Source: Rhodobacter sp. (GTDB lineage: Bacteria > Pseudomonadota > Alphaproteobacteria > Rhodobacterales > Rhodobacteraceae). Taken from it: 64,000 nucleotides of DNA. The notes below the pieces were generated by a model. The model was not told the DNA's origin and did not search any database. It saw only the letters and a list, made by a program, of their open reading frames with translations. Where the stretch lies: positions 10,996 through 74,995 of the forward strand of contig JADCEN010000001.1 of assembly GCA_020250175.1 (NCBI GenBank), given 5' to 3'. The position numbers were made by a program, and so were the translations under genes. The stretch's first letter is position 1. The number at the start of each line of letters is the position of its first letter. Positions 1 through 64,000 of this stretch are shown here, piece by piece.

Positions 1-176
1 TGCTTCTGCGCATGGGTTGCCACGAAGGCGCGCATGAAGCGCCTGATCTCGCGCGCAGCACTGGTGTCCAGTTCCTCGCAGAGCGAAACGAAGGCCGCCC
101 GTTCGGCCTTGTCGATGCGGATCACAAGCTGGCTGCCTTTACCCTTTGCCTTGCCTTCCGGCTTGTTCTTTGCCAT
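1..176 (-). CDS. Partial small ribbon-helix-helix-like DNA-binding protein (first 58 codons; runs off the window edge)
   Basis: ATG at 176-174 on the minus strand. Translation is MAKNKPEGKAKGKGSQLVIRIDKAERAAFVSLCEELDTSAAREIRRFMRAFVATHAQK. A short beta-strand followed by helices is typical of CopG/RHH regulators. It is absent from the ORF track because it is truncated. Confidence 0.4.
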   Translation of the reverse strand, partial: MAKNKPEGKAKGKGSQLVIRIDKAERAAFVSLCEELDTSAAREIRRFMRAFVATHAQK

Positions 177-234
177 TTGCCCTCTCGACACGCCTCGCCA
201 CTGGATATTCTTTGTATATACATTTTTTCCAGTT

Positions 235-1092
235 TCAAGGGGAAGGTGCCAGTGGCACCGTTGCGAAGGCGGCAACCCGGCCCAGCCATCCGGTCACCAC
301 CGCAAGGGCCTCGGGTTCGTCCAGAAACGGAATGTGCCCGCGCAAGGGAATTTCGGCGAACAGCATGTCGGGGCGGCGGCGGCACATTTCCTCGGCGGTG
401 GCGCGGCTCAGCACGTCCGATGCAGCCCCCCGGATCAGCGCCAGCGGCAGCCCCGCACAGCCGTCGAACAACGGCCATAGCTCGGGCAACGGCCCGGCCA
501 AGGCGGCGTCGAAGGCGGTGCGCAACGCGGGGTCATAGGTCAGCCCGACCCCGTCGTCGCGCTGAATATAGTGGCGCACGGTTTCCTCCTGCCAGCGCAT
601 CGGGGGCACGCGCTCGAACCCCGGCATGGCCGTCTGCATCCGGTCGGCCACTTCCTGCAGCGTCGGCACGGTCGGCTCGACGCCCACATAGGTACCGATC
701 CGCAGCAGGCCGTCGCGCTCCAAAATGGGACCAACGTCGTTCAGGCACAGTCCCAGCAGGCGATGCTTCGCGGTCGCTGCGATGACCATTCCCAACAACC
801 CGCCGCGCGAGGACCCGATGATGGCGGCACGCGCGATGCCCAGATGGTCGAGCAGCGCCAGCGCGTCGGTCGCTTCCTGCCCCACGGAATAGGTTGCGGG
901 CCCGGTCCAGTCAGACTCGCCCCGGCCACGACTGTCGAGCCGGATCAGACGCACATCCTGCGGCAGATACCGCGCCAGATAGTCGAAGTCGCGGCTGTCG
1001 CGGGTCAGCCCGGCAAGGGCCAGAACCGGCAGCCCAAGCCCGTCATCCCGATAGGCAAGCCTTGCGCCATCGCCCGCCCTGAAGGTCTTCAT
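235..1092 (-). CDS. Alpha/beta-fold hydrolase
   Basis: 285-aa ORF with the nucleophile elbow IIGSSRGG (G-x-S-x-G) and typical abhydrolase_1/6 sequence. It is the last gene of the minus-strand operon, 18 nt after hbd. Confidence 0.8.
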   Translation of the reverse strand: MKTFRAGDGARLAYRDDGLGLPVLALAGLTRDSRDFDYLARYLPQDVRLIRLDSRGRGESDWTGPATYSVGQEATDALALLDHLGIARAAIIGSSRGGLLGMVIAATAKHRLLGLCLNDVGPILERDGLLRIGTYVGVEPTVPTLQEVADRMQTAMPGFERVPPMRWQEETVRHYIQRDDGVGLTYDPALRTAFDAALAGPLPELWPLFDGCAGLPLALIRGAASDVLSRATAEEMCRRRPDMLFAEIPLRGHIPFLDEPEALAVVTGWLGRVAAFATVPLAPSP

Positions 1093-1110
1093 CCGTCCCT
1101 CCTTCGGGGG

Positions 1111-1971
1111 TCAGCGCGGCGGATAGTCGAAAAAGCCCTTGCCGGTCTTGCGACCAAAATACCCCGCCGAAACCATCTGCTTCAAAAGCGGGCTGGGACG
1201 ATACTTGGGGTCGTCGAACCCATGATACAGGGTTTCCATGATGTTCAGCACCACATCAAGCCCGATCAGATCCCCCAGGGCCAGCGGCCCCATCGGGTGG
1301 TTGGCCCCGAGTTTCATCATGCTGTCGATGTCCTCGGGCGTGGCCAGCCCCTCGTAGACGCAGTTGATCGCCTCGTTGATCTGCGGGGCCAACAGCCGGT
1401 TGACGATGAAGCCGTAGCTGTCCTTGCTGACGCGCGGGGTCTTGCCGATGGCACGGGTCAGGTCGGTCACCGCCTCGGCCACCGGATCGGTGGTCTGCAA
1501 AGCGCGGATGATCTCGACCAGTTGCATCACCGGGACGGGGTTGAAGAAGTGCATTCCGATGACCCGCCCCGGATGGGCCGAGGCGGCGGCAAGTTCGGTC
1601 AGCGAGATCGACGAGGTGTTCGAGGCAAGGATAGCGTCCGGGCGGCAGATCCCGTCAAGCAGCTTCAGCACGCCCGCCTTGACGTCCAGCCGCTCGACGA
1701 TGGCCTCGATCACGATATCGCAGTCGGCAAGCTGGTCCAGCGCCGTGGCGGTTGCGATGCGGGCGGTTGCCTCGGCGGCCTGCGCCTCGGTCAGCGTGGC
1801 CTTCTTGACCAGACGCGCGAGGCTGCCCAGCATGCTGGTCCGGGCGCGGTCCAGGGCCGCGTCGGACAGGTCCTGCATCACCACGGGGTAGCCTGCCATC
1901 GCGCAGACCTGGGCAATGCCGCTGCCCATGGTTCCGGCGCCGATAACGCCGACCTTTCGGATTTCGCTCAT
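1111..1971 (-). CDS. hbd: 3-hydroxybutyryl-CoA dehydrogenase
   Basis: Starts MSEIRKVGVIGAGTMGSGIA (Rossmann GxGxxG). The C-terminal half reads ...GFIVNRLL...MKLGANHPMGPLALGDLIGLDV. ATG at 1971; the ORF-track start at 2403 is an upstream extension. Confidence 0.9.
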   Translation of the reverse strand: MSEIRKVGVIGAGTMGSGIAQVCAMAGYPVVMQDLSDAALDRARTSMLGSLARLVKKATLTEAQAAEATARIATATALDQLADCDIVIEAIVERLDVKAGVLKLLDGICRPDAILASNTSSISLTELAAASAHPGRVIGMHFFNPVPVMQLVEIIRALQTTDPVAEAVTDLTRAIGKTPRVSKDSYGFIVNRLLAPQINEAINCVYEGLATPEDIDSMMKLGANHPMGPLALGDLIGLDVVLNIMETLYHGFDDPKYRPSPLLKQMVSAGYFGRKTGKGFFDYPPR

Positions 1972-1982
1972 GATCTGATCCT

Positions 1983-2783
1983 TCAGTGGGCAGTCCAGCC
2001 GCCGTCGACCGGCAGTGCGGTTCCGGTGATCTGGCTGGCGGCGGGGGTGCACAGGAACGCGGCCAGTGCGCCGATCTGGCCCGGCTGGACGAAGCTTTTC
2101 GTCGGCTGGGCGGCCAGCAGCACGTCGCGGATCACCGCGTCCTCGGTGATGCCGCGCGCCTTGGCGGTTTCGGGGATCTGCGCCTGCACCAGCGGGGTCA
2201 GCACATAGCCGGGGCAGATCGCGTTGGCGGTGACGCCGTGCTCCGCACCCTCCAGCGCCAGGGTCTTGGTCAGCCCGACGACCGCGTGCTTGGCCATGAC
2301 ATAGGCCGACTTGTAGGGCGAGGCGACAAGGCCGTGGGCCGAGGCCACGTTGATCACCCGCCCCCAGCCACGCGCCTTCATGCCGCCGAAGGTCGCCCGG
2401 CACAGGTGCCAGGCGGCCGACATGTTGATCGCCATGATCAGGTTGTAGCGGTCGACCGGGAATTCTTCGATCAGTGCGACAGTCTGGATGCCCGCATTGT
2501 TCACGACGATGTCGATCTGCCCGAACCGGGCCGTGGTTGCGGCCACCAGATCGGCGATCTGGGCCGGGTCGGACATGTCGGCGCCGTGGTAGGCAACAGG
2601 CGAGCCCGTCTCGGCCTCGATCGCGCTGCGGTCCGCCTCGATCTGCCCGGCGTCGCCAAAGCCATTCATCATCACGGCATGACCGGCTTCGGCCAGCGAG
2701 CGGGCCACGGCAAGCCCGATCCCCGAGGTGGAGCCGGTCACGATTGCGGTCCGAAAGTCGGGGGCGGCGCGGACATCGGGCAT
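1983..2783 (-). CDS. bdhA: 3-hydroxybutyrate dehydrogenase (SDR)
   Basis: Contains TGSTSGIGLA, NNAG and the YxxxK motif (YVMAKHAV), ending GGWTAH, as in BdhA. ATG at 2783 follows GAGG; the TTG at 2798 is the ORF-track start. Confidence 0.88.
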   Translation of the reverse strand: MPDVRAAPDFRTAIVTGSTSGIGLAVARSLAEAGHAVMMNGFGDAGQIEADRSAIEAETGSPVAYHGADMSDPAQIADLVAATTARFGQIDIVVNNAGIQTVALIEEFPVDRYNLIMAINMSAAWHLCRATFGGMKARGWGRVINVASAHGLVASPYKSAYVMAKHAVVGLTKTLALEGAEHGVTANAICPGYVLTPLVQAQIPETAKARGITEDAVIRDVLLAAQPTKSFVQPGQIGALAAFLCTPAASQITGTALPVDGGWTAH

Positions 2784-2790
2784 GGCAACC

Positions 2791-3447
2791 TCAGGCAAGG
2801 ATCATTTCGGGAACGTCATCGGGCACGATCAGGGCGGCTTCCGTGGCGGCGCGGATATCCCCGACGCTGACGCCGGGCGCGCGCTCGCGCAGGATCAGGC
2901 CCATTCCGGTCGGTTCGATCACCGCAAGATCGGTCACGATCAGATCGACACGCCGCAGGGCGGTCAGCGGCAGAGTGCAGCGGGGAACGATCTTGGATTG
3001 CCCCTTGGCACTGTGCTGCATGGCGACGACCACCCGGGCAGCCCCGCAGACAAGGTCCATCGCCCCGCCCATCCCGGGCACCATCCGGCCCGGTACCTTC
3101 CAATTCGCCAGATGCCCGGATTCGTCAACCTGAAGACCGCCCAGCACGGTCATGTCCAGATGCCCGCCCCGGATCAGGCCGAAGCTCATCGCCGAATCGA
3201 TGCTGGCCGCCCCGGGCACGGCCGATACGAACCCGCCGCCCGCGTCGGTCAGGTGGCGTTCTTCCATCCCTTCGGGCGGGCGGGCACCAAGCCCGATCAC
3301 ACCGTTCTCGGCCTGAAAATACACGCCGAAATCCGAGGATACGAAGTTCGCCACCATCGACGGCAACCCGATGCCGAGGTTTACCAGCGATCCCGGCCTG
3401 ATTTCCCGTGCCACGCGGCGCGCGATGAGTTCCTTGGCGTCCATCAT
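2791..3447 (-). CDS. scoB: 3-oxoacid CoA-transferase subunit B
   Basis: MMDAKELIARRVAREIRPGSLVNLGIGLP...ENG...MVPGMGGAMDL is the classic ScoB/AtoA pattern. GGAGGG Shine-Dalgarno sequence. Confidence 0.9.
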   Translation of the reverse strand: MMDAKELIARRVAREIRPGSLVNLGIGLPSMVANFVSSDFGVYFQAENGVIGLGARPPEGMEERHLTDAGGGFVSAVPGAASIDSAMSFGLIRGGHLDMTVLGGLQVDESGHLANWKVPGRMVPGMGGAMDLVCGAARVVVAMQHSAKGQSKIVPRCTLPLTALRRVDLIVTDLAVIEPTGMGLILRERAPGVSVGDIRAATEAALIVPDDVPEMILA

Positions 3448-3454
3448 GCCCTCC

Positions 3455-4108
3455 TCAGGCCGCGCGGATCAGAAGATGGTCGACCAGAACGCCGGGCGTC
3501 TTGACCGCATCGGGCGGGATCACGCCGACCGGCACGATGCTGTCGGCCTCGGCGATCACCGTACGACCGGCCAGGGCGATGATCGGGTTGAAGTTGTGAG
3601 CGGTCAGCATGTAGCTGAGGTTGCCGACATAATCCGCCTGCCATGCCCCGATCAGCGCAAAGTCGGCTTTCAGCGGGGTTTCCACCAGATAGCGGTTGCC
3701 CTCGACCATGACGATCTGCTTGCCCTCTTCCACCTCGGTGCCGAGGCCGGTCGCGGTCAGAACGCCGCCAAGACCCATGCCGCCCGCACGGATCCGCTCG
3801 ATCAGCGTGCCCTGCGGCACCAGTTCGCAGGTAATCTCGCCCGAGATCATCTTGGCTTGGGTCTCCGGGTTCAGGCCGATGTGGCTGGCGATGACATGGC
3901 TGACCAGCCCGGCCGAAATCAGCTTGCCGATCCCCTTGCCCGGCATGGCGGTGTCGTTGGCGATGACCGTAAGGCCGCCCACCCCCCGCGCCACGATGGC
4001 GTCGATCATCCGTTCGGGCGTGCCGACAGCCATGAAGCCGCCGATCATCAGCCGGGCACCCTCGGGGATCATCCCCGCCGCCGCTTCGGGGCTGAGCGCG
4101 CCTTTCAT
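3455..4108 (-). CDS. scoA: 3-oxoacid CoA-transferase subunit A
   Basis: MKGALSPEAAAGMIPEGARLMIGGF...GKGIGKLI...CELVPQGTLIERIRAGG. The ATG at 4108 overlaps the ackA stop (ATGA). Confidence 0.9.
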   Translation of the reverse strand: MKGALSPEAAAGMIPEGARLMIGGFMAVGTPERMIDAIVARGVGGLTVIANDTAMPGKGIGKLISAGLVSHVIASHIGLNPETQAKMISGEITCELVPQGTLIERIRAGGMGLGGVLTATGLGTEVEEGKQIVMVEGNRYLVETPLKADFALIGAWQADYVGNLSYMLTAHNFNPIIALAGRTVIAEADSIVPVGVIPPDAVKTPGVLVDHLLIRAA

Positions 4109-5283
4109 GCCGCATCCTCCATCAGGCCCACCGCCGCGCGTGCGGCCCGGGCGATCACCAGTTCCTCGTTGGTCGGAATGACCATGACCGTGGTCCGGGC
4201 AAGATCGGTCGAGATCACCGGATCGTTCGCCGCGTTTCGCCCGTAGTCGATGTCGATCCCCATCCAGCCCAGCCGCTCGCAGATGCGGGCGCGGACCGCG
4301 CGCGAGTTCTCGCCGATGCCGCCGCAGAAGATCAGCGCATCGATCCCGCCCAGCACGGCGGCAAGACCGCCGACCTCGCGCTGGCAGCGGAACACGAAAT
4401 GCTCGATTGCCTGTGCGGCTTCGGGTGTATTCGCCGCTTCGAGCGTGCGCATGTCGTTCGACAGGCCCGACAGGCCCAGCAGCCCCGACTGGCGGTACAA
4501 AAGATCGGAAATCTGCGCGGCCGTCATGCCCTTCTGGTCCATCAGATACAGCAGAACACCCGGATCGACCTGACCGCAGCGCGTGCCCATCGGCAGGCCG
4601 TCCAGCGCCGTGAACCCCATGGTCGAGGCCATCGAGCGCCCGTTCTGCAGCGCGCACATGCTGGCACCATTGCCCAGATGCGCCACGATCACCCGGCCCT
4701 CGGCCAGATGCGGCGCACGGCGGGCCAGTTCGCCCGCGATGTAGCCATAGCTGAGGCCATGAAAGCCGTAGCGGCGCACGCCTTCGTCATAGAGCGCCCG
4801 CGGCAGGGCGAAGCTGTCGCTGACCCAGGGGTTGGTGCGGTGAAAGGCGGTATCGAAACAGGCGACCTGCGGCACGCCCGGAAAGGCCGCCATCGCCGCG
4901 CGGATACCCGCAAGGTTGTGCGGCTGATGCAGGGGCGCAAAAGGCGTCAGACGCTCCAGTTCGGCCAGCAGGTGTTCGTCAACGATGGCAGGTTTCGCAT
5001 GGTGCGCGCCGCCATGCACCACACGGTGCCCGATGGCGCAGAGGTCGAGATCGGGCCAATGGGCACGAAAGCAGTCCATCACGGCGGTTATGGCACCTTC
5101 ATGGGTGGTCAAATCGCCGGTGGAGGCCAGGGCCACGCCCTGGGCATCTTTCAGCTTCAGCACGCCGTCCGGTCCGATCCGGTCGGCAAGGCCCGAGGCG
5201 AGCGGCATATCTCCGGTTTCGGGAAACAGCGCCACCTTCAGCGACGACGACCCGGCATTCAGCGTCAGGACGGCCCGTGTCAT
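4105..5283 (-). CDS. ackA: Acetate (acyl) kinase
   Basis: MTRAVLTLNAGSSSLKVALF...HRVVHGG...RYGFHGLSY...HLGNGAS...EELVIAR. The ATG at 5283 overlaps the stop of the upstream gene. Confidence 0.9.
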   Translation of the reverse strand: MTRAVLTLNAGSSSLKVALFPETGDMPLASGLADRIGPDGVLKLKDAQGVALASTGDLTTHEGAITAVMDCFRAHWPDLDLCAIGHRVVHGGAHHAKPAIVDEHLLAELERLTPFAPLHQPHNLAGIRAAMAAFPGVPQVACFDTAFHRTNPWVSDSFALPRALYDEGVRRYGFHGLSYGYIAGELARRAPHLAEGRVIVAHLGNGASMCALQNGRSMASTMGFTALDGLPMGTRCGQVDPGVLLYLMDQKGMTAAQISDLLYRQSGLLGLSGLSNDMRTLEAANTPEAAQAIEHFVFRCQREVGGLAAVLGGIDALIFCGGIGENSRAVRARICERLGWMGIDIDYGRNAANDPVISTDLARTTVMVIPTNEELVIARAARAAVGLMEDAA

Positions 5284-6668
5284 TTCGCAACCCCGGTCGG
5301 GACCCCGGCGAAATGATGGATCGCCGCCACCGCACAGGACGCCAGCCGCGACATCGGGCTGTCGGACCGCGAGTTCAGGATCACCGGCACCTTTGCACCC
5401 AGCACCAGACCAGCGCCTTCGGCATGACTCATGAACGACAGCTGCTTGGCCAGCATGTTGCCGGCATCCAGCCCCGGCATCACAAGAATGTTGGCCCGCC
5501 CGGCAACATGTCCGGTCAGCCCCTTGGTGCGCGCCGCTGCCATGTCCACTGCATTGTCCATGGCCAGCGGCCCTTCGACCTGGCCGCCGGTGATCTGGCC
5601 CCGGTCGGCCATCTTGGACAGCAAGGCGGCATCGATCGAAGACTGGATCGCCGGGTTCACCGTTTCCACCGCCGACAGCACACCGACGCGCGGGTCCATC
5701 CCGAGGGACCGCGCAAGGTCGATGGCGTTCTGGCAAATGTCCACCTTGGTCAGAAGGTCCGGCGCGATGTTGATCGCGGCATCGGTGACAAGCAGGGGCT
5801 CGGGCTGGCCCGGCACATCCATCACGAACACATGGGTAAACCGCCGTCCGATCCGCAGACCCTTCGTCTTGTCCAGCATCGCGCGCAACAGATCGTCGGT
5901 GTGCAGATGCCCTTTCATGACGGCGGCAGCCCGGCCTTCATGCACCAGCGCACAGGCCCGTTCCGCCGCCGCTGCATCGCCGGCAACGTCGATCACCTCG
6001 ATCCCCGCCAGATCGGCCCCCATATCCGCCGCGGCCTTGCGGATCGCCGCCTCGTACCCAATCAGGATCGGCAGGATGATGCTTTCCTTCGCCGCCAGCA
6101 GCGCGCCGCCAAGCGAGTTCGCCTCGTCAGGGCAGACCACCGCCGTTGGAATTGCGGCCAGCGGGCGGGCACGTTCCAGCAGCGCCTCAAAATGACGATG
6201 ACGCTGCACGATCAGGCCGGGCACTTCGATGTCGTCGCGGTCGAACGTTTCGGTCGGGGCCAGAACGTCGGCCTCGCCGGTCAGGATCAGGGCATGATCG
6301 GCGATGCGGTGCACGTCGGTCTTCAGCCGGACATGGCCATCGGCCTTCGACAGCACTTCGGCCCGCACGACAACCTCGTCGCCGGCATGGGCGCGGGCAT
6401 GGAAATCAAGGACCTGACGGCGGTAAAGGGTCCCCGGACCGGGCAGCCTGGTGCCCAGTACCGCCGAGATCAGCGAGGCCACGAACATCCCCGGAGCGAC
6501 CCGCTCGGAAATGCCGTCACCGTTCAGATCGCTGGCCTGCAGGTGCATCGGGTTGGTGTTTCCCGAGGCCACCGCGAAGACATAGAGATCATCCGCCGTG
6601 ATCAATCTGCGCAGTTCGGCGACATCGCCGACCTGCAGCGCGTCATAGGTCCGGTTTACCAGATGCAT
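5280..6668 (-). CDS. Bifunctional MaoC-like (R)-hydratase / phosphate acyl(acetyl/butyryl)transferase
   Basis: The N-terminal ~140 aa form a hot-dog MaoC fold (NTNPMHL...PGMF). The C-terminal ~320 aa are Pta/Ptb-like (VVCPDEANSLGGA...VTDAAINIAPD...GPLAMDNA). Confidence 0.85.
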   Translation of the reverse strand: MHLVNRTYDALQVGDVAELRRLITADDLYVFAVASGNTNPMHLQASDLNGDGISERVAPGMFVASLISAVLGTRLPGPGTLYRRQVLDFHARAHAGDEVVVRAEVLSKADGHVRLKTDVHRIADHALILTGEADVLAPTETFDRDDIEVPGLIVQRHRHFEALLERARPLAAIPTAVVCPDEANSLGGALLAAKESIILPILIGYEAAIRKAAADMGADLAGIEVIDVAGDAAAAERACALVHEGRAAAVMKGHLHTDDLLRAMLDKTKGLRIGRRFTHVFVMDVPGQPEPLLVTDAAINIAPDLLTKVDICQNAIDLARSLGMDPRVGVLSAVETVNPAIQSSIDAALLSKMADRGQITGGQVEGPLAMDNAVDMAAARTKGLTGHVAGRANILVMPGLDAGNMLAKQLSFMSHAEGAGLVLGAKVPVILNSRSDSPMSRLASCAVAAIHHFAGVPTGVAK

Positions 6669-6669
6669 T

Positions 6670-9354
6670 TCAGTTCCCGAGTTTGGCCGGCAGGGTCGCC
6701 GGAGACTTTCGACGGCTTCCGGTTGCCCCGCTGACCGGCGCGGGGGTTTCGGCGGGTGCCGTGTCGATGACCGGGGCAGGGTCGATCACGGCGGCCAGTA
6801 CCGGGGGCACAGACTGAACCGGCGGAACTGTCTCGGTCGGAAGCATCGCTTTGATCGGATGCGCGGCCTCGGGTCCGGTCGCCGACCCGGGGTCAGTCGC
6901 AGTCACCAAGGCCGGTGCCAGCGGGTCTCCCAGCACGTCGCCGGTGACGGGCGGCAGGCCAAGAACTTCGTGGAACCGCTGCAAAAGCGAAAGCGTGTGC
7001 GGCGACATTTCCTCGATCACGCCCGGTATGAACTGCACCACCTGCACGGCCAATTCGCGGTCAGCCGGATCGGGCAATAGCAGCGGCAGCGTTTCGATCG
7101 CGCGCTCGGGCTCGAAGGTCGCGATCAGGGTCTGCTGATGGATCATCATCGCGCGACGATCCGCGCCCAGGCTGCGGAAGGGCTCGTCTTGCGTCAGAAC
7201 CTGGGCCGACCGTTCCAGCCGGTCGCGACGTACCTGGCCGCGGTTCTCGGCCAGCAGGACCAGCATGCGGATGACAGCCTCGGCGAAACCGCCCTGTTCC
7301 ATGGTCATCAGGGCGTTGGCCACTTCCGGCAGGCCGCGCAGCTCGCCTTTGGTCTTCAGGGTGCGACGCGCCTCGTGGGTGCGCCCGAAAGCGCGTGCCC
7401 AGGGTGTGCCCCACATCGCGTAGAACATCAGTTCGTTGTTCATGTCGCGGGTATCGCGGAGGAAGTCGATCATGTTCTCGGTGGTCTGCACCCAGAAGGC
7501 TTCCATTGCGAGGAACGGATTGGTTGCGGCAGCCTTGTGGCGGTCGGCCTTTACCTTTTCTGCTGCCGTGATCACGCCATGCATCATCGGGTTGCGCGTG
7601 GCCACCAATGCCCGCGTCAGCCGGTTGGGGTGCATCGCGCGGCCGATTTCGGCGGAACTTTCGGTGACCAGCGCCTTGACCATCGGACGCAGCAGCGTGT
7701 CGTACATCTGTGCCTGAATCTCGGCCATCCGGGCCACGGCGGCAAACGGGCGCTCGTCGCCGACGGTATCGTCCAGCGCGCGGATATCGTCGAAATTGCG
7801 CTCGGTGAAGCCTACGGTAAAGTGCTTGGCACCATCCCTTTCGGTCACATCCTCGATGGTCATCTCATAAAGACCGGGGGCCAGAGCCTCGATGGTCTTA
7901 AGCGTCGAGGCAACCTCGGAATGCTCCTTCCTGGCGATCTGCGACGATACGAATATGCCCAGATGCCCGACCTGTTCATGCACCATGTAGACGATGCGCT
8001 GGCCGCGGATGCGGATTTCGTTCACATCCGCATAGGTCTCGCAGATCCAGTTCAGTGCCTGCTGCGGCGGGGTGATGTTGTCGCCGTGGCTGGCAAAGAC
8101 GATGATCGGCGCGCGGATCGCCTTCAGGTCGATCGGGCGGCCCGGCTCGATCCGCGCCTCGTTCTTGACCAGCCGGTTGCCGACGAACAGCTGCTCGACG
8201 ATCCAGCGGATTTCCGGCTCGGTCATCAGGAAGAACCCGCCCCACCACTTCTCGAATTCCAGGAAGGTGGTATCGCCCTTGTCGATGTCGCGGAACAGGT
8301 CGGTGTATTTGCGGAACAGCGTGCGACCGGGGTTCAGATTCTCGAAGTTCTGAACCAGATGCGCGCCGTCGAAGATGCCGCCGCCCAAGTCCGACAGGAA
8401 CATCGGAATCCAGGTGCCGCCCATCACGCCCGCAGAATAGCGCATCGGGTTTTCCCCGACTTTGCCCGCCCACGGGGCCACGGGCGCACCGTTGATCACG
8501 ACGGGGCCGGTCAGATCGGGGTTGGTCGCGGCCAGCAGCAGCGTCGCCCAGCCGCCCTGGCAATTGCCGGTGATGACGGGCTTTGAGGCGTTCGGATGCC
8601 GCCGCATAACTTCGCGCACGAACGCGGCTTCGGTGCGGGTGACATAGGACAGAAACTGCCCCGGCTCGGGTTCGCGGCGGAAGGCGACGAAATAGACCTG
8701 GTGACCGGCAGCCAACGCCACGCCCACCTGGCTGTCTGACTTGAAGCCGCCGATGCCGGGGCCGTGACCGGCGCGCGGGTCGATGATGATGTAGGGGCGG
8801 CGGCTGTCATTGATCGTGACGCCTTCGGGCGGGATGATTTTCAGCAGCATGTAGTTCGACGGATAGGCCATGTCCTTGCCGTCCATGACCACTTCGTAGT
8901 CATAGATCAGCACCGGCGGGCAACCTGCCGCCTCATGCTCCAGAAAAACGTCGCCGCGCTTTCGCAGCGTGTCCGTCGTCAGGATCATGCGTTCCCAGGC
9001 GTCGCGCAGGTATTCGGCATAATCCGAACTGATGCGCCCCTCGGACTGCGCCTTGCGCAGATCCTCTATCAGGGTCTTGGCCCGTTCCACCGCCTCTTCG
9101 GCGCGGCGCGAATGGGTCTCTGTGATGCGGGCGGACTGGCGTTGCGCCGCCATCGACAGGATGGTGTAGCTCTCTGAACCGGCCTCGATCTCGGATTCGG
9201 ACAGCGCCATGCCCCTGCGCATCGCGGCAAGCATGTCGTCTTCGGCACTCGGAACCGGGCTTTGGCGGGACGGGTCGAACAGATCGAAGATGCTGGCCAC
9301 GGCTGATACCCCTTCAGGCAGTAATGGAAAAACCGCCGTCGATGTCATGGACAC
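6670..9354 (-). CDS. DUF3141-family alpha/beta-hydrolase-like protein with a Cys lipase-type box and a Pro/Ala-rich tail
   Basis: 894-aa ORF. G-N-C-Q-G-G is encoded at 8551-8568. Candidate Asp (ASHGDNITP) and His ([10 protein letters not shown]) lie downstream. The start is uncertain: 9354 overlaps the fabI remnant by 41 nt. Confidence 0.8.
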
Positions 9355-10078
9355 CGCCGGTCAGGTTGCGGGCCTCGGACGAGGCGAGAAATGCGGCCAT
9401 CGCCCCCACATCCATGATCGTGGCCAGTTTCTGGGTCGGCGCGCGGTTTTCCGCCGAGGCCAGCAGCTCGTCGAATTGGTCGATGCCGCTGGCGGCGCGG
9501 GTCTTGAGAGGGCCGGGTGACAGCGCATGCACGCGGATGCCCTGTTCGCCCAGTTAGGCGGCGGCATAGCGGACCGTGCTTTCAAGTGCGGCCTTCACTG
9601 GCCCCATCATGTTGTAATGCCGCACCACGCGCGACGCGCCGAAAAAGCTGACCGACAGGCAGCAGCCGCCGTCGGGCATCAAGGGTTCGGCCAGCCGGAT
9701 CATCCGCAAAAAGGAATGCACCGAGATATCCATGGCCAGCCCGAACCCCTCGGGCGAGCAGTCGATCACACGGCCATGCAGGTCATCGCGGGGCGCAAAG
9801 GCGATGGAATGCAACAGCGTATCCAGCCGCCCCCACCGGTCGGCGATCTGATCGAACACCGCCTCAAGCTGGCCGGCCTGGCCTACGTCGAGCGGCAACA
9901 TGATCTCGGCCTCAAGTTCCTCGGCCAGCGGGCGCACGAAGCGCTCTGCCTTGTCGTTCAGCCAGGTCACGGCCAGATCGGCCCCCTGGGCCTTCAGCGC
10001 CTTGGCACAGCCCCAGGCAATGGACTGTTCGTTCGCGATACCGACAACCAGCGCCTTCTGACCTTCAAGAGAAAACAT
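9314..10078 (-). pseudogene. fabI: Enoyl-ACP reductase FabI interrupted by an in-frame TAA
   Basis: ORFs 9554..10135 and 9314..9532 share one frame. The read-through is ...KAALESTVRYAAA*LGEQGIRVHALSPGPLKTRA..., a contiguous FabI sequence. The stop is at 9556-9554. The likely start is MFSLEGQKALVVG at 10078. Confidence 0.75.
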
Positions 10079-10417
10079 GACCCGCATCCCCTCGTATGGC
10101 GACAGCTTTGCAGATGCAGCATGACCAGTTGTCATGTCGTTCGAGTATCAGGAGCTTGACGCTTGAATGAACGCCCGCCTTTGCTGCAGCCGGGCGCACG
10201 GTCTGCAGCAACCGATCCGATGAACGCCCGACCGGCAACGGATTGCATCAGTTGCGGCATGACGTGCAGCGCAAAGAGGGTGCCCGACAGGCGCTTTGGC
10301 AAGACCGCAAGTTGCGGTGAAAGCAAGCCGAGAAAGGATGCCGCCGCATCACGTCACGGAACCGATACGCGCAGTGCATGCCTGAAACTGTTTGGATCTT
10401 TGGGTTGGGAGTTCAGA

Positions 10418-10795
10418 ATGATTCGCGCCTTGTCAAAGATCGTGCCGGTCGCCGCTCTGCTCATGTCGGTTGCCGGAGCCAATGCTCTGCAACTTACCGT
10501 ATGCACCGCCCTCTATTCAGACCTTTTGCCGGTCTGCCAGGCAAGCTTCGAGGCCGCGAACGCAGGGAAACCAAGGCCCCGAAGACCGACCATCCCATCG
10601 ACATGCTTTCGGCAGTCCCCGGTGCATCAACTGCCCGGACAGGTCCGGGATCAGGGTGCGCACCAGAAGCTACACCACGTTCTGGCACACGATCTCAGGG
10701 CAGGCGCACGGATGGTCTGCCTATGCCCTTCCGCGCGTCGTATGGGGGACGTGGCTTCGCACCCCGGATCACCTCGAAGCCAGTTGGACGGTTGA
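10418..10795 (+). pseudogene. Remnant of a periplasmic ABC solute-binding protein (signal peptide plus the first ~50 aa recognisable)
   Basis: MIRALSKIVPVAALLMSVAGANALQLTVCTALYSDLLPVCQASFEAANAG resembles iron/thiamine-type SBP N-termini (LTVYTAL..L..Y...FE.AN). The sequence then degenerates, and further fragments appear in other frames. Confidence 0.35.
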
Positions 10796-10960
10796 CAGAT
10801 GCACAGCGACGATCCTGGCCCGGGGCAACGCCAGGGCAGCAGGTGTATCGGCTGGCGACGCGCGGCAAATGAGCAGGTTCCGTCCCTTGCAATACTGATA
10901 TACTGCCTTGGGGGCCGTCTTTGGGCGGCAGGCGTTGCAAGCGGTTGGAGGAGCGTGGCC

Positions 10961-12187
10961 ATGCGGCAGACCTGGCGTTGGTTCGGACCGAAGGATATGG
11001 CATCGACGGACGACATGATGCAGGCGGGTGTCGAGGGCGTGGTCTCTGCGCTGCACCACGTGCCAACCGGCGCGGTCTGGACGCCTGAAGAAATCGCTGC
11101 CCGGCAATATCTGGTCGCGCGGATGAAGGACGGAACGCCTTCAACCCTGAAATGGGAAGTGGTGGAGAGCCTGCCGGTGTCCGAGGACATCAAGAAACAG
11201 AAGGGCGATTGGCGCGCGCATATTGAAAACTGGAAGACCAGCATGACCAACCTGCACCGTGCGGGCCTGGATGTGATCTGCTACAATTTCATGCCGGTCC
11301 TGGACTGGACGCGCACCGACCTGGCCTGGCGGCTGCCGAACGGGGCAACCTGCATGCGGTTCGACTTTATCGACTTTGCCGCATTCGACCTTTTCATCCT
11401 GGAACGGCCCGGCGCCGTCGAGGAGTATCCCGGGCCCGTTGCCGAAGCTGCGGCGCGGCGATTTGCCGACATGGATGATGACACACGAAAGGCGATCACG
11501 GCCAATGTCGCCTTTGGGCTGCCCGGTGCTGCATCAACCATGACGCTGGCCGACATCCGCGCGCATCTGGCCGGGTATGGGTTGATTTCGGCCGAGACGC
11601 TGCGCAGACATCTGGTGGATTTTCTGGCTGAAGTGACGCCGCTCGCGCAAGAGCTGGGTATGCGGATTTGCTGCCATCCCGACGACCCGCCGTTTTCCTT
11701 GCTTGGCCTGCCCCGCATCATGTCAACCGAAGCTGATTACCGCGCAGTGCTGGATGCGGTGGATCTGTCGGCAAACGGGGTGACGTTCTGCACCGGATCC
11801 TTCGGTGCCCGGGCCGACAACGACTGCCCCGCGATGATGAGAAGGCTGGGTCCGCGGGTGCATTTCATCCACCTTCGCAATGTCCGCCGCGAGGGTACCG
11901 CCCTGCGCGACAGTTTCCACGAGGCGGAGCATCTTGGCGGCGACACCGACATGGTGGCGGTGATCGCAGCCATCCTGGCCGAGGAACGGCGACGCCGGAC
12001 CGAAGGCCGGCAGGATTCCAGCATTCCGTTCCGCCCTGATCACGGGCAGGACATTCTGGATGATCTGGGGCGCAAAGGACAGCCGGGCTATCCCACCATC
12101 GGGCGGCTGAAGGGGCTGGCCGAACTGCGCGGAATCATGACCGCGCTGGATCATCCGCTGGTGACAGGTGCCAACGCCTCCGCCTGA
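10961..12187 (+). CDS. uxuA: Mannonate dehydratase
   Basis: Starts MRQTWRWFGPKD, the UxuA signature N-terminus. 408 aa, with GGAGGAG Shine-Dalgarno sequence upstream of the ATG at 10961. Confidence 0.9.
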   Translation: MRQTWRWFGPKDMASTDDMMQAGVEGVVSALHHVPTGAVWTPEEIAARQYLVARMKDGTPSTLKWEVVESLPVSEDIKKQKGDWRAHIENWKTSMTNLHRAGLDVICYNFMPVLDWTRTDLAWRLPNGATCMRFDFIDFAAFDLFILERPGAVEEYPGPVAEAAARRFADMDDDTRKAITANVAFGLPGAASTMTLADIRAHLAGYGLISAETLRRHLVDFLAEVTPLAQELGMRICCHPDDPPFSLLGLPRIMSTEADYRAVLDAVDLSANGVTFCTGSFGARADNDCPAMMRRLGPRVHFIHLRNVRREGTALRDSFHEAEHLGGDTDMVAVIAAILAEERRRRTEGRQDSSIPFRPDHGQDILDDLGRKGQPGYPTIGRLKGLAELRGIMTALDHPLVTGANASA

Positions 12188-12429
12188 ATTGCAGGGGCAG
12201 GGGCAGGGTCGGCCATTGCGGTCTCATCGTCTGCCCGGGATGCAGAACCGGCAGAAACTGAAGCCCTGATCGCTGCCGGTGCCTGAAGTGCAGAACGGCA
12301 CCCGCCAGGGCTTTCTGCCGTTCCGGATTTCCCTGTGGCGGGAAAGCCGGGAAGTTTGATCCTTTCGGGCCGCCGGCCGGGGTCTGGCGGTTGCAGACCA
12401 TCCCCGTTCCAGGGGACCCTCTTGGGATT

Positions 12430-13227
12430 TCACACCTCACGGCCGTTCACATAGGTATCCAGCACCGATCCGGCATCGGTGGAAAAGTAGTCGCGGCGCT
12501 CGACGATATGGCGGCGGATCATGGTGAAGACCCGGTCGATATGCACTTTCATGGCCTCGGCGGCCTGATCGGGGTCGCGCAGCTTCAACCCGTCGACGAC
12601 TGCGATATGCTCGCGCAGCACCACGTCAAGGTGACTGGGCAAGGGAATGGACAAACGCCGCACCCGGTCCAGCTGGGCCTTGGCGCCGTTGATGATCTTC
12701 CAGATATACGCCGATGCACCAAAGGCGCAGATCATCGAATGAAAGGCCTCGTCCAGCGCGTAGAAGCCGTCATAGTCCTGATCGGCTGCCATGCGCTTTT
12801 GCTGGTGTATGTTGAAGTCGATCGCCCGTTCAAAGTGGGGGGTCATGCGGCTGGCGGCCAGACGGACGACCTTCAGTTCCAGCGCGTCACGCACCAACTG
12901 GCCGTCAAACACCGACTGCAGATCGATCTTCGAGACATAGGTCCCGGAATTGGGCACGACCGACACCAGGTTTTCTGCCTGCAATTGCAGGATCGCTTCG
13001 CGCAGGGGTGTGCGGGAGATGCCAAGCTGCTTGCAGATCAGCTTTTCGTTGACGTTGCTGCCCGGTGCCAGATGCAGGTTCACAATGGCATCGCGCATGA
13101 TCCCGTAGACCTGTGCCGTCTTCGGAAGGGCGGGGTCGATCTTGCTGATCAGTTCAGAAGGCAGACCCGGTATGCCGGCGTCGGACCTGTCCCCGACCTG
13201 CGGGTCTTGCTTCCTGGGTCGAGCCAT
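12430..13227 (-). CDS. GntR-family (FadR/FCD-type) transcriptional regulator
   Basis: Winged HTH ...EKLICKQLGISRTPLREAILQLQAENLV... followed by an all-helical FCD-like C-terminal domain. ATG at 13227 with GAGGAAGG Shine-Dalgarno sequence. Confidence 0.85.
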   Translation of the reverse strand: MARPRKQDPQVGDRSDAGIPGLPSELISKIDPALPKTAQVYGIMRDAIVNLHLAPGSNVNEKLICKQLGISRTPLREAILQLQAENLVSVVPNSGTYVSKIDLQSVFDGQLVRDALELKVVRLAASRMTPHFERAIDFNIHQQKRMAADQDYDGFYALDEAFHSMICAFGASAYIWKIINGAKAQLDRVRRLSIPLPSHLDVVLREHIAVVDGLKLRDPDQAAEAMKVHIDRVFTMIRRHIVERRDYFSTDAGSVLDTYVNGREV

Positions 13228-13354
13228 CTTTCCTTCCTCGGGATCGCCGTCCTGATAGCCTTGGGTGGCCCCCTTGGCAATCGTCGGGCTGGTCGCCCTT
13301 TGAGTCCGCTGCTTGACGGCCCAGGTGCCCGGCATTCGTTGACAGGCATTGAAT

Positions 13355-13368
13355 ACCAATATATTGGT
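13355..13368. promoter_or_regulatory. Perfect 14-bp palindrome ACCAATATATTGGT, a candidate GntR operator overlapping a TTGACA / TATATT promoter-like pair
   Basis: Lies in the divergent spacer between the GntR gene and the SDR gene. TTGACA is at 13339-13344. Related copies are at 16820-16833 and 10891-10906. Confidence 0.4.
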
Positions 13369-13513
13369 TGAAGATCAAGTTCGTGATCGCGGAACTGTCA
13401 AGGTCTGAGCGGTCTGCCAGGCCAGGATCTGCGGTTCCGTCTCGCGGGTGATCCGACCGGGTCGGTCCAGAACCGGGGGTATGGACAGGAACGTTGAGGG
13501 GTGGGACCAGAAG

Positions 13514-14245
13514 ATGACACTCACCGGCAGGGCCGCCCTGACAACGGGTGCTGCGGGTGCTGTCGGCAGGGCAAAGGCGCGCCTGCCGTCACAGGCTGGG
13601 GCGCGGCTGGTGCTGGCCGACATGGTCAGGGGTCCGACAGAAGACCTGTCACGCGAAGGTGGCGGTCTGGCGGTTCAGGCAGATTTGTCCGACCCGACCG
13701 CAGTGCCATGTATGGCGGCAAGCGTGCCGGGTCAGGTGGGGCGCATCGACATCTTGGTCAAGAATGCAGGCGTCCTGAACACCGCCAAGATCGCGGCCAC
13801 CACACCGGAGGAATGGCACCGGGTCCAAAGCATCAACATCGATCCCGCGTTCCTTCCGTCGCAGGCCTTCCTGCCCGGTATGCGCGCTGCGCACTGGGGG
13901 CGCGTGATCAACCTGTCGTCCTATGCGGCAAAGTCCGGCGGGCTGACCGCAGGCACTGCATACGCGGTCTCGAAGGCGGCGATGATCGGGCTGACCATTT
14001 CTATCGCGCGCGAAGTGGCGGGCAAAGGGGTGACGGCAAATGCGATTGCGCCCGCCTGTATGATGTCGCCGATGGTTTCCGAACAGCTCACTGCTGCGCA
14101 GCGGCAGACGCAGCTGGCGGCAATCCCGGTGGGCCGCTACTGTGAACCCGAAGAAGTCGCACATGCGGTGACGTTCCTGGCGTTCCCCCCTTGCAGGCTT
14201 CATCACCGGCGAGGTGATCGAGATGAACGGAGGACTGCATTTTGA
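13514..14245 (+). pseudogene. SDR oxidoreductase whose last ~18 codons are frame-shifted
   Basis: Contains NAG and SxnYxxxK motifs. After the C6 run (14185-14190) the annotated frame reads PPCRLHHRRGDRDERRTAF. The +1 frame reads the conserved SDR tail PLAGFITGEVIEMNGGLHF. Confidence 0.6.
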
Positions 14246-14571
14246 CCAAGTATGGAATGGTCATCCGCCTGAAACCAGACTGCGTCGCGCAGTACAGGCG
14301 CCTGCATGCCGACGTGTGGCCAGGCGTTCTGGACGCGATGCGCCGCAATGGCTGGCGCAATTTCGACATCTTCCTGAAGGAACCCGAAAACCTTCTGTTC
14401 GGCACGTTCGAATATCACGGCAACGATTTCGCGGCAGCAGCCCAGGCAATCGGCACCGACCCCGAGACACAGCGCTGGCTGCGTGAAACCGATCCCTGTC
14501 AGGAACCCTTCGCCACGCGCAGGCCCGGTGAATGGTGGGCCTACATGGACAACATCTTTCACATGGACTGA
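14242..14571 (+). CDS. L-rhamnose mutarotase family protein
   Basis: MTKYGMVIRLKPDCVAQYRRLHADVWPGVLDAMRRNGWRNFDIFLKEPENLLFGTFEYHG...EWWAYMDNIFHMD, about 110 aa. TTG start at 14242. Confidence 0.85.
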   Translation: MTKYGMVIRLKPDCVAQYRRLHADVWPGVLDAMRRNGWRNFDIFLKEPENLLFGTFEYHGNDFAAAAQAIGTDPETQRWLRETDPCQEPFATRRPGEWWAYMDNIFHMD

Positions 14572-14574
14572 CTG

Positions 14575-15117
14575 ATGTTTCCCGCCATCGGCGCATCTCA
14601 CCCTTTCCGGGACCCGAACGCCGGAGACTGTCCTTGCATGGTCGAGCCGTCCGCACCGATCCGCAGGCCTTTTGCGCCTGAAGACCTGGCCCCCCTGCTG
14701 CGCCCGGCGGCCGCGCTGAAAACCGCAAGGGCCTTGACCGACCTGCGCTTTATGATCGACCACATCGCCAAGCCGGAGATCGCGAAATCCGCGTTCGACG
14801 TGTGGGCCAAACGGATGCGGCCGTCCGGTGCGCAGCCCAACCTCTGGCGCAAACTTTCGGGGATGGGGACGAAGGCGGACCGGGCCATCTGGACCGAGGG
14901 CGACAACACCCCCTGTATCGCCAGGGTCTTGCGCATCTTCGGACAGCGCCGCTGTCTGATGGGCCCCGACCGGTCGGTCTGCCTGCTTGCCGCCGATTGC
15001 CAAAGAACCGTCATGCCGGTGCGCAAGGCCAGCGCGCGTCTGCCCAAACCCGATCATCGCGCCTTTCTGAGGGATGTCGCAGCCAGGCTTTGTCGGCTGG
15101 CCAGGGGACGGTTATGA
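14575..15117 (+). pseudogene. Decayed amidohydrolase-2 (L-fucono/rhamnono-lactonase type) with an internal deletion and lost metal ligands
   Basis: 180 aa, against about 280-290 aa for the family. The N-terminus AIGASHPFRDP...RRPFAPEDLAPLL matches IDAHQHFW...RDFLPEDLAPLL with HxH lost. It jumps directly to RFMIDHIAKP...KLSGMGTKADRAIWT...GPDRSVCLLA, where the family has GSDWPVCLL. Confidence 0.6.
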
Positions 15118-16580
15118 CAAGGCTTTCCCGGCCCACCCTCGACCAGCTTCCAAAGGCTGTCGCCCGGCCGCGCTATGACCGGGCAGCCCTGCGCACCGGC
15201 ATCCTGCACCTTGGCCTTGGCGCGTTTTGCCGTGCGCATCAGGCGGCCCTGACGGAAGACTGCCTGAATGCCGGAGCGACGGAATGGGGAATGGCGGCGG
15301 CTTCGCTGCGGTCGTCGGACACGCGCGATGCGCTGGCACCGCAAGATGGGCTTTACACCCTGGCCTTGCGCGAGAATGAAAACCAGTCGATCCAGGTGAT
15401 CGGAGCAATCGGGCCGATGTTCGTGGCACCGCAGAACCCCGGCGCCCTGCTTGCGGGAATGTCCGATCCGGATGTGCGGATCGTTTCGCTGACGGTAACC
15501 GAAAAGGGCTATACCGCCGATGTCGCGACGGGCGACCTGCGGCTGGACAACCGCGATGTGCAGCACGACCTGGCGCATCCCGAGGCACCGCGCACGGCGC
15601 TGGGGTTCGTTCTGCGGGCGCTGGCGCTGCGGCGTGCAGCAGGAACACCGCCCTTCACGGTTCTGTCCTGCGACAACCTGCCGGGCAACGGGCACTTTCT
15701 GCGGCGTGCGCTGGTGCAGTTCGCCGAAGCCGCCGATCCGGCCCTTGGCCGCTTCATTGCAGATGACGTGGCCTGCCCGTCCTGCATGGTTGACCGCATC
15801 GTCCCCGCCACGACCGGGGCCGACCGGGCCATGGTGGCACACCGTCTGGGGATGCAGGACGCCTGGCCTGTACTGGCCGAACCCTTCTTTCAATGGGTGA
15901 TCGAAGACCGCTTCCCCAGCGGCCGCCCGGAATGGGAACGCTCGGGTGCCGAGTTCGTTGCCGACGTGGCCCCGCATGAAGCAATGAAGCTGCGCCTGCT
16001 GAACGGTGCGCATTCGACGATTGCCGCCATGGGCCGGGTGGCAGGGCTGGCCACCGTGGCCAAGGCGGTGGCCGATCCGGCAATCCGCGCCACGATCCGC
16101 GCCTGTTGGGCCGAGCTTGCACCAACCATCGCACCGGGCATCGACGTTGCAGGATATACGGCGCGGCTTCTGGCCCGGTTCGACAACGCTGCGCTGAACC
16201 ACAGATGTGCCCAGATCGCCACGGATGCCAGCCTGAAGCTGCCGCAAAGGATCGTCGCCCCGCTGCGCGAGCTGCACTCCAAAGGCCGGGCAACACCGAT
16301 GCTGACCTTTTCGCTGGCTGCATGGATCCGGTCCTGTCAGGGACAGGACGAAACAGGCGCAGCGATGCCGCTGTGCGATCCGCAACTGGAGACGTGGACC
16401 GGGCGGCCCGGACCCGGCGTTCCGGTGGATCAGACTGTCCGCGCCTTCGCCGGGTTCGCTCCGGTCTTCGGGCCGGGGCTGGAGCCGGACCTGGCAGCCT
16501 CCGTCCGGGAAGCTCTGGCAGATATGCGGACCTTCGGGATTCTGTCTGCCGCAAGACGCCGCCTTTCCGGCGCGTCCTGA
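15114..16580 (+). CDS. uxuB: Mannitol-dehydrogenase-family oxidoreductase (fructuronate/D-mannonate oxidoreductase-like)
   Basis: 488 aa. GILHLGLGAFCRAHQA...VSLTVTEKGY...SCDNLPGNG...MVDRIVP...KLRLLNGAHS. Lies near uxuA. The ATG at 15114 overlaps the preceding stop. Confidence 0.8.
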   Translation: MTRLSRPTLDQLPKAVARPRYDRAALRTGILHLGLGAFCRAHQAALTEDCLNAGATEWGMAAASLRSSDTRDALAPQDGLYTLALRENENQSIQVIGAIGPMFVAPQNPGALLAGMSDPDVRIVSLTVTEKGYTADVATGDLRLDNRDVQHDLAHPEAPRTALGFVLRALALRRAAGTPPFTVLSCDNLPGNGHFLRRALVQFAEAADPALGRFIADDVACPSCMVDRIVPATTGADRAMVAHRLGMQDAWPVLAEPFFQWVIEDRFPSGRPEWERSGAEFVADVAPHEAMKLRLLNGAHSTIAAMGRVAGLATVAKAVADPAIRATIRACWAELAPTIAPGIDVAGYTARLLARFDNAALNHRCAQIATDASLKLPQRIVAPLRELHSKGRATPMLTFSLAAWIRSCQGQDETGAAMPLCDPQLETWTGRPGPGVPVDQTVRAFAGFAPVFGPGLEPDLAASVREALADMRTFGILSAARRRLSGAS

Positions 16581-16819
16581 TCCGACCCCAGTCAAGGGAT
16601 CGTTCCTTGACCCGCCGTGTTGGCGACACCGGCCTGTGGTTGACCGGGCCCAGCTTTCGCGGCGGCGGGCCTGGCACACCCCTGAAGCCTGACGCGCAAT
16701 GCGCCGTCTTCTGCGCAACGTGCCAAACCGCAACGGCCGCGTTTCAACGCGATTGCCAAAGGTTAAGGGACTCCGCTGTTTTCCGAAGCGCGGGAAAGAA
16801 AACGGTTGCAAGCCAAGAA

Positions 16820-16833
16820 TCCAATATATTAGT
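16820..16833. promoter_or_regulatory. TCCAATATATTAGT, a near copy (12/14) of the 13355 palindrome, upstream of the ABC operon
   Basis: Sits in an AT-rich patch 45 nt upstream of the SBP start codon. Confidence 0.3.
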
Positions 16834-16877
16834 ATTATTAATGCGCCAAGAACACTTTTTCCTCGGGAGGGAACCCA

Positions 16878-17903
16878 ATGAAGATGATATCGAAGGCAGC
16901 CGCCGCGCTGCTGCTGGGCACTTTTGTCTGCGTCCCGGCTCTGGCCGATGAAGGCACGATGGTCGCTCTCGTTCCGGGTGGCCCACATCCCTACTTTGCC
17001 GCCTGGGAACAGGCAGGTGCCGATGCGAAAAAGGAGTTCGGGCTTGGCGCGGCCGACTACCGGGTTCCCGCCAAGTGGGAACTGAACCTGCAAAGCCAGC
17101 TTCTGGAAAGCCTGCTGACCCAGGGCTACAATTCCTTCCTGATCTTCCCCGGTGATGCGGTCGGCACCACTTCGGTCGCGCAGGAGCTGGTGGACAATGG
17201 CGCGCAGGTCATCGCCACCGCCGGCTGCCTGAAGGATCCTTCGCCGGCCCTTTTCTGTCTTGGTACAGACACCGGCAATTCGGCCTATCTCGGTGCGAAA
17301 GAGCTGATCCGCGCCATGGGCGGCAAGGGCAAGATCGCCCATTTCACCGGTTTCCTTGTTGACCCGAACACCCAGCTGCGAATCGACGCGGTGCAGAAAG
17401 CGGCGGACGAGACGAATGGTGCCGTCGAAGTGGTGCAGGTCATCGCCGACATCGACGCCCCGCAACCGGCTGAAGAAAAGATCAACGCCTACCTTGCCGC
17501 CAATGCGGCCGGCGTGGACGGCATCATCACCACCGCCTGGGTGCCCGCCGTGGTTGCCGCAAATTCGCTGCGCAAGATCGGCGACAAGCGGATCAAGATG
17601 GTGGGCATCGACCATGACGAGGTCGTGATCAAGGCCATCGCCGACGGCTTTGTCGATGGCACCATGCTGCAGAACCCTTACGGCCAGGGCTTTATCGGGT
17701 CTTATGTGTTGAACAGGCTTCGCACAGGCTGCACGCTGAAGGAAGACGGTCCCTGGAAGTCGAACGCGCTGACGGTCAGGTTCGTCGACAGTGGCACCGT
17801 CTTTGTCGATCAGGCCACCGCGCCCACCTATGTGAACGCCATGGTTGGCATCACCGCCGACCTTCTGGCAGGCTTTGAGAAAGACTTTCTGACCTGCTCG
17901 TAA
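16878..17903 (+). CDS. Periplasmic sugar-binding protein (PBP1/ribose-type, CUT2 ABC system)
   Basis: Signal peptide MKMISKAAAALLLGTFVCVPALA followed by a PBP1-like body. GGGAGGG Shine-Dalgarno sequence. Confidence 0.85.
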   Translation: MKMISKAAAALLLGTFVCVPALADEGTMVALVPGGPHPYFAAWEQAGADAKKEFGLGAADYRVPAKWELNLQSQLLESLLTQGYNSFLIFPGDAVGTTSVAQELVDNGAQVIATAGCLKDPSPALFCLGTDTGNSAYLGAKELIRAMGGKGKIAHFTGFLVDPNTQLRIDAVQKAADETNGAVEVVQVIADIDAPQPAEEKINAYLAANAAGVDGIITTAWVPAVVAANSLRKIGDKRIKMVGIDHDEVVIKAIADGFVDGTMLQNPYGQGFIGSYVLNRLRTGCTLKEDGPWKSNALTVRFVDSGTVFVDQATAPTYVNAMVGITADLLAGFEKDFLTCS

Positions 17904-17928
17904 GGCGACCCCCTGCCTTGCAAGCCTG

Positions 17929-17970
17929 GCGGCGGCCGCCTGCCCAAGGTTGGCCGCCGCATCCTTTTTT
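17929..17970 (+). terminator. Rho-independent terminator/attenuator after the SBP gene
   Basis: GCGGCGGCC (17929-17937) pairs with GGCCGCCGC (17952-17960), followed by a T6 run at 17965-17970. Confidence 0.6.
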
Positions 17971-17989
17971 CCGATCAGGAACCGCATCG

Positions 17990-19021
17990 ATGGCCCATGC
18001 AGGTGCTGACAATCCGATCCCGCCGGGTTCTGCGCCCCGGCGGATGTCATCGGGCATGCGGCTTTTGCTTGGCAACGAATTCGGGCTGGCTGTCCTGATC
18101 CTGCTGACCGTCGCAGTCTTTGCACTGACGCTGGATGGATTCACCTCGCCGTTCAGCATCTATACGATTGGCCGCCAGATCGGCATCGACACGATGATCG
18201 GCCTTGCGATGATGGCGGTGATCGTGACAGGCGGGCTTGATCTGTCGGTCGGGGCCATCGGTGTCTGCTCGGCGATGCTCTTTGGCTGGCTGATGCAGGT
18301 CATGGGTGTGCCGGTCCCTGTCGCCGTACCCGTGGCGGTGCTTTTCGGGGCAAGCCTGGGCTTCGTGAACGGCTTTACCGTGGTCATGTCCGGCGTTCAC
18401 AGCTTTATCATCACGCTGGCGAGCATGAGCATCTTCTTTGGCGTGATGATCTTTCTGACCAGGGCCGCCGCCTTCAACGGCCTGCCGCCACAGGTGCAGG
18501 CCTTTGGAAAGATGCGGGTCCTGCCGGGCATATCCCCGCTTCTGCTGATCGCAGTTGCCGTTTGTGCGGCTCTGGTTGTCTTTTACCGTTACTCGACTCT
18601 GGGCCGGCAGATGCTTGCCGCCGGGGCCAATGCGCGCGCGGCAGAACTTTCGGGCATCCGCACCGGTCGCGTCATCGTGGCCTGCCACATGCTGACGGGA
18701 CTTCTGGCGGCCATCGCCGGGCTGATGGTCACGGCCCGGACCGGCGCGGCGGTACCGTCCATGGCCGGGCAACTGGGCCAGGACTGGCTTCTTCCCGCCT
18801 TCCTTGCGCCGGTCCTTGGCGGCACGCTGCTGTCCGGCGGGCGCGTCTCGGTCATCGGCACGCTGCTTGGCGCGACCTTTATCAACATCATGACCTCGGG
18901 CCTGCTGCTGATGCGGGTGGGAGAGTTCTGGATCCTCGCCTTTCTGGGTGTAATGCTGCTGATCGCGGTGCTGGCCGACCGGACGCGCCAGGTATTCCTG
19001 ACATCACGGGGGATGATCTGA
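17990..19021 (+). CDS. Sugar ABC transporter permease (CUT2)
   Basis: Multi-TM protein of the RbsC/AraH type. ATG at 17990; the ORF-track start at 17918 is an upstream extension. Confidence 0.85.
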   Translation: MAHAGADNPIPPGSAPRRMSSGMRLLLGNEFGLAVLILLTVAVFALTLDGFTSPFSIYTIGRQIGIDTMIGLAMMAVIVTGGLDLSVGAIGVCSAMLFGWLMQVMGVPVPVAVPVAVLFGASLGFVNGFTVVMSGVHSFIITLASMSIFFGVMIFLTRAAAFNGLPPQVQAFGKMRVLPGISPLLLIAVAVCAALVVFYRYSTLGRQMLAAGANARAAELSGIRTGRVIVACHMLTGLLAAIAGLMVTARTGAAVPSMAGQLGQDWLLPAFLAPVLGGTLLSGGRVSVIGTLLGATFINIMTSGLLLMRVGEFWILAFLGVMLLIAVLADRTRQVFLTSRGMI

Positions 19022-20013
19022 TGGCCGCCACGCGCGACAGCGCCCTGACACGGGCCTTTGACAATGACTGGATCGGGCCGGGGCTGGTCAGCCTGATCGC
19101 GGTGGTCGCAATCAGCCTGGCACAACCGGCCTTTCTGTCACCCTTCAACATCTTCGTGCTGATGTCGGCGATCTCGGTCAACATGGTCATCGCCCTGGGG
19201 CAACTGGTGATCATCGGGCTTGGCCAGATGAACCTTGCGCTTGGCTCGATCGGCGGACTGGTCGCGATCAGCTTTGTCGGCGTGATCGAACGCTACGGCA
19301 TTCCGGTTCCCCTGGCCTTGGCCTTTGCACTTGGCATCGGCATCGCGGCGGGCATGTCGGGCGGCTACATCATCGCCCGCACGATGATTTCCGCCTTCAT
19401 CATCACCCTCGCAGGATTGCAGATATTCAAGGGGATCAACCTTGGCATTACCGAAGCGCAGCCTTTCTATGGCGTGCCCGAGGCTGTGAAGGCCTTCGGT
19501 CAGGCGTCTGTCATCGGCCCGCTGCCCTGGCTGATGGTACCGATGATGATCTGCTCTGTCGCAATGTGGTATCTTTTCAACCGGATGCGGATCGGGCGGC
19601 ATATCCTTGCCATGGGGTCGAACCCGCATGCGGCAGAACTGTCCGGCATCGACGCGAATGCCACGATCATCTGGGCGCATGGCATCTCGGGGCTATTGGC
19701 CGCCATTGCCGGGCTTATGCTGGTTGCGCGCCTGCAGATAGGTCAGCCGACGATCGGGGATGACTGGCTGATCTCTTCCTTTGCGGCCCCGGTGATCGGC
19801 GGCGCGGTGCTGACGGGGGGCCGCGTCTCGGTTGCGGGCACATTCTTCGGGGTCGTGATCATTGCGATCATCACGCAGGGACTGGTCATGTTCAACATCG
19901 ACCCCTTCGTCGTGCAGATCGTGCTGGGTGCGCTGATCCTGTGGGCTGTCGCGGTCAACAGACTGCGCGAGATGCGCATCGCCCGGGTCCAGGCACGGGG
20001 GGCAGGCGCATGA
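19021..20013 (+). CDS. Sugar ABC transporter permease (CUT2)
   Basis: Second RbsC-like permease. The ATG at 19021 overlaps the previous TGA. Confidence 0.85.
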   Translation: MAATRDSALTRAFDNDWIGPGLVSLIAVVAISLAQPAFLSPFNIFVLMSAISVNMVIALGQLVIIGLGQMNLALGSIGGLVAISFVGVIERYGIPVPLALAFALGIGIAAGMSGGYIIARTMISAFIITLAGLQIFKGINLGITEAQPFYGVPEAVKAFGQASVIGPLPWLMVPMMICSVAMWYLFNRMRIGRHILAMGSNPHAAELSGIDANATIIWAHGISGLLAAIAGLMLVARLQIGQPTIGDDWLISSFAAPVIGGAVLTGGRVSVAGTFFGVVIIAIITQGLVMFNIDPFVVQIVLGALILWAVAVNRLREMRIARVQARGAGA

Positions 20014-21521
20014 CCGCGTTGCAGGTCTCCCATGTCAGCAAGTCCTTTCCCGGTGTCCGTGCGCTGCAGGACGTGTCGATGACGATGACCGCAGGATCGG
20101 TCCACGCCCTTCTGGGCGAAAACGGGGCGGGCAAGTCGACGCTGATCAAGATCGTCACCGGCATCTGCAAGCCCGACAGCGGCACGGTGTCACTGAACGG
20201 TGCGGCCGTGCGCTTTGCCAACCCGCGGCAGGCGGCGGCAGGGGGCCTTGGCGTGGTTCACCAGGAGCGCAATCTGGTCACCCGCTTTTCGGTGGGCGAA
20301 AACATCCTGCTGGACCGGCTGGGCAAGCGCGCCCTGTCCCTGGTCGATTACACGTCCCTGCACCGCGAGGCGGAGAAGTGGCTGAAGCTTCTGGACCTTG
20401 ACGTAGACCCGCGGACAATCGTGTCGCGGCTGTCGGTCGCGCAGATGCAACTGGTCGAGATCGGCAAGGCGCTGTCCCTGCAGTCCAGGGTCCTGCTTCT
20501 GGATGAACCCACCGCCTCGCTCACGCCCAACGAATCGACGGTGCTTTTCCGCATCCTGCGGCGGCTGCGCGATGATGGCGTGGCAATCGGCTTTGTCAGC
20601 CACAAGCTGGAGGAGGTGTTCGACATCTGCGACCGCGTGACCGTCCTGCGTGACGGCCGGAACGCCTGCGACAGTGCCGGTCTTTCGCAACTCAGTCGTG
20701 ATGACGTGGTGCGGATGATGATCGGCCGGGCCGAGCGCATCACCACGCGCGCGCCCCGCCCCAAGACAGATGCCGCACCCTATCTGGAACTCAGGGGCTA
20801 TGCCTCGGGCGCCGGTCACCGCGATATCAGCCTGACCGTCCGCCCCGGAGAGATCGTGGGCCTTTACGGCCTTGTCGGTGCCGGCCGCAGCGAACTTGCC
20901 CGCGCAATCCTGGGGCTGTCAAAACAGATCGCGGGCGAAGTGCGGGTCCTGGGGCGGGCCGTCCACATCAGTTCGGTGGCACAGGCGCTGCACGACCACG
21001 GCATCGGCTATGTCTCTGAGGATCGCAAAGCCGAGGGCCTGATCCTGATGCATTCGGTGCTGGCCAATGGCGGCATCACCATCTGGCGCAAGCTTGCCAA
21101 TGCACTGGGCTTGCTGCGCGACACCACCATCGCGGCCAGGGTGGGCCCGGTGCTGAGGCGGCTGGAGGTGAAGACGCCTTCGGTCCACCAGATCATCGGC
21201 AATCTGTCGGGCGGCAATCAGCAGAAGGTGTCGGTTGCGAAATGGCTTGCGGCGGGGGTGCGCCTTCTGATCATCGACGAGCCATCGGTCGGCATCGACA
21301 TCAAGACCAAGGCCTATCTGCACGACCTGATCCACGAACTGGCCGAACAGGGCACCGCCATCCTTCTGATCACCTCGGACATGCCCGAGATGATCGATGT
21401 CGCGGACCGGATTCTGGTTATGGACGGCTACCGCATCAAGGGCGAGGTCGAGAACGACCGAAGCTATGATCCGGTCTCCAGGGCGATCATGGGACTGATT
21501 CACGAAAAGGCGGCAGCCTGA
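20010..21521 (+). CDS. Sugar ABC transporter ATP-binding protein (duplicated ATPase)
   Basis: Walker A GENGAGKST, two LSxGxxQ signatures, 503 aa. ATGA overlap at 20010. Confidence 0.9.
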   Translation: MTALQVSHVSKSFPGVRALQDVSMTMTAGSVHALLGENGAGKSTLIKIVTGICKPDSGTVSLNGAAVRFANPRQAAAGGLGVVHQERNLVTRFSVGENILLDRLGKRALSLVDYTSLHREAEKWLKLLDLDVDPRTIVSRLSVAQMQLVEIGKALSLQSRVLLLDEPTASLTPNESTVLFRILRRLRDDGVAIGFVSHKLEEVFDICDRVTVLRDGRNACDSAGLSQLSRDDVVRMMIGRAERITTRAPRPKTDAAPYLELRGYASGAGHRDISLTVRPGEIVGLYGLVGAGRSELARAILGLSKQIAGEVRVLGRAVHISSVAQALHDHGIGYVSEDRKAEGLILMHSVLANGGITIWRKLANALGLLRDTTIAARVGPVLRRLEVKTPSVHQIIGNLSGGNQQKVSVAKWLAAGVRLLIIDEPSVGIDIKTKAYLHDLIHELAEQGTAILLITSDMPEMIDVADRILVMDGYRIKGEVENDRSYDPVSRAIMGLIHEKAAA

Positions 21522-21522
21522 C

Positions 21523-22632
21523 ATGGCGCGCATAACCCGCATCGACGCACTGATGGTGGACCTGGTGCCAGAGGTGAAGCGCACCGATGCAATCCAGTCC
21601 TTTGTAAGCCAGGAGACACCGATCCTGCGCATAACCGATGCCGATGGCGCGGTGGGCACGGGCTACAGCTATACCATCGGCACCGGCGGGCCCGCGATCA
21701 TGTCGCTTTTGCACCGGACCCTTGCGCCCGCCCTGCTGGGGCGCGAGGCGGACGGGATTGAACGCATCTGGCGCGACCTTCTGTTCCTGACCCATGCAAC
21801 CTCGGTCGGTGCGATCACCTCATTGGCGCTTGCGGCCATCGATACCGCTCTTTGGGATCTGAAGTGCCGCAGGGCGGGCCAGCCGCTGCACCGCATGGCC
21901 GGCGGCGCGCAAGACCGGATACCGCTTTACACCACCGAGGGCGGCTGGCTGCATCTGGGCACAGGCGCGCTGGTTGAAGATGCGGTGCGGGCGAAAGAGG
22001 CGGGCTTTGGCGGGTCCAAGATCAAGATCGGCCGCCCGCACGTGTCCGAGGATGTCGCCCGCCTGACCGCCGTCCGCGATGCTGTCGGTCCGGCATTTGA
22101 GATCATGACCGACGCCAATCAGCGGTTTACCCTGGACGAGGCGATCCGCCGCGCCCGCTGCCTGACGCCGCTTGACATTGCCTGGCTGGAAGAACCGCTG
22201 CCCGCAGACGATCTGTCGGGCCATCAGCGCCTGTCCGAAAGTACCCCGCTGCCGATTGCGGTTGGCGAAAGCCTTTATTCGCCGTTGCACTTCCGCGAAT
22301 ATCTTCAGCGCGGGGCCTGTTCCATCGTGCAGGTCGATGTGGCGCGCATCGGCGGTATCACGCCCTGGCTCAAGACGGCGCATCTGGCGGAAACATTCAA
22401 CGTGCCGGTCTGCCCGCATTTCCTGATGGAACTGCATGTCAGCCTTTGTGCCGCCGTCCCGAACGCGCGCTGGGTGGAATACATCCCGCAACTGGACCGG
22501 CTGACCAGCGAACCGATGCGGATCACGGATGGTCACGCCATCCCGTCAAACGCGCCGGGCCTTGGCATCGCCTGGGACGCTGCCGCCATCAACCGGCTGG
22601 CCGTTCCGGGTTCGGCGTTCGGCATCAGATGA
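21523..22632 (+). CDS. Enolase-superfamily (mandelate racemase subgroup) acid-sugar dehydratase
   Basis: KxK (GGSKIKIG), metal ligands TDAN / LEEP / GES, and His base in VCPH. 369 aa. Confidence 0.85.
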   Translation: MARITRIDALMVDLVPEVKRTDAIQSFVSQETPILRITDADGAVGTGYSYTIGTGGPAIMSLLHRTLAPALLGREADGIERIWRDLLFLTHATSVGAITSLALAAIDTALWDLKCRRAGQPLHRMAGGAQDRIPLYTTEGGWLHLGTGALVEDAVRAKEAGFGGSKIKIGRPHVSEDVARLTAVRDAVGPAFEIMTDANQRFTLDEAIRRARCLTPLDIAWLEEPLPADDLSGHQRLSESTPLPIAVGESLYSPLHFREYLQRGACSIVQVDVARIGGITPWLKTAHLAETFNVPVCPHFLMELHVSLCAAVPNARWVEYIPQLDRLTSEPMRITDGHAIPSNAPGLGIAWDAAAINRLAVPGSAFGIR

Positions 22633-22657
22633 GACCGGCAACCTGGGGCGCAGGATC

Positions 22658-23692
22658 ATGAAGGCTTTTCTCCTGCATGGCGCGGCGGACCTGCGCCTGG
22701 CTGACCTGCCTGTGCCGGACCCCAAAGCCGGCGATGTCCTGATTGCCGTTCGCCGTGCCGGCATCTGCGGGTCGGACTTGCATTACTATGGCCATTTCCG
22801 GATCGGCAGCTTCATCCCCAAGCGCCCCTTCGTTCTTGGCCATGAATTTGCGGGCGAGATTGTCGCGGTGGGGGCAGGGGTCGCGGCCACCCGGATCGGC
22901 GAGCGCGTGACCGTGGATCCGTCGATGCCCTGCGGTGTCTGTGGCGATTGCCGCAGGGGGCGCTACAACCTTTGCCGCGACATGCGCTTTTATGGTTCGG
23001 CCAGCTGCGATCCGCATGTCAACGGCGGGTTCGAGGAATTCGTGACCGCCCCCGCTGCGAACTGCCTGACACTGCCGGACGCCCTGGACTGGGGGCAGGC
23101 CGCGATGATTGAACCCCTGTCCGTTGCCGTTCATGCCCTGGGGCGTGCGGCAACGGTGGCCGGCAAGACCGTGCTGGTCACAGGCGGCGGCACCATCGGA
23201 CAAGTGACGGCGCTGGTTGCCCGCGCCTTCGGCGCGGCCTGCGTCGTGCTCAGCGACATTGCCCCCGGCCCCCGCGCCATTGCGCTGGCGCGGGGTGCCG
23301 ATGCCGTGCTCGATGCCAGCGACCCCGACTTTGTCCTTCAGGCGGGAAATCTTGCCCCCGGCGGGTTCGACCTGGTGGTCGAGGCGGCGGGGTCTGCCCA
23401 GGCATTGGAACAGGGGCTGCACACAGCCCGCCGTGGCGGCACGATCGTGCAGGTCGGCACCCTGCCGGGCAGCGTGACGCTTCCGCTTAACCTGGTCATG
23501 GCCCGCGAACTGGCAATTGTGGGATCGTTCCGCTTTGCCAACGCGTTCCAGACATCGATCAACCTCGTTGCGCAGGGGCGGATTGATGTGCGGCCCTTGA
23601 TCACGGCGGTCTATCCGCTTGCCGAGTTGCCTGTGGCCATCGAAGCTGCAATCCATGACCGGCGCAACATCAAGGTCCAGATCGCGCCATGA
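22658..23692 (+). CDS. Zn-dependent alcohol/polyol dehydrogenase (MDR family)
   Basis: GHEFAGEIV, structural-zinc Cys cluster CGVCGDCRRGRYNLC, and the NAD motif VTGGGTIG. ATG at 22658. Confidence 0.85.
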   Translation: MKAFLLHGAADLRLADLPVPDPKAGDVLIAVRRAGICGSDLHYYGHFRIGSFIPKRPFVLGHEFAGEIVAVGAGVAATRIGERVTVDPSMPCGVCGDCRRGRYNLCRDMRFYGSASCDPHVNGGFEEFVTAPAANCLTLPDALDWGQAAMIEPLSVAVHALGRAATVAGKTVLVTGGGTIGQVTALVARAFGAACVVLSDIAPGPRAIALARGADAVLDASDPDFVLQAGNLAPGGFDLVVEAAGSAQALEQGLHTARRGGTIVQVGTLPGSVTLPLNLVMARELAIVGSFRFANAFQTSINLVAQGRIDVRPLITAVYPLAELPVAIEAAIHDRRNIKVQIAP

Positions 23693-24207
23693 CCAAAGCC
23701 CCTGCTGCCGGTGCCCTTTCCTTGTCGCCTCCACCGCCTTTTGCTGCAGGTGATTGAGCAGGGCAAAGACCTGTCCGGCGAGGTTCAGGGTTCCCGCGCA
23801 GGGGTGCCCTGCCGGTTTTTCCCGCCCCGATATCCGTGACCACCTGCCGCTGCAGGCCGGCGCGGCCCTGACGCGCCTTGCGGAGGGCGCGCCTGCGGGC
23901 GATGCCGGGCCGCCGCTGCCCAAGGCGGGCAGGGGTTTTCGTGCCGCCAGGCCCACGCCATGGGCGAAGGCCCGTATCCTGCGGCAGTTGGCCTGCCGCC
24001 CGCGCCCTGCCAGTCCGGCCACCGGCCCGCGCGGGGTGAAGGCCCCCTGCGCGGGCCTTTGCGACCTTGCGAAGCCTCTGGCCCGCCTCAGGCCGCGCCA
24101 TCGCGCGCGGACACCCGCGGAAGGCGGTTTCGTCACAAGAGCCGGTCCGCATACCCCGGCCTGCAGGGTCAATCACACACCGGACCGACTGGAAATCCCC
24201 CGGCGAT

Positions 24208-25158
24208 TCACTCAGGCGCCATGCCGCCCGGGCCGTCTTCAGGCCCGGTCGGACCCTTGCCGTTGAAGTCGGGCCTCTCTTGCCGCCCGGACCGGACGTC
24301 TGACAGCAGACGTTTCATTTCTGCAATGCGGTCCTGCCCGGCGCGGTTCCGGCCAAGGCTGACCGCGGTGGAAAGGATATCGATCACGACCATTGCCGAC
24401 AGGCGCGAGACGGTTGGCGTGAAAAGGTCTGTGTTTTCAAGTGTTTCGGCCACGATCGCGATGCTGCAATGGGAAAGCAGCGGGCCACGGGACCCGGTGA
24501 TTGCGATTGTCGTTGCGCCTTTTTCCTGCGCGATGCGCGCGGCGCGAACCACATCAACCGTCGTTCCGGTGTTTGAAATCGCGACGGCCACATCATCCGG
24601 GGCCAGCATGGCGGCAGCCATCAGCATCTGGTGGCCATCGGTCTGCGCGCTGCAGGGTGCACCGAACAGCGGAAACTTCTGCTGCGCGTCGATCGCCACG
24701 ATGCCGGATGCCCCCAGACCGAAGAATTCAATCCTCGGGGCCGCCGAAAGTGCTGCCACGGCCGCGCGGATTGCGTCCGGATCAAGATGCGCGCGCACCC
24801 AAGCAAGGTTGGAAAGGTTGAAGTCGAAAATCTTTCCGGTGATCTCGCCCAGATCGTCGGCCGGGCCTATGGCCGAATGCGAGGTTGTGCGCGCAAAGGC
24901 CAGCGACCGTGCAAGCTTGACGCGCAGATCGCGAAAACCCTCGCAACCGATTGCAGCCGCAAAGCGGATCACGGTTGGTTCGCTGACACCCGACGCAGCG
25001 GCCAAGGTGCCAAGCGTCATCTCGACGGCTGCTTGCGGTGCTTGCAGAATTCTGTCTGCCACACGCCGCTCTGACCGGCGCAGGTCGGGCAGACTGCGGG
25101 CGATAACCTCCAGAAGGTTGTCCTCGACTGCCGTCGTGCGTACCGCCTCAGTCGCCAT
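24208..25158 (-). CDS. RpiR/HexR-family transcriptional regulator (HTH_6 + SIS)
   Basis: N-terminal HTH ...LGTLAAASGVSEPTVIRFAAAIGCEGFRDLRV... followed by a SIS domain (FFGLGASGIVA...AISNTGTT). Confidence 0.85.
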   Translation of the reverse strand: MATEAVRTTAVEDNLLEVIARSLPDLRRSERRVADRILQAPQAAVEMTLGTLAAASGVSEPTVIRFAAAIGCEGFRDLRVKLARSLAFARTTSHSAIGPADDLGEITGKIFDFNLSNLAWVRAHLDPDAIRAAVAALSAAPRIEFFGLGASGIVAIDAQQKFPLFGAPCSAQTDGHQMLMAAAMLAPDDVAVAISNTGTTVDVVRAARIAQEKGATTIAITGSRGPLLSHCSIAIVAETLENTDLFTPTVSRLSAMVVIDILSTAVSLGRNRAGQDRIAEMKRLLSDVRSGRQERPDFNGKGPTGPEDGPGGMAPE

Positions 25159-25990
25159 GGCTTCCGTCCGCTTCGATCCGCAGCGTCTGTCCGGCGACCG
25201 GTCGCAGGATTGTCAGCGCCCGCTCTGCCGCTGCCGCCCGATCAATGGCCGAAGAATTGCAGGTGTTGAAAGAAAACATGCCGAAATGATGCGGAACAAG
25301 GACAGAAGCCCCTGACGCCCGCGTCAGTTCGACGGCTTCCTGCAGGGTGAAGTTGCCGGGTATGCCCGCGGACAGGCGTCGGGCGTCACGGCCGTTCACC
25401 GGCAGCAGGGTGATGTCCGGGCAAAACGCGCGCAGGGACGCGCCGAGCCCGTCGAAGGGAATGCAATCGCCCGAATGATAGATCCTGATCCCGTCGGCCA
25501 GAAGGCCATAACCCAGAAAGACGTGCCGCCCCCCGGCATCGGTTTCGGGCGTCTCATGCGCGGCCGGAAAAACCTGAACCGTCAGGTCGGGGCCAAAGTG
25601 GATGACCTGCCCGGCATCCGCGGGCACCAGCCGCGCGCCCGGACCGGTCCGCGCCCGCGCCACGTCCATCCGCGCAGCGGGGACGACGACGGGAACCTCG
25701 GGAAAGCGCCCCACAAGCGGACCCAGCGTGTCGGGGTCCATGTGATCGGTATGGGCATGCGTGATCAGCACGACATCCGGGCGCGGCAGGTCCTGCGGCA
25801 GGACGGGCGCGGGCATCATGCGGCGATGGTCATTCGCCTGCCCCGCATACTTGCGCGCCAGACTGTCTGACAGATAGGGGTCGATCAGAACCCGCATCCG
25901 CCCCGTTTCGATCCAGAACCCCGCCTGCCCCAGCCAGAAAAGGCCCGGCGTCCCGGGCGCAGGCCAGCCGGGCGCACGCTTAATCCGCAT
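25148..25990 (-). CDS. Metallo-beta-lactamase-fold hydrolase (candidate lactonase)
   Basis: HxHxDH motif (THAHTDHMD). Later His/Asp ligands are present. ATG at 25990. Confidence 0.8.
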   Translation of the reverse strand: MRIKRAPGWPAPGTPGLFWLGQAGFWIETGRMRVLIDPYLSDSLARKYAGQANDHRRMMPAPVLPQDLPRPDVVLITHAHTDHMDPDTLGPLVGRFPEVPVVVPAARMDVARARTGPGARLVPADAGQVIHFGPDLTVQVFPAAHETPETDAGGRHVFLGYGLLADGIRIYHSGDCIPFDGLGASLRAFCPDITLLPVNGRDARRLSAGIPGNFTLQEAVELTRASGASVLVPHHFGMFSFNTCNSSAIDRAAAAERALTILRPVAGQTLRIEADGSHGD

Positions 25991-26918
25991 CGCCGTCCAG
26001 CACCAGCAAAAGGTTCTCGACCGCCCGGATCGTACTGCGTTCGACCGAGGCATCGGTGAACCCGCCGATATGGCTGGTCATCACCACGCCGGGATGGGCC
26101 AGCAGCGGCGAAGGCGCAGGCGGCTCTGTCTCGAAGACATCCGTCGCATAGCAGGCGATACGGCCAGACCCCAACGCCGCCCGCACCGCCTGCGGATCGA
26201 CCAGCCCGGCGCGGGCGGTGTTGACCACCACCGCCCCCTGCGCCAGTGTCGATATCCGCGCCCCTGTCAGCAGCGGCTGACCATCGGCGGGCATGGGCGC
26301 ATGCAGGCTGACCACATCCGCCTGCGCAACCGCCGCATCCAGCGTCGTGCGGGTAAGTCCCCTGTCCGCAAAAAGACCTTCGGGCGCATGGGGATCATGG
26401 CCCGCAACCCTTGCCCCCAGATCAAGGCACATCCGCGCATAGGCCGTGCCGACGGCCCCCAGACCGACAACCGCGACCCGTGCGCCCGCAATCTCGCGCC
26501 CCAGGCTGCGTGGCCAGTCGCCCCGCCGCATCCCTTCGTGGGTCCAGACGATCCGCCGCAGGCCCGCCAGGGTCAGGGCAAGCGCCAGTTCCGCCACGCC
26601 CCGCGCATTGCTGCCCTCGGCGCGGAACACCGGGATTTGCCGTGCCTCCAGCGCAGGCAGCGGCAGGTTGTCCACGCCTGTTCCGTTCCGGCTGATCACG
26701 CGCAATCGCCGCGCGGCGTCGATCACCGCCGTGCTGACGGGTTCCACCCCGGCCAGCCAGCCAAGACAGTCCGGTACCGCCTGAAGCAACGCCTTTTCGT
26801 CCGGTATCTTCCCCGGCGCGGGCATCACAAGGTCATAGCCCCGTTCCTGCAGCACGGTCAGGGCAGGGTGGCCGCCTTTCGACAGCGACCGGGGCGTGAT
26901 CATGATGGTCCCCTTCAT
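25980..26918 (-). CDS. D-isomer-specific 2-hydroxyacid dehydrogenase (PGDH-like)
   Basis: NAD motif VVGLGAVG and catalytic region ...NTARAGLVD...TSHIGG. Confidence 0.85.
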   Translation of the reverse strand: MKGTIMITPRSLSKGGHPALTVLQERGYDLVMPAPGKIPDEKALLQAVPDCLGWLAGVEPVSTAVIDAARRLRVISRNGTGVDNLPLPALEARQIPVFRAEGSNARGVAELALALTLAGLRRIVWTHEGMRRGDWPRSLGREIAGARVAVVGLGAVGTAYARMCLDLGARVAGHDPHAPEGLFADRGLTRTTLDAAVAQADVVSLHAPMPADGQPLLTGARISTLAQGAVVVNTARAGLVDPQAVRAALGSGRIACYATDVFETEPPAPSPLLAHPGVVMTSHIGGFTDASVERSTIRAVENLLLVLDGDAD

Positions 26919-27865
26919 GCACCGCGCCCCGTCACGCGGGCGGCAATGGCCGCAATCCGGTCAAAGGCGGGGCCACGCACCGGAATGTCCGCATGAAACA
27001 CCTCGGCGATCACCTGTGTCCAGCCGTGGATGAAGTAGGTCCAGCCATCCTCGACCTGCAAGCGCTGCCGTGCCGCCTGCGCACGGGCCTGATCAAGAAA
27101 GACCAGATCGCCGCGATAGTTCAGGTCCCACGCAATGGCACCTTGCGGAAACCGCGCCGCATCGGTGATCGGCGAGCCGGGCGTATCCTTGCCCAGCCCC
27201 GTCGCGTTGATAACCAGCGCGCCGGGCGAAAGGCCCGCCATCACGGCGTCATTGTCGCCGGGGTGCGGGGCCAGGATGCAATCAACCGGAATGCCGTGAC
27301 CAAGGCTGCGGTGGATCGCCGCCACATGATCGAGCCGCGCCTGGCTGCGGTTCGAGACAAGGATGCGCGACGGGCGATCCCTGCCGCGCGCCGCCTGCGA
27401 CAGATGCCATGTCAGCGCGATGGTGGACCCGCCCGCCCCCATCGAAAAGACCTCGGCCCGCGTGCGCGCGAAATGTCCCATTGGCACGAAGGAGTCCAGG
27501 GCAAGGCCGGAAGAGATCGGGTCCTTCGCATGGCACAGGAAGCGCCCGTCGCGCTTGGACAGGCAGCTTGTCTCCTGCATCAGCGCGGCAAGGGGATCAA
27601 CCTCATCGAACATGTCCTGCGCCGCCGCGAACAGGTCAAGCTTGTGCGTCGTCACCAGCGCCCCGCGCGACCGCGGGTCGGATTTAAGGAACGAGACCAC
27701 CTTGCGGTAGCGTTCCGGCCTGTCATGCGGCACAAGGTCGATGCCGCGCATGTCGACGTCGCCAAGGCCCAGATGGCGCGCCCATTCCGGAAACACGCGC
27801 ATGATCGACGACTGCCCCGTCGTGACCCCGATAAACCAGAAGGTGGCCTTTTCGGCGGGTTTCAT
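26915..27865 (-). CDS. Shikimate-dehydrogenase-family (AroE-like) oxidoreductase
   Basis: 316 aa. SMGAGGS nucleotide motif and ...VINATGLG... with SDH-like topology. ATGA overlap with eda. Confidence 0.75.
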   Translation of the reverse strand: MKPAEKATFWFIGVTTGQSSIMRVFPEWARHLGLGDVDMRGIDLVPHDRPERYRKVVSFLKSDPRSRGALVTTHKLDLFAAAQDMFDEVDPLAALMQETSCLSKRDGRFLCHAKDPISSGLALDSFVPMGHFARTRAEVFSMGAGGSTIALTWHLSQAARGRDRPSRILVSNRSQARLDHVAAIHRSLGHGIPVDCILAPHPGDNDAVMAGLSPGALVINATGLGKDTPGSPITDAARFPQGAIAWDLNYRGDLVFLDQARAQAARQRLQVEDGWTYFIHGWTQVIAEVFHADIPVRGPAFDRIAAIAARVTGRGA

Positions 27866-28506
27866 CCCGCGCCCCTGATCCGTGCCACCGCCGCGACCGC
27901 CGCCCGTGCATTGGCGACGATGCGGTCCCAGTTTCCCGCAGCGATATCGGCGCGGGTCGCGATCCAGGTTCCGCCGACGGCCCGCACCTGGGGGATGGCC
28001 AGCCAGTCGCCAAGCGTGGCAAGGGTGATGCCCCCCGTCGGATTGAAGCCCAGGCCCGTATGCGCATAGGGCGCGGCGATGCTTTTCAGCATGTCTGTCC
28101 CGCCGGCGGCCACCGCAGGAAAGAACTTCACCATCCGGCAGTCGGCCCGCAGCGCTGCCTGCAGGTCGCTTGGCGTCATGATCCCCGGCGCGAACGGCAG
28201 ACCGCGCCCCTTTGCATGGGCCAGCACCGCCTGGTCCAGCCCGGGCGACAGCGCAAATCTGGCACCCGCCGCGATGGAATCGTCGACCTGCGCTTCGGTC
28301 AGCACCGTACCCGAACCCACGATCATCTGCGGGCGATGCGTGGCCATCGCGATGATCGTGTCGCGCGCGGCCGCCGTGCGAAAAGTGATCTCGGCCACCG
28401 GAAGCCCCCCGGCGATCAACGCATCCGCCAGCGGCAGCGCAGAACCCGGATCGTCGATTGCGATGACGGGCACGACGCCGTGGCGGGAAAGCTCATCGAA
28501 GATCAT
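27862..28506 (-). CDS. eda: KDPG/KHG-type class I aldolase
   Basis: VVPVIAI...AEITFRT...VGSGTVL...MVKFFPA (Schiff-base Lys context). 214 aa. Confidence 0.85.
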   Translation of the reverse strand: MIFDELSRHGVVPVIAIDDPGSALPLADALIAGGLPVAEITFRTAAARDTIIAMATHRPQMIVGSGTVLTEAQVDDSIAAGARFALSPGLDQAVLAHAKGRGLPFAPGIMTPSDLQAALRADCRMVKFFPAVAAGGTDMLKSIAAPYAHTGLGFNPTGGITLATLGDWLAIPQVRAVGGTWIATRADIAAGNWDRIVANARAAVAAVARIRGAG

Positions 28507-29124
28507 TCACGCCCCCGTTGCATGAATGGCCGCAATCTCGGCTGCGGTGCGCGGCCGCCAGCGGGGGTTTTCCACGGTCCTCCAGCCGTCACCATCCGCA
28601 ACGACGCGCACACGCATGCCGTTCGACCGCGCGATGATCCCGTACTCCTGCCCGGAATCTGCCGGGTACACGAAGGTCATGACCAGCGGCGCTGTTCCGG
28701 TGTTCACCGACCGGTGAATCCAGCAGGGCGGCACATAGATGGTTGCTCCGGGTGTCACCTCCAGGGTGGCGATCTGCCCATCGGGGCTTTCCAACACCAT
28801 GACGCCGCGCCCAAGCTCGCCGCGATAGGTCTCGGGGCGATTGGCGACGGCATGGATATGGCCGCGGGTCATGAAAAACTCGTCCCCGATCCGACCGGGC
28901 AGCATATGCGTGACCCCAAAGCAGATATCGCCGCTTGCACCGCTGGGACGGAAATCCTCGACCGAGTAGACAACCCGGTCGCCCGCCCCCAGCGCCGCCT
29001 GAAAAGCCGCCGCGTCGGCATAAAGCCCGACCAGATCGGACAACCGCTTTTCATAGCGGTTGGTGCTTGCGGACAGGGTGCCGTCCTGTGGCGAAAGGTG
29101 ATGGACCGACGGGGTGACAAGCAT
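28507..29124 (-). CDS. Cupin-type phosphoglucose-isomerase family protein
   Basis: TRGHIH...ETY and VPPCWIHRSVNTG match the cupin-PGI metal-binding motifs (TxGHxH, PPxxxHRxxN). 205 aa. First gene of the operon. Confidence 0.8.
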   Translation of the reverse strand: MLVTPSVHHLSPQDGTLSASTNRYEKRLSDLVGLYADAAAFQAALGAGDRVVYSVEDFRPSGASGDICFGVTHMLPGRIGDEFFMTRGHIHAVANRPETYRGELGRGVMVLESPDGQIATLEVTPGATIYVPPCWIHRSVNTGTAPLVMTFVYPADSGQEYGIIARSNGMRVRVVADGDGWRTVENPRWRPRTAAEIAAIHATGA

Positions 29125-29144
29125 GGGATTGCTCCGCAGAATTT

Positions 29145-29159
29145 TGTAGTCAAACTACA
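29145..29159. promoter_or_regulatory. Perfect palindrome TGTAGT-CAA-ACTACA (candidate RpiR/HexR operator)
   Basis: Lies 21 nt upstream of the cupin-PGI start in the 209-bp divergent spacer. A second copy is at 29259-29273. Confidence 0.45.
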
Positions 29160-29258
29160 CAAATGATCGAACAGTTCAACCGCATTGCGCCCCGATTGCC
29201 AAAGCTGGCAACATTCCTACAGAAGACAGACAGCATTTCTGACGCATCTCCTGGTATC

Positions 29259-29273
29259 GGTAGTTTCACTACA
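29259..29273. promoter_or_regulatory. Second operator-like palindrome GGTAGT-TTC-ACTACA
   Basis: One mismatch relative to the first site. Lies 61 nt upstream of the ABC permease start at 29334. Confidence 0.4.
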
Positions 29274-29333
29274 TTTCCGATTGCTTTGTCAGACGACTCG
29301 GGCCAGTATCCTGTGGCATGGTGGGGGCACTGG

Positions 29334-30221
29334 ATGACGGCGTCGGCGGAACGGCAGGACGGGATAAAGCACCTGTTCATCTGGCCGGCCTTCCTGATTG
29401 TTCTGGTCATCTCGCTGTTTCCGCTGATCTACGCCTTGACCGTCAGCTTTCAGACCGTCCGTATCGTGCCGCCGACGCCGCCGCGCTTTGTCGGGCTGGA
29501 CAACTATGCGCAGATCGCCTCGTCAGCGCGGTTCTGGGGCGCGATCGGCACGACGGCGCTGATCACCTTCCTGTCGGTTGCCGCGCAATATGTGCTGGGC
29601 TTCCTGCTTGCCCTTGCGCTGCACCACAACGTGCCCGGCGCATCGCTTTACCGTGTGACGTTCCTTTTGCCGATGTTCCTGGCCCCGGTGGGCGTGGCGC
29701 TGATTGCGCGGATGGTGTTCCACCCGTACCTTGGCCCGGTGAACGACGCGATGGCGGGCCTCGGCTTTGCCTATGTGCCGTTCCTGACCGAAAAGTGGCC
29801 CGCGATCATGGTCCTTGCTGTCATCGACACCTGGCAATGGACGCCCTTTGTCACCCTGCTGATGCTGGCCGGGCTTCAGGGGCTGCCGCAAGAGGTGTTC
29901 GAAGCCGCGCGCGTTGACAACATCGGCGCGTGGCGGCGGTTCTGGGGCATCACTTTCCCGATGCTGCTGCCGCTGTCTGTGGCGGTGATCTTCATCCGCC
30001 TGATCGAGGGCTTCAAGATCATTGACACCGTCTTTGTCCTGACGGGGGGCGGCCCCGGCACGGCAACCGAGACGCTGACGCTGTTCGCCTATAACGAGGG
30101 GTTCAAGAAGTTCAACCTTGGCCTGACTTCGGCCCTGTCCTTTCTGTTCCTGATCGTTGTCATCGTCTTCGCAACGGTCTACCTTGCCGCCGCGCAGCGC
30201 CTGACGCGGAGATATGCGTGA
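29334..30221 (+). CDS. Carbohydrate ABC transporter permease (CUT1, MalF-like)
   Basis: Six-TM pattern with EAA loop EVFEAARVDNIG. ATG at 29334. Confidence 0.85.
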   Translation: MTASAERQDGIKHLFIWPAFLIVLVISLFPLIYALTVSFQTVRIVPPTPPRFVGLDNYAQIASSARFWGAIGTTALITFLSVAAQYVLGFLLALALHHNVPGASLYRVTFLLPMFLAPVGVALIARMVFHPYLGPVNDAMAGLGFAYVPFLTEKWPAIMVLAVIDTWQWTPFVTLLMLAGLQGLPQEVFEAARVDNIGAWRRFWGITFPMLLPLSVAVIFIRLIEGFKIIDTVFVLTGGGPGTATETLTLFAYNEGFKKFNLGLTSALSFLFLIVVIVFATVYLAAAQRLTRRYA

Positions 30222-31237
30222 TAGAGAACCCGGGCCTTCGCCGGATAGGGCTGCTGCTTTGCCTTGTCTGGCTGTTCTTTGCGGCCTTCCCGCTTTACTG
30301 GGTGCTGGTCACGGCCTTCAAGCCGCCGCTCGCGGTGTCGCAGGGACCGACCTATATTCCCTTCGTCGACTTCCAGCCAACGATGCAGGCCTTCCGCGAT
30401 GCCTTTGCCGGCCTGCGCGGGGATTTCATCGGACCCATCGTCAGCTCCATCCTTGTGTCGGTCACGGCGACGGTCCTGTCCGTTTTCCTGGGAACGATGG
30501 CGGCCTATGCCCTTGTGCGCTTCACCTTCCGCATTCGCCTGCTGGCCGGGGTCGCCTTTGCGGTCATGTCCATCGGCGGTTTCATCCTGCTTGACAGCCT
30601 GACTGGCCTGCGCGTGCCCCATGCCCTGCTGATTGTCCTTTTCACAGCCCTTCCCGTGGCGGTCTGGCTGAACGGCCGCGCCCTTCCCGGGCCGATCCTG
30701 GGCAATGACGACGTGACCTTCTGGTTCGTGTCGCAGCGCATCTTTCCGCCCATCGTCTCGGCCTTCGCGATCTACCTGCTTTATGCCGAGATGGGCAAGA
30801 TCGGCCTGCCGCTGCTTGACACCTTCGGCGGGATGGTCATCGTCTATACGGCCTTCGGCCTGCCCTTCGCGGTCTGGCTGATGCGCGATTTCCTGACCAC
30901 CGTCCCGCTTGAGGTGGAAGAGGCCGCGATGGTTGACAACATCGGACGCATGCGCATCTTCTTGCAGATCGTGCTGCCCATGGCGACGCCGGGCCTGATT
31001 GCGACGTCCATGATCGTGCTTGCCTTTGTGTGGAACGAATTTCTTTTCGCGCTCCTGTTGACCACCGGCGACTGGCAGACGCTGCCGATCCTTCTGGCAG
31101 GCCAGAACAGCAGCCGGGGGGACGAATGGTGGGCGATCTCAGTCGCCGCTCTCATCTCCATCGGCCCGATGGTGGTGGTGGCGGCGATCCTTGGCCGGAT
31201 GATGCGGTCCGGCCTTCTGTCCGGCTCAATCAAGTGA
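30218..31237 (+). CDS. Carbohydrate ABC transporter permease (CUT1, MalG-like, with an extra hydrophobic insert)
   Basis: EAA loop EVEEAAMVDNIG. 339 aa. The GTG start overlaps the previous TGA. Confidence 0.8.
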   Translation: MIENPGLRRIGLLLCLVWLFFAAFPLYWVLVTAFKPPLAVSQGPTYIPFVDFQPTMQAFRDAFAGLRGDFIGPIVSSILVSVTATVLSVFLGTMAAYALVRFTFRIRLLAGVAFAVMSIGGFILLDSLTGLRVPHALLIVLFTALPVAVWLNGRALPGPILGNDDVTFWFVSQRIFPPIVSAFAIYLLYAEMGKIGLPLLDTFGGMVIVYTAFGLPFAVWLMRDFLTTVPLEVEEAAMVDNIGRMRIFLQIVLPMATPGLIATSMIVLAFVWNEFLFALLLTTGDWQTLPILLAGQNSSRGDEWWAISVAALISIGPMVVVAAILGRMMRSGLLSGSIK

Positions 31238-31257
31238 TCTTCATAAGGGAGGAAACA

Positions 31258-32697
31258 ATGAAGAAACTTCTGTTGACCGCTGCCCTGCTGCCCATCGGCG
31301 GCATGGCTGCGGCCCAGTGTGCGCCCGATTTCACGGGCGTCACGCTGAACGTCTCAACCCAGAACGGACCGGCCATCGCCTCGGCCCTGTCCGCCGCGGC
31401 CGAAGTCTGGGAGGCAAAGACCTGCGGCACCGTCAATGTGATCGAATTCCCCTTCGGTGAGCTCTATCCGAAATTCCTGACGGCCATGTCGCAGGGCACG
31501 GGCGATTTCGACGTGATCGGTTTTGTTCCGGCATGGTTGCCCGACTTCTCGCCCTTCCTGTCCACAATGCCCGCCGCGCTTCAGGAAGGCTCCAACTGGG
31601 ACGACATCCATCCGACCTACCGCGAGCGCCTGATGGTCTGGGACGGCGAGGTGAAGTCGGCCACGATGGATGGCGACATGCACATGCTGAACCTGCGTGC
31701 CGACCTTCTGGAAAACCCCGACGAACAGAAGGCCTTTGAAGCGAAATATGGCTACCCGCTTGCTGCGCCGGTGACCTGGGCGCAGTACCGCGATCAGGCG
31801 GAATTCTTCAACCGTCCCGATCAGGGCATGTATGGCACTGCCGAGGCCTATCGCCGGGGGGGCCAGCAGTTCTGGTATTTCTTCAGCCACGCCGCAAGCT
31901 ACACCAACAACCCCAACAACCCCGGGTCGATGTTCTTCGATCCCGAAACGATGGACGCCCAGATCAACAACCCCGGCTGGCTGCGCGCGCTGGAAGAATA
32001 CAAGGACGTCCTTCAGTTCAACCCGCCGGGTGCCTTGAACAACGGGTCGGGTGACGTGCGTCCGCTTTATGCCGGCGGAACCGTGGCGATGAACCTGGAC
32101 TGGGCGGATTCCGGCGTGCTCGGCTCTACCGAAGGGGTGATCGACGGGTATGTGCGCACCGCCATGCTGCCCGGCTCGACCGAGATCTGGAACCACAAGT
32201 CCAAGGCATGGGACACCTTCCCGGAGGTCATCCACTCGCCCTTCCTGGCCTTTGGCGGCTGGCAGCTTGGTGTGCCGGCAGACAGCAAGAACCAGGAAGC
32301 GGCATGGGATTTCGTGGCGACCGTCATCAGCCCCGAGGTTTCGGGCAGGGCGATCGTGACGGCAAACTCGGGCGTGAACCCCTACCGCTTCAGCCACTAC
32401 GACAATCTCGATGCCTGGTCTTCGATCTTCTCGGCGGAAGAGGCCGCGTCCTATCTGGGCGCGCAGCGCGCCTCGCTGGATGCGCCGAACGTCGCCCTCG
32501 ACCTGCGCCTGCCCGGCTTCTTCTCTTACACCGAAGTGCTGGAGATCGAGCTTTCCAAGGCGCTGGCGGGTGAGGTGGAACCCCAGGCGGCATTGGACGC
32601 CATCGCGGCGGAATGGAACCGTCTGACGGACGAGTTCGGCCGGGACACCCAGCTTGCGGCCTACCGCGCCTCGGTCGGCCTGCCGCCGCTGAAGTAA
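31258..32697 (+). CDS. Extracellular solute-binding protein (family 1, CUT1)
   Basis: Signal peptide MKKLLLTAALLPIGGMAAAQ. 479 aa. GGGAGG Shine-Dalgarno sequence. Confidence 0.85.
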   Translation: MKKLLLTAALLPIGGMAAAQCAPDFTGVTLNVSTQNGPAIASALSAAAEVWEAKTCGTVNVIEFPFGELYPKFLTAMSQGTGDFDVIGFVPAWLPDFSPFLSTMPAALQEGSNWDDIHPTYRERLMVWDGEVKSATMDGDMHMLNLRADLLENPDEQKAFEAKYGYPLAAPVTWAQYRDQAEFFNRPDQGMYGTAEAYRRGGQQFWYFFSHAASYTNNPNNPGSMFFDPETMDAQINNPGWLRALEEYKDVLQFNPPGALNNGSGDVRPLYAGGTVAMNLDWADSGVLGSTEGVIDGYVRTAMLPGSTEIWNHKSKAWDTFPEVIHSPFLAFGGWQLGVPADSKNQEAAWDFVATVISPEVSGRAIVTANSGVNPYRFSHYDNLDAWSSIFSAEEAASYLGAQRASLDAPNVALDLRLPGFFSYTEVLEIELSKALAGEVEPQAALDAIAAEWNRLTDEFGRDTQLAAYRASVGLPPLK

Positions 32698-32738
32698 GGC
32701 CGCGCCCGACACCGGGTCTTCCGGCACAGCGACGCCGC

Positions 32739-32770
32739 GCCCCCGGATCCAACCGGGGGCCGGTTTTTTT
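32739..32770 (+). terminator. Rho-independent terminator/attenuator after the SBP gene
   Basis: GCCCCCGG (32739-32746) pairs with CCGGGGGC (32753-32760), followed by CGGTTTTTTT. Confidence 0.6.
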
Positions 32771-32786
32771 CCAAGGAAACCGGCCG

Positions 32787-33848
32787 ATGTCCCACGTCGA
32801 ACTTGACGCGATCACGAAGTCATTCGGGGCCGTCAGTGTTCTGCCGCCCCTGTCGCTGTCCGTCGGGAAGGGCGAGTTTGTCGTTCTTGTCGGTCCGTCG
32901 GGCTGCGGCAAGACCACGACGCTGCGCATCCTGGCCGGGCTGGAAACGGCAACCTCGGGACAGGTGCGCATCAATGGCCGCGATGTGACGGCTGTGCGAC
33001 CGGGCGAGCGCAACATCGCCATGGTGTTTCAGAACTACGCCCTTTACCCGCACATGACGGTGCGCGGGAACATCGGCTATGCGATGAAGGTGCACGGTGT
33101 TTCCCGCGCCGAAATCGATGCCCGCGTGGACGAGGCGGCAAAGCTTCTTGCCCTTGATCCCTATATGGACCGCAAGCCGAAGAACCTGTCCGGCGGCCAG
33201 CGTCAGCGCGTTGCCATCGGCCGCGCGCTGGTGCGCCAGCCGGAAGTCTTCCTGTTCGACGAACCGCTTTCCAACCTGGATGCCAAACTGCGGGTCGAGA
33301 TGCGCACCGAGATCAAGCTTCTCCAGCGCCGCCTTGGCACAACCGCCGTCTATGTCACCCATGATCAGGTCGAAGCGATGACGATGGCGGATCGCGTGGT
33401 GGTCATGCGCAATGGCCGTATCGAACAGGCGGCAGACCCGATCACCCTTTATGAACAACCCGCGAACCGCTTTGTCGCGAACTTCATCGGCTCGCCCGCC
33501 ATGAACTTCTTCGAGGTACGGATCGAAAGTGGCGCGATCCTTCTTGGCTTGCAACGCTTGCCCCTGGTCGCGGCGGATGCCCGCCGCCTTTCGCACCGCC
33601 AGACGGTCATCTTCGGCATTCGCCCCGAACACATGCGCCATTCCTCGCACGAGGCCCGGCTCACCCTCTGGCCCGAGGCGATCGAACCGCTCGGGGCACA
33701 TACGCTCCTCCTCGGGCGGGCCGACGGGCAGAAGATCACTGCACAGGTCGACCCCCGCTTTCCCGCCAGTGTCGGACAGCCGTCCACCGTCACCGTTGAC
33801 ATGACCCAGGCCCATTTCTTTGATCCCGAAACCGAAGCCCGGCTGTGA
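32787..33848 (+). CDS. ABC transporter ATP-binding protein (MalK/UgpC type)
   Basis: Walker A GPSGCGKTT, signature LSGGQRQR, Walker B FLFDEP, and a C-terminal TOBE-like domain. Confidence 0.9.
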   Translation: MSHVELDAITKSFGAVSVLPPLSLSVGKGEFVVLVGPSGCGKTTTLRILAGLETATSGQVRINGRDVTAVRPGERNIAMVFQNYALYPHMTVRGNIGYAMKVHGVSRAEIDARVDEAAKLLALDPYMDRKPKNLSGGQRQRVAIGRALVRQPEVFLFDEPLSNLDAKLRVEMRTEIKLLQRRLGTTAVYVTHDQVEAMTMADRVVVMRNGRIEQAADPITLYEQPANRFVANFIGSPAMNFFEVRIESGAILLGLQRLPLVAADARRLSHRQTVIFGIRPEHMRHSSHEARLTLWPEAIEPLGAHTLLLGRADGQKITAQVDPRFPASVGQPSTVTVDMTQAHFFDPETEARL

Positions 33849-35344
33849 CACGCGATCTTTTCCTTGCCATTGATGTCGGGACGGGAAGCTGCCGCGCCGC
33901 GCTGGTTGATGCCGAAGGGCGCATCCACGCCATCGCCCACCGCGAACATGAACAGATCGTGCCCCGCCATGGCTGGTCAGAACAGCGCCCCGCCGACTGG
34001 TGGGAGGGAACCGTGCAAAGCATCCGCGCCGTTCTGGCGCGTGTCACCGACGCAGCCGCCCGCACCGCCGCGATCTGCGCCTGCGGCCAGATGCACGGCG
34101 CGGTGCTTGTGGATTCAAGCGGTCGGCTTACCCGCGATACCGCCCCCCTGTGGAACGACAAGCGCAGCGTCCCGCAGGTGAAGGCTTTCGCCGAAAGCGT
34201 CCATCTTGCGCAGGCGGTCCAGCTCACCGGCAACGCCCCCACACCGGCCTGGCCCGCCTTCAAGCTGGCCTGGCTGATGGAACAGGATGCGTCTGCCGTC
34301 GAACGCGCCGCGCATATCCTGATGCCGAAGGACTGGATAAACCTGAACCTCACGGGCATTGCGGCGCAGGATGTAACCGAAGCATCGCTCAGTTTCCTGA
34401 TGGACCGGCACAGCCGGGACTGGTCGCCACGGATGGTGGACATGACGGGAATTCCGGGGCGGCTGCTTCCGCGCCTCCGGCAGCCATCGGAGATCCTCGG
34501 CCCCCTTATCGGGGCCGCCGCACAGATGCTCGGCCTTCCTGCAGGGGTCCCGGTGCTTGCAGGGGCGGGGGATTATCCGATGGCGCTTCTCGGGTCAGGC
34601 GCGCTTGCCCCGGGGACGGGATCGGATGTGACGGGCACATCAACCATCGTCACGCTGATCCAGCCCGAACCGGTGATTGCAGAGGGTGTCTCGAACGTTC
34701 TTTCTGCGGCGGGCGCATGGGGCAGCTTCACCCTGCTCGACGCCGGGGGCGACGCGGTTCGCTGGGCACGCCGCGCGTTCCACGACAATGCGCTGTCCTT
34801 TGCCGATGTGGATGCCGCCGCCTCACGGTCGGTGCCGGGTGCCAACGCGCTTTTCTTCCTTCCCTACCTGTCTGGCGAACGCTTTGGCGCGCATCGCAAC
34901 TCGCGCGCGCATTTCATCGGGCTGACGGCAGGGCACGGCCTGCCCGACCTGCACCGCGCCGTTCTGGAAGGCGTTGCTTTCTCGGTCCGGCGGGAACTTG
35001 ATCGCCTGCAGGGCGGACACGGACGCCCCGCGCGCATCATCGCCGCCAGCGGGGGTGCCAAATCACGGCTCTGGCTTGGCATCAAGGCCGCCATGTACCG
35101 CACGCCCTATGTGATCGCCGCCGAGGCCGAATGCGGCGTTATCGGCGCGGGGATTCTGATGGCGGTGGCAACTGGCGCTGCGCATGATCTTGCCGGGGCA
35201 ACGGCGCGGATGGTGCGGTTCACCGACGAAATCGAACCCGATCCTGCGGCCGCAGACCGGTATGACCGCATGATGCCCATCTATGCGGACGCATATCGCG
35301 CCATGCAGCCATTCTATGATCGGCTCGACAGCATCGCGGGCTGA
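33845..35344 (+). CDS. FGGY-family carbohydrate kinase (xylulokinase-like)
   Basis: LAIDVGTGSCRAAL...HGWSEQ...GAGDYPMA...GGAKS. 499 aa. GTGA overlap with the ATPase gene. Confidence 0.85.
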   Translation: MTRDLFLAIDVGTGSCRAALVDAEGRIHAIAHREHEQIVPRHGWSEQRPADWWEGTVQSIRAVLARVTDAAARTAAICACGQMHGAVLVDSSGRLTRDTAPLWNDKRSVPQVKAFAESVHLAQAVQLTGNAPTPAWPAFKLAWLMEQDASAVERAAHILMPKDWINLNLTGIAAQDVTEASLSFLMDRHSRDWSPRMVDMTGIPGRLLPRLRQPSEILGPLIGAAAQMLGLPAGVPVLAGAGDYPMALLGSGALAPGTGSDVTGTSTIVTLIQPEPVIAEGVSNVLSAAGAWGSFTLLDAGGDAVRWARRAFHDNALSFADVDAAASRSVPGANALFFLPYLSGERFGAHRNSRAHFIGLTAGHGLPDLHRAVLEGVAFSVRRELDRLQGGHGRPARIIAASGGAKSRLWLGIKAAMYRTPYVIAAEAECGVIGAGILMAVATGAAHDLAGATARMVRFTDEIEPDPAAADRYDRMMPIYADAYRAMQPFYDRLDSIAG

Positions 35345-36131
35345 TGCGCCTGCCGGTCGGTGGCATGGCCGGGGCAGGGGGTGGAGCGCGGCCGTCCGAC
35401 CGCTTGACAGGTGGCGCTTGCCCCCCGGTTGCAGTCATCGCAGCTATCGGCGTTCGCGCGGTCTGACCGGGCGGGAGGACGGATGTACCCGGTCAGGCGG
35501 TCGCCGAGCCGGACAAAAGCGGGTCCGCCCCCGCAATCGGTCTGTGGTCAGTCTTTGGAAACCGCGTCCGGTCCGTCGCACCGGGCCGGGCGCGACAGCA
35601 CTCTGACCGCTTGGGTTCGGTTTGGTAAGGGCCGTTCGGCATGAAGCCCGGCGGCTGCATTCCTGCGTTGCCTTCTGTCCCTGCCGCAGTGCCACGGGCG
35701 GCACCTTGGTTTCCGAAGCCAGTGCCAAGGCCCGGCATGCAGCCGGACCATCTGCCATTCTGCGCCACTGCGCGGACCATGCCTGCGGGAAGGCTGTTGC
35801 TGACCACAGGGCCAGGTTGTATCGGCCCTTGCCCCCTGTACGCCAGTGTCTCGCGGATAGTTGCGTTCGCAACCAAGGCAGGCCAACCGCGACTGCAGGG
35901 TGCCCCCCGGTGTAAAGCGGTCCATGCCCGACAAGATTGCGCTGCACGACTGTCGGCGGTCCTTTTCCGCCTATCGCTGAACCTGCCTGCGCGATGACGC
36001 AAGACAAAGTGGCGCGGACAGGCAAGGAAAGCGGCAAGGGCCGAAAATACGGGGGATGCCGGTCTTGCAGGCGGCGTCACGATGCACGAGGCCTGTGGTT
36101 TCGGCCTGACCGGTGAAAGCCGGGTGCACCC

Positions 36132-36404
36132 ATGCAGCCGGTTGCCATCATCGGGATCGACCCGGCAGACAGTATTTTCCGGTGTCATGGCGCGGCTGCG
36201 GGTGCAACCGGTTTGGTCCGCAAGAAGCGGTCATACCCGCAACTCCTGCGGTCCATCGTGGCGCATCCCCCCTTTACTGCGGCCAGGGCGAAATGGCCGG
36301 GCGCACGCCGTCCCACGCGCGGGGGAACCATGGCCCGGCATCCCGCGCAGATGATCCCGGCGCGGCGGGTGACGCCCCGCAGTTGCGGGTCGCACCGACC
36401 GGGC
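36132..36404 (+). mobile_element. IS110-family transposase N-terminal remnant (degenerate, truncated)
   Basis: VAIIGIDPADSIFRCHGAAAGATGLVRKKRSYPQLLRSIVAHPPF...RHPAQMIPARRVTP parallels IGIDLAK.VFQVHG.D..G.vv.rkkL.R.qll.f...lPP...GHeVrLiPPayVKP. The remainder of the gene is missing. Confidence 0.45.
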
Positions 36405-37454
36405 TCAGTAGGTCGTGAACCCGCCGTCGGTCGCATAAGTTGCGCCCGTCAGGTTGGACGACTCGTTCGACAGCAGGAACAGCATGACGGCCACCTGTTC
36501 CGCCGGGGTTGCATCGCGGCCATTCTGATCGGACCATTGCAGCAGGCTTTTGGTCTTCAGAAGGGCGATGCCGGGCGGTTTGCCGGTAAGGGCGGCGCGT
36601 TGCCGCAACAGGGTCATGGCGCGCTCGACCATCGGGGTTGCGGTATTTGCCATGCAGACCGAATTCACTCGGATGCCGTAAGGTGCATAGTCAATGGCCG
36701 CGTTCTTTGTCAGCCCGTTGACGGCATGTTTGCTGGCAACATAGGATGGCGTGCCCCCGAACCCGCGCAGCCCCGCGACCGAAGCCACGTTGACGATGGT
36801 GCCGCCGCGCTTTTGCGCCAGCATCTGGCGCAGTTCGCTGCGCATGCATTTGAAAACGCCGGTGACGTTCACCCGCATGACAACATCCCAGTAGGCATCG
36901 CTGGCCTCATCGATCCGGGCCATGGCCAGATCCTTCTGCGCGGCGTAGTCGATCGGCTCTGCGGGGAAGATCGCATCCATCACGCCCGCGTTGTTCAGCG
37001 CGCAGTCCAGCCCGCCAAAGCGGTCTGCCGCCGTCTTGACCATGGCATCGCACACCGCGTTTTCCGAGACATCGCCGAAAACGAATTCCGCCTTCCCGCC
37101 TTCGGCCACAACATCGGCGACCACCGCCGCACCTTCGTCCTGCAGCCAGTCCACGCCCACCACATTGGCCCCTTCGCGGGCCAGCCGCAGGGTTGCCATC
37201 CGCCCCATCCCGCGGGCACAGCCGGTGACGATCACCGTCTTGCCGGCAAAGCGGCCCGGAATGAAGTAGTCGTCGGGGATTGCCACGACATTGGTCAGAA
37301 ACGGATCCAGCGGGTCTGCGGGATCGCGCGGCGTGGCGAAGGCACCGGGCACGGCGGACACCGTTTGCGCCCGGTCCTCCGGCGCGGCGGCGGTTGCCGC
37401 CACGCTTCCGGCGGCGGCAAGGCCCAAGGTCCTGAGGGCATCACGTCTGTCCAT
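36405..37454 (-). CDS. Short-chain dehydrogenase/reductase with a twin-arginine (Tat) signal peptide
   Basis: MDRRDALRTLGLAAAGSVAATAAAP, then a ~55-aa arm, then TGCARGMG, NNAG and S...YxxxK (SYVASKHAV). Confidence 0.85.
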   Translation of the reverse strand: MDRRDALRTLGLAAAGSVAATAAAPEDRAQTVSAVPGAFATPRDPADPLDPFLTNVVAIPDDYFIPGRFAGKTVIVTGCARGMGRMATLRLAREGANVVGVDWLQDEGAAVVADVVAEGGKAEFVFGDVSENAVCDAMVKTAADRFGGLDCALNNAGVMDAIFPAEPIDYAAQKDLAMARIDEASDAYWDVVMRVNVTGVFKCMRSELRQMLAQKRGGTIVNVASVAGLRGFGGTPSYVASKHAVNGLTKNAAIDYAPYGIRVNSVCMANTATPMVERAMTLLRQRAALTGKPPGIALLKTKSLLQWSDQNGRDATPAEQVAVMLFLLSNESSNLTGATYATDGGFTTY

Positions 37455-37487
37455 CGTCAAGGTTCCTTGTGTGGGTCGATTGCGGGA

Positions 37488-39245
37488 TCAGAAGGCGTAG
37501 CGCAGGAAGAACATCAGGCTGAACCAGTCGCCCGGATCCTCCAGCGCCAGGTCCACCGCCTCGCCCGGGACGGTGTAGGCGACCATCCCGTGCACATAAA
37601 GGTTGCGGCTGGCGAACCATTTCACGGTGACGTTGGCCTCATAGCCGTACTCTGTGTCGCCCAGAAAGGTCAGCGCCGGATTGCCGCCGATGTTGTTCAG
37701 GCTGTCGGCGTAAAAGGCCCAAAGCTGTGGCACGATCTCGATCTTGGGCGAGGGGCGCATCCGGGCCTGAAGGCGGTGCGCGATGACGTTGCTGTCCTGC
37801 ACCACCTTGAAATGGTTCGACCCCTGAACCCATTGCTCGCCATTGCCGCCCGACAGCAGCGGGTCCCAGCGTTCATAGGTCGCCGTCGCGGGGTCGTCGC
37901 CGGAAAAATAGCTCAGCCGGTAGCCGACCGATGGCGTCCAGGCCGCGTCGGCAAAGGTATAGCCGGCCTCGACATAGGCGGCACGGGCATCCATGCTGAA
38001 GTTGCGGTTGGTCTGCCGGGCGATCTCGCCGCCAAAGAACGGGCCGGGGACGGCCCCCGGTGCCTCCCAGGTGAAGCGCAGATCGACGGTCCTCAGCCCT
38101 TCGCGCGTGCCGATCACGCTGCCGGTCGGCCCGAAATAGGAAAAGTCCGATTGCGGCGACGTCAGATAGCTTCCTGCCAGCATCAGGCCCGGCAGCGGCG
38201 TGGTTTCAATGTTGATGCCGCCAAGGCGGGTATTGGTGTCGATGACCGGCAATTCATCCGGGTCGATATAGAACACCTCCAGCTTTGTCGTGTTGTAGGA
38301 CACCTGGCCAAGGGCCAGCAGGTCTGACGCCCAGCGGGCATTGGCCTGAAGGGCGGCACGTTCATCGCCATTGGCGGCGGTGTTGGCAATCAGCAGGGCA
38401 TTGGCCAAGGTGAACCGTTGCCGCCCGGCGGACAGGTTGAAGGCCAGCCGGTTGCCGCTGGCCGAGGTGCGCCCGCCGACGATGCCGATGTAGGCGTCTT
38501 CAACCGCCGTGTAGCTGCGGGTCAGGTCGGTGAACAGTTCCTGCCCCTTGGACCCCGTGGTCATCAGGCTGAAGGCACCATAGGCATAAAGCGAGTCTGT
38601 GACCGGGGTGATTCCAGAGATGCCCAGCGTCACCAGCCCCTCGACCCAGCCTTCATAGGCCTTGCCCGCCGGATTGCCCTGAACCAGCGGGTTTCCGGCC
38701 AGCATCGCCTGCGGATCGCCATACCAGGCATTCTGATTGGCATAGTACAGCCCCAGCGCGTCCAGCTTGAACCGCAGGACCGTGCCGTTCCGGTCATAGA
38801 TCAGCGGCAGGTCCTTTCGGTTGCCGGTAATCGCATAGCCGCGCCCCGTGCCGGTCTGGCCGGCTGCGGCCAATGTGACCGTCACCTGCACATCAAGCCC
38901 GCCGGCCCGGCCAAAACCCAGGTCATAGGTGATGTCCGCCACATCCGGATTGCGCAGCGCCCGGCCGATGGCAAAGGCAGCCCGGTCCTGCGAAAACAGG
39001 GTGCCAGGAAAGAAGGACAGCGCGCGGCGCACACTGTCGGTGATACGGTCATTCAGACCTGCGTCCGGGCTGGGGTTGGCCAGACGGATCGACACGGTTT
39101 CGATCTGGGCATTGTTGAACGGATCGGCAAGACCAACGCCCTGGGCGCGGGCAGATGTGCCGGGCAGCACCAACAGCCCGGCAAGGCCCAGGCCCAGCCA
39201 GAACAGAACAGGGCACAGGGGCCGGGCGACGACGTGCAAGGGCAT
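37488..39245 (-). CDS. Outer-membrane beta-barrel (alginate-export/porin-like)
   Basis: Signal peptide ...LGLGLAGLLVLPGTSARAQG, alternating beta-strand pattern, and an aromatic C-terminus ...FFLRYAF. Lies directly upstream of the Tat-SDR. Confidence 0.75.
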   Translation of the reverse strand: MPLHVVARPLCPVLFWLGLGLAGLLVLPGTSARAQGVGLADPFNNAQIETVSIRLANPSPDAGLNDRITDSVRRALSFFPGTLFSQDRAAFAIGRALRNPDVADITYDLGFGRAGGLDVQVTVTLAAAGQTGTGRGYAITGNRKDLPLIYDRNGTVLRFKLDALGLYYANQNAWYGDPQAMLAGNPLVQGNPAGKAYEGWVEGLVTLGISGITPVTDSLYAYGAFSLMTTGSKGQELFTDLTRSYTAVEDAYIGIVGGRTSASGNRLAFNLSAGRQRFTLANALLIANTAANGDERAALQANARWASDLLALGQVSYNTTKLEVFYIDPDELPVIDTNTRLGGINIETTPLPGLMLAGSYLTSPQSDFSYFGPTGSVIGTREGLRTVDLRFTWEAPGAVPGPFFGGEIARQTNRNFSMDARAAYVEAGYTFADAAWTPSVGYRLSYFSGDDPATATYERWDPLLSGGNGEQWVQGSNHFKVVQDSNVIAHRLQARMRPSPKIEIVPQLWAFYADSLNNIGGNPALTFLGDTEYGYEANVTVKWFASRNLYVHGMVAYTVPGEAVDLALEDPGDWFSLMFFLRYAF

Positions 39246-39350
39246 GGCGGGGCATTCCAAAATCCGAACCTGCCGCAAGTATGGGTGCATCCGCCGGAAC
39301 GCCAAGCGCAAAAGCCGGGTTCAGGCCGACAATCTGCCCAAAATGGGCGG

Positions 39351-39872
39351 TCAGTCCGCCAGCGGGGACAGGGCTGCGTAAAGACGCGCCAGCCGCTGAA
39401 GACCGCGCATGTCGAGATCGCTCAGATCGCGGCGCAGGGTCGATGCCCCGTCAACCGCAGCAATGCGCCACCGTCGGTCGGCACCTTGTTCAACCCACCC
39501 CGGCCCGGACATCTCGCTTAGCTTGCGGCGGACCGTTTCCCTGGAAAGCCCGGTCACATCCGCGATGCGCGACGCAGACATCGCAGCGGACTGACCCGAA
39601 TCCTTGTCGCTATGCCCGGAAGTCTGCGCCTCGATGTACCGCTGCCCCAGGACGGCCAGCACCAGAACCTTGGACAGGTCGCCCGAAAATGTCCGGGCGC
39701 AATCCGCCAGATGTTCCGTCAGAAACTGCACATAGTGGTATTGGACCCGCGCGTAATTGCGCTGGAACGCGTCAAGGACGGGTGCGGCGCGCTTCGGGCG
39801 CAGGTCTGCACTGCTCGGGTCTGAAGGCTCGTCGGTCACGCTGCTGCCTTCCTGCCTCAGAACACCGGTCAT
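39351..39872 (-). CDS. Winged-helix/HTH transcriptional regulator (uncharacterised)
   Basis: ...MSASRIADVTGLSRETVRRKLSEMSGPGWVEQ... is a helix-turn-helix plus wing. 173 aa. Lies upstream of the porin gene. Confidence 0.6.
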   Translation of the reverse strand: MTGVLRQEGSSVTDEPSDPSSADLRPKRAAPVLDAFQRNYARVQYHYVQFLTEHLADCARTFSGDLSKVLVLAVLGQRYIEAQTSGHSDKDSGQSAAMSASRIADVTGLSRETVRRKLSEMSGPGWVEQGADRRWRIAAVDGASTLRRDLSDLDMRGLQRLARLYAALSPLAD

Positions 39873-39920
39873 TGAAACAGCGGGCCGCCCCCCGTCCGCC
39901 GGGCGGCGGCCCCGTGCAGG

Positions 39921-40256
39921 TCAGAAATCGAACAACTCGCCCAGAAAGCTTTCGCGCCGCTTCTTCTTGTAGCCGCGACGGTAGTCATCGTCATCATCGT
40001 CATGTTTGCCATAGGGGCGGCCCTGCAGCGGCCAGGGCTGCTGCGGCGGCTGCTGATAGACGGGCGGCGGCGCAGGCTGCGGGGCCGCCGCGGGCCGTGC
40101 AGGGGCTGCTTCGGGGGCCGCACCCAGCGACCGCTCGATGATCTTGTCCAGCTCTCCCCTGTCCAGCCAGACGCCCCGGCATTTCGGGCAATAGTCAATC
40201 TCGACCCCGCCACGGTCGGCCATGACCAGGGTTTCATTGTCCACAGGGCAGCGCAT
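39921..40256 (-). CDS. TFIIB-type zinc-ribbon protein with a Pro/Ala/Gln-rich linker and a charged tail
   Basis: CPVDNETL...CPKCRGVWLDRGELDKI (CxxC...CxxC), then a low-complexity segment, a D6 run, and KKKRRESFLGELFDF. ATG at 40256 follows GGAG; the ORF-track start is 40286. Confidence 0.7.
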   Translation of the reverse strand: MRCPVDNETLVMADRGGVEIDYCPKCRGVWLDRGELDKIIERSLGAAPEAAPARPAAAPQPAPPPVYQQPPQQPWPLQGRPYGKHDDDDDDYRRGYKKKRRESFLGELFDF

Positions 40257-40684
40257 CGGCTTCTCCATCCTTGTTTCTGTGGCCAAGATGGGGGCGCGGC
40301 GGCGCGGTGCAAGTGCCGCGCCGATAACAGTTCCGCAGCCAGCGCCGGGGGCGGGGTATCAGCCAACCCGCATTTGAATGTGTCAGGCCGCCCCCGGCTT
40401 CTCCCGGAAGAGATTCTGGTGGCGATATCGCCCTTAGCCTGTGTACTGTTCACAGGATGGTCCTGTGACTGCCGACAAGAATTCCAAATGCGATAGCCGT
40501 GGGAGGAAATCTGCCGCCCCTTGCAAAACCGCGCCTGGCGCGGCATGGTCAGGCCCGAGCCGTGGCGATGGCGTCGCCACAGGGCCGTCGGGCCCGCTGC
40601 TTGGCGGAGTTGCCGCCTGTCGTCCTGTACGCCGGGACCTTTCGGGGTTCCGCCGCGTGCCGACCCCTTCGGATGAGGTCGGAG

Positions 40685-41896
40685 ATGACGCTGGAACGCC
40701 CGGAACAGTATCGCTTTCACAATGGCACCAAGGCGGTGCTGCCCTTTGGCCCCGACGAGTATGAAGACCGTCTGGCGGGCCTGCGCGACATCATGGAACT
40801 GCACAGCCTTGACGCTGTGGTCCTGACCTCAATGCACAACGTGGCCTATTACTCGGGCTTTCTTTATTGCTCGTTCGGGCGGCCCTATGCCTGTGTGGTG
40901 ACAAAGACCGAATGTGTCACCGTCAGCGCCGGTATCGACGCAGGCCAGCCCTGGCGGCGCAGCCACGGCGACAATATCACCTATACCGACTGGAAGCGCG
41001 ACAATTTCTGGCGCGTGGTGACAGGCATCATCGGCACCGGCAAGGCGGTGGGCTGTGAGGCCGATCACCTGACGCTGCTGCAGTCGGAAAAGCTGAACAG
41101 CTTCCTGCAACCCAGGCGCGGCGTCGATGTTGCCCCCGCGACGATGCGGCAGCGCATGGTCAAAAGTGCTGCCGAAGTGGCGCTGATCCGGCAGGGCTGC
41201 CAGGTGGCCGATGTGGGCGGCTATGCGATCAAGGCGGCTGTACGCGCCGGTGTGCGCGAGATCGACGTGGCCATGGCCGGGCGCGATGCGATGGAAGCCG
41301 AGATTGCCCGGCGTTTTCCCGATGCGGAATACCGCGATACCTGGGTCTGGTTCCAGTCGGGGCTGAACACCGACGGCGCGCACAACCCGGTCACCGGCCG
41401 CGTGCTGCAGCGCGGCGATATCCTGTCGCTGAACTGTTTCCCGATGATCAGCGGTTATTACACGGCGCTGGAGCGGACCATGTTCGTGGAAGAGGTGGAC
41501 GCGGCCAGCCTGAAGATCTGGCAAGCAAACGTTGCCGCCCATGAATACGGCATGACGCTGCTGAAGCCCGGCAACAGCTGTGCCTGGATCACCGCGCAGA
41601 TCAACGACTTCCTGGCGGAGCGGCAAATGTTGCAGTACCGGACCTTCGGCTATGGCCATTCCTTCGGCATCCTGAGCCACTATTATGGGCGCGAAGCCGG
41701 GCTGGAACTGCGCGAGGATATCGACACGGTGCTGGAACCCGGCATGGTGATTTCCATGGAGCCGATGCTGACCATCCCCGAAGGCCAGCCTGGCGCGGGC
41801 GGCTACCGCGAGCACGACATCTTCCTTGTGACCGAAGACGGCAACGAAAACCTGACAGGCTATCCCTATGGCCCTGGTTTCAACGTGGTGGCCTGA
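40685..41896 (+). CDS. Creatinase (creatine amidinohydrolase, M24 fold)
   Basis: 403 aa, near-colinear with the Pseudomonas putida creatinase as I recall it: YYSGFLYCSFGRPYA...GQPWRR...WFQSGLNTDGAHNPVT...LSLNCFPMISGYYTALERT...QYRTFGYGHSFG.LSHYYGREAGLELREDIDTVLEPGMV.SMEP. Confidence 0.9.
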   Translation: MTLERPEQYRFHNGTKAVLPFGPDEYEDRLAGLRDIMELHSLDAVVLTSMHNVAYYSGFLYCSFGRPYACVVTKTECVTVSAGIDAGQPWRRSHGDNITYTDWKRDNFWRVVTGIIGTGKAVGCEADHLTLLQSEKLNSFLQPRRGVDVAPATMRQRMVKSAAEVALIRQGCQVADVGGYAIKAAVRAGVREIDVAMAGRDAMEAEIARRFPDAEYRDTWVWFQSGLNTDGAHNPVTGRVLQRGDILSLNCFPMISGYYTALERTMFVEEVDAASLKIWQANVAAHEYGMTLLKPGNSCAWITAQINDFLAERQMLQYRTFGYGHSFGILSHYYGREAGLELREDIDTVLEPGMVISMEPMLTIPEGQPGAGGYREHDIFLVTEDGNENLTGYPYGPGFNVVA

Positions 41897-41917
41897 CCGG
41901 CGGTTGCCGTTATAAAA

Positions 41918-41946
41918 CCGTCATACCGCCATTACGCAACTGTCAT
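41918..41946 (+). promoter_or_regulatory. Pho-box-like direct repeats CCGTCAT-N4-CCATTAC-N4-CTGTCAT
   Basis: 7-bp repeats in 11-bp phase, 52-80 nt upstream of the ATG at 41998, in the same orientation as the gene. Confidence 0.45.
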
Positions 41947-41997
41947 GCGGCGTTGCCATTGCTCGAACGGACTTGCACCCGAACGAGGAATGGTTTC

Positions 41998-44169
41998 ATG
42001 CGTCTCAAACATGCCGGATTGACCTCGGCGCTGGCGATCTGCGCTGCGCTGCCCGCTTTTGCCGAGCAGAATTTCAACCGCATCGCCACTTTCGCGACGC
42101 CTCTCAACATGGCGGCGGGCGAAGACACCGCGCGCCCGTCCAGCGCCGAGATCATCGCGGCATCGGAAGACGGGATGACCCTGATCTATACCGACAGCCC
42201 GCTGGGCGTGGTCGGGCTGATCGACATCACCGACCCGGCGGCACCGAAACCGCTTGGCAACATCGATGTGGGCGGAGAACCGACAACGGCAAAGATTCTG
42301 GGCGGCAAGGCTTTTGCCGCCGTCGTGACCAGCGAAAGCAAAGCCAACCCATCGGGCAAGCTGGTGACGGTTGATCTGGCAACCAGGGCGATTGTTGCGG
42401 AATGCGACCTGGGCGGCCAGCCGGATTCGGTGGCCATTGCCAAAGACGGGTCGTTCCTGGCCATCGCCATTGAAAATGAACGCGATGAAGAGGTGAACGA
42501 TGGTGCCATCCCGCAGCTTCCCGCCGGGTTTGTGGTAAAGCTGCCGCTGGTGGACGGGGCCGTGAACTGTGCAGGTCTACAGCGGATCGAGGTGACAGGT
42601 CTGGCCGAAGTGGCCCCGGAAGACCCGGAACCGGAATTCGTGTCGATCAACGACGCGGGCGAAATCGCCGTCACCTTGCAGGAAAACAACCACATCGTGG
42701 TGATCGGTGCCGATGGAACCATCGCAGGCCATTTTTCGGCAGGTGCGGTTGATCTGGACGGGATTGATGTGAAGCGTGACGGGCGGCTGCGCTTTGACGG
42801 GGCAAAGACCGGTGTTCTGCGCGAACCGGATGGGATTGTCTGGCTGAACAATGACCTGTTCGCGGTGGCGAATGAAGGCGACTACGAAGGCGGTTCACGC
42901 AGCTGGACCATCTTCCGCAAGGATGGAACGGTGGTTTATGAATCCGGCCCCAGCCTGGAACGGGCGATTGCCGAAATCGGGCATTACCCGGAACACCGGT
43001 CGCGGTCGAAGGGGACCGAGCTGGAATCAGTCGAGTTCGCCGTGTTCGATGGCAAGCCCACGGCCTTTGTTGCTTCCGAACGCGGGTCGGTGATCGGGGT
43101 CTATGACCTGACCGATCCGGCGGCCCCGGTGCTGACGCAGCTTTTGCCTTCGGGCATATCGCCCGAAGGGATGGTTGCCATTCCGTCGCGCGGTTTGCTG
43201 GTGTCTGCCAACGAAGTTGACCTTGTCGAAGACGGACTGGCCCGCGCCCATGTGATGATCTATCAGCGGCAGGATGCCCCGGCGGCCTATCCGATGATAA
43301 CTTCGGCCGGCACGGAAGACCTGATCGGCTGGGGCGCGCTTTCCGGCCTTGCCGCCGACCCTGCCGAACCCGGCAGGCTTTATGCCGTGTCCGACAGCGT
43401 TTATGCGGCTGCACCCACGATCTACACCATCGACGCCACGCAGACCCCGGCCCGGATCACCTCTGCCCTGCCGGTGACGCGCGGCGGCGATGCGGCGCAG
43501 AAGCTGGACCTGGAAGGCATTGCCGCGGATGGTGAAGGCGGGTTCTGGCTGGCATCCGAAGGGCGCAGTGACCGCCTGGTGCCCCATGCGATCTATCATG
43601 TCGATGCCGAAGGGGCCATCGACAAGGAAATCGCCCTGCCGCCGGAACTGCTGGCGAACGAAACCCGCTTTGGCTTTGAAGGGATCACGGTTGCGGGCAA
43701 GACGCTTTGGATGGCAGTGCAGCGTGAATGGAAGGATGATCCGAAGGGCATGGTAAAGCTTCTGGCCTATGATACCGAAGCAGAAACCTGGGGTGCTGTT
43801 CACTACCCGCTTGACACTGCCGGGGGTGACGCCTGGATCGGCCTGTCGGAAATCACCCTGAAAGGCGATTGGGTCTATATTGTGGAGCGTGACAATCAGG
43901 TTTCGGAAACCGCCCTGGTGAAGAAGCTCTATCGTGTTCCCGCAGCCCAGATGCAGCCGGCACCTTTGGGCGGACCGCTGCCTGTGGTCACGAAAGAGCT
44001 GGTGCGTGACCTGCTGCCGGATCTGGCCGTTCTGAAAGGCTATGCGATGGACAAGATCGAAGGCTTTGCGATCGACGCTGCGGGGACCGGATTTGTCGTG
44101 ACCGACAATGACGGTGTTGATGACAGCTCGGGCGAGACACTGTTCTGGTCGCTTGGTACCGTCCAATAA
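41998..44169 (+). CDS. Secreted two-domain beta-propeller-like / phytase-like (esterase-like activity of phytase) protein
   Basis: Signal peptide MRLKHAGLTSALAICAALPAFA. 723 aa. The C-terminal half (...LEGIAADGEGGFWLASEG...FEGITV...EGFAID...) looks phytase-like. GAGGAA Shine-Dalgarno sequence. Confidence 0.7.
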   Translation: MRLKHAGLTSALAICAALPAFAEQNFNRIATFATPLNMAAGEDTARPSSAEIIAASEDGMTLIYTDSPLGVVGLIDITDPAAPKPLGNIDVGGEPTTAKILGGKAFAAVVTSESKANPSGKLVTVDLATRAIVAECDLGGQPDSVAIAKDGSFLAIAIENERDEEVNDGAIPQLPAGFVVKLPLVDGAVNCAGLQRIEVTGLAEVAPEDPEPEFVSINDAGEIAVTLQENNHIVVIGADGTIAGHFSAGAVDLDGIDVKRDGRLRFDGAKTGVLREPDGIVWLNNDLFAVANEGDYEGGSRSWTIFRKDGTVVYESGPSLERAIAEIGHYPEHRSRSKGTELESVEFAVFDGKPTAFVASERGSVIGVYDLTDPAAPVLTQLLPSGISPEGMVAIPSRGLLVSANEVDLVEDGLARAHVMIYQRQDAPAAYPMITSAGTEDLIGWGALSGLAADPAEPGRLYAVSDSVYAAAPTIYTIDATQTPARITSALPVTRGGDAAQKLDLEGIAADGEGGFWLASEGRSDRLVPHAIYHVDAEGAIDKEIALPPELLANETRFGFEGITVAGKTLWMAVQREWKDDPKGMVKLLAYDTEAETWGAVHYPLDTAGGDAWIGLSEITLKGDWVYIVERDNQVSETALVKKLYRVPAAQMQPAPLGGPLPVVTKELVRDLLPDLAVLKGYAMDKIEGFAIDAAGTGFVVTDNDGVDDSSGETLFWSLGTVQ

Positions 44170-44194
44170 GGCTGGACTTTGCCGCGAAACGGGG

Positions 44195-44223
44195 CCCCGG
44201 GCGTAACAGCCCGGGGTCTTTTG
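44195..44223 (+). terminator. Rho-independent terminator
   Basis: CCCCGGGC-GTAACA-GCCCGGGG followed by TCTTTTG. Confidence 0.65.
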
Positions 44224-44310
44224 CCTTTGCCGCCAAGGAAACACTTGACCTTGGGCGGGTTGCATGGCCGTTCTGCGCTGTCTGCCGTGAGCGAAAAGAT
44301 TGAGACGCCC

Positions 44311-45138
44311 GTGATTCTGTTTGCCAGACGCCTTGCCCCGCTTCTGATCCTTGCCCTGCTGGCGGCCTGCGGCCCGTCTCCGTCCGCCGACACGGTCCAG
44401 CGCGAACATCCGATGTACCCCGGCATTCAGGATGGCGATTTCTTCATTCCGCCGGTGCCGATGCGATACCTGATCTCCACCAATATCCGGACCGAGGTGC
44501 CGTATCTGGGGCCGGATGAACCCGGCTCGATCGTTGTCGATACCTATGCCCGGCGGCTTTACCATGTGCATGAGGGCGGCGTGGCCACCCGCTATGCCAT
44601 TGCCGTCGGGCGCGAGGGGCTGGCGTTCCGCGGGTCCGGGGTCGTGGGGCACAAACAGGAATGGCCGTCCTGGCAGCCGACACGCAACATGATCCGCACC
44701 CAGCCCGAAACCTATGCCCAATATGCCGCCGGCCTGCCGGGTGGCCTTGACAACCCGCTGGGGGCGCGGGCGCTGTACCTGTATCGCGGCGGGCGTGATA
44801 CTTACTTCCGCATTCACGGCACGATTGACCCGGCGTCGATCGGCAGGGCAACGTCTGCGGGCTGCATCCGCCTGTTCAATCAGGATGCGCTGCACCTGTA
44901 CGAAAATACGGAGTCCGGCACGCGCGTACATGTGCGCACGCAGGATGAATCGCTTGCCCTGGAAGGGGCCTGGATCGACGATGAATATGGCCGCATCGTA
45001 AAGGTGCCCGACGGGATGAGCGTTGAAGAGGCGCAAGGCTATATCGCCGAACGCGCGGCGAAGCTGCCCCCGCCGGTCGACGTGCTGCCCGACCCGATGG
45101 GGGCCGACCGCATGGCGGCGGAGACGGCCGGGAGCTGA
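44311..45138 (+). CDS. L,D-transpeptidase (YkuD) lipoprotein
   Basis: Lipobox LLAAC after (M/V)ILFARRLAPLLILA. Catalytic HGT...SAGCIRL motif. The start is uncertain (GTG at 44311 or 44287). Confidence 0.75.
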   Translation: MILFARRLAPLLILALLAACGPSPSADTVQREHPMYPGIQDGDFFIPPVPMRYLISTNIRTEVPYLGPDEPGSIVVDTYARRLYHVHEGGVATRYAIAVGREGLAFRGSGVVGHKQEWPSWQPTRNMIRTQPETYAQYAAGLPGGLDNPLGARALYLYRGGRDTYFRIHGTIDPASIGRATSAGCIRLFNQDALHLYENTESGTRVHVRTQDESLALEGAWIDDEYGRIVKVPDGMSVEEAQGYIAERAAKLPPPVDVLPDPMGADRMAAETAGS

Positions 45139-45662
45139 TCCGGACCACGGACCGGCTGACACGGTGAAGAAAAAGCATCCCCGCCGCCTGCCGGACGGGA
45201 AAATCATATTGATCCGCCGGAAAGGCGGCTTGCCGTTGCGGGCAGACAAGGAAATGCAGCGCTTTGCCCCGCTTGGTCAGGTGCCGCAGCCCCACAAGGC
45301 CCCTGCATACCGGCGCAGTGAAGGCCAGCGCCCGCCAGGGGCGGGGCAGGTGCCTGCATGGGGCTTTGGCCCCTGGCGGGCGGGTGAAAAGCCCCCGGCA
45401 GGACCGGGGCAATAGCCCCGGACAGACAGCACGATGTGTGCGGAAGATGTTCCTGTCTTCCGGCAGGCGGTCCATGCGGCTGGCAGGTTTTCAGCAGCCT
45501 GCCAGAATGCAGACAACACTCTCAACCGCTTGCGCGATGTGCTGTTGGCCTGGGGCGCAAGGTAAGGCCCGTCGTCTGTTCACGCGGTGCAGGACTGCCG
45601 CAAAGTATGCACAGACCGGAAGGGATCGTCACGAAACCGCAAATGCAGCGGCCTTTCGCCTG

Positions 45663-46712
45663 TCAACCCTGGTCGGAAAAAGCACGGTCATAGAAGGTGC
45701 GCGGTGCGATCTGTTCCGGTTCCACCATCCGGAGCACCGGGTCAGTCACGTTCTGATCGATGATCCGGTAAGCTTCCCTGATCAATCCATGGGCGTCCTG
45801 CCGCACCATATGGACAGGAAACTGCAGGTAGGCGGCGAAAGGATCATAGTCGTAGCAGCCAATGACCGAGCCGCGCAGGTCGTCAAGCGGCAGGCTGGAC
45901 AGATGGCCAAGGACCCCTTCGAAGGCGGTCAGCGAATTGACAAGGACACCCGCAGGCAAGCCTCCCAGCCTGTTGCACAGGGCGGCGATTTCGCGCATCG
46001 CGCTGCGGGGGGCATAGCCGCAGGCGATGACCTGCCCAGGTCCGGGCGGTGATCCGGCCTCGGTCAGGGCATCGCGGAACGCCTCGATCCGGCGCGCCGA
46101 GGCATAGTCGGCCGGGTCACCGCCGATGAAATAGATACGGTCGCGGCAGGCAGCGCCGGTGATCGGGCGATCCGACAGAAGGCGTCGGGTCAGGTCGGCC
46201 GCACCCTTGTAATTGTCCGAGACGACCGAAGGTGCCCCCCGCCCCGGCAAATCGACGAAGACATGGCGCAGGTTTGCGGCGTTGCACATCGCGCTGACGG
46301 CATCGGGGTCTGTCGCCCCGGCGATGAACATGTAATCGACCGCATAGGTGATCAGCGTTTCCACGATCCGCCGTTCTTCCTGCGGCTCGCGCATTGATGA
46401 GGCGATGACCGGCACAAGGCCCCGCTCGCGCGCGAAGGCTTCGAAGCTTTGCGACATCGACGCGAAAAAGCGGTTGTCATGCAAGGGAATCACCATTCCG
46501 ACCAGGCCGGAACGGGCCTTGCGCAGGCCCCGTGCCTGCATGTTTGCCGAATAACCTTGGGCGGCGGCGATGCTGCGGATGGTCTCGACCGTCGCCTCGG
46601 AGATGCGCCTTTCGCGCCAGCTTTCGCCAAGGGCTGCCGAAACGGTCGAGGCAGAGGCCCCTGAAAGCCTGGCGATGTCATAGATGGTGGCCTTGCGGCT
46701 GGCGCGGGTCAT
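45663..46712 (-). CDS. LacI-family transcriptional regulator
   Basis: N-terminal HTH ATIYDIARLSGASASTVSAAL followed by a PBP1-like effector domain. 349 aa. Confidence 0.85.
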   Translation of the reverse strand: MTRASRKATIYDIARLSGASASTVSAALGESWRERRISEATVETIRSIAAAQGYSANMQARGLRKARSGLVGMVIPLHDNRFFASMSQSFEAFARERGLVPVIASSMREPQEERRIVETLITYAVDYMFIAGATDPDAVSAMCNAANLRHVFVDLPGRGAPSVVSDNYKGAADLTRRLLSDRPITGAACRDRIYFIGGDPADYASARRIEAFRDALTEAGSPPGPGQVIACGYAPRSAMREIAALCNRLGGLPAGVLVNSLTAFEGVLGHLSSLPLDDLRGSVIGCYDYDPFAAYLQFPVHMVRQDAHGLIREAYRIIDQNVTDPVLRMVEPEQIAPRTFYDRAFSDQG

Positions 46713-46773
46713 CGATCTGTCCGGTCTGCGAAAGAAACTTCTTGACGGGTCTAGGCGCTTGGCTGCTCAATAG

Positions 46774-46789
46774 GCAATATCGATTGTGC
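46774..46789. promoter_or_regulatory. LacI-type operator candidate GCAATATCGATTGTGC (imperfect palindrome centred on CG)
   Basis: Lies in the divergent spacer. It shares the 12-mer ATCGATTGTGCA, in inverted orientation, with 46862-46879. Confidence 0.4.
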
Positions 46790-46861
46790 ACTTGATCGAT
46801 CCTGGGAGGAAAGACAGGCACAGAAGATGATGCGGCAGCGGTAGCTGCTGTGCAGACAGAT

Positions 46862-46879
46862 TGCACAATCGATGCAGCA
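46862..46879. promoter_or_regulatory. Second LacI-type operator candidate TGCACAATCGATGCAGCA
   Basis: Contains TGCACAATCGAT, the reverse complement of the 12-mer in the first site. Lies 45 nt upstream of the SBP start. Confidence 0.4.
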
Positions 46880-46923
46880 TTGAGGGTACGGCCCTTCTGC
46901 GGGCCCTTAACGGGAGGAAGATC

Positions 46924-47919
46924 ATGAAAAGAAGAACCTTTGGCACGCTGATGGCGGGCGTTGCTTTTGCCGCCACCCTTGCCACCGGGGCACTGGCCCA
47001 GGACAAGCCCACCATGGGCGTTGTCGTGAAGATCGGCGGCATCCCGTGGTTCAATGCCATGGAGATGGGAATTCAGGAAAAAGGTGCCGAACTTGGCGTC
47101 GATGCCACGATGATCGGGCCGACCAGCGCCGATCCGGCCTTGCAGGTCCGCGCGATCGAGGACCTGATTGCCAAGGGCGTCGATGTCATCGGCGTGGTGC
47201 CGAACGATGAGGCCGCGCTGGAGCCGGTGCTTGAAAAGGCACGCGCGGCGGGGATCAAGGTCGTCAGCCACGAGGGCCCCGGCCTCAAGAACGTGGACTG
47301 GAACTTCGAACTGGCCTCGGCCAAGGGCTTTGGCGAGACCCATGCCGAACTTCTGGCGCAGAAGATGGGCGGCAAGGGCGAGTATGTCGTTTATGTCGGC
47401 AGCCTGACCGTGCCGCTGCACAACGCCTGGGCAGACTACGCCATCGCCTATCTGGGCGAGAAGTACCCGGATATGACGCTGATCGGCGAACGCTACGGCG
47501 TGGCCGAATCGGTGGACGACAGCCGCAAGACGGCGCTTGACCTGATGGCCGCGAACCCCGGCCTGACCGGCTTTCTGGCCTTCGGCAGCCAGGGACCGAT
47601 CGGTGCCGGTCGCGCCGTGGAAGAGCGGCGGATGGTTGGCCAGGTCCATGTCCTTGGGCCGTTCTCGCCCGGACAGGGTCGGGACCTTGTAAAGTCGGGC
47701 GCAATCTCGGGCGGGTTCATGTGGAACCCTGCCGAAGCGGGCCGTGTCTTTGTGACCATGGGCGACATGCTGGTTGACGGGGTCGAAATCACCGACGGCA
47801 CCGACATTCCGGGCCTTGGCGTCGTGTCGCCCGATTTCGAGAACCGCGATATCATCACCGACAACCTGATCGCCATCAACGCCGAGACGGTGGACGGGCT
47901 GGCGGACCTCGGTCTCTGA
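46924..47919 (+). CDS. Periplasmic sugar-binding protein (PBP1; LsrB/RhaS-like)
   Basis: Signal peptide MKRRTFGTLMAGVAFAATLATGALA. 331 aa. GGGAGGAAG Shine-Dalgarno sequence. Confidence 0.85.
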   Translation: MKRRTFGTLMAGVAFAATLATGALAQDKPTMGVVVKIGGIPWFNAMEMGIQEKGAELGVDATMIGPTSADPALQVRAIEDLIAKGVDVIGVVPNDEAALEPVLEKARAAGIKVVSHEGPGLKNVDWNFELASAKGFGETHAELLAQKMGGKGEYVVYVGSLTVPLHNAWADYAIAYLGEKYPDMTLIGERYGVAESVDDSRKTALDLMAANPGLTGFLAFGSQGPIGAGRAVEERRMVGQVHVLGPFSPGQGRDLVKSGAISGGFMWNPAEAGRVFVTMGDMLVDGVEITDGTDIPGLGVVSPDFENRDIITDNLIAINAETVDGLADLGL

Positions 47920-47931
47920 CCTTTCGACGCG

Positions 47932-47958
47932 CCGGGGCCGCCGCAGCGGCGGCCCCGG
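47932..47958 (+). other. 12-bp GC hairpin after the SBP gene (no U-tract)
   Basis: CCGGGGCCGCCG-CAG-CGGCGGCCCCGG. Confidence 0.45.
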
Positions 47959-47979
47959 GCCATTGCCAAAGGGACCGGC

Positions 47980-48531
47980 ATGAGCCTTTACCAGACTGCC
48001 TTGGATGAGCTGGGCGGCACCTTTGCGCGCCTTGATGACAGTGCGGTCGATGCGCTGATCGAGCGGCTGGCGCGGGCCCGGCGGATCGTGGTCTTCGGCG
48101 GCGGTCGTGAAAAGCTGCAGATCATGGGCTTTGCGATGCGCCTTTTCCACATGGGGCTGAATGCCGCCGTGGAAGGCGATATGACCACCCCCTCCGTTGG
48201 CCCCGGCGACGTGTTTCTGGTCACTTGCGGGCCGGGCTATATCTCGACCGCCGAGGCGCTGATGCGCGTGGCAAGAGAGGCGGGGGCCGAAGTGCTGTTC
48301 ATCACCGCCCAGCCCACCGGCCGCTGCGCGCCCCTTGCCGATCTGATCCTGCATCTGCCTGCGCAGACCATGGCGGACGACCTTGGCGACAGGAAGACCT
48401 CGGTGTTGCCGATGGGCAGCCTGTTCGAAGGCGCGCTTTTCGTGCTGTTCGAGGTGATGGTTCTGAAACTGAAGGCGCGGCTGGGTATCTCCGCCGACGC
48501 GATGCGCGCGAACCACACCAACCTGGAATGA
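47980..48531 (+). CDS. SIS-domain protein, 6-phospho-3-hexuloisomerase (HxlB)-like
   Basis: 183 aa. ...RRIVVFGGGREKLQIMGFAMRLFHMG...VFLVTCGPGYISTAEA...FITAQP is the PHI-type single-SIS architecture. Confidence 0.7.
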   Translation: MSLYQTALDELGGTFARLDDSAVDALIERLARARRIVVFGGGREKLQIMGFAMRLFHMGLNAAVEGDMTTPSVGPGDVFLVTCGPGYISTAEALMRVAREAGAEVLFITAQPTGRCAPLADLILHLPAQTMADDLGDRKTSVLPMGSLFEGALFVLFEVMVLKLKARLGISADAMRANHTNLE

Positions 48532-50039
48532 CGATGCCCGCCGATGCCGTTGCCCCGGACGCGCTGCGCTTTTCCGCAATCTCCAAGATCTTCGGGGGTG
48601 TGAAGGCGGTGGATGACGTGTCCTTCACGGTCGGCACCGGAGAGGTGCATTGCCTTGCGGGCGAAAACGGCTGCGGAAAATCGACGCTGATCAAGATCAT
48701 CACCGGCGTCTATCAGCCCGAACCGGGGGCCGCGATGGAGATTTTCGGGCAGGCCTATGCCCAGATCTCGCCCACACAGGCCCGCAAGGCCGGAATCGCG
48801 GTTATCTGGCAGGACCTTGCGCTGTTCGCCGAAATGACGGTGGCCGAGAATATCGCCTTCGAGACGATCCTGGGAAACCGCCCGCGCGCCGTGTCCTACG
48901 CCCGGCTGCGCCGGGTGGCGGCGGCGGCCCTTGCCCGGCTGGACGTTGACCTTGACCTTGATGCCCGGCTGGGCACCCTGCCCATCGCGCAGCGGCAGAT
49001 CGTGGCAATCGCCCGGGCGCTGGTCAGCGATGCCCGGCTGATCTTCATGGATGAACCCACCGCCAGCCTGACAGAGTCGGAGACCGACGCGCTTTTGTCG
49101 GTTGTGCGCAACTTGTCCGCGCGCGGCGTGGCGGTCGTGTTCGTCAGCCACCGCCTGGCCGAGGTGCTGGAAATCTCGTCCCGCGTCACCGTCCTGCGCG
49201 ATGGCAAGCTGGTCGGGGTCTTTCCCACCGAAGGCCTGACGCATTCGCGCCTGACCGAACTGATGACCGGCACCGTCATCTCGCATGACGTGATGGCCCG
49301 CGACACCGGGGGCCGCCCCGAGGTGTTGCGCATCGAGGGCCTGACCCGCGCCGGGGAATTCGAGGATATCTCGCTTACCCTGCGCGCGGGCGAGGTTGTG
49401 GGCCTGACCGGTCTGATTGGCGCGGGCCGGACCGAGCTGTGCCACAGCCTTTTCGGGATGACCCGGGCCGACCGGGGCCGCATCACGCTGAACGGACAGG
49501 ACCTGCAGCTTCGATCAAACCGCGATGCCGTGGCAGCAGGCATTGCCTATGTTTCCGAAGACCGGCTGGCCCTGGGCCTGATCCAGCCGCAGTCGATTGC
49601 CGACAATACCGTGCTGTCGGTGCTGCGGCAGATCAGCGGGGCGGGCGGCCTTCTGTCTTCGCGGAAAAAGGATGCCACCGTCAGCCATTGGATCAAAAAG
49701 CTTGCAGTCAAGATCGGCACGCCGGCGGATGCGGTCAGCACGCTGTCCGGGGGCAACCAGCAGCGCATTGTGCTGGCCAAATGGCTTGCGACCCGGCCGA
49801 AGGTGCTGCTTCTTGACTGTCCGACCGTTGGCGTCGATGTCGGCGCGCGTGCGGGCATCTTCCGCATCGTGCGCCAGTTGGCCGAACAGGGGCTTGCCAT
49901 CCTTCTGGTCAGCGACGAGGTGCCGGAAGTCTTTCTGAACGCCGACCGCGTCCTGCACATGGCGGGCGGGCGGATCGCCCACGAATGGGATCCGCGCCGG
50001 ACCGGCCTGCCGGAGATGGAGGCCGCCGTCTATGCATAG
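48528..50039 (+). CDS. Sugar ABC transporter ATP-binding protein (duplicated ATPase, CUT2)
   Basis: Walker A GENGCGKST and two ABC signatures. 503 aa. Confidence 0.9.
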   Translation: MTMPADAVAPDALRFSAISKIFGGVKAVDDVSFTVGTGEVHCLAGENGCGKSTLIKIITGVYQPEPGAAMEIFGQAYAQISPTQARKAGIAVIWQDLALFAEMTVAENIAFETILGNRPRAVSYARLRRVAAAALARLDVDLDLDARLGTLPIAQRQIVAIARALVSDARLIFMDEPTASLTESETDALLSVVRNLSARGVAVVFVSHRLAEVLEISSRVTVLRDGKLVGVFPTEGLTHSRLTELMTGTVISHDVMARDTGGRPEVLRIEGLTRAGEFEDISLTLRAGEVVGLTGLIGAGRTELCHSLFGMTRADRGRITLNGQDLQLRSNRDAVAAGIAYVSEDRLALGLIQPQSIADNTVLSVLRQISGAGGLLSSRKKDATVSHWIKKLAVKIGTPADAVSTLSGGNQQRIVLAKWLATRPKVLLLDCPTVGVDVGARAGIFRIVRQLAEQGLAILLVSDEVPEVFLNADRVLHMAGGRIAHEWDPRRTGLPEMEAAVYA

Positions 50040-51027
50040 CTTCCTGCGCGCCTATCCGACCGAGGCGAAACTGCTGGCCGTTCTGGTTCTGATCTGCATC
50101 GGCCTGTCCATCGCATCGCCCGATTTCCTGACGCTGGTGAATTTCACCAGCCTTCTGAACAACAACGCCGTCAATGTCATCTGGGCCGTCGGTCTTCTGG
50201 TTGTGCTGATCGCGGGCGGGATCGACATTTCATTCGCTGTCGCGGCAAGCGTGGTGCAGTATCTTTGCGTTTATGCCTTTGCGGCCATCGGCGGCGGCAA
50301 CTGGGCCATCGGGTTCCTGTTTGCGGGTGGTTTCGGCCTGGCGCTGGGGCTGGTCAACGCCTTTCTGATCCATCAGTTCCGGATCGTGTCCATCGTTGTG
50401 ACCATTTCCACATTCAACGCCTTTTTCGGTCTTCTGATGTTCTTTTCGTCGGGCCGGTTTCTTTACAACCTGCCTTCCTGGTGGTCGGGCCGGGTGATCC
50501 TGTGGGAATACCAGACTGCAAACGGCACCTGGGCCGAGTTGATCCTGCCGGTTCTTGTCATGGCCGTCTGCATGGCGGCAACCTGGGTGCTGATCCGGCG
50601 TACCACCACGGGGCGGCAGTTGTACGCCTTTGGCGACAATCCCGAAGGCGCACGGCGCGCAGGCATCCCGATCGGGCTGATGCAGGCGATTGCCTTTGGC
50701 TGGTGCGGCATGATGGCCGGGATCGCCGGCCTGATGCAGGCGCATATCACCAAAGAGGTGGTCCCCAATGCGCTTGTCGGGCGCGAGCTTGAAGTACTGG
50801 CGGCCGTCGTGCTGGGCGGTGCGCGACTGGGCGGGGGGCGCGGGTCGGTTCTGGGGTGCTTTCTTGGGGTTCTTCTGGTTGCGGTCACCCAGAACGGGCT
50901 GAACCTGCTGGGTGTTTCGCCCTATGCCTTCAAGATGGTGGTTGGCGTCATCATCCTGCTTGCGATCTCCACCTCCAACCTCGACCCGGCCCGGCTGTTC
51001 GATCCCCGGAAAGGACGAAGGGCATGA
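50032..51027 (+). CDS. Sugar ABC transporter permease (CUT2)
   Basis: RbsC-like multi-TM protein of 331 aa. Confidence 0.85.
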   Translation: MHSFLRAYPTEAKLLAVLVLICIGLSIASPDFLTLVNFTSLLNNNAVNVIWAVGLLVVLIAGGIDISFAVAASVVQYLCVYAFAAIGGGNWAIGFLFAGGFGLALGLVNAFLIHQFRIVSIVVTISTFNAFFGLLMFFSSGRFLYNLPSWWSGRVILWEYQTANGTWAELILPVLVMAVCMAATWVLIRRTTTGRQLYAFGDNPEGARRAGIPIGLMQAIAFGWCGMMAGIAGLMQAHITKEVVPNALVGRELEVLAAVVLGGARLGGGRGSVLGCFLGVLLVAVTQNGLNLLGVSPYAFKMVVGVIILLAISTSNLDPARLFDPRKGRRA

Positions 51028-52019
51028 CCGGTCTTTACCGCCGCCTCTTTGTCGCCTCCGGGCCCGAGGTGCCGGGCCTTCTGGGCTTTCTGGTGCTGGT
51101 TCTTGTCGTCTTCGGGGTCTTCGCGCCGAACTTTCTGACCGGGGCCAACTTCGGCTCCATCGCCTTCCAGCTTCCCGAACTGGGGCTGCTGACGCTGGCC
51201 ATGCTGATGCCCATCATCTCGGGCGGGTTCAATCTGGCCATCATCTACACCGCCAACATGGCCGGGCTGACGCTTGCCTTCGTCCTCAAGCAATACGGCG
51301 GGATCGATGCGGGCTACGGGCCATTCATTCTGGGCACGGTCCTTGCCATCGGCGTCGGTGCCCTGTCGGGTGCCGTCATGGGGGCCGTCATCGCCTATGT
51401 CGGTGCGCATCCGATCCTGGTCTCGCTGGCGATGATGATCTTCCTGCGCGGGCTTGGCGAATTCCTGACCAAGGGCGGCGACATCTCGGGCTTTCCGGCC
51501 TGGATGGCCACGCTGGGCCACGGCACGGTCCTGGGCATTCCGGTGCCGCTGATCCTGTTCCTGATCTGCGCGGTCCTGTGGCACATCCTGCTGACCCACA
51601 CCCGACACGGCTTTTCCGTCCGGATGATCGGTTCCAACATCCGCGCCGCCGCCTATTCCGGCCTTAACACCAGGCGCACGCTGATCCTGATCTACACCCT
51701 TTCAGGGGTGATGTGCGCCATTGCCGGAATTCTGATGCTGTCCCGCTTCAACTCGGTCCGCGTCGGCCATGGCGAGGCGCTGCTCCTCGTCACGGTGCTG
51801 GCCTGCTTTCTGGGCGGGGTGGACCCCTTCGGCGGTTTCGGCCGCGTACTGCCGGTGGTGATCGCGCTCATCGTGCTGCAGGTCCTGTCGTCGGGGCTGA
51901 ACCTTCTGGGTGCAAACCAACATCTGTCGACCGCCGTCTGGGGCCTGTTCCTTGTCGGCGTGATGATCCTGCGCTGGGGCGCGGGCTGGATATCTGAACG
52001 AAGACGCAGAGGGAGTTGA
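51024..52019 (+). CDS. Sugar ABC transporter permease (CUT2)
   Basis: Second RbsC-like permease. ATGA overlap at 51024. Confidence 0.85.
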   Translation: MTGLYRRLFVASGPEVPGLLGFLVLVLVVFGVFAPNFLTGANFGSIAFQLPELGLLTLAMLMPIISGGFNLAIIYTANMAGLTLAFVLKQYGGIDAGYGPFILGTVLAIGVGALSGAVMGAVIAYVGAHPILVSLAMMIFLRGLGEFLTKGGDISGFPAWMATLGHGTVLGIPVPLILFLICAVLWHILLTHTRHGFSVRMIGSNIRAAAYSGLNTRRTLILIYTLSGVMCAIAGILMLSRFNSVRVGHGEALLLVTVLACFLGGVDPFGGFGRVLPVVIALIVLQVLSSGLNLLGANQHLSTAVWGLFLVGVMILRWGAGWISERRRRGS

Positions 52020-52021
52020 AG

Positions 52022-52870
52022 ATGGAAGGTTTCGGCGTTCATACCAGCATGTGGACCATGCACTGGGACCGGGCGGGGGCGGAAAAGACCATTCCTGCCG
52101 CCGCAGCCTATAAGATGGATTTCATCGAAATCGCCTTGCTGGACACGTCGATAGTCGATGCGGCCCACACCCGTGCGCTTTTGGACAGGCATGGGATGCG
52201 GGCCGTGGCCTCGCTGGGCCTGCCGCAGAAGAACTGGGCGTCGGTCAATCCCGACGGGGCGATCGGGCATCTGTGCCGCAGCATGGACAAGGCCGCCGAG
52301 ATGGGCTGTGAAGCCCTGTCGGGCGTCACCTACGGGGGCATCGGCGAAAGAACCGGCCTGCCGCCGACCATGGCCGAATATGACAACATCGCCAGGGCCT
52401 TGACCGCCGCCGCCAAACACGCCAAGACCCTGGGGATCGCCTTTGGGATCGAGCCGGTGAACCGGTACGAGAACCACCTGATCAACACCGGCGCACAAGC
52501 GAAATGGATGATCGAGAAGGTCGGCGCCGACAACATCTTCATCCACCTTGATACCTACCACATGAACATCGAGGAAAAGGGCGCGGGCAACGGCATCCTC
52601 GATGCGCGTGAGCATTTGCGCTACATCCACCTGTCGGAATCCGACCGTGGCACCCCGGGCGAAGGCACCTGCGACTGGGACGAGGTTTATGCAACCCTGG
52701 CCGCCATCGGCTTCAAGGGCGGGCTGGCGATGGAGTCCTTCATCAACATGCCGCCCGAGGTGGGATATGGCCTTGCCGTCTGGCGCCCGGTGGCCGAGAA
52801 TTTCGAGGCCGTGATGGACAAGGGCCTGCCGTTCCTGCGCAACAAGGCCAAACAGTATCGGCTGATCTGA
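52022..52870 (+). CDS. Ketose 3-epimerase-like sugar isomerase/epimerase (xylose-isomerase-like TIM barrel)
   Basis: EPVNRYE and HLDTYHMNIEE motifs, as in D-tagatose/D-psicose 3-epimerases. ATG at 52022 follows GAGGGAG. Confidence 0.8.
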   Translation: MEGFGVHTSMWTMHWDRAGAEKTIPAAAAYKMDFIEIALLDTSIVDAAHTRALLDRHGMRAVASLGLPQKNWASVNPDGAIGHLCRSMDKAAEMGCEALSGVTYGGIGERTGLPPTMAEYDNIARALTAAAKHAKTLGIAFGIEPVNRYENHLINTGAQAKWMIEKVGADNIFIHLDTYHMNIEEKGAGNGILDAREHLRYIHLSESDRGTPGEGTCDWDEVYATLAAIGFKGGLAMESFINMPPEVGYGLAVWRPVAENFEAVMDKGLPFLRNKAKQYRLI

Positions 52871-52877
52871 GGGTGTG

Positions 52878-54290
52878 ATGGGCACCGAAGCGGGCGCGGC
52901 CACCGTTGCGGTTCTGGATGTCGGCAAGTCCAACGTGAAGCTGTCGGCCTGCACGGCCGACGGCCATGTGGTTGAAACGCTTGCGCTTTCGAATACGGTT
53001 CTGGACGGTCCGCCCTGGCGGCACCATGACCTGCCCGCCCAGAACGCCTTTGTGCTGGAAGGGCTGGCCAGCCTGGCCCGCCACCATCCGCTGGTGCATT
53101 TCGTTGCCTCCGGCCATGGTTCCGGCGGAATGCTGGTGGGGGATGATCCCGATCAGAACGGCACCGGGCTGGTCCTGCCGATGGTCGATTATGAACAGCC
53201 CCTGCCGCCGGGCCTTGACGCCGCCTACGCGCCGCAGTCGGGCGGGTTCTTTGACCGCGGCTCGGCGGTGATGATGGCGGCAACGCATACCGCCCGGCAG
53301 ATGTTCTGGGCCGAAACTGCCGAACCGCAGGCCTTTGCCACCGCCCGCTGGTGCCTTGGCATCCCGCAATACTGGGCCTGGCGGCTGTCCGGCCAAGCTG
53401 TCAGCGAGGCGTCGGTCCTGGGCGCGCAGTCCCATCTGTGGAATGTCAGGGACAAGACCTGGGCCCCCATCGTCCACAACCGGGGCTGGGGCCGTCTGAT
53501 GCCACCCTTCGCCCGCGCCGCCGCAGACCTTGGCCCGATCCGCCCCGATCTGGCCCGTCAGCATGGGCTGCCCCCGCTGCGGGTCCATACCGGGGCGCAT
53601 GACAGTTCGGTCAGCTTCTTTCGCTATCAGGCCGCCGGGCTGCAGGACTTCGTCCTTGTCTCTACCGGAACCTGGATTGTCTGTTTTGCCGACCGGATGA
53701 ACCTTGACCGCCTTGACGAGGCGCGCGGCATGACCTGCAATGCTGACATGGAAGGTGCCCCCCTGGGCGGGGTGCTGACCATGGGCGGGCGCGAATACTC
53801 CGCCGTGGCGGGCGCCCAGCCCGAAAACGCCAGGGCCGCGACCGATGTCCTGTCCCGGCTGATCGCGCAGGGCACCATGGCCCTGCCAACCTTCGGGACC
53901 AATGACGGCCAGTTCCCCGGCAGTGCGGGCAAGGGGCGCATCCTTGGCCCGCCGCCCGCAGGGCCACAGGAACGCCATGCCCTTGCGGTCCTGTACTGCG
54001 CGCTTCTCGCTGTCAGCTGCGGCGAGATGCTTGATCCTGACCGGCCCTGGGTTCTGGACGGCAGTTTCCTGCGCGACCCCGCCTTCGCGGGCCTTGTCGC
54101 AGCCCTTCGAACCGGCCAAAAGACCGTGACGGCGCCCGAAAGCTACGGCATCGCTGCGGGTGCGGCCCTGCTGTGCCGGGCGCAGGGTGGCCGTGTACCC
54201 CTTGATCTGGCACCCGCCCGGGCCCTTGGCCTTCCCGGCCTGGCTGAATATGCCGCGCGATGGCGCACCCTTGCAGGAGACACCCGATGA
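52878..54290 (+). CDS. FGGY-family carbohydrate kinase (rhamnulokinase/fuculokinase-like)
   Basis: VAVLDVGKSNVKL...HDSSVSF...STGTW with two actin-fold ATPase halves. About 470 aa. Confidence 0.8.
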   Translation: MGTEAGAATVAVLDVGKSNVKLSACTADGHVVETLALSNTVLDGPPWRHHDLPAQNAFVLEGLASLARHHPLVHFVASGHGSGGMLVGDDPDQNGTGLVLPMVDYEQPLPPGLDAAYAPQSGGFFDRGSAVMMAATHTARQMFWAETAEPQAFATARWCLGIPQYWAWRLSGQAVSEASVLGAQSHLWNVRDKTWAPIVHNRGWGRLMPPFARAAADLGPIRPDLARQHGLPPLRVHTGAHDSSVSFFRYQAAGLQDFVLVSTGTWIVCFADRMNLDRLDEARGMTCNADMEGAPLGGVLTMGGREYSAVAGAQPENARAATDVLSRLIAQGTMALPTFGTNDGQFPGSAGKGRILGPPPAGPQERHALAVLYCALLAVSCGEMLDPDRPWVLDGSFLRDPAFAGLVAALRTGQKTVTAPESYGIAAGAALLCRAQGGRVPLDLAPARALGLPGLAEYAARWRTLAGDTR

Positions 54291-54982
54291 CCCCCGAAGA
54301 CCGCGCGACAAGGCAAGCGATGATCGACACCTGCCGCGCGATGGACGCGCGCGGCATCAACCAGGGCACCGCCGGGAACCTGTCCCTGCGCCATGGCGAA
54401 GGCTTTCTGATCACGCCGTCGTCCCTGCCCTATGACAGGATGCAACCCGAAGACATCGTCGGGATGGGCTGGGACGGCACCTATGTCGGGCGCAGGCCAA
54501 GCTCGGAATGGCGCTTTCACCGCGACATCCTGAAGGCGCGCACAGACATGGATGTGGTCCTGCACTGCCATTCGCCCTATGCGACATCCATCGCCTGCCA
54601 CCACCGCACGATCCCGGCCTTTCACTATATGGTCGGGGTGATGGGCGGCACGACATTGCGCTGTGCCCGCTATGCCACCTTTGGCACCCAGGCCCTGTCG
54701 GATGCGGCGCTGGAGGCGCTGCAGGACCGCAAGGCCTGCCTTCTTGGCCAACACGGCCAGATCGCGCTGGGCAAGACCCTTGACGCAGCCCTCTGGATGG
54801 CGGTCGAGGTGGAAACACTGGCGCGGATGTACCAGCAGGCCCTTGTCCTGGGCGAGCCGCCCGTCCTGCCCAATGACGAGATGGCGCGGGTGATCGCCCA
54901 GATGACGCGGATGTCCTACGGCCTTGGTCCCGAAGAGGACGGCGCAAACGACATCGCCCGCCCCCGAACGCCGCAGAACTAG
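54287..54982 (+). CDS. Class II (metal-dependent) aldolase/adducin-family protein
   Basis: GTAGNLS...FLITPS...HCHSPYAT...LLGQHG. 231 aa. ATGA overlap with the kinase gene. Confidence 0.85.
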   Translation: MTPEDRATRQAMIDTCRAMDARGINQGTAGNLSLRHGEGFLITPSSLPYDRMQPEDIVGMGWDGTYVGRRPSSEWRFHRDILKARTDMDVVLHCHSPYATSIACHHRTIPAFHYMVGVMGGTTLRCARYATFGTQALSDAALEALQDRKACLLGQHGQIALGKTLDAALWMAVEVETLARMYQQALVLGEPPVLPNDEMARVIAQMTRMSYGLGPEEDGANDIARPRTPQN

Positions 54983-55024
54983 CGCCCCGCGCCGGCCGAT
55001 GGAGCCTGGCGGGCTGACCCCCGG

Positions 55025-55144
55025 TGTCGAGGACCAGCCGCACCGCCCGTTCACACACTTCGGGGGAAAACCTGTTCGTTGTCTTGCTCGTCATGCCCCA
55101 TCCTCCTCAGGAGTTGGAGCCTCTGGCAAACCCGGCGCGGTTCA
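55025..55144 (-). mobile_element. IS3-family left-end scar (putative IRL plus the first ~23 codons of orfA)
   Basis: The minus strand reads TGAACCGCGCCGGG...GAGGAGGATGGGGC-ATG, then MTSKTTNRFSPEVCERAVRLVLD, the IS3/IS911 OrfA N-terminal signature (NRFSPE..ERAVR.VLE). Similarity ends abruptly after that. Confidence 0.5.
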
Positions 55145-55783
55145 GTTCAGCCTTCTGCGCAGCGCCGCCAGATCGTCCTGCATCACGCCGTGCCCTTCAC
55201 CCGGATAGATGCGGGTTTCCACGGTGGCCCCCATTGCCGCCAGTGCCGCCGCACTGTCCTGCACCCGCTGCAGCGGGATATGCGGATCGCGCTGGTGCAC
55301 GCTGATCCAGACCTGCGCCCCGTCGCGCCGGCCGGGGTAGTCGAGCCGTTTCGGCGCGTGGCCATAGAGCGCCGGCTGCGGGCCGCCGGGGGCATCACCC
55401 AGCCCGACCAGCCCGCCGGACATCCCGAAGACCCCGGCAAGCCCGGCCCCGTCGCGGGCAAAGGATTCCAGCGCAAGGCAGGCCCCCTGGCTGAACCCGG
55501 CCAGCCAGATGCGGCCGCGCGGCAGGCTGTCCGCTTCCAGCCGGGCCACGGCCTCGCGCAGGGCGGCAAGTCCGGTACCGACGAAAGGCTCCATCTGCGC
55601 CATTGGTGCCAGGAAACTTGTTGGCCACCAGCTGCGGCCCGGTGCCTCGGGGGCGATTGCGGCGACATCGGGCAGGGCGGCATGGGCCAGCAGCCCAAGA
55701 ATATCCGCCGCACTGCCGCCGCGCCCGTGGGCCAGCACGATGCCGGCGCGGGCGCGACCTGCCGGGGGCCCGGCGCGCTGCAT
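55142..55783 (-). CDS. Phospholipase/carboxylesterase-family alpha/beta hydrolase
   Basis: GFSQGA nucleophile elbow. 213 aa. ATGA coupling to the upstream dioxygenase gene. Confidence 0.8.
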   Translation of the reverse strand: MQRAGPPAGRARAGIVLAHGRGGSAADILGLLAHAALPDVAAIAPEAPGRSWWPTSFLAPMAQMEPFVGTGLAALREAVARLEADSLPRGRIWLAGFSQGACLALESFARDGAGLAGVFGMSGGLVGLGDAPGGPQPALYGHAPKRLDYPGRRDGAQVWISVHQRDPHIPLQRVQDSAAALAAMGATVETRIYPGEGHGVMQDDLAALRRRLN

Positions 55784-56703
55784 CAGACCACCTTCAGGGG
55801 TGGCAGGATCTGCGTGATCCGCTCGCGCATCGCCTCGTATTTCGGCGGCAGCTTCAGCGCCTGGCCAAGGGTCGCAACCGGCTCGTCCACGGCAAAGCCC
55901 GGCGGATCGGTGGCGATTTCAAACAGTACGCCGCCCGGTTCGCGGAAGTAGATCGCGTTGAAATACTGGCGGTCGATCACCGGGGTGGTCGGATGACCGT
56001 GGGCCGCCAGCAGCTCTTGCCAGTCACGCTGTTCCATGTCGCTGCGGGCACGCAAGGCGACGTGATGGATGGTGCCCGCACCGGGGCGCGCCGTGGCCGG
56101 GGTGTCGGTGCGAATCACGTCAATGATGTTCCCGCGCTCGGACCCCGGTGCGACAAGGCGCAGCCGTTCGATGCCGCGATCCGTTTCCTGGCCCTGCGCG
56201 CGATAGCCGAAAACCTCGGTCAGAAGCCGCGCCGTCGGGTCGGGATCGCGTTCCCACAGGGTTACCGAATGAAAGCCGTCCAGCGGCGCATCGCCCGCGC
56301 GGTCTGTTTCCACCAGTTCCACCGGGGCACCATCGGCATCCCAAAGCGTGATCAGACGCTGGCCGAACCGTTCGTATGGGCCTTCGTAATCTTCGGCGTT
56401 CTGCGCAAGCCGGTCCGTCCAGGCCTGAAAACCGCCCTTCGGCACGGCATAGGCAAAGGCGCTGGCCATGCCCGGACCGGCACGGCCCGGAGCGGCGTCG
56501 GCGAAGGGAAAGAAGGTCAGGATCGTGCCGGGCGTGCCGACATCGTCGCCATAATACAGATGATAGGTGTCGGGCGCATCGAAGTTGACGGTCTTTTTCA
56601 CCAGACGCTGGCGCAACGTGCCAGTGTAGAAATCGACATTGGCCTGCGCCGGGCCGGAAATGGCGGTGACATGGTGAATGCCGGGGATCACGGGTCTTGT
56701 CAT
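55783..56703 (-). CDS. Ring-cleaving dioxygenase (VOC/glyoxalase superfamily, MhqE/MhqO-like)
   Basis: IPGIHHVTAISG...YHLYYGD... repeated VOC modules, then ...IHHVALR...YFREPGGVLFEIATD. ATG at 56703 follows GGAGGA. Confidence 0.8.
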   Translation of the reverse strand: MTRPVIPGIHHVTAISGPAQANVDFYTGTLRQRLVKKTVNFDAPDTYHLYYGDDVGTPGTILTFFPFADAAPGRAGPGMASAFAYAVPKGGFQAWTDRLAQNAEDYEGPYERFGQRLITLWDADGAPVELVETDRAGDAPLDGFHSVTLWERDPDPTARLLTEVFGYRAQGQETDRGIERLRLVAPGSERGNIIDVIRTDTPATARPGAGTIHHVALRARSDMEQRDWQELLAAHGHPTTPVIDRQYFNAIYFREPGGVLFEIATDPPGFAVDEPVATLGQALKLPPKYEAMRERITQILPPLKVV

Positions 56704-56819
56704 GCTGTCCTCCAACAGGCCGCAGCCGGTGCGGCCTTGCGCAGAAGATGGGGCAGACAGGCACCGCTGTCACCCCTGCAGCGCTGCACCTTTTCTGTGC
56801 TAGGCCGCGCTTCGGCGCA

Positions 56820-56859
56820 CCGTCACATATCTGTTACAAAATCGTCGCATACCTGTCGC
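56820..56859 (+). promoter_or_regulatory. Tandem Pho boxes: CCGTCAC-ATAT-CTGTTAC-AAAA-TCGTCGC-ATAC-CTGTCGC
   Basis: Four 7-bp PhoB half-sites in strict 11-bp phase, 65-104 nt upstream of the pstS ATG. Confidence 0.65.
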
Positions 56860-56923
56860 CGGACTGGCCTAGGGGAAAGGGTGCGGGCCCATAGGCCGGC
56901 GCATGCATTCACAGGAGATCCCC

Positions 56924-57979
56924 ATGAAATCCGTCAAACTCGGCGCATCGATCGTTGCGATGGCCGCCGTGGCCGCCACGGCCGGGTACGCGCGCGACAA
57001 CATTCAGACCGCCGGTTCTTCCACCGTTCTGCCCTATGCTACGATCGTGGCCGAAGCTTTCGGCGAGAATTTCAGCTTCAAGACCCCCGTCGTCGAAGGC
57101 GGCGGTTCGGGTGCCGGTCGCAAGAAGCTGTGCGAAGGCGTGGGCGAGAACACCATCGACATCGCCAACTCTTCCAGCCGCATCACCCAGAGCGATATCG
57201 ACACCTGCGCCAAGAACGGCGTGACCGAGATCATGGAAGTCCGCTTCGGCTATGACGGCATCGTCTTTGCTTCCGACATCGCCGGCCCGTCCTATGCCTT
57301 TACCCCGCTTGACTGGTTCAACGCCATCGGTGCGCAGGTCGTCAAGGACGGCGCGCTGGCTGCCAATACCAACAAGACCTGGGATCAGGTCGCAGGCACG
57401 CTCGGCACCAAGCCGATCATGGCCTTCATCCCCGGCACCAAGCACGGCACCCGCGAAGTCTTCGATACCAAGGTGATCGAGGCCGGCTGCAAAGAGGCCG
57501 GTGCCTATGACCTCTACTTCGCCGCTTCGACCGGCGCGGACGAGGCTGCCAAGAAAGCCGATGCCGTGAAGGGCTGCCATGCGATCCGCACCGACGGCGT
57601 GGCTGTGGACATTGATGGCGACTACACCGAAACCCTGTCGCGCATCGCCGCGAACAAGGACGCCATCGGCGTGTTCGGTCTGTCCTTCTACCAGAACAAC
57701 ACCGACAAGCTGCAGGTCGCCACGATGAACGGTGTGGTCCCTTCGGCGGAAACCATCGCCAAGGGTGAGTATCCTGTGTCCCGCCCGCTTTTCTTCTATG
57801 TCAAGAAGGCGCATCTGGGCGTGATCCCCGGTCTGCAGGAATACATCGACTTCTTTGTGTCCGATGACATCGCCGGTCCGAACGGCCCGCTGGCGGCCTA
57901 TGGTCTGGTCTCTGACCCGGAACTTGCTGCGACGCAGGCGGCCGTTGCCGCAGGCACGCCGATGGGCCCGCTGAAGTAA
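56924..57979 (+). CDS. pstS: Phosphate ABC transporter substrate-binding protein
   Basis: Signal peptide, then ...IQTAGSSTVLPY...GGGSGAG... AGGAGA Shine-Dalgarno sequence. First gene of pstSCAB-phoU-phoB. Confidence 0.9.
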   Translation: MKSVKLGASIVAMAAVAATAGYARDNIQTAGSSTVLPYATIVAEAFGENFSFKTPVVEGGGSGAGRKKLCEGVGENTIDIANSSSRITQSDIDTCAKNGVTEIMEVRFGYDGIVFASDIAGPSYAFTPLDWFNAIGAQVVKDGALAANTNKTWDQVAGTLGTKPIMAFIPGTKHGTREVFDTKVIEAGCKEAGAYDLYFAASTGADEAAKKADAVKGCHAIRTDGVAVDIDGDYTETLSRIAANKDAIGVFGLSFYQNNTDKLQVATMNGVVPSAETIAKGEYPVSRPLFFYVKKAHLGVIPGLQEYIDFFVSDDIAGPNGPLAAYGLVSDPELAATQAAVAAGTPMGPLK

Positions 57980-57988
57980 AGCGTCAAT

Positions 57989-58013
57989 CGGGTGGCGCGG
58001 CGCGCGCCACCCG
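57989..58013 (+). other. GC hairpin after pstS (possible attenuator)
   Basis: CGGGTGGCGC-GGCGC-GCGCCACCCG, followed by GACCTTTCC (weak U-tract). Confidence 0.4.
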
Positions 58014-58034
58014 ACCTTTCCGGATGGATTTGCC

Positions 58035-59495
58035 ATGAGCGTCAGCCTGATCTCCCTGATCGTCGTCATCCTTGCGGTTGCGGGATTCATTCTGGCACGG
58101 CGGCGGGCGCTGGCCCATTCTGGCGGAGATGCGCGCAAGCTGCATTCCCTGCCACAGTATCACGGCATGACAGGGGTGCTTTTCACTGTCGTTCCCGCCT
58201 TCCTGGTGATGATCCTGTGGCTGCTGGTGCAGCCCATCGTGTTCGAGAACCGGATCACGGCGATGATCCCCGAGGCGACGGCTGCCGACGATGCGACGCG
58301 CACATTGGTGATGGCCGATGTCCGGCGACTGGCGGCGGGTCTGGATCAGGCGGTGTCGCAGGGCAAACTCCGGGAAGCCGATATCGAGGGGATGCGCGCC
58401 GACCTGACGGATGTGCGCGGCAGGCTGGCCGAGGTTGGCGTGGCGCTTGGCTCGAACGTGCAGCAAAGCGTGTTTCAGGCCGCAAAGGCCTATCGCCTGA
58501 TCAGGAATACCTCCAGCCTGTTGATGACGGGCGTCGTGCTGGCTACGGCGGTCGCCGGTTTCTTTTATGCGATGTCGCGCATTTCGGTCGATTACCGGGC
58601 GCGCAATGTCTCGGAACGGTTCATGATCGGCTTGCTGGCGCTGGCGTCGCTGGTGGCGGTTCTGACAACGTTCGGCATCGTCTTTTCGCTGGTCTTCGAG
58701 ACATGGCATTTCTTCACGCTCTACCCGCCGTTCGACTTTTTCTTCGGCACGGTCTGGAGCCCGCGCTTCGGCGGCGGGTCGACACTGGGCATCCTGCCGC
58801 TGATCTGGGGCACGCTTTACGTCTCGTTCATCGCCTTGCTGGTGGCGGTGCCGATCGGGTTGATGTCGGCGATCTATCTGTCGGAATATGCCTCGAAGCG
58901 GGTGCGGACGGTGGTCAAGCCGCTGATCGAAATCCTGGCGGGTATCCCGACCATCGTCTACGGCCTTTTCGCGCTGATCACAGTCGGGCCGTTGCTGCGG
59001 GACTATTTTGCGATGCCTTTGGGCTTGGGCAACAGTTCATCCTCGGTGATGACCGCCGGTTTGGTCATGGGGATCATGGTGATCCCCTTCGTTTCGTCTC
59101 TGTCCGATGACATCATCAATGCTGTGCCGCAAAGCATGCGCGACGGCTCGCTTGCCGTCGGAGCAACGCAGTCAGAAACGATCCGCAAGGTGGTGCTGCC
59201 CGCCGCCCTGCCGGGCGTGGTAGGCGCAATCCTGCTGGCCGCAAGCCGGGCCATAGGCGAAACCATGATCGTGGTGCTGGGGGCGGGTGCCGCCGCCAAG
59301 TTGAGCCTGAACCCCTTCGAGGCGATGACGACGATCACCGTGAAAATCGTCAGCCAGCTGACCGGCGATACGGAATTCGCCTCGGCGGAAACGCTGGTGG
59401 CCTTTGCGCTTGGCCTGTCGCTGTTCGTCATCACGCTGTGCCTGAATGTCTTCGCCCTTTACATCGTCCGAAAGTACCGGGAGCAGTACGAATGA
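58035..59495 (+). CDS. pstC: Phosphate ABC transporter permease PstC (long form with a ~170-aa N-terminal extension)
   Basis: C-terminal core ...GILPLIWGTLYVS...EILAGIPTIVYG...AVGATQSETI... 486 aa. Confidence 0.9.
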   Translation: MSVSLISLIVVILAVAGFILARRRALAHSGGDARKLHSLPQYHGMTGVLFTVVPAFLVMILWLLVQPIVFENRITAMIPEATAADDATRTLVMADVRRLAAGLDQAVSQGKLREADIEGMRADLTDVRGRLAEVGVALGSNVQQSVFQAAKAYRLIRNTSSLLMTGVVLATAVAGFFYAMSRISVDYRARNVSERFMIGLLALASLVAVLTTFGIVFSLVFETWHFFTLYPPFDFFFGTVWSPRFGGGSTLGILPLIWGTLYVSFIALLVAVPIGLMSAIYLSEYASKRVRTVVKPLIEILAGIPTIVYGLFALITVGPLLRDYFAMPLGLGNSSSSVMTAGLVMGIMVIPFVSSLSDDIINAVPQSMRDGSLAVGATQSETIRKVVLPAALPGVVGAILLAASRAIGETMIVVLGAGAAAKLSLNPFEAMTTITVKIVSQLTGDTEFASAETLVAFALGLSLFVITLCLNVFALYIVRKYREQYE

Positions 59496-60850
59496 CCGAC
59501 ATCATGGGTTCCGCCCCAGTCCCGGCCTCCAGGGCGCGCCGCAGTTCGCTTATGGCGCAGGACGCGCTGTCCAAACGGCGCAATGCGGCTGAGGCACGGT
59601 TCAAGATCTACGGCATTGTGGCCATCGTGATCGCGATGCTGGCGCTTGTCTGGCTTTTGATCTCGATCTTCAGCGTCGGCCTGCCTTCGTTCCGCCAGAC
59701 CTTCCTGACCATGCCGATCGAACTGCCCGCAGACAAGCTGGACAAGTCGGGCGTGCGCGACGTTGCGGTTATGAGCAAGGTCACGACTGTTGGCTATGCC
59801 GCCGTGATCCAGGCGGCACTGGAGAAGGCGATAAAGGAGAAGGGCATCGATGTAGGCACCATGACGCCAAAGGACATTGCCGGGGTGATCTCGCTGGAAG
59901 CCCCCGCGCAGTTGCGCAACTATGTGCTGGCCAATCCCGAGCTTGTGGGCACCACCATCGACTTTGAAGTGCTGGCCAACGGGCGGATCGACGGTTTCTT
60001 CAAGGGCCGCGTGACGATGGAAAGCGCACAGCTTGATTCGAACGTGAAGCCCGAGCAGCTTGTCCTGGCCGAAAAGCTGACCGAAGCGGGCATCATGGCC
60101 AAGCGGTTCAACTGGGGCTTCATCACCGCGCCCGATGCATCGGACCAGCGGCCCGAAGCGGCCGGTCTTGGCGTGGCCATCATCGGATCGTTCTACATGA
60201 TGATCGTGGTGCTGGTGCTGTCGCTGCCGATCGGCGTTGCGGCATCGGTGTACCTGGAAGAGTTTGCGCCGAAGAACCGCTGGACCGACCTGATCGAGGT
60301 GAACATCGCGAACCTCGCGGCTGTACCTTCTATCGTCTTCGGGATCCTGGGCCTTGCGGTCTTCATCAACTTTGCCGGCCTGCCGCAATCGGCCCCGATC
60401 GTCGGCGGTCTGGTGCTGACGCTGATGACCCTGCCCCGGATCATCATTCCGGCGCGGGCCGCGTTGAAATCCGTGCCGCCGTCGATCCGCGACGCGGCTC
60501 TGGGCGTGGGCGCGTCCAAGCTGCAATCGGTGTTCCACCATGTGTTGCCGCTGGCCGCACCGGGCATCCTGACCGGCATGATCATCGGGCTGGCACAGGC
60601 GCTGGGCGAAACGGCGCCGCTGCTGCTGATCGGCATGGTCGCCTTTGTGCGCGACTATCCCGGCATGCCGCTTGACGGCTTTTTCAACCCCGCCTCGGCC
60701 CTGCCGGTGCAGGTCTTTTCCTGGACGACGCGCGGCGATCCGGGCTTTGTCGAGCGGGCTTCGGGAGCGATCATCGTGCTTCTGATCTTCCTGCTGATCA
60801 TGAACGCGGTCGCAATCATTCTGCGCCGCCGCTTTGAACGCCGCTGGTAA
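59492..60850 (+). CDS. pstA: Phosphate ABC transporter permease PstA (long form with a ~150-aa extracytoplasmic insert)
   Basis: ...VNIANLAAVPSIVFGILG...RDAALGVGASKLQ...LGETAPLLLIG... 452 aa. ATGA overlap with pstC. Confidence 0.9.
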   Translation: MTDIMGSAPVPASRARRSSLMAQDALSKRRNAAEARFKIYGIVAIVIAMLALVWLLISIFSVGLPSFRQTFLTMPIELPADKLDKSGVRDVAVMSKVTTVGYAAVIQAALEKAIKEKGIDVGTMTPKDIAGVISLEAPAQLRNYVLANPELVGTTIDFEVLANGRIDGFFKGRVTMESAQLDSNVKPEQLVLAEKLTEAGIMAKRFNWGFITAPDASDQRPEAAGLGVAIIGSFYMMIVVLVLSLPIGVAASVYLEEFAPKNRWTDLIEVNIANLAAVPSIVFGILGLAVFINFAGLPQSAPIVGGLVLTLMTLPRIIIPARAALKSVPPSIRDAALGVGASKLQSVFHHVLPLAAPGILTGMIIGLAQALGETAPLLLIGMVAFVRDYPGMPLDGFFNPASALPVQVFSWTTRGDPGFVERASGAIIVLLIFLLIMNAVAIILRRRFERRW

Positions 60851-60862
60851 GGGTCCCGAACC

Positions 60863-61660
60863 ATGAACGATATGAGAATAGCGGAGAGAGACGTGGACAG
60901 CATGGAAAGCAAGATCACGGCCCGCAAGGTTCAGGTCTTTTACGGGCAGAACCATGCGCTGAAGGATGTGGATGTCGATATCCTGGACAAGACCGTGACC
61001 GCATTTATCGGGCCGTCAGGCTGCGGCAAGTCCACCTTCCTACGCTGCCTGAACCGGATGAACGACACGATTGACGGATGCAGTGTAAAGGGTTCGATCA
61101 AGCTCGACTCCGAAGACATCTATGATCCGAAGGTGGACCCGGTGCAGCTGCGCGCCAAGGTCGGCATGGTGTTCCAAAAGCCCAATCCCTTTCCGAAATC
61201 GATCTACGACAATGTCGCCTACGGCCCCAAAATCCACGGCCTGACCCGCAACAAGGCAGAGCTGGACGAGGTTGTCGAAACCTCGCTGCGCAAGGCAGCC
61301 CTGTGGAACGAGGCGAAGGATCGCCTGCAGTCGCCGGGCACCGGCCTGTCGGGTGGCCAGCAGCAGCGCCTGTGCATCGCGCGCGCCATCGCCACCTCGC
61401 CCGAGGTTCTGCTGATGGACGAGCCCTGCTCGGCACTGGACCCCATCGCCACGGCACAGGTCGAAGAGTTGATTGATGAGCTGCGCAGCCAGTTTTCGGT
61501 GGTGATCGTCACCCATTCGATGCAGCAGGCCGCCCGCGTCAGCCAGCGCACCGCGTTCTTTCACCTGGGCAATCTTGTTGAGTACGGCGAAACGGGCCAG
61601 ATCTTCACCAATCCGAAGGACCCGCGGACAGAGTCCTACATCACCGGCCGGATCGGCTGA
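60863..61660 (+). CDS. pstB: Phosphate ABC transporter ATP-binding protein
   Basis: [21 protein letters not shown]...[14 protein letters not shown]...[12 protein letters not shown]. Confidence 0.95.
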
Positions 61661-61671
61661 GGGAGAGTCTG

Positions 61672-62391
61672 ATGCAATCCGAAAAGCACATCGCTTCGGC
61701 GTTCGACCGCGATCTGGAAGCGATCCAGGCGATGATCATGAAGATGGGCGGGCTGGTGGAGGCGGCCATCCTCGATGCCGCCCAGGCGCTGGAAAGCCGG
61801 GATGAGGAGTTGGCCGAACGTGTCCGCGCCGCAGACAGGGCGGTGGATGCGCTGGAAGACCAGATCAACACCGAAGCCGCCCGGCTCATCGCGCTGAGGG
61901 CCCCGACGGCTGGTGACCTGCGAACGGCGCTGACGGTGATCAAGATTGCCGCCAGTCTGGAGCGCTGCGGCGACTATGCCAAGAACCTTGCAAAGCGGTC
62001 CACGGTGCTGGCCCAAATGTCGCCCATCGGCGATACGGCGGGCGGCATCAGGCGCATGGCAAAGGCGGTGGAGCTGCTGCTGAAAGATGCGCTGGATGCC
62101 TATATCCACCGCGACATCGAACTGGCCGAAGATGTGCGTCGGCGTGACCGTGAGGTTGACCAGATGTACAACTCGCTGTTCCGGGTGTTTCTGACCCATA
62201 TGCTGGAAGACCCGCGCAACATCACCGCCTGCATGCATCTGCATTTCATCGCCAAGAACATCGAGCGCATGGGCGACCATGCCACCGGGATCGCCGAACA
62301 GGTGATCTACCTGGTGAACGGGGCGATGCCGGAAGAGCCGCGCGTGAAGGGCGATATCACATCCGTCACCCTGCTGGATGGAAGCCAGTGA
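61672..62391 (+). CDS. phoU: Phosphate signalling complex protein PhoU
   Basis: Two PhoU repeats (...ERCGDYAKNLAKR... and ...ERMGDHATGIAEQ...). 239 aa. Confidence 0.95.
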   Translation: MQSEKHIASAFDRDLEAIQAMIMKMGGLVEAAILDAAQALESRDEELAERVRAADRAVDALEDQINTEAARLIALRAPTAGDLRTALTVIKIAASLERCGDYAKNLAKRSTVLAQMSPIGDTAGGIRRMAKAVELLLKDALDAYIHRDIELAEDVRRRDREVDQMYNSLFRVFLTHMLEDPRNITACMHLHFIAKNIERMGDHATGIAEQVIYLVNGAMPEEPRVKGDITSVTLLDGSQ

Positions 62392-63083
62392 TGGCACCCG
62401 CCGATCAGCCTTGTGTTCTTCTGGTCGAAGATGAACCGGCCCAGCGCGAAGTCCTGTCCTACAATTTCGAGGCAGAGGGTTTTCGTGTGACGCAGGCCAG
62501 CAATGGCGAAGAAGCTCTGATGCTGATCGAAGAAGCCGCTCCGGATGTCATCGTGCTGGACTGGATGCTTCCCAATGTCTCGGGGATCGAGGTCTGTCGC
62601 AGGCTGAAGATGCGCCCCGAAACCCGGGGCGTTCCGATCATCATGCTGTCGGCGCGGTCCGAAGAAGTGGACCGGGTGCGCGGGCTGGAGACTGGCGCAG
62701 ACGATTACATGATCAAGCCCTATTCGCTTGTCGAACTGGTCGCGCGGGTGCGCACCCAGTTGCGGCGGACCCGGCCTTCGGTGGTGGGGCTGGTTCTGAC
62801 CTATGACGACATCCGTCTGGATTCGGAATCCCACCGGGTCTATCGCGGTGACAAGGTGCTGAAACTGGGTCCGACCGAGTTCCGCCTGCTGACAACCTTC
62901 ATGGAAAAGCCGGGCCGGGTCTGGAGCCGGGAACAACTGCTGGACCGGGTCTGGGGCCGCGACATTTATGTAGATACGCGCACCGTGGACGTGCATATCG
63001 GCCGTCTGCGCAAAGCCCTGTGTGCCTTTGGCGGCGATGATCCGCTGCGCACGGTGCGCGGTGCGGGCTATGCGCTGGGCTGA
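62391..63083 (+). CDS. phoB: Phosphate regulon response regulator
   Basis: Receiver domain (VLLVEDE...DVIVLDWMLP...) plus an OmpR-type winged helix (LGPTEFRLL...VDVHIGRLRKAL). Immediately follows phoU. Confidence 0.95.
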   Translation: MAPADQPCVLLVEDEPAQREVLSYNFEAEGFRVTQASNGEEALMLIEEAAPDVIVLDWMLPNVSGIEVCRRLKMRPETRGVPIIMLSARSEEVDRVRGLETGADDYMIKPYSLVELVARVRTQLRRTRPSVVGLVLTYDDIRLDSESHRVYRGDKVLKLGPTEFRLLTTFMEKPGRVWSREQLLDRVWGRDIYVDTRTVDVHIGRLRKALCAFGGDDPLRTVRGAGYALG

Positions 63084-63787
63084 GCCGGGTTCGACGGGGG
63101 CACCTCTGGCCGGATTTCGGCCAATGCGCCGGTCGGAAAGCTGTGTGTCAGCTTCTGTGCCAGATCCAGGCTGAACCGCGCGATCAGCGCATTTCCCAGC
63201 GCCCGGTTGCGCCGGCTGAGCTTGCGCAGGTCCGCCACCGACCAGGCCATATAGTCGGTGCCAGGCGGCAGGGTGACCGTGGCAGTGGCCGCGCTGCCGC
63301 TCAGATAGGCAATCTCGCCCGCAAAGGCAGGGTTGTCGACTTTTGCCAGGAAATCTGCCTTTTTCAGCTCGAACCCGGCGCTTTCGATATAGTAAAGGGT
63401 CGTCGGCACCTCTCCTTCCGTCAGGATTTCGGTCCGCCCGGTGGTGGTGTGGAACCGCCCCACGCGCTTGAGCTTGCGGAACTGGCCGGGCGTAAAGGTG
63501 TCAAAGGCTGCAAACAGCCGCTTCTCGCGGTCGCTCATGGCCAGGGTGGTGCGTTCCAGGATCAGGACCACCACAATGCCCAGATTGATGGAAATCAGGA
63601 TCAGGCTGGAGATGACCGGGGGCAGGATCGGAACGGGCTGCAACGCATAGAAGAACACATCGCAAATGATGCCCGCCGTCACCAGCAGACGCAGCAGCAG
63701 CTCATCGCGCACAAAAAACCCAAGCCCCTTCAACAGAAGGCTGATGACAACAAGGCTTTCCAGCCGGAACAGCGACTCGATCTGCAT
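63068..63787 (-). CDS. Membrane protein with three N-terminal TM helices and a cyclic-nucleotide-binding-like domain
   Basis: Hydrophobic N-terminus (LVVISLLLKGLGFF..., ILPPVISSLILISINLGIVVVLIL), then a cNMP-like beta-roll ...FAGEIAYLSG.... Its 3' end overlaps phoB by 16 nt. Confidence 0.65.
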   Translation of the reverse strand: MQIESLFRLESLVVISLLLKGLGFFVRDELLLRLLVTAGIICDVFFYALQPVPILPPVISSLILISINLGIVVVLILERTTLAMSDREKRLFAAFDTFTPGQFRKLKRVGRFHTTTGRTEILTEGEVPTTLYYIESAGFELKKADFLAKVDNPAFAGEIAYLSGSAATATVTLPPGTDYMAWSVADLRKLSRRNRALGNALIARFSLDLAQKLTHSFPTGALAEIRPEVPPSNPAQPSA

Positions 63788-64000
63788 GTGTTACCCAAAT
63801 TGCGCAACCTGCATGGCCCATAGCATTTCACCGGACCTGCGCCAGTGTGAACGCGACAAGACGCGATACTATACGTTCCGGCCGCAGCGACCGGAAGACA
63901 ATCTTCGATCTGCCAAGGCCCCGCGCGGCGATTGCGCCTGATCCCCGGGCTGACTAGGGTGCCGCGCAAGGCCAGGCAGGAGTGTGTTGATGGCAAAGCG

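Follow-up and report, generated by a model that had tools for sequence, protein, structure and literature searches.

Among the closest described systems is the orfA-pta-ackA-fabI operon of Sinorhizobium meliloti, which, in the 1999 account of Summers, Denton and McDermott, is reportedly controlled by PhoB, induced by phosphate stress, and associated with Pta and AckA activities. The pSymA copy in S. medicae runs DUF3141, phosphate acetyltransferase, acetate/propionate kinase, FabI, and this layout identifies the S. meliloti orfA-type gene as a DUF3141 gene, as the original prediction for our locus had supposed. In R. eutropha, Sznajder, Pfeiffer and Jendrossek are said to have found in 2015 that A0671 and B1632 reside on PHB granules and that their deletion slightly impaired mobilization; both are reportedly alpha/beta hydrolases with a "PHB synthase/depolymerase signature," encoded beside ackA/pta. 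A0671 and B1632 of strain H16 are probably DUF3141 proteins. A Cupriavidus replicon carries the order pta-ackA-scoA-scoB-fabI-DUF3141.

Further links to PHB come from other genera. Class I phaC islands of Pseudomonas contain DUF3141 alongside phaR and phaP; those of P. aeruginosa add pta, ackA, and fabI (10.1101/2025.03.12.642780), three genes that also accompany DUF3141 at our locus. Cobetia and Halomonas share phaC1-fabI-bi-pta-ackA synteny (PMC8686332), in which, as here, a fabI-MaoC/pta-ackA trio stands beside an enzyme of the PhaC fold. The Pseudomonas and Cobetia/Halomonas loci and the Halomonas KO116 plasmid locus carry phaC, phaP, phaR, phaA, and phaB, whereas at our locus and in its close relatives ketone-body catabolic genes take their place and granule genes are absent nearby. 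In a phaR mutant of B. diazoefficiens, the syntenic operon blr3456-blr3459 (a hypothetical protein, pta, and ackA), which has predicted PhaR boxes, is upregulated by a log2 value of 7.2 (PMC10888616), so that PhaR acts on it as a repressor; synteny suggests that blr3456 is the DUF3141 gene. A passage in PMC4823750, citing Eggers and Steinbuchel 2013, states that native PHB granules give 3HB-CoA and crotonyl-CoA. The family is less obscure than the original prediction held: both its PhaC-type Cys-Asp-His triad and its tendency to occur with PHB genes have been published.

Our locus lies in a 64,000-nucleotide stretch of a Rhodobacter sp. contig (JADCEN010000001.1), here called the window. It contains the same four core families as the S. 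meliloti operon, all co-directional and with gaps of no more than 13 nt, and the S. medicae core proteins are 41 to 58% identical to those of the window. It differs from the S. meliloti type in gene order (fabI-DUF3141-MaoC/Pta-ackA rather than orfA-pta-ackA-fabI), in a fabI broken by a stop codon, in an N-terminal MaoC-like domain on the Pta, which is plain in the S. meliloti type, and in five added genes: scoA, scoB, bdhA, hbd, and a hydrolase gene. PhoB control, reported for the S. meliloti operon, is only weakly suggested in the window.

Operon structure and recurrence

Nine co-directional genes occupy positions 235 to 10078 of the minus strand, with neighbors that either overlap or lie no more than 18 nt apart. 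All of the tightly packed genes originally proposed are present, and Pfam and NCBIfam profile matches assign them to the families as named. From the hydrolase end toward fabI, the junctions are gaps of 18, 11, 7, and 7 nt, two ATGA overlaps, and gaps of 1 and 13 nt. Terminator-like sites inside the operon do not exceed the number expected by chance.

The first gene, fabI (9314 to 10078, minus strand; alternative starts at 10087 and 10135), is a paralogue of the PRK07533-type enoyl-ACP/CoA reductases and matches the adh_short_C2 and FabI models. It is indeed disrupted, as first proposed, though by a single in-frame TAA at 9554 to 9556 and not by a frameshift. The frame otherwise reads through, the stop position is Glu in 62 of 62 relatives, and the database gene call splits the gene into products of 174 and 72 amino acids (aa).

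Upstream of fabI, a candidate control region (10134 to 10273, minus strand) contains Pho-box-like half-sites with 11-bp phasing at 10134 to 10173 (CGTTCAT/GCGTCAA/CTGATAC/ACGACAT) and a TGC-N3-GCA palindrome, TGCGCTGCA, at 10265 to 10273. The Pho-like repeats are weak matches, with 8 to 9 of 14 positions per site. Among relatives, Pho-like sites matching at least 10 of 14 positions occurred in 14 of 50 fabI-proximal regions versus 3 of 250 distal windows, and the TGC-N3-GCA palindrome in 9 of 50 regions versus 1.8 expected. As control elements of the operon, these sites are suggestive only. Elsewhere in the window, pstS has a clear four-repeat Pho box, which we noted for comparison.

The ketone-body genes, all on the minus strand, encode the A and B subunits of 3-oxoacid CoA-transferase (scoA, 3455 to 4108, CoA_trans E value of 6e-58 and TIGR02429 204 bits against a cutoff of 129; scoB, 2791 to 3447, TIGR02428 282 bits, cutoff 244), an (R)-3-hydroxybutyrate dehydrogenase (bdhA, 1983 to 2783, with an alternative TTG start at 2798; TIGR01963 PHB_DH 353 bits, cutoff 307), and an NAD-dependent (S)-3-hydroxybutyryl-CoA dehydrogenase (hbd, 1111 to 1971, 3HCDH_N and 3HCDH; PRK05808 416 bits, cutoff 408), so that each of the four scores above its curated family cutoff. 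The last gene (235 to 1092, minus strand) encodes a 285-aa serine alpha/beta hydrolase with a G-S-S-R-G-G box (Abhydrolase_6 and Abhydrolase_1). Its similarity to PcaD and to the model for intracellular scl-PHA depolymerases is weak and subthreshold, and its best PDB match is the uncharacterized 3bwx.

The fabI/DUF3141/MaoC-Pta/AckA core was syntenic in 42 to 45 of 59 related loci (about 70 to 76%) and was also found in distant beta- and gammaproteobacteria at 37 to 45% identity, so the expectation that the module extends well beyond this strain held. Because the identical order recurs in many genomes, the arrangement is not due to chance. Partners join the core less regularly: scoAB in 25 to 26 of the 59 loci, the small serine hydrolase in 18, where it follows the module, hbd in 12, and bdhA in only 6, a low count that weakens the original interpretation. 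The proposed association with PHB genes stands in part: links to phaC, phaP, and phaR exist in other genera, but the neighborhoods of 78 close loci, to a distance of about 4.5 kb from the cluster, show no recurrent phaC, phaZ, phasin, or phaR gene. Short-form DUF3141 genes occur in copper/metal-stress islands that lack PHB genes. The window holds a single operon with a conserved four-gene core, comprising fabI, DUF3141, the MaoC*-Ptb fusion (the asterisk denoting a missing catalytic Asp, described below), and AckA, and with a lineage-specific extension of ketone-body genes (scoAB, bdhA, and hbd) plus a small serine hydrolase. The gene set is real and widespread, and its core has already been described in the literature.

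Relationship of DUF3141 to PHA synthase

An HMM search upheld the family assignment of the DUF3141 protein (6670 to 9300, minus strand; PF11339, E value of 4e-223, 742.6 bits against a cutoff of 29.7, profile positions 1 to 555 of 582). The gene stands as predicted, but its length does not: the 894-aa reading (6670 to 9354) begins at a GTG within fabI, whereas the database call gives 876 aa from a GTG at 9300, preceded by a GAAGGGG Shine-Dalgarno sequence. In an AF2 model (pLDDT 86.4, pTM 0.84), long N-terminal helices (residues 19 to 124) precede a PhaC-like alpha/beta-hydrolase core with a helical cap (about 135 to 470), which is followed by a beta-hairpin, a helical C-terminal domain (517 to 780), and a disordered Pro/Ala tail (802 to 876). 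The C-terminal helical domain, of roughly 280 residues, had no match in the PDB.

The proposed G-N-C-Q-G-G nucleophile elbow lies exactly at 8551 to 8568 (minus strand), with Cys247 in the 876-aa numbering (Cys265 in the 894-aa numbering), and its two proposed partner motifs were found downstream in the gene: H-G-D-N-I-T-P (8068 to 8088, minus strand), with the candidate catalytic acid Asp407, and V-G-H-L-G-I-F (7951 to 7971, minus strand), with His446, the catalytic His by alignment. Homologue alignment revealed near-invariant Cys, Asp, and His that align with the class III PhaC triad. Across family representatives clustered at 50% identity, the elbow reads G-N-C-Q-[AG]-G-W, and its Cys is present in 66 of the 73 that could be aligned there (at least 90%); the Asp407 position is Asp in 79 of 81 and the His446 position is His in 77 of 81, both being invariant in A1. 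The model places Cys247 between a strand (242 to 246) and a helix (248 to 259), and the putative triad where it is canonically expected, behind strands beta5, beta7, and beta8.

Profile alignment (hhalign) of DUF3141 with class III PhaC gave a probability of 98.2%, with the triad aligned residue for residue. The elbow aligns with the G-I-C-Q-G-G box of class III PhaC; Asp407 aligns with the Asp of its D-D-H-I-I-P-P motif and also with the catalytic-acid position of the C. necator (Asp480) and A. caviae (Asp) enzymes; and His446 aligns with G-H-I-G-L-F-V-S of PhaC. PhaC was the only match in a profile search of the PDB, and the top 12 Foldseek matches of the model were all PHA synthases, which makes PhaC the closest solved fold, in line with the structural comparison originally suggested. 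DUF3141 and PhaC (class III, such as the TIGR01836 family; class I structures 5HZ2, 5T6O, 5XAV, and 9KNJ) share an alpha/beta-hydrolase core, a helical cap, and a G-x-C-x-G-G elbow. Their identity is only about 15 to 28%, however, and DUF3141 has its own N-terminal coiled helices and helical C-terminal domain and an Asn in place of the synthases' His after the catalytic Asp. TIGR01836 matched with an E value of 1.3e-10 but at 40.8 bits against a cutoff of 365.3; PhaC_N (PF07167) gave no match in DUF3141 even at an E value of ≤10; and a PhaE partner gene is absent from the operon and from the recurrent neighbors in 78 loci. Together, alignments and model show DUF3141 to be a distant homologue of PHA synthase, with a predicted PHA-synthase fold and Cys-Asp-His triad.

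A Cys triad is common to synthases and to the thiolytic depolymerase and therefore gives no reaction direction. R. eutropha PhaZa1, reportedly described by Uchino et al. in 2007, is said to use Cys-Asp-His for thiolysis of PHB with CoA. DUF3141 resembles it in having a Cys nucleophile in an alpha/beta hydrolase, and CoA-ester products would suit the downstream Ptb/AckA and Hbd, but no sequence-family match links the two, as PHB_depo_C (PF06850) had no match in DUF3141 at an E value of ≤10.

The MaoC-Ptb fusion and the acyl kinase

The gene after DUF3141 (5280 to 6668, minus strand) encodes a MaoC and PTA_PTB fusion (PRK08190, 595 bits; PF01515, E value of 1e-37). Its transacylase domain (about 5280 to 6200) scored 249 to 288 bits with Ptb models versus 58 to 85 bits with classical Pta models, and its best PDB match was the Ptb 7vg9 (E value of 2e-56, versus about 1e-13 for Pta). 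By these comparisons the domain is assigned to the butyryl type, a new detail. The N-terminal MaoC/PhaJ-like hot-dog domain (about 6204 to 6668; 5cpg, E value of 2e-24; 1iq6, E value of 8e-15) has an incomplete PhaJ catalytic Asp-His dyad (G-D-x-N-P-x-H): it reads SGNTNPMH, with His retained and the catalytic Asp replaced by Asn39. All fused homologues examined have SGNxNPxH instead of SGDxNPxH, and this predicted loss of the catalytic Asp in every one seen is likewise new. The start of ackA (4105 to 5283, minus strand; acetate/propionate-family acyl kinase, PF00871 E value of 1e-116, PRK07058 446 bits) overlaps the end of the fusion gene (ATGA).

Possible roles of the module

We tentatively favor, at somewhat below an even chance, the reading that the DUF3141-Ptb-AckA module is an energy-conserving route of PHB/3HB mobilization; energy-conserving PHB mobilization as such is a plausible hypothesis. 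Indirect support for action on granules comes from the co-occurrence with PHB genes and the PhaR control in other genera, and scoAB, hbd, and bdhA are catabolic partners. The DUF3141 Cys would take a 3-hydroxybutyryl unit (or a short oligomer) from the ends of PHB or 3HB oligomers and pass it to CoA by PhaZa1-like thiolysis, yielding 3-hydroxybutyryl-CoA; the butyryl-type phosphotransacylase domain would swap CoA for phosphate; and the AckA-like kinase would convert the acyl phosphate to ATP and free acid. BdhA and ScoAB would then carry free 3-hydroxybutyrate to acetoacetyl-CoA, and Hbd would oxidize (S)-3HB-CoA formed via crotonyl-CoA. An intact FabI, a core member given no role in the route as originally proposed, might serve as an NADH sink by converting crotonyl-CoA to butyryl-CoA, which the Ptb/kinase pair might turn into butyrate and ATP, although a MaoC domain without the PhaJ catalytic Asp weakens this branch. 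By these steps, stored polyester would become a source of substrate-level ATP under limitation of respiration or phosphate. On textbook free energies, thioesters and acyl phosphates are richer in energy than an oxygen ester, so that a net gain of ATP would depend on strong product removal. Several facts stand against mobilization: a phosphate-consuming pathway does not account for phosphate-stress induction and Pho-like sites, short-form DUF3141 genes sit in metal-stress islands, and the 78 loci have no recurrent phaC, phaZ, phasin, or phaR nearby.

All steps are in principle reversible, so that with ample ATP 3HB could be built into polymer by this very set of enzymes. An unlikely alternative takes this synthetic direction as the function: the kinase and transacylase would spend one ATP to convert free 3-hydroxybutyrate (or another short acid) to its CoA ester, which DUF3141 would polymerize, providing a sink for carbon and electrons when oxygen or phosphate is scarce. 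Such a route would mirror in nature the butyrate kinase/phosphotransbutyrylase/class III PHA synthase pathway that Liu and Steinbuchel reportedly engineered in 2000. Both pair a Ptb-type transacylase with an acyl kinase and use a class III-like Cys enzyme, but the Buk/Ptb/PhaEC route is artificial, runs in the synthetic direction, and has a Buk-type kinase, whereas the window's kinase is of the AckA type. DUF3141 does align best with class III PhaC, triad included, a true phaC1 takes its place beside fabI-bi-pta-ackA in Cobetia and Halomonas (PMC8686332), and in the low-oxygen lxa locus of B. cenocepacia ackA and phaB are induced together with genes for a class I PHA synthase and a phosphate acetyl/butyryl transferase, by 75- to 224-fold (PMC3721108). 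ATP-driven polymerization would also be thermodynamically easier than the reverse. However, single clusters or islands can hold both DUF3141 and a bona fide phaC, so DUF3141 is not simply the synthase; on a Halomonas KO116 plasmid, for example, ackA and MaoC-pta lie between DUF3141 and a true class I PhaC, which argues for complementary, not redundant, roles. R. eutropha phaC1 mutants are known to make no PHB despite retaining their DUF3141 genes, which also counts against synthesis, as do the missing PhaC_N and PhaE, the scores far below synthase cutoffs, and the catabolic partners bdhA, scoAB, and hbd.

It is similarly doubtful that the locus is an ordinary acetate-switch operon, in which Pta and AckA would cycle acetyl units among acetyl-CoA, acetyl phosphate, and acetate (for overflow metabolism, acetyl-phosphate signaling, or phosphate-stress physiology), DUF3141 would be an accessory esterase or acyltransferase for another lipid or ester, FabI would serve fatty-acid synthesis, and the ketone-body genes would be mere neighbors feeding acetyl-CoA. 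Such a role would fit the S. meliloti-type operon with the same four genes, reported as PhoB controlled and having Pta and AckA activities, as well as the enrichment of Pho-box-like sites upstream of fabI in relatives, the co-induction of the four genes by root exudates in two rhizobia (PMC5789663), and the short-form DUF3141 genes found without any PHB genes. It fits poorly with a transacylase that all models and the closest structure assign to the butyryl type, with a DUF3141 that is specifically PhaC-like and not a generic esterase, with the PhaR and phaC links of the module in other genera, and with translational coupling of all nine genes. Action of DUF3141 as a transacylase feeding Ptb/AckA from soluble 3-hydroxybutyrate oligomers, protein-bound or complexed short-chain PHB (cPHB), or another acyl-thioester pool instead of storage granules would suit the 78 loci lacking nearby phasin, phaR, phaC, and phaZ, the second small serine hydrolase in 18 of 59 loci, and the short forms in stress islands, but is improbable given the granule-type gene sets in Pseudomonas and Halomonas and the reported granule binding of the R. 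eutropha homologues.

The mobilization reading can be extended to a reversible polyester-ATP shuttle, which we consider a possible but rather unlikely elaboration. DUF3141 would move 3-hydroxybutyryl units between PHB ends and CoA, Ptb and the kinase would yield acid and ATP, and the flow would reverse when energy is plentiful, with FabI as an NADH sink to butyrate and with PhaR (granules present) and PhoB (phosphate stress) as the switch. If this were true, strict respirers could ferment their own PHB with butyrate as an end product, and the shuttle would provide substrate-level phosphorylation from a storage polymer and a long-sought main in vivo route of PHB mobilization. The operon in the window couples an uncharacterized relative of PHB synthase to enzymes that could yield ATP from short acyl-CoA esters and to others that burn 3-hydroxybutyrate.

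Operon structure and an interrupted fabI

The original prediction placed nine minus-strand genes of named families between positions 235 and 10135, and matches to family models bear this out. In the order of transcription, they are fabI (9314-10078; FabI models), DUF3141 (6670-9300; PF11339, E 4e-223), a MaoC + PTA_PTB fusion (5280-6668; PRK08190, 595 bits), an AckA-like kinase (4105-5283; PF00871, E 1e-116), ScoA (3455-4108; TIGR02429, above cut-off), ScoB (2791-3447; TIGR02428, above cut-off), BdhA (1983-2783; TIGR01963, 353 bits), Hbd (1111-1971; PRK05808, 416 bits), and an alpha/beta hydrolase (235-1092; Abhydrolase_6/Abhydrolase_1). From the hydrolase toward fabI, the genes are separated by gaps of 18, 11, 7, and 7 nt, then joined by two ATGA overlaps, and then separated by gaps of 1 and 13 nt. 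A promoter and terminator scan of the operon region gave nothing above chance, with terminator-like sites no commoner than expected, and Rfam returned zero matches there. The terminal hydrolase is a 285-aa serine enzyme with no informative relatives among the family models or PDB matches.

The first gene, fabI, which falls in a distinct FabI subgroup (PRK07533), is interrupted as predicted, but a frameshift is ruled out because the break is a single in-frame TAA (9554-9556). Glu occupies this position in 62 of 62 relatives, so the TAA represents either a GAA-to-TAA change or an assembly error. An identical DUF3141 protein is present on just one other contig, where fabI is split too; because this contig is probably part of the same assembly, fabI may be either a fresh pseudogene or the product of a sequencing or assembly error.

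DUF3141 is a relative of PHA synthases

The DUF3141 protein had been read as 894 aa long, but that start falls within fabI; the gene as called in the database encodes 876 aa, beginning at a GTG (9300) with a Shine-Dalgarno sequence ahead of it. The GNCQGG motif (Cys247) lies at 8551-8568, exactly as predicted, and is followed by HGDNITP (Asp407; 8068-8088) and VGHLGIF (His446; 7951-7971). The family is large, with more than 8000 close candidates and with 3150 clusters at 50% identity (E<=1e-3). Among 80 full-length representatives, the nucleophile motif reads G-N-C-Q-[AG]-G-W, and the Cys is found in 66 of 73 aligned sequences. Asp407 and His446 are conserved in 79/81 and 77/81 members of the representative set, respectively, and in a 50-sequence alignment both are invariant and the Cys is at least 90% conserved. 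The few exceptions to the Cys are fragments together with the members P0160, P0137, and P0244, of which one has Ser (GNSQA) and two have Arg (GNRQ); these three could be pseudo-enzymes, variants that exist in nature, or errors of sequencing.

Several comparisons demonstrate homology between DUF3141 and PHA synthase (PhaC). The class III PhaC model matched DUF3141 with an E value of 1.3e-10, at a score far below the cut-off, and tblastn with DUF3141 reached an annotated class III phaC. When the family profile was compared with the whole PDB, PHA synthase was the sole match. Alignment of DUF3141 to class III PhaC with hhalign (98.2% probability, 257 columns) paired GNCQGG with GICQGG, GDNITPP with DDHIIPP, and GHLGIFVS with GHIGLFVS. 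The earlier assignment of a PhaC-style Cys box with Asp and His partners was therefore correct: all three residues are conserved in the family and align with the PhaC triad. The predicted structure (AlphaFold pLDDT 86.4, pTM 0.84) also resembles PhaC, its 12 best Foldseek PDB matches all being PHA synthases (E 1.5e-8 to 2.5e-7), with generic hydrolases ranking behind them. In this model, the Cys occupies a nucleophile elbow where a strand meets a helix, the Asp and His come after the final two strands of the core, and a helical cap is inserted at about residues 286 to 373, as in PhaC. In contrast to PhaC, DUF3141 has long N-terminal helices of its own in place of a PhaC_N domain, together with a ~280-residue helical C-terminal domain and a disordered Pro/Ala tail that PhaC does not have. 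Modeled separately (6901-7803; residues 500-800; pLDDT 89.8), the C-terminal domain gave no Foldseek match below E 0.07 and no phasin-like or other assignment, the best match being a marginal one of ~120 residues to the TerB-like PG1108 (2h5n, E 0.075).

The Cys triad is common to PHA synthases and to the thiolytic intracellular PHB depolymerase PhaZa1, so it gives no direction, whether synthesis or degradation. We consider it unlikely that the same enzymes serve in the synthetic direction, an arrangement that would share this triad and the PHA synthase fold and would do without the PhaC_N domain. A 2024 classification already places DUF3141 with PhaC 5hz2 as C-D-H enzymes, and one genome note names a DUF3141 protein phaZ.

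Judged by its sequence, the transacylase domain downstream is butyryl-type. Its scores were 249-288 bits with Ptb models and 58-85 bits with models of classical Pta, and the nearest structure is the phosphate butyryltransferase 7vg9 (E 2e-56, versus ~1e-13 for Pta). The fused MaoC domain is homologous to the (R)-specific enoyl-CoA hydratase PhaJ, and in its motif SGNTNPMH (6540-6566) Asn replaces the catalytic Asp of G-D-x-N-P-x-H and the His is kept. The same Asp-to-Asn change, again with the His retained, occurs in every fused MaoC-Pta homologue recovered from the related DUF3141 loci (L001-L080). The supply of crotonyl-CoA to FabI by MaoC, once regarded as a firm step, was downgraded after this finding. 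The AckA-like kinase would fit a simple acetate-switch operon that includes an unrelated esterase; given alongside it a butyryl-type transacylase and a relative of PHA synthase, we regard this explanation as improbable.

Conservation of the gene neighborhood

The best 80 of 492 genomic matches were taken as loci, and neighbors were counted in the 59 with enough flanking sequence. Beside DUF3141, fabI was present in 45/59 loci, AckA in 43/59, and MaoC-Pta in 42/59, always with the MaoC domain. The remaining genes were less frequent, with ScoA in 26/59, ScoB in 25/59, the small hydrolase in 18/59, Hbd in 12/59, and BdhA in 6/59. Four of the 59 loci have the full nine-gene set, as do L003, L021, and L047, which had too little flanking sequence for the count. 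Four more distant groups (Sinorhizobium, Caballeronia, Cupriavidus, and Halomonas) also have the core, with 37-45% identity. In Cupriavidus, the order is pta-ackA-scoAB-fabI-DUF3141. In Sinorhizobium, it is DUF3141-pta-ackA-fabI, which we take to be the layout of the 1999 rhizobial operon; in that year Summers reportedly described a rhizobial pta-ackA operon with an orphan ORF. Core synteny in most of the 59 loci and in distant genera indicates that the module is kept outside this strain, as the original prediction implied, and hundreds of genomes couple DUF3141 with an acyl kinase and a phosphotransacylase of the C4 type. Chance adjacency is ruled out, since the gene order recurs in 59-80 loci from three proteobacterial classes. 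The operon in the window is one more member of this group, and the ketone-body extension that it has is common in Paracoccaceae.

Some loci depart from this pattern. In Methyloceanibacter (L037/L038), two DUF3141 paralogues are no more than 8 kb apart; they share ~60% and 48% identity with the window protein, and one belongs to a fabI-DUF3141-MaoC/pta-ackA unit. Eight loci (L020, L022, L023, L059, L065, L068, L070, and L075) have a gene for a biodegradative Orn/Lys/Arg decarboxylase next to the cluster, accompanied in some of them by a GNAT acetyltransferase; the low-oxygen lxa locus of B. cenocepacia likewise has a lysine decarboxylase. Short forms of DUF3141 (about 560-610 aa, without the C-terminal helical domain) are found on plasmids of Halomonas, Roseovarius, Paraburkholderia, Acidovorax, and Variovorax (L083 and L086, L087, L088, and L089). 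These sit in recurring copper/metal-stress islands, from which PHB genes are absent, among genes for P-type ATPases, DUF2933, isoprenylcysteine carboxyl methyltransferase-family, DUF5676, MBL-fold, thymidine-phosphorylase-family, and PRPP-kinase proteins.

Links to PHB and phosphate and a possible route

The predicted association with PHB genes outside this strain holds in other genera but not near the close loci. Clustering of 504 flanking ORFs from 78 loci revealed no recurrent phaC, phaZ, phasin, or phaR within ~4.5 kb, and no PHB genes were found among window genes sampled at 10.8-26 kb or ten further ORFs scanned, including pst-phoU-phoB. The sampled genes include a sugar-acid catabolic block upstream of the operon (10799-22632), unrelated to PHB, with mannonate dehydratase, a GntR/FCD-type regulator, fructuronate reductase, a galactarate-type dehydratase, and an ABC sugar-transporter permease and ATPase; the others had no strong family match. 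Farther afield, DUF3141 is reported alongside phaR and phaP in the class I phaC islands of Pseudomonas, and those of P. aeruginosa additionally carry pta, ackA, and fabI (10.1101/2025.03.12.642780). Cobetia and Halomonas have fabI, bi-pta, and ackA downstream of phaC1 itself (PMC8686332). On the Halomonas sp. KO116 plasmid (L083:6938-13064), DUF3141, a 111-aa hypothetical gene, ackA, MaoC-pta, and a class I PhaC gene (PHBC_N + PhaC_N + Abhydrolase_1) run in one direction, so that two PhaC-fold paralogues flank the kinase/transacylase pair.

Regulation offers further links. In a B. diazoefficiens phaR mutant, a four-gene operon (hypothetical, pta, ackA, and one more) is up by log2 7.2, and the operon has predicted PhaR boxes (PMC10888616). 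Its first gene (blr3456) is, by synteny, probably the DUF3141 gene. In B. cenocepacia, ackA, phaB, PHA synthase, and phosphate acetyl/butyryl transferase of the lxa locus are co-induced at low oxygen (PMC3721108). Upstream of fabI, 9/50 relatives (L021, L027, L036, L039, L044, L045, L046, L061, and L062) have TGC-N3-GCA palindromes versus 1.8 expected; these often take the form CTGC-N3-GCAG with an A-rich stretch after it. The window has its own TGC-N3-GCA copy at 10265-10273. This is presumably the form of the PhaR box in Rhodobacter, and by sequence the palindromes are possible PhaR boxes.

The four core genes respond together in two rhizobia (PMC5789663). Pho-box-like 18-mers (at least 10/14 matches) lie just upstream of fabI in 14/50 relatives versus 3/250 distal windows, and the window operon has weak phased repeats only (10134-10173). 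The S. medicae positive control reached just 9/14 at best, so the simple Pho consensus is a weak tool. Elsewhere in the window, a pstS-pstC-pstA-pstB-phoU-phoB operon (56820-63083), whose pstS is 47 kb from the DUF3141 operon, has a clear four-repeat Pho box just upstream of pstS (56820-56862; CCGTCAC/CTGTTAC/TCGTCGC/CTGTCGC, 11-bp phasing). Two further plus-strand Pho-box-like 18-mers lie at 19497-19514 (CGGTCAGGCGTCTGTCAT, 12/14) and 41907-41924 (CCGTTATAAAACCGTCAT, 11/14).

Our tentative reading, which we hold to be quite possible though short of probable, is that DUF3141 and the Ptb/kinase pair form an ATP-yielding route of PHB mobilization. Its chemistry we infer throughout: DUF3141 would be a granule-directed Cys acyl-enzyme that transfers 3-hydroxybutyryl units onto CoA, the resulting ester would be converted to acid and ATP by the Ptb-like domain and kinase, BdhA/ScoAB and Hbd would return the carbon to acetoacetyl-CoA, and reduction of crotonyl-CoA by FabI may provide an NADH sink. 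Mutants in known PHB depolymerases have weak phenotypes. Sznajder reportedly found in 2015 that two R. eutropha proteins, A0671 and B1632, are bound to granules and that their deletion slows mobilization slightly. Granule degradation products include CoA esters (PMC4823750). The regulatory and co-occurrence links to PHB come from other genera. The mobilization route has four weak points: ATP from an oxygen ester is energetically unfavorable unless products are removed, the MaoC domain lacks its catalytic Asp, granule genes are absent from the close loci, and the phosphate-stress link is left unaccounted for. That DUF3141 acts on oligomers or cPHB and not on granules would sit with those close loci and less easily with the phaP-containing islands, and seems very doubtful.

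The core operon was already described in 1999, and the PhaC-like triad and PHB-gene co-occurrence are in print; the butyryl-type transacylase and the lack of the MaoC Asp in all fused homologues are new. How bacteria mobilize PHB in vivo, and whether ester-bond energy is saved, is unsettled, and a PhaC-fold Cys enzyme tied to a C4-type phosphotransacylase and an acyl kinase makes it possible to probe, concretely and at low cost, whether an ATP-yielding or ATP-buffering route exists. Should the proposal be untrue, the module would keep its use as a marker for a phosphate or low-oxygen stress regulon. If true, the proposal would show what the members of a large DUF family do (>3000 clusters at 50% identity), account for the orphan ORF that has stood in the rhizobial pta-ackA operon for 25 years, and supply parts for engineering PHA turnover.

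Follow-up and report, generated by a model that had tools for sequence, protein, structure and literature searches.

A conserved divergent gene cluster of Rhodobacter sp. as a candidate regulon for Entner–Doudoroff-like catabolism of a hexitol or ketohexose

Organization of the locus

We analysed a 64,000-nucleotide stretch of Rhodobacter sp. DNA (the window), in which six minus-strand genes face genes for a CUT1 ABC transporter and an FGGY kinase (Table 1). The first-pass annotation of this DNA had described the six genes as packed with overlaps of 0–11 nt, and both the coordinates and the junctions were reproduced from the sequence. The cPGI stop codon abuts the Eda start codon (TGAATG, 0-nt gap), ATGA overlaps are found at the Eda/SDH-like and SDH-like/PGDH-like junctions, and 11-nt overlaps at the PGDH-like/MBL and MBL/RpiR junctions. 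On the plus strand, GTGA overlaps join permease 1 to permease 2 and the ATPase to the FGGY kinase. The overlapping or abutting arrangement is consistent with co-translation.

Table 1. Features of the divergent locus, with positions counted from the first nucleotide of the window
Feature	Position	Strand	Evidence
RpiR-family regulator (HTH_6 + SIS), HexR-like	24208..25158	-	Pfam, NCBIfam
MBL-fold hydrolase, UlaG-like	25148..25990	-	Pfam, motif, AF2 model, Foldseek
D-2-hydroxyacid dehydrogenase, short phosphoglycerate-dehydrogenase (PGDH-like) type	25980..26918	-	Pfam, NCBIfam, PDB match, motif
Divergent shikimate-dehydrogenase (SDH)-fold oxidoreductase	26915..27865	-	Profile search, AF2 model, Foldseek, conserved residues
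Canonical KDPG/KHG aldolase (Eda)	27862..28506	-	Pfam, TIGR01182, PDB, motifs
Cupin-type phosphosugar aldose-ketose isomerase (cPGI family)	28507..29124	-	Pfam, PDB, signature motifs
Operator-like palindrome copy 1, GTAGT-CAA-ACTAC	29146..29158		Divergent intergenic region
Operator-like palindrome copy 2, GTAGT-TTC-ACTAC	29260..29272		Divergent promoter region
CUT1 ABC permease 1	29334 (or 29163)..30221	+	Pfam BPD_transp_1
CUT1 ABC permease 2	30218..31237	+	Pfam BPD_transp_1
Periplasmic solute-binding protein (SBP), CUT1 type, 479 aa	31258..32697	+	Pfam SBP_bac_1
G+C-rich hairpin then T run, SBP/ATPase intergenic	32739..32760	+	Consensus match only
MalK-like ABC ATPase	32787..33848	+	Pfam ABC_tran, OB_MalK, TOBE_2
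FGGY-family sugar kinase	33845..35344	+	Pfam FGGY_N, FGGY_C; nearest XylB

Three start codons have alternatives. The MBL reading frame can be extended to 26053, and 280-aa relatives favour the start at 25990. One gene caller places the PGDH-like start five codons later; the ATGA overlap at this start recurs in relatives. For permease 1, the gene caller picked a 352-aa form, and the Marinovum orthologue has 294 aa; a start at 29163 would put the second palindrome copy within the gene.

Protein families

The family calls of the first-pass annotation were all correct as judged by Pfam and NCBIfam profile searches and, for the SDH-like protein, by profile search and a structure model. The isomerase matches Pfam GPI (PF06560, 9.8e-51) and PDB entry 1j3p (6.2e-42), and both signature motifs of the family are present in the window protein and in 74/83 and 81/83 orthologues. 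The aldolase is above the cutoff for Eda (Pfam PF01081, 1.4e-55; TIGR01182, 212 bits against a cutoff of 156; PDB 1vhc, 1.8e-45, and E. coli 1eua, 1.7e-42). As its catalytic and phosphate-binding motifs are all kept (E-I-T-x-R, K-F-F-P, PTGG and GG[ST]W, present in 42–43 of the 43 cluster Edas), it is by sequence a canonical KDPG aldolase.

The SDH-like protein had no match in Pfam and none in PDB by sequence; its fold is assigned only from a profile search (AroE 1nvt, 2.6e-7; 5-ketofructose reductase 7cok, 3e-5) and from an AF2 model (pLDDT 92.9), which Foldseek aligned over its full length with the SDH fold (2hk9, E 5e-17, 17% identity). Among orthologues, the Lys/Asp catalytic dyad (K75/D115) is invariant, and 66/87 carry an NRS motif, which we take to be the counterpart of the NADP-binding NRT motif of AroE. 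The enzyme is probably NADP-dependent.

The PGDH-like enzyme (Pfam 2-Hacid_dh_C, 4e-45; top PDB match 1wwk, 6.3e-41) scored 179 bits with the PGDH model TIGR01327, under the cutoff of 454, and is probably NAD-dependent; the GxGxxG-17-D motif is found in 59/59 orthologues. The MBL protein (Pfam Lactamase_B_2, 4.3e-28) has the HxHxDH motif, as do 67/67 orthologues. UlaG, which the first-pass annotation had named as a precedent for an MBL-fold lactonase, is indeed the nearest structural match of its AF2 model (pLDDT 91.2; Foldseek top PDB match 2wyl, E 5.6e-16, TM 0.75, 22% identity), and the protein would accordingly be a phosphosugar lactonase, although it reached only 24.9 bits with the UlaG NCBIfam model (cutoff 306).

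As for uptake, the SBP (Pfam SBP_bac_1, 1.2e-15) matched PDB entries only weakly (1eu8, 5iai and 4rya, SBPs for sugars and polyols), and the ATPase matched ABC_tran (2.5e-36), OB_MalK (1.2e-12) and TOBE_2. The kinase (FGGY_N, 3.8e-55, plus FGGY_C) is nearest to xylulokinase without being an equivalog, as it scored 317 bits with the XylB model TIGR01312, under the cutoff of 380.

Regulator and putative operator

The regulator (HTH_6, 2.2e-19; SIS, 1.4e-17) had HexR as its best NCBIfam match (232 bits, under the cutoff of 296); the match to the AlsR model (4.9e-39) was also below the cutoff. Both divergent operons are probably repressed by this protein. The palindrome GTAGT-N3-ACTAC occurs twice in the window, both times in the divergent promoter (0.06 matches expected by chance). 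It is kept upstream of cPGI in 56/83 loci, and 84/111 occurrences of the motif fall in cPGI-upstream DNA, which makes up 2.2% of the DNA scanned. These distributions support co-regulation of the divergent operons as one unit via a common putative operator. The intergenic hairpin has 8/8 G-C pairs followed by TTTTTTT, and may possibly serve as an intra-operon attenuator.

Conservation of the cluster

The SDH-like gene serves as the signature and marker of the cluster; at least 593 species genomes carry it. Its neighbours in 71 well-flanked loci include genes for cPGI (68 loci), FGGY kinase (66), RpiR (63), MBL (58), the PGDH-like enzyme (50) and Eda (37). The same gene set recurs in dozens of genera, more than chance would allow; the cluster is a real, widely conserved unit. 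The first-pass annotation had proposed such a neighbourhood comparison and had considered the facing operons functionally linked; co-conservation in the 71 loci and the common operator motif bear this out, the two operons forming one unit. Nor has the set been described before, as far as full-text literature searching could find, in line with the earlier statement that it matches no nameable sugar pathway. The transporter swaps between CUT1 and CUT2 types among loci, and an enolase-superfamily gene adjoins the cluster in this window only, among the loci compared.

That the genes are chance neighbours without a functional unit is scarcely credible, given the conservation across Alpha- and Betaproteobacteria, the overlapping genes and the conserved operator motif common to the operons. 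Chance adjacency is contradicted by co-conservation (71 loci) and by the motif upstream of cPGI.

Gene presence is nested: kinase, isomerase and SDH-like gene, then MBL, then PGDH-like, then Eda. This series fits 62/71 well-flanked loci and parallels the step order proposed below; it draws on a few lineages and not on independent events. In addition, a gene for a GlcD-like FAD-linked 2-hydroxyacid oxidase stands beside cPGI in 13/13 betaproteobacterial loci from which the PGDH-like gene is missing; the 2-hydroxyacid oxidation step is thus kept despite a change of enzyme family.

Proposed pathway and alternatives

We tentatively propose, as a quite plausible reading, that the cluster is one regulon by which a hexitol- or ketohexose-type carbohydrate is imported and broken down via an Entner–Doudoroff-like route. 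The RpiR/HexR-like repressor would bind the two palindromes between the divergent operons. The substrate would be imported by the ABC transporter and phosphorylated at a terminal carbon by the FGGY kinase; the cupin isomerase would convert the ketose phosphate to an aldose phosphate, the ring form of which the NADP-type SDH-fold enzyme would turn into a phospho-aldonolactone. After lactone opening by the UlaG-like enzyme, the NAD-type PGDH-like enzyme would oxidize the (2R)-hydroxyl of the phospho-aldonate, and Eda would cleave the resulting 2-keto acid to a C3 keto acid and glyceraldehyde-3-phosphate. We infer every substrate in this scheme, as well as the target carbon of the SDH-fold enzyme and the handling of the 3-position. 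The sole substrate lead is the solved SBP 4RY9, which comes from a CUT2 version of the cluster; CUT2 versions probably import D-talitol/D-altritol-like polyols. The route would parallel the upper Entner–Doudoroff pathway (Pgi, Zwf, Pgl, Edd, Eda) but with non-homologous enzymes, and with a dehydrogenase in the position of Edd. HexR being the best model for the regulator counts for this reading, and the SDH-family sugar oxidoreductase 7cok, together with the Lys/Asp dyad and the NRS motif, counts for sugar oxidation by the SDH-fold enzyme.

The first-pass annotation had suggested much the same order of steps. The nested gene presence and the FAD-oxidase replacement speak for this order; its chemistry, however, does not close, because canonical Eda requires a 2-keto-3-deoxy acid and no conserved dehydratase was found in the cluster loci (IlvD/Edd relatives occur in only 2). 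Oxidation of an ordinary 6-phosphoaldonate at C2 leaves the 3-hydroxyl, and an ordinary hexose would therefore not provide Eda with a 2-keto-3-deoxy substrate. Yet bacterial cPGIs assayed in vitro were reportedly specific for F6P/G6P, which would favour just such a hexose. It is possible that the sugar is already 3-deoxy and yields KDPG, that Eda cleaves a 2-keto-3-hydroxy acid to hydroxypyruvate, or that a dehydratase is encoded elsewhere in the genome.

The first option would make the cluster a pathway for degradation of 3-deoxy hexoses (3-deoxyfructose, 3-deoxyglucosone), a version of the main model narrowed to one type of substrate, which we consider rather unlikely. A 3-deoxy-ketose-6-phosphate would be converted via the 3-deoxy-aldose-6-phosphate and the lactone to 3-deoxy-6-phosphogluconate, which the PGDH-like enzyme would oxidize directly to KDPG for Eda. 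This is the sole scheme that has textbook family chemistry for every enzyme and needs no dehydratase, and it suits a HexR-like regulator, since HexR senses KDPG. A true DeoC, another deoxy-sugar aldolase, is present in one cluster variant, and in 10 CUT1-type loci the kinase gene is followed by one for an aldo/keto reductase, which could make the ketose from a 2-keto-aldose. However, the aldo/keto reductase gene is not present in this window, and ABC uptake in 593 or more species would call for an abundant natural 3-deoxy hexose or hexitol, of which none is known to us. Furthermore, the SBP of the CUT2 variant was reportedly crystallized with D-talitol, an ordinary hexitol.

Alternatively, the cluster could be a redundant upper Entner–Doudoroff/oxidative pentose-phosphate set for a common sugar such as fructose, mannitol or sorbitol, with cPGI as PGI, the SDH-like protein as a G6P dehydrogenase isoenzyme, MBL as 6-phosphogluconolactonase, and Edd supplied from elsewhere in the genome ahead of the cluster Eda. 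Every PGI-family motif is kept in cPGI, the architecture resembles the Pseudomonas hex regulon (a zwf-pgl-eda operon with divergent hexR), and loci without the later genes would still finish at a central metabolite. We nevertheless regard this as improbable: bacteria of this kind normally possess Pgi, Zwf and Pgl already, the scheme leaves the conserved 2-hydroxyacid dehydrogenase step without a role, and the SBP relative reportedly has D-talitol as its ligand, not mannitol or sorbitol.

Only FGGY, cPGI and the SDH-like gene form the invariant core of the 71 loci. Inquilinus loci have just these three, and the V. eiseniae locus has the trio plus a GlcD-like FAD oxidase, without MBL or Eda, so some lineages either do without the downstream steps or encode them elsewhere. 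Such a core might instead funnel a keto-sugar or polyol phosphate to F6P/G6P, kinase, SDH-like enzyme and cPGI delivering an ordinary hexose phosphate, with MBL, 2-hydroxyacid dehydrogenase and Eda as an accessory or downstream branch. The SDH-fold enzyme would then be an NADPH-dependent reductase similar to 5-ketofructose reductase, a polyol-phosphate dehydrogenase, or a redox epimerase, acting for instance at C3 to turn allose-6-P into glucose-6-P. Indeed, reductases that use NADP(H) are the usual type among SDH-family enzymes with an NRS motif, the fold includes a keto-sugar reductase (7cok), and no separate polyol dehydrogenase was found in the CUT1-type clusters among the well-flanked loci. 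On S. meliloti pSymB the same transporter and cPGI are paired with a GatD-like polyol-phosphate dehydrogenase, but with its frameshifted genes that locus may be in decay. We think a funnel unlikely, though deserving of some weight, because it leaves without a role both the UlaG-like enzyme (58/71 loci) and the 2-hydroxyacid dehydrogenase step that persists when the enzyme family changes; moreover, an SDH-fold epimerase has, to our knowledge, no precedent.

Comparison with known systems

The proposed route shares with the Entner–Doudoroff pathway and the Pseudomonas hex system hexose-6-P isomerization, C1 oxidation, lactone hydrolysis and KDPG-type aldol cleavage, a canonical Eda, and an RpiR/HexR-like regulator with a palindromic operator. 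It differs in having the SDH-fold enzyme, the UlaG-like MBL and the cupin isomerase for Zwf, Pgl and Pgi, in having neither Edd nor any other dehydratase, in the 2-hydroxyacid dehydrogenase that takes the place of Edd, and in its dedicated transporter and FGGY kinase. In the E. coli L-ascorbate (ula)/yiaK-S system, UlaG likewise acts on a phosphorylated sugar lactone and an FGGY kinase (LyxK) feeds the pathway; however, the cluster MBL is distant from UlaG, as described above, and UlaD-type decarboxylase and UlaE/UlaF epimerases are missing from the cluster.

The D-altritol/galactitol pathway of Agrobacterium tumefaciens C58 reportedly begins with polyol ABC uptake, traced via the ligand of the solute-binding protein, and is said to proceed through polyol dehydrogenases, with a Zn-dependent dehydrogenase, a PfkB ketohexose kinase and a GatZ-type tagatose-6-P 4-epimerase to F6P. 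It resembles the cluster in its polyol dehydrogenases and ketohexose kinase and in polyol ABC uptake, possibly of the same polyol as CUT2 variants (D-altritol = D-talitol), but shares none of the six enzymes. The E. coli D-allose (als) system has RpiR-family control (the AlsR repressor), ABC uptake, a kinase and isomerization of a rare hexose phosphate; there, however, an RpiB-type isomerase and the 3-epimerase AlsE reach F6P without oxidative steps or an aldolase.

Two single enzymes offer precedents. Gluconobacter 5-ketofructose reductase (7cok/7col) resembles the SDH-like protein in its fold, its Lys/Asp dyad and its NADP(H)-type binding, with sugar rather than shikimate as substrate. It acts, however, on an unphosphorylated diketose and, at 14–17% identity, is at least as distant from the window protein as AroE. 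The 4-phosphoerythronate dehydrogenases PdxB and PdxR reportedly use NAD and FAD, respectively. As in alpha- versus betaproteobacterial versions of the cluster, a D-2-hydroxyacid dehydrogenase and a GlcD-like FAD oxidase interchange there on a phospho-aldonate, although in a biosynthetic C4 pathway, whereas the cluster would be catabolic and its acid probably C6.

Organization and conservation of the cluster

The ORF map and translations reproduced the six packed minus-strand genes, from 29124 down to 24208, that the first-pass annotation had proposed as one unit. Read from the sequence, the genes for the cupin PGI (cPGI) and Eda abut at TGAATG with zero gap. ATGA overlaps join Eda to the SDH-like gene (a divergent shikimate-dehydrogenase-fold oxidoreductase) and the latter to the PGDH-like gene (a short D-2-hydroxyacid dehydrogenase), and 11-nt overlaps are found at the PGDH-like/MBL and MBL/RpiR junctions. 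In the plus-strand operon, GTGA overlaps occur at the permease/permease and ATPase/kinase junctions. The family calls of that annotation were all matched by Pfam/NCBIfam models, with the exception of the SDH-like protein, for which the fold was upheld by other means (see below).

Features of the window and of two relative loci (positions of the FAD oxidase are those of the locus named)
Feature	Position	Strand	Model or remark
Sugar-acid type operon	16878-23692	+	CUT2 binding protein (Peripla_BP_4), permeases, ABC ATPase
CUT2 permease genes	18074-19950, 50074-51998
Enolase-superfamily dehydratase	21523-22632	+	MR_MLE
Zn-dependent dehydrogenase	22529-23692	+
RpiR regulator	24208-25158	-	HTH_6 + SIS (Pfam)
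MBL hydrolase	25148-25990	-	Lactamase_B_2
PGDH-like	25980-26918	-
SDH-like	26915-27865	-
Eda	27862-28506	-
cPGI	28507-29124	-
Palindrome copies	29146-29158, 29260-29272		GTAGT-N3-ACTAC
Two permeases	29334-30221, 30218-31237	+	BPD_transp_1
Binding protein	31258-32697	+	SBP_bac_1
Hairpin	32739-32760	+	perfect 8-bp G-C stem, then T7 run
ABC ATPase	32787-33848	+	MalK type
Sugar kinase	33845-35344	+	FGGY
Gene-poor stretch	35345-36400
SDR	36405-37460		convergent
607-aa ORF	37488-39311	-	weak Alginate_exp domain
GlcD-like FAD oxidase, L026	7719-9158		beside cPGI
GlcD-like FAD oxidase, L090	6799-8211		beside cPGI

The cPGI scored 172 bits against the Pfam GPI model PF06560 (cutoff 20.7), and matched PDB entry 1j3p (6.2e-42). 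Both signatures reportedly described by Hansen and colleagues in 2005, TX3PX3GXEX3TXGHXHX6-11EXY and PPX3HX3N, are present in the window protein and in 74 and 81 of 83 orthologues, respectively. A relative in S. meliloti, SMb20857 (~55% identical), reportedly showed PGI activity in vitro. Eda scored 212 bits against TIGR01182 (cutoff 156) and 188 bits against PF01081. KDPG aldolases have a Schiff-base Lys, a catalytic Glu and a phosphate-binding GG plus Ser/Thr, and the Thr of PTGG marks the KDPG, not the KDPGal, type. Judged by its motifs (AEITFRT, VKFFPA, PTGG and GGTW, kept in 42-43 of 43 cluster Edas), the window Eda retains every catalytic and phosphate-binding motif of a KDPG aldolase. 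The kinase belongs to the FGGY family and lies below the cutoff of the xylulokinase XylB equivalog (TIGR01312: 317 vs 380 bits); the regulator belongs to the RpiR family and lies below that of the HexR subfamily (232 vs 296 bits), HexR still being its best model. The CUT1 binding protein of the window had only weak PDB relatives, among sugar/polyol binding proteins.

We used the SDH-like protein as a marker of the cluster, by tblastn and then by scanning one genome per species. By tblastn, the same neighbours were found on plasmids of Marinovum, Sinorhizobium (one strain only), Rhizobium, Pararhizobium, Shinella and Lichenicola, and the scan yielded at least 593 confirmed relatives of the marker. 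We fetched 80 loci and compared 25 query proteins against all of them; co-occurrence was counted in the 71 loci, window included, that were flanked by 7 kb or more in each direction. The neighbourhood proved to be co-conserved, as its members accompanied the marker in 68 (cPGI), 66 (FGGY kinase), 63 (RpiR), 58 (MBL), 50 (PGDH-like) and 37 (Eda) of these 71 loci. Carriers are rhizobial megaplasmids and chromids, Burkholderiaceae, lichen-associated bacteria and algae-associated roseobacters. The window matches a contig from the assembly of run SRR12871554; of the loci fetched, the one nearest to it comes from a Rhodobacteraceae MAG (67-89% protein identity).

The transporter is interchangeable, being of the CUT1 (window) type in 12 loci and of the CUT2 type in 41. 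CUT2-type loci mostly add SDRs, a GldA-type dehydrogenase and a HAD phosphatase. Extra SDRs are missing from CUT1-type loci, bar one that also has a CUT2 transporter. Ten CUT1-type loci carry an aldo/keto reductase after the kinase, which the window does not. The ~1 kb past the FGGY gene of the window held no convincing gene and no similarity to the aldo/keto reductase and HAD genes of these ten relatives; the genome may have undergone a deletion or rearrangement here. Beyond the empty stretch comes an SDR in convergent orientation.

Several variants were also seen. Five loci (L002, L034, L043, L050 and L060) have a true DeoC, a second, different FGGY kinase, a GolD/DthD-family SDR and a GldA-type dehydrogenase, while in Kaistia/Bosea loci (L014, L016 and L018) a DeoC and kinase pair takes the place of the usual kinase; the deoxyribose-phosphate aldolase scored above the TIGR00126 cutoff. 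A Shinella zoogloeoides plasmid (L006) carries a distant version, with a 51% identical SDH-like protein, a different gene order and genes for a GlpK-like kinase, a 447-aa MBL, an inositol monophosphatase, a galactitol-1-phosphate 5-dehydrogenase and two xylose-isomerase-like 'sugar phosphate isomerase/epimerase' proteins. A smaller related locus, SMb20851-SMb20857, is found on pSymB of S. meliloti reference strains (L087/L088). In S. meliloti 1021 it shares the transporter and cPGI (pgiA2) and lacks the SDH-like gene. Its CUT2 binding protein is 91% identical to that of R. leguminosarum, its FGGY kinase is a different one, its regulator is of the SorC type, its GatD-like Zn-dependent dehydrogenase carries a frameshift, and cPGI is followed by part of an FMN-dependent hydroxyacid dehydrogenase. 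This locus is probably a decaying relative, and was left out when constraining the pathway.

A putative shared operator in the divergent region

The 209-bp intergenic region between the divergent operons contains two copies of the palindrome GTAGT-N3-ACTAC, which has no other match in the 64 kb window (chance expectation 0.06) and resembles HexR operators. With one mismatch allowed, 56 of 83 loci have it no more than 400 nt upstream of cPGI, and 84 of its 111 occurrences fell in the 2.2% of DNA upstream of cPGI. Where cPGI is inside the operon, the palindrome shifts to the operon's first gene. The distribution of this putative operator indicates that the two operons are co-regulated as one unit. 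Consensus promoter and terminator scans gave nothing informative apart from a strong hairpin between the binding protein and ATPase genes, which could be an attenuator raising expression of the binding protein over the downstream genes.

The marker protein does not fit the shikimate dehydrogenase models

The SDH-like protein had no match in Pfam or in a PDB sequence search. Models of aroE gave it 27-30 bits against cutoffs of 200-413, and its family profile reached AroE and 5-ketofructose reductase only weakly. The AF2 model (pLDDT 92.9), however, has a full-length two-domain shikimate-dehydrogenase fold with 14-21% identity to its structural matches, among them 2hk9 by Foldseek (E 5e-17, target TM 0.83). 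The Lys/Asp catalytic dyad, K75 and D115, is invariant; T[TA]HK is present in 87/87 orthologues and HAKDP in 84/87, and the protein has an NRS motif, the counterpart of the NADP-binding NRT of AroE. The predicted structure thus places it in the shikimate dehydrogenase superfamily. The databases name the gene 'shikimate dehydrogenase', a label that finds no support in the AroE sequence models; since these and the Pfam models fail, the gene should not be filed under that name, and a true role in shikimate or quinate metabolism was rejected.

Proposed order of the steps

The genes of the cluster are present in a nested manner. Kinase, cPGI and SDH-like only were found in 8/71 loci, these plus MBL in 9/71, the latter set plus PGDH-like in 11/71, and that set plus Eda in 34/71. 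These four patterns cover 62/71 loci, which are not independent events, as the shorter forms are confined to Inquilinus, Burkholderiaceae and several Rhizobiaceae.

UlaG, the L-ascorbate-6-phosphate lactonase, had been suggested as a precedent for the MBL protein, and the AF2 model of the latter (pLDDT 91.2) was indeed closest to UlaG (E 5.6e-16, TM 0.75). The protein matches PF12706 (4.3e-28) and has THAHTDH, an instance of the HxHxDH motif found in 67/67 orthologues. Its structure is thus nearest to UlaG, but with the UlaG equivalog model NF008688 it reached 24.9 bits, far short of the 306-bit cutoff, so the claim is that it works like UlaG, not that it is a member.

The PGDH-like protein belongs to the D-2-hydroxyacid dehydrogenase family (PF02826, 4e-45), with short phosphoglycerate dehydrogenases as its nearest relatives; it falls below the SerA equivalog cutoff (TIGR01327: 179 vs 454 bits) and carries the Asp characteristic of NAD-binding enzymes. 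Neither the 12 Burkholderiaceae loci nor the Verminephrobacter locus has its gene, and in these 13/13 betaproteobacterial loci a GlcD-like FAD-linked oxidase stands directly beside cPGI. This oxidase has FAD_binding_4 and FAD-oxidase_C domains, scores 247 bits, under the cutoff, with TIGR00387, and is 67-100% identical across these loci to the query, the protein of Paraburkholderia tropica (L026). A more distant FAD-oxidase relative was also seen nearby in four alphaproteobacterial loci that lack the PGDH-like gene. The presence of the oxidase where the PGDH-like gene is missing suggests that D-2-hydroxy acid oxidation is kept across a change of enzyme family, and in the betaproteobacterial clusters it looks like one family replacing another for the same step. 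A like exchange between these families is that of PdxB and PdxR, which both act on 4-phosphoerythronate. Glyoxalase II and D-lactate dehydrogenase were also considered for the MBL/PGDH-like pair and rejected, because MBL is nearer to UlaG than to GloB, the PGDH-like enzyme is nearer to PGDH than to LdhA, and no glyoxalase I is present.

Taken together, the nested genes, the FAD-oxidase swap, the likeness to UlaG and the enzyme motifs support an order in which the kinase would be followed by the isomerase, a lactone-forming dehydrogenase, the lactonase, the 2-hydroxyacid dehydrogenase and the aldolase. This is the order proposed in the first-pass annotation, whose interpretation is largely borne out by the comparative evidence; its chemistry, however, leaves a gap at the 3-position.

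The missing dehydratase

Canonical Eda needs a 2-keto-3-deoxy acid, and C2 oxidation does not remove the 3-hydroxyl of an ordinary 6-phosphoaldonate, so that Eda would lack its substrate. The Edd by which an Entner-Doudoroff pathway is recognized was not found as part of the cluster at the fetched loci: no IlvD/Edd or enolase-superfamily dehydratase was conserved with it there, and IlvD/Edd relatives occurred at two Marinovum loci only. In the window, a distinct transporter operon of the sugar-acid type runs toward the RpiR gene in convergent orientation and is not co-conserved with the cluster. Its enolase-superfamily gene was rejected as the missing dehydratase for lack of co-conservation.

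Edd or another enzyme may nevertheless be supplied from elsewhere in the genome, the 2-hydroxyacid dehydrogenase then having another role. Alternatively, the sugar may already be 3-deoxy, in which case the PGDH-like enzyme would yield KDPG. It is also possible that Eda splits a 2-keto-3-hydroxy acid, with the 3-hydroxyl in place, into hydroxypyruvate and glyceraldehyde-3-phosphate, which would be a new activity. The latter two would be the possible ends of a counterpart of the Entner-Doudoroff pathway that dispenses with the dehydratase and serves hexoses beyond the reach of Zwf, Pgl and Edd, for example the D-psicose/D-allose/D-altritol series, which differ from glucose at C3. We consider it rather unlikely that the cluster is such a counterpart, and are similarly doubtful that it contains new enzyme chemistry. 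A dehydratase-free route would take an SDH-fold aldose-6-phosphate 1-dehydrogenase, a UlaG-like 6-phospho-aldonolactonase and a 6-phospho-aldonate 2-dehydrogenase, either PGDH-like or FAD-linked; we know of no precedent for any of the three. Tetritol and pentitol routes were rejected, because the products of kinase and isomerase, erythrose-4-P and pentulose-5-P, already belong to central metabolism; furthermore, erythrose-4-P is unable to form a lactone.

A lead to the substrate

The CUT2 binding protein of a Rhizobium locus matched PDB 4RY9 (5.8e-110). The sequence of 4RY9, reassembled from the printed alignment, was 99% identical to a protein of Verminephrobacter eiseniae. The gene for the latter lies in an operon of the order cPGI - SDH-like - SBP - ATPase - permease - FGGY - HAD - SDR, with RpiR and the FAD oxidase upstream, whose SDH-like, FGGY and cPGI proteins are 60%, 49% and 53% identical to those of the window. 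The crystallized binding protein thus belongs to this cluster family. The 4RY9 entry reportedly contains D-talitol, a synonym of D-altritol. If it does, the stereochemistry of the D-psicose/D-allose series would suit the enzymes: allose-6-P has the 2R configuration needed by a D-2-hydroxyacid dehydrogenase, and its C4/C5 match KDPG, making the stereochemistry self-consistent. We found no paper on 4RY9 in open-access full text. The rhizobial, Burkholderiaceae, lichen- and algae-associated carriers point to a likely plant, lichen or algal carbohydrate relevant to host association.

Relation to known systems

The cluster is best read as a carbohydrate catabolic regulon with Entner-Doudoroff-like logic. 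The same logic is found in the zwf-pgl-eda/hexR regulon of Pseudomonas and in the upper Entner-Doudoroff pathway generally, with which, however, the cluster has only Eda and the type of regulator in common. It is not the ula pathway, the E. coli als operon, the altritol/galactitol pathway of A. tumefaciens or an erythritol/threitol pathway, as their defining enzymes are absent. Open-access full text gave no description of the gene set, although one may exist in a subscription journal. If our reading is correct, a large branch of the shikimate dehydrogenase superfamily, so far unannotated and named 'shikimate dehydrogenase' in the genomes of at least 593 species, would acquire a function, bacterial cupin PGIs would have a physiological role, the MBL fold would include another phosphosugar lactonase besides the first, and the solved binding protein 4RY9 could be placed in its biological setting. 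Should new chemistry settle the 3-hydroxyl, it would amount to an Entner-Doudoroff-type route without a dehydratase.

Two other features of the window were noted. AT skew is strongly negative at 18001-20000 (-0.25) and 50001-52000 (-0.31), where it coincides with CUT2 permease genes and is probably explained by the codon usage of membrane proteins. The 607-aa ORF matches the domain of AlgE-type outer-membrane channels (Alginate_exp) weakly, at 6.5e-11.

Follow-up and report, generated by a model that had tools for sequence, protein, structure and literature searches.

A conserved gene pair of an AlgE-family outer-membrane barrel and a short-chain dehydrogenase with a Tat-type signal in Rhodobacter sp.

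Gene layout and enzyme core

Within the 64,000-nucleotide stretch of Rhodobacter sp. DNA analysed here (the window), three open reading frames on the minus strand encode a small winged-helix regulator, an outer-membrane barrel protein and a short-chain dehydrogenase/reductase (SDR) (Table 1). The ORF listing places all three where the original prediction had located them, and likewise confirms that the SDR gene follows the 585-residue barrel, whose sequence ends in RYAF, with 33 nt separating the barrel stop codon from the SDR ATG. This start codon, at 37454, is preceded by an AAGGA sequence lying 9 nt to its 5' side. A scan for promoters and terminators at the locus gave nothing informative, and no inverted repeats that could serve as operators were detected between the regulator and barrel genes. 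The regulator carries its winged helix-turn-helix at residues 94–138, with weak matches to HTH_Crp_2 and IclR-type HTH models; its family is small (105 homologues, nearly all of them unnamed), and most members begin at an internal methionine, giving proteins of 162 residues.

Table 1. Genes and protein features of the locus, in window coordinates
Feature	Position	Strand	Basis
Tat-SDR gene, type A of the family	36405..37454	(-)	ORF, 349 aa
Predicted twin-arginine signal peptide, residues 1 to ~25	37380..37454	(-)	family alignment
Family-specific N-terminal arm of the SDR, residues 26-72	37239..37379	(-)	alignment and AF2 model
Outer-membrane barrel gene, 585 aa	37488..39245	(-)	ORF and sequence
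POTRA-like periplasmic domain of the barrel protein, core residues 65-124	38874..39053	(-)	profile comparisons
Alginate_exp (AlgE-type) beta-barrel region, residues 242-564	37554..38522	(-)	Pfam PF13372
Small winged-helix regulator gene, 173 aa	39351..39872	(-)	ORF and weak HTH matches

The dehydrogenase, a 349-residue ORF that begins MDRRDALRTLGLAAAGSVAATAAAP, belongs to the adh_short family (Pfam PF00106; 172.7 bits against a cut-off of 26.6); its full-length homologues, likewise of about 349 residues, number more than 100. The catalytic set, described as intact in the original prediction, is indeed so and is invariant across 22 aligned homologues: the cofactor motif TGCARGMG occupies residues 77–84 and is unchanged from T77 to G84, NNAG corresponds to N154–G157, and the Asn-Ser-Tyr-Lys tetrad comprises N196, S225, Y238 and K242. 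Equally invariant is Asp102, which follows strand β2 (VGVDW) and aligns with the NAD-specifying aspartate of 4ure; in Rv2002 this role has been described for Asp38 (PMC3023750). The residue points to NAD as the cofactor and not to the NADP of the glucose-fructose oxidoreductase (GFOR) of Zymomonas mobilis, which had been put forward as the precedent for this enzyme.

An AF2 model of the mature SDR, redone with a 136-sequence alignment in place of a 22-sequence one that had given a pLDDT of 57, reaches a pLDDT of 95.4 and compares with solved SDRs at VIA Z scores of 34–37 and rmsd values of 1.1–2.5 Å over about 240–255 residues, the NAD(H)-bound structures among them giving a Z of about 36 and 1.1–2 Å. 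The substrates of the closest among these structures are small alcohols and ketones rather than nucleotide sugars or polymers. By Pfam the protein is of the classical and not the extended type, its score for the Epimerase family remaining below the cut-off, and across Pfam and NCBIfam only SDR-type families were matched, with no match to the Gfo/Idh/MocA fold.

Signal and N-terminal arm of the dehydrogenase

The SDR starts MDRRDALR and continues through an h-region rich in Ala, Gly and Thr to a candidate cleavage site of the ATA↓AAP type. The Tat-type signal that had been noticed in this one protein proves to be conserved family-wide: 104 of 108 family copies have twin arginines 55–80 residues ahead of the Rossmann motif, and the two residues are invariant in the 22-homologue alignment and form part of a consensus [ED]RRD[VLI]LKG with RR at residues 3–4, followed by an Ala-rich stretch and A-x-A or AQA. 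The suggested check by Tat predictors gave a divided answer. The NCBI Tat-signal model TIGR01409 is passed by 7 of 10 relatives, the paralogue from the same genome included, but the window copy, whose signal (DRRDALR) is a slightly deviant and weak variant, falls below both this model (8.8 of the 16.7 bits needed) and Pfam's TAT_signal PF10518 (7.6 of 22.7 bits). The remaining weak matches to TIGR01409 are the N termini of known Tat substrates, such as NapA, TorA, NosZ, EfeB and HybA. TatC is encoded in the genome (contig C42, 224.9 bits), and the SDR h-region has the low hydrophobicity that cleaved Tat signals show. We infer from these sequence features that the enzyme is exported by the Tat system and its signal removed.

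Between the signal and strand β1 lies an N-terminal arm, at first put at about 55 residues and here corrected to about 47 (the modelled arm is given as 45). It carries the family-wide conserved motif LGPYxTPWDPPDPxIAGRQNIVPVPEDYFxPGRFAGKT, in which an invariant P-G-R-F ends the arm directly before β1, and is modelled by AF2 with two short strands at pLDDT values of 92–97. None of the alignments to the top 1000 solved SDRs reaches further N-terminal than model residue 37 (residue 62 of the precursor); the modelled arm, which is new here, thus has no match among them.

The barrel protein and its pairing with the dehydrogenase

The barrel protein begins with a Sec-type signal (A32-R33-A34↓Q35) and has conserved aromatic residues at its C terminus. 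Family assignment by HMM, called for in the original prediction, places it in Alginate_exp, the family of AlgE (PF13372; 42.1 bits against a cut-off of 25.2, E 6.5e-11), to which its Aquimarina orthologue also belongs (38.1 bits); it further falls in 'alginate export family' clusters of the ESM Atlas and is the sole Alginate_exp gene of its genome. The description of the protein as porin-like thus holds for the outer-membrane barrel but not for a plain porin, as it also has an N-terminal region of about 130 residues that is extra relative to AlgE, and within it a predicted POTRA-like domain spanning residues ~45–125. Pfam models gave no POTRA match in this region and a single-sequence search of the PDB gave no match to the protein, while a profile built from 28 orthologues found only a weak POTRA match, to the Anabaena Omp85 structure 3mc8 (E 0.31). 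A language-model search, however, brought residues 34–150 to POTRA clusters at 0.76–0.78, and comparison of the N-terminal domain with 46 BamA and TamA POTRAs gave an hhalign probability of 93.7% and a score of 39.9, against at most 19.7 for shuffled controls. Based on these profile comparisons, we assign to the barrel protein a probable N-terminal POTRA-like domain, which is new here. Pfam detected neither a Bac_surface_Ag nor a ShlB barrel, Alginate_exp being the sole barrel family found, and a search of PLSDB plasmids with the barrel gave no match.

Co-occurrence of the two genes, which the original prediction had left to be checked, proved far tighter than this one locus could have shown. 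With a barrel counted as partner at 45% identity or more and within 1 kb, 71 of 80 SDR loci have one, mostly on the same strand (68 loci, against 6 divergent), and in a search from the barrel side across metagenomes the SDR adjoins the barrel at 49 of 53 testable loci. Carriers of the pair belong to the Alpha-, Beta- and Gammaproteobacteria, Bacteroidota and Myxococcota, with representatives in Rhodobacterales, Hyphomicrobiales, Caulobacterales, Sphingomonadales, Burkholderiales, Lysobacteraceae, Aquimarina and Archangium. Since the SDR gene is nearly always found beside one barrel gene, and this in several phyla, the pair is a real envelope module; it is apparently undescribed, as no account of it was found in searches of the literature on Tat-exported SDRs, periplasmic nicotinoproteins, or alginate export in connection with SDRs. 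A class-wide search recovered the SDR from its own genome only among 301 genomes, which says little, just six SDR candidates having been scored per genome.

When all ORFs within the 8-kb flanks of the 80 SDR loci were clustered, the only other recurrent neighbours were a second, paralogous Tat-SDR (25 loci) and a homologue of the regulator (30 loci). The same clustering returned no conserved inner-membrane or other transporter, cytochrome or other cofactor-recycling partner, and alginate or polysaccharide synthesis genes were absent both from the recurrent neighbours and from the window. Abhydrolase_9 (7), MarC (6), SnoaL/DUF4440 (6) and ABC ATPase (11) genes appear sporadically. Two Bosea loci have the SDR and no barrel, as does a paralogue on contig C5 of the same genome, which adjoins an SBP_bac_5 gene; the SDR can therefore work without the barrel.

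Proposed working, alternatives and known relatives

In light of the sequence features and gene pairing presented above, we consider it likely that a periplasmic, cofactor-loaded SDR works with its own outer-membrane channel, on which it perhaps docks, and that the three genes make up a self-contained module. The barrel protein would be exported by the Sec route and inserted into the outer membrane, with one POTRA-like domain in the periplasm ahead of its AlgE-family barrel, while the SDR would fold and bind NAD in the cytoplasm, cross the inner membrane through Tat as a holo-enzyme, lose its signal, and then, in the periplasm, convert a small secondary alcohol or ketone that passes through the partner barrel; the winged-helix protein would regulate both genes. 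Because there is no pool of free NAD(H) in the periplasm, the enzyme would have to retain its cofactor and regenerate it in place, whether by redox-neutral epimerisation or isomerisation via a transient ketone, by a GFOR-like ping-pong between two substrates, or by electron transfer to a carrier, and where a second Tat-SDR is present it may provide the second half-reaction. Entry of the substrate through the barrel is an assumption, because AlgE, the founder of the barrel family, is an exporter. A further step, which we regard as possible but rather doubtful, is that the POTRA-like domain captures the SDR arm, giving an outer-membrane-tethered channel–enzyme complex that would convert the entering substrate with a permanently bound cofactor, one or two SDR paralogues contributing coupled half-reactions; if true, it would amount to a periplasmic nicotinoprotein machine of a new kind.

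Few NAD(P)-dependent enzymes are known outside the cytoplasm. How such enzymes keep or recycle the cofactor is an open question, and for the periplasmic ceramide reductase CerR of Caulobacter it has been put explicitly (PMC11087976). The SDR family described here offers a compact test case, with its many solved relatives, conserved Tat-type signal, family-specific arm and unusual POTRA-like and AlgE-type barrel partner, in a module of two to four genes, regulator included, that has passed from phylum to phylum. To establish the substrate and the cofactor cycle would tell whether GFOR-style chemistry arose again in another fold, and would also test whether a channel in the outer membrane can be wired firmly to a periplasmic enzyme.

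CerR also lends some weight to a different, improbable arrangement in which the SDR is held at the periplasmic face of the inner membrane, by an uncleaved Tat signal or by peripheral binding, and trades electrons with the respiratory chain while the barrel just supplies substrate: CerR contains an NADH site and associates peripherally with the membrane, and the study of it proposes a redox partner located there (PMC11087976). The window c-region, AAAAP, is moreover a poor signal-peptidase site with a proline nearby, yet most relatives have a clean A-x-A or AQA after the Ala-rich h-region, the weak hydrophobicity of which is that of cleaved Tat signals, and no membrane redox partner is conserved beside the genes at the 80 loci. 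Kinship with the exporter AlgE could instead suggest outward traffic, the SDR modifying a periplasmic polymer or lipid, say by epimerising sugars by way of a transient keto intermediate and a bound NAD, and the barrel exporting the product. A redox-neutral epimerase needs no cofactor exchange, and in the alginate system polymer-level modification is likewise periplasmic; nonetheless, with no synthase, polymerase, flippase or inner-membrane export component conserved within 8 kb at the 80 loci, with nearest structures that handle small alcohols and ketones, and with a classical SDR where sugar epimerases are of the extended type, we hold this to be quite improbable.

It is very unlikely, in our view, that the twin-arginine motif is non-functional and the barrel neighbourhood a matter of co-regulation only. 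NAD-dependent SDRs are normally cytoplasmic and the window copy scores under both Tat-signal cut-offs, but a 25-residue Ala-rich leader would serve no purpose in a cytoplasmic enzyme, and RR at residues 3–4, a hydrophobic stretch and A-x-A recur across phyla in 104 of 108 copies, most of the relatives scored against TIGR01409 pass it, and the gene next to the in-genome paralogue encodes a periplasmic solute-binding protein. Equally far-fetched is a reading of the barrel protein as an Omp85/TpsB-like transporter that carries the SDR to the cell surface or medium, although the POTRA-like domain, the transporter-then-cargo gene order and the strict pairing do resemble two-partner secretion. TpsA cargo takes the Sec route and crosses unfolded, whereas the SDR has a Tat-type signal, which directs folded proteins; a 16–18-strand barrel is too narrow for a folded SDR, which is probably an oligomer; and the barrel is of the Alginate_exp and not the Bac_surface_Ag or ShlB family. 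The shared layout of periplasmic POTRA followed by outer-membrane barrel, as in BamA, TamA and FhaC, goes together with a single POTRA-like unit that Pfam misses and a different barrel family. AlgE of Pseudomonas, in turn, shares the Pfam family of the barrel region, above cut-off, but the protein here adds the POTRA-like domain and a Tat-SDR partner and stands apart from alginate genes (80 loci, 8-kb flanks).

For the preferred reading, a cofactor-loaded periplasmic SDR with its own channel, the nearest functional parallels are enzymes of other families. In GFOR and Caulobacter AAOR (CC1225) the absence of a cofactor pool is met by a bound cofactor and a two-substrate ping-pong. GFOR binds its cofactor tightly and has an N-terminal extension ahead of its Rossmann fold that covers it; the arm of the SDR may do likewise. 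Both enzymes are folded, Tat-exported, periplasmic nicotinamide-cofactor enzymes (PMC4628093). The SDR is like them in being a nicotinamide enzyme with a predicted twin-arginine signal and an extension before the Rossmann fold; they differ in having the Gfo/Idh/MocA fold and NADP, as against a classical SDR fold and an NAD-type aspartate here, and GFOR is not known to have a dedicated outer-membrane barrel partner or regulator. Judged from fold and motifs, the likeness is functional and not one of family membership. CerR, a Rossmann-type reductase shown by experiment to be periplasmic, raises the same question over the source of reducing equivalents, which its authors acknowledge as open (PMC11087976); it is, however, NDUFA9-like, acts on a membrane lipid and belongs to a sphingolipid gene cluster, whereas the SDR here is classical, has no lipid-synthesis neighbours, and has family members in many bacteria outside the sphingolipid makers named in that study.

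Close in fold are the carveol dehydrogenase-type nicotinoproteins, classical SDRs with non-exchangeable NAD (PMC3023750), which are among the nearest structures (3pgx, 3t7c and 3uve) and among the best NCBIfam matches (TIGR03971). Identity with this mycofactocin-type family, whose members are cytoplasmic and tied to mycofactocin, was considered and rejected: the SDR scores 166.1 bits against a cut-off of 300, and it has its insertions after NNAG and in the C-terminal loop, while the extra loop of that family is part of the N-terminal NAD-binding region.

Organization and genomic linkage of the module

The trio named in the original prediction, a short-chain dehydrogenase (SDR), an RYAF-ending barrel shortly before it and a small HTH gene, is present as described: ORF calling in the window finds three consecutive minus-strand genes (regulator, barrel and SDR) filling 36405-39872, with 33 nt between the barrel stop codon and the SDR ATG. 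The window (G000:C1:10996-74995) belongs to a 3.9-Mb genome; in the public collection, MAGs labelled Rhodobacter come closest to it. The module is flanked on one side by a convergent FGGY-kinase operon and on the other by a zinc-ribbon gene and a divergent creatinase-like gene, and none of these flanking genes recurs beside it in other genomes when the ORFs of 80 loci are clustered.

Table. Features of the SDR-barrel locus in window coordinates
Feature	Position	Strand	Description
Regulator	39351-39872	-	173 aa; weak winged-helix matches, Crp and IclR types
Barrel	37488-39245	-	585 aa; Sec-type signal A32-R33-A34↓Q35; C-terminus RYAF
SDR	36405-37454	-	349-aa short-chain dehydrogenase; ATG with AAGGA 9 nt before
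Regulator-barrel spacer	39246-39350	-	
Spacer element	39278-39305	-	TTGGCG-16 nt-CATACT
Inverted repeat	39882-39912		13 nt, GC-rich, 92% complementary
Zinc-ribbon gene	39921-40286		PF13453
Long ORF	36132-38327	+	Antisense artefact overlying SDR and barrel genes

The proposed pairing of SDR and barrel is borne out across genomes from both sides. Starting from the SDR, 71 of 80 loci carry a barrel gene of 45% identity or higher within 1 kb of it; the barrel is upstream on the same strand in 68 loci and divergent in six, all Caulobacteraceae. In three loci a distant barrel (32-34% identity) is found at a distance of about 1.9 kb, two Bosea loci are genuinely without one and four are on contigs too short to judge. 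Starting from the barrel, the SDR adjoins an orthologous barrel in 49 of the 53 metagenome loci with enough flank, and the flanks of the other four are truncated. Clustering all ORFs of the 80 loci brings out only two further recurrent genes: a second SDR, in 25 loci, and, in 30, the regulator, which belongs to a small, unnamed family of 105 homologues. Sporadic neighbours are MarC, a SnoaL-like protein and a membrane protein of the Abhydrolase_9 type. As the barrel occurs in 8 of 16 genomes of the genus, the module is accessory; it is absent from PLSDB plasmids. Among its culturable carriers are Paracoccus versutus, Gemmobacter aquaticus, Pannonibacter phragmitetus and Aquimarina.

In metagenome contigs, a paralogous barrel subfamily at 31-42% identity mostly lacks the SDR. 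A homologue of the small regulator is sometimes kept beside these barrels (L047, L048, L050, L177-L191), and the regulator-barrel pair may therefore be the older unit. In the window, the spacer between regulator and barrel is conserved in close relatives and contains a CATTYTGGGCAG box, likewise conserved, together with a weak sigma-70-like promoter not called by the consensus scan, so that the barrel-SDR pair may have its own regulated promoter. The inverted repeat between the zinc-ribbon gene and the regulator is probably a terminator dividing the module from its upstream neighbour. Just past the SDR, the plus-strand stretch 36132-36404, a suggested IS110-type transposase stub, has no Pfam match at E 0.01.

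Export signal and diversity of the SDR family

Of 108 SDR-family copies in 80 genomic loci, 104 carry a twin arginine with a hydrophobic residue behind it, placed 55-80 residues ahead of the Rossmann motif; in most family copies the RR is at residues 3-4. The leader consensus reads [ED]-R-R-D-[VLI]-L-K-G, after which come 15-20 residues rich in Ala, Gly and Thr and then an A-x-A or AQA site. Seven of the ten N-termini tested pass the NCBI Tat-signal model TIGR01409 (cut-off 16.7 bits), and the remaining weak matches are all to leaders of known Tat substrates (NapA, TorA, NosZ, EfeB, HybA, PhsA etc.). The claim of a twin-arginine signal is thus upheld for the family but less clearly for the window copy itself (MDRRDALRTLGLAAAGSVAATAAAP), where Ala replaces the family Val/Leu/Ile and Arg the family Lys, and which scores 8.8 bits on TIGR01409, below its cut-off, and 7.6 bits on Pfam TAT_signal. 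From these leaders we conclude that the SDR family is probably Tat-targeted and that the window SDR is a somewhat weaker member of it; TatC is encoded in the window's genome.

The family is rare: a search with diagnostic peptides found 283 relatives in 185,579 species genomes. Full-length homologues of about 349 aa number more than 100, and a library clustered at 50% identity holds only three full-length clusters ahead of generic 250-aa SDRs. A quick tree separates type A, with a long arm and including the window gene, from type B, a derived clade with a shorter arm (335-340 aa), which takes in all of the additional SDR copies that come after a type A gene at the same locus. Also in type B are lone copies with a neighbouring barrel, from Phenylobacterium, Rhizobium, Acidovorax, Roseateles and Archangium, and the Pirellula copies, which lie on contigs too short to show the barrel side. 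A type B paralogue of 56% identity is encoded elsewhere in the window's genome (C5:230684-231688, leader MERRDLLKG); it has no barrel and lies directly downstream of an orphan SBP_bac_5 periplasmic solute-binding protein gene, which gives the family a second setting, one without a barrel. The flanks of this locus (G000:C5:228467-232679; L003:6467-10679) include an XRE-cupin regulator, an MFS transporter, a cytoplasmic SDR and a patatin-like gene.

Fold, cofactor and barrel architecture

The window SDR scores 172.7 bits on Pfam adh_short, and no NCBIfam equivalog or subfamily model reaches its cut-off; the mycofactocin-coupled type is ruled out at 166 versus 300 bits. The catalytic set described as intact is invariant in an alignment of 22 homologues (TGCARGMG, NNAG, Asn196, Ser225, Tyr238 and Lys242), as is the Asp that ends strand beta-2, Asp102 (VGVDW). 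Because Asp102 aligns with the matching Asp of the NAD-dependent enzyme 4ure and is equivalent to Asp38 of Rv2002, which has been described as critical for cofactor specificity (PMC3023750), the cofactor is read as NAD rather than NADP. Relative to solved SDRs there are two insertions, one of 16 residues after NNAG and another in the C-terminal substrate loop. An AlphaFold model of the mature protein (136-sequence alignment, pLDDT 95.4) superposes its core on NAD(H)-bound ketoreductases with Z of about 36 and rmsd of 1.1-2 Å, the matches including isopiperitenol, carveol, 1-(4-hydroxyphenyl)ethanol, butanediol, 3-hydroxybutyrate and 3-alpha,20-beta-hydroxysteroid dehydrogenases. All these alignments begin at model residue 37-46, so that the N-terminal arm (precursor residues 26-72) has no counterpart among the matched structures; the model gives this arm a pLDDT of 92-97 and two short strands.

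The porin-like barrel can now be assigned by HMM to Pfam Alginate_exp (residues 242-564, 42.1 bits versus a cut-off of 25.2); it is the sole such gene in the genome, and the ESM Atlas groups it with proteins of about 590 aa in clusters named "alginate export family". Its first ~170 residues lie outside the Pfam match and probably contain a single POTRA-like domain: hhalign of residues 34-150 against 46 BamA/TamA POTRA units from the window's genome and relatives gives a probability of 93.7% (score 39.9, 60 columns), and none of nineteen reversed or shuffled controls scores above 19.7. When the same residues are used as query in a language-model search, POTRA clusters alone come back, at low scores (0.76-0.78), a 28-orthologue barrel profile matches 3mc8 (Anabaena Omp85 POTRA domains) weakly (E 0.31), and the Pfam POTRA models find no match on the N-terminal region.

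Proposed working and rival explanations

We propose that the SDR would bind NAD in the cytoplasm, be exported folded by Tat and act in the periplasm together with the barrel channel. Since the periplasm lacks a free NAD(H) pool, the cofactor would have to stay bound to the exported enzyme. Its reaction would then need to be redox-neutral, to run as a ping-pong between two substrates like that of GFOR, or to be coupled to a further carrier. Obvious candidates for a physical link between SDR and barrel would be the POTRA-like domain and the conserved SDR arm.

Four other explanations compete with this one. The SDR could be a cytoplasmic enzyme, a reading on which the sub-cut-off leader of the window copy and the RR motif of nearly all family members bear in opposite directions; it could be exported and act membrane-tethered, coupled to respiration; it could itself be secreted through the barrel; or the module could modify a polymer, working outward.

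A periplasmic SDR with bound NAD would share its logic with GFOR and AAOR, which differ from the Tat-SDR module in fold, cofactor and barrel partner (PMC4628093), and the carveol-dehydrogenase nicotinoproteins, whose own trait is a locked NAD, have the SDR family's fold but are cytoplasmic, and the window SDR fails their membership model. CerR is a known example of a periplasmic reductase with an NADH site, and where its electrons come from is an open question there (PMC11087976). The literature searched, which did not extend to subscription journals, yielded no account of a Tat-exported SDR paired with its own barrel. The nearest structures, together with SnoaL and hydrolase genes that occasionally neighbour the SDR, point only weakly to a small cyclic or secondary alcohol or ketone as substrate. 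Membrane-anchored Abhydrolase_9 proteins (~565 aa, PF15420 + PF10081) are encoded near the SDR in seven loci (L021, L022, L028, L029, L039, L064 and L074), directly downstream of it in most, which may point to an ester as substrate.
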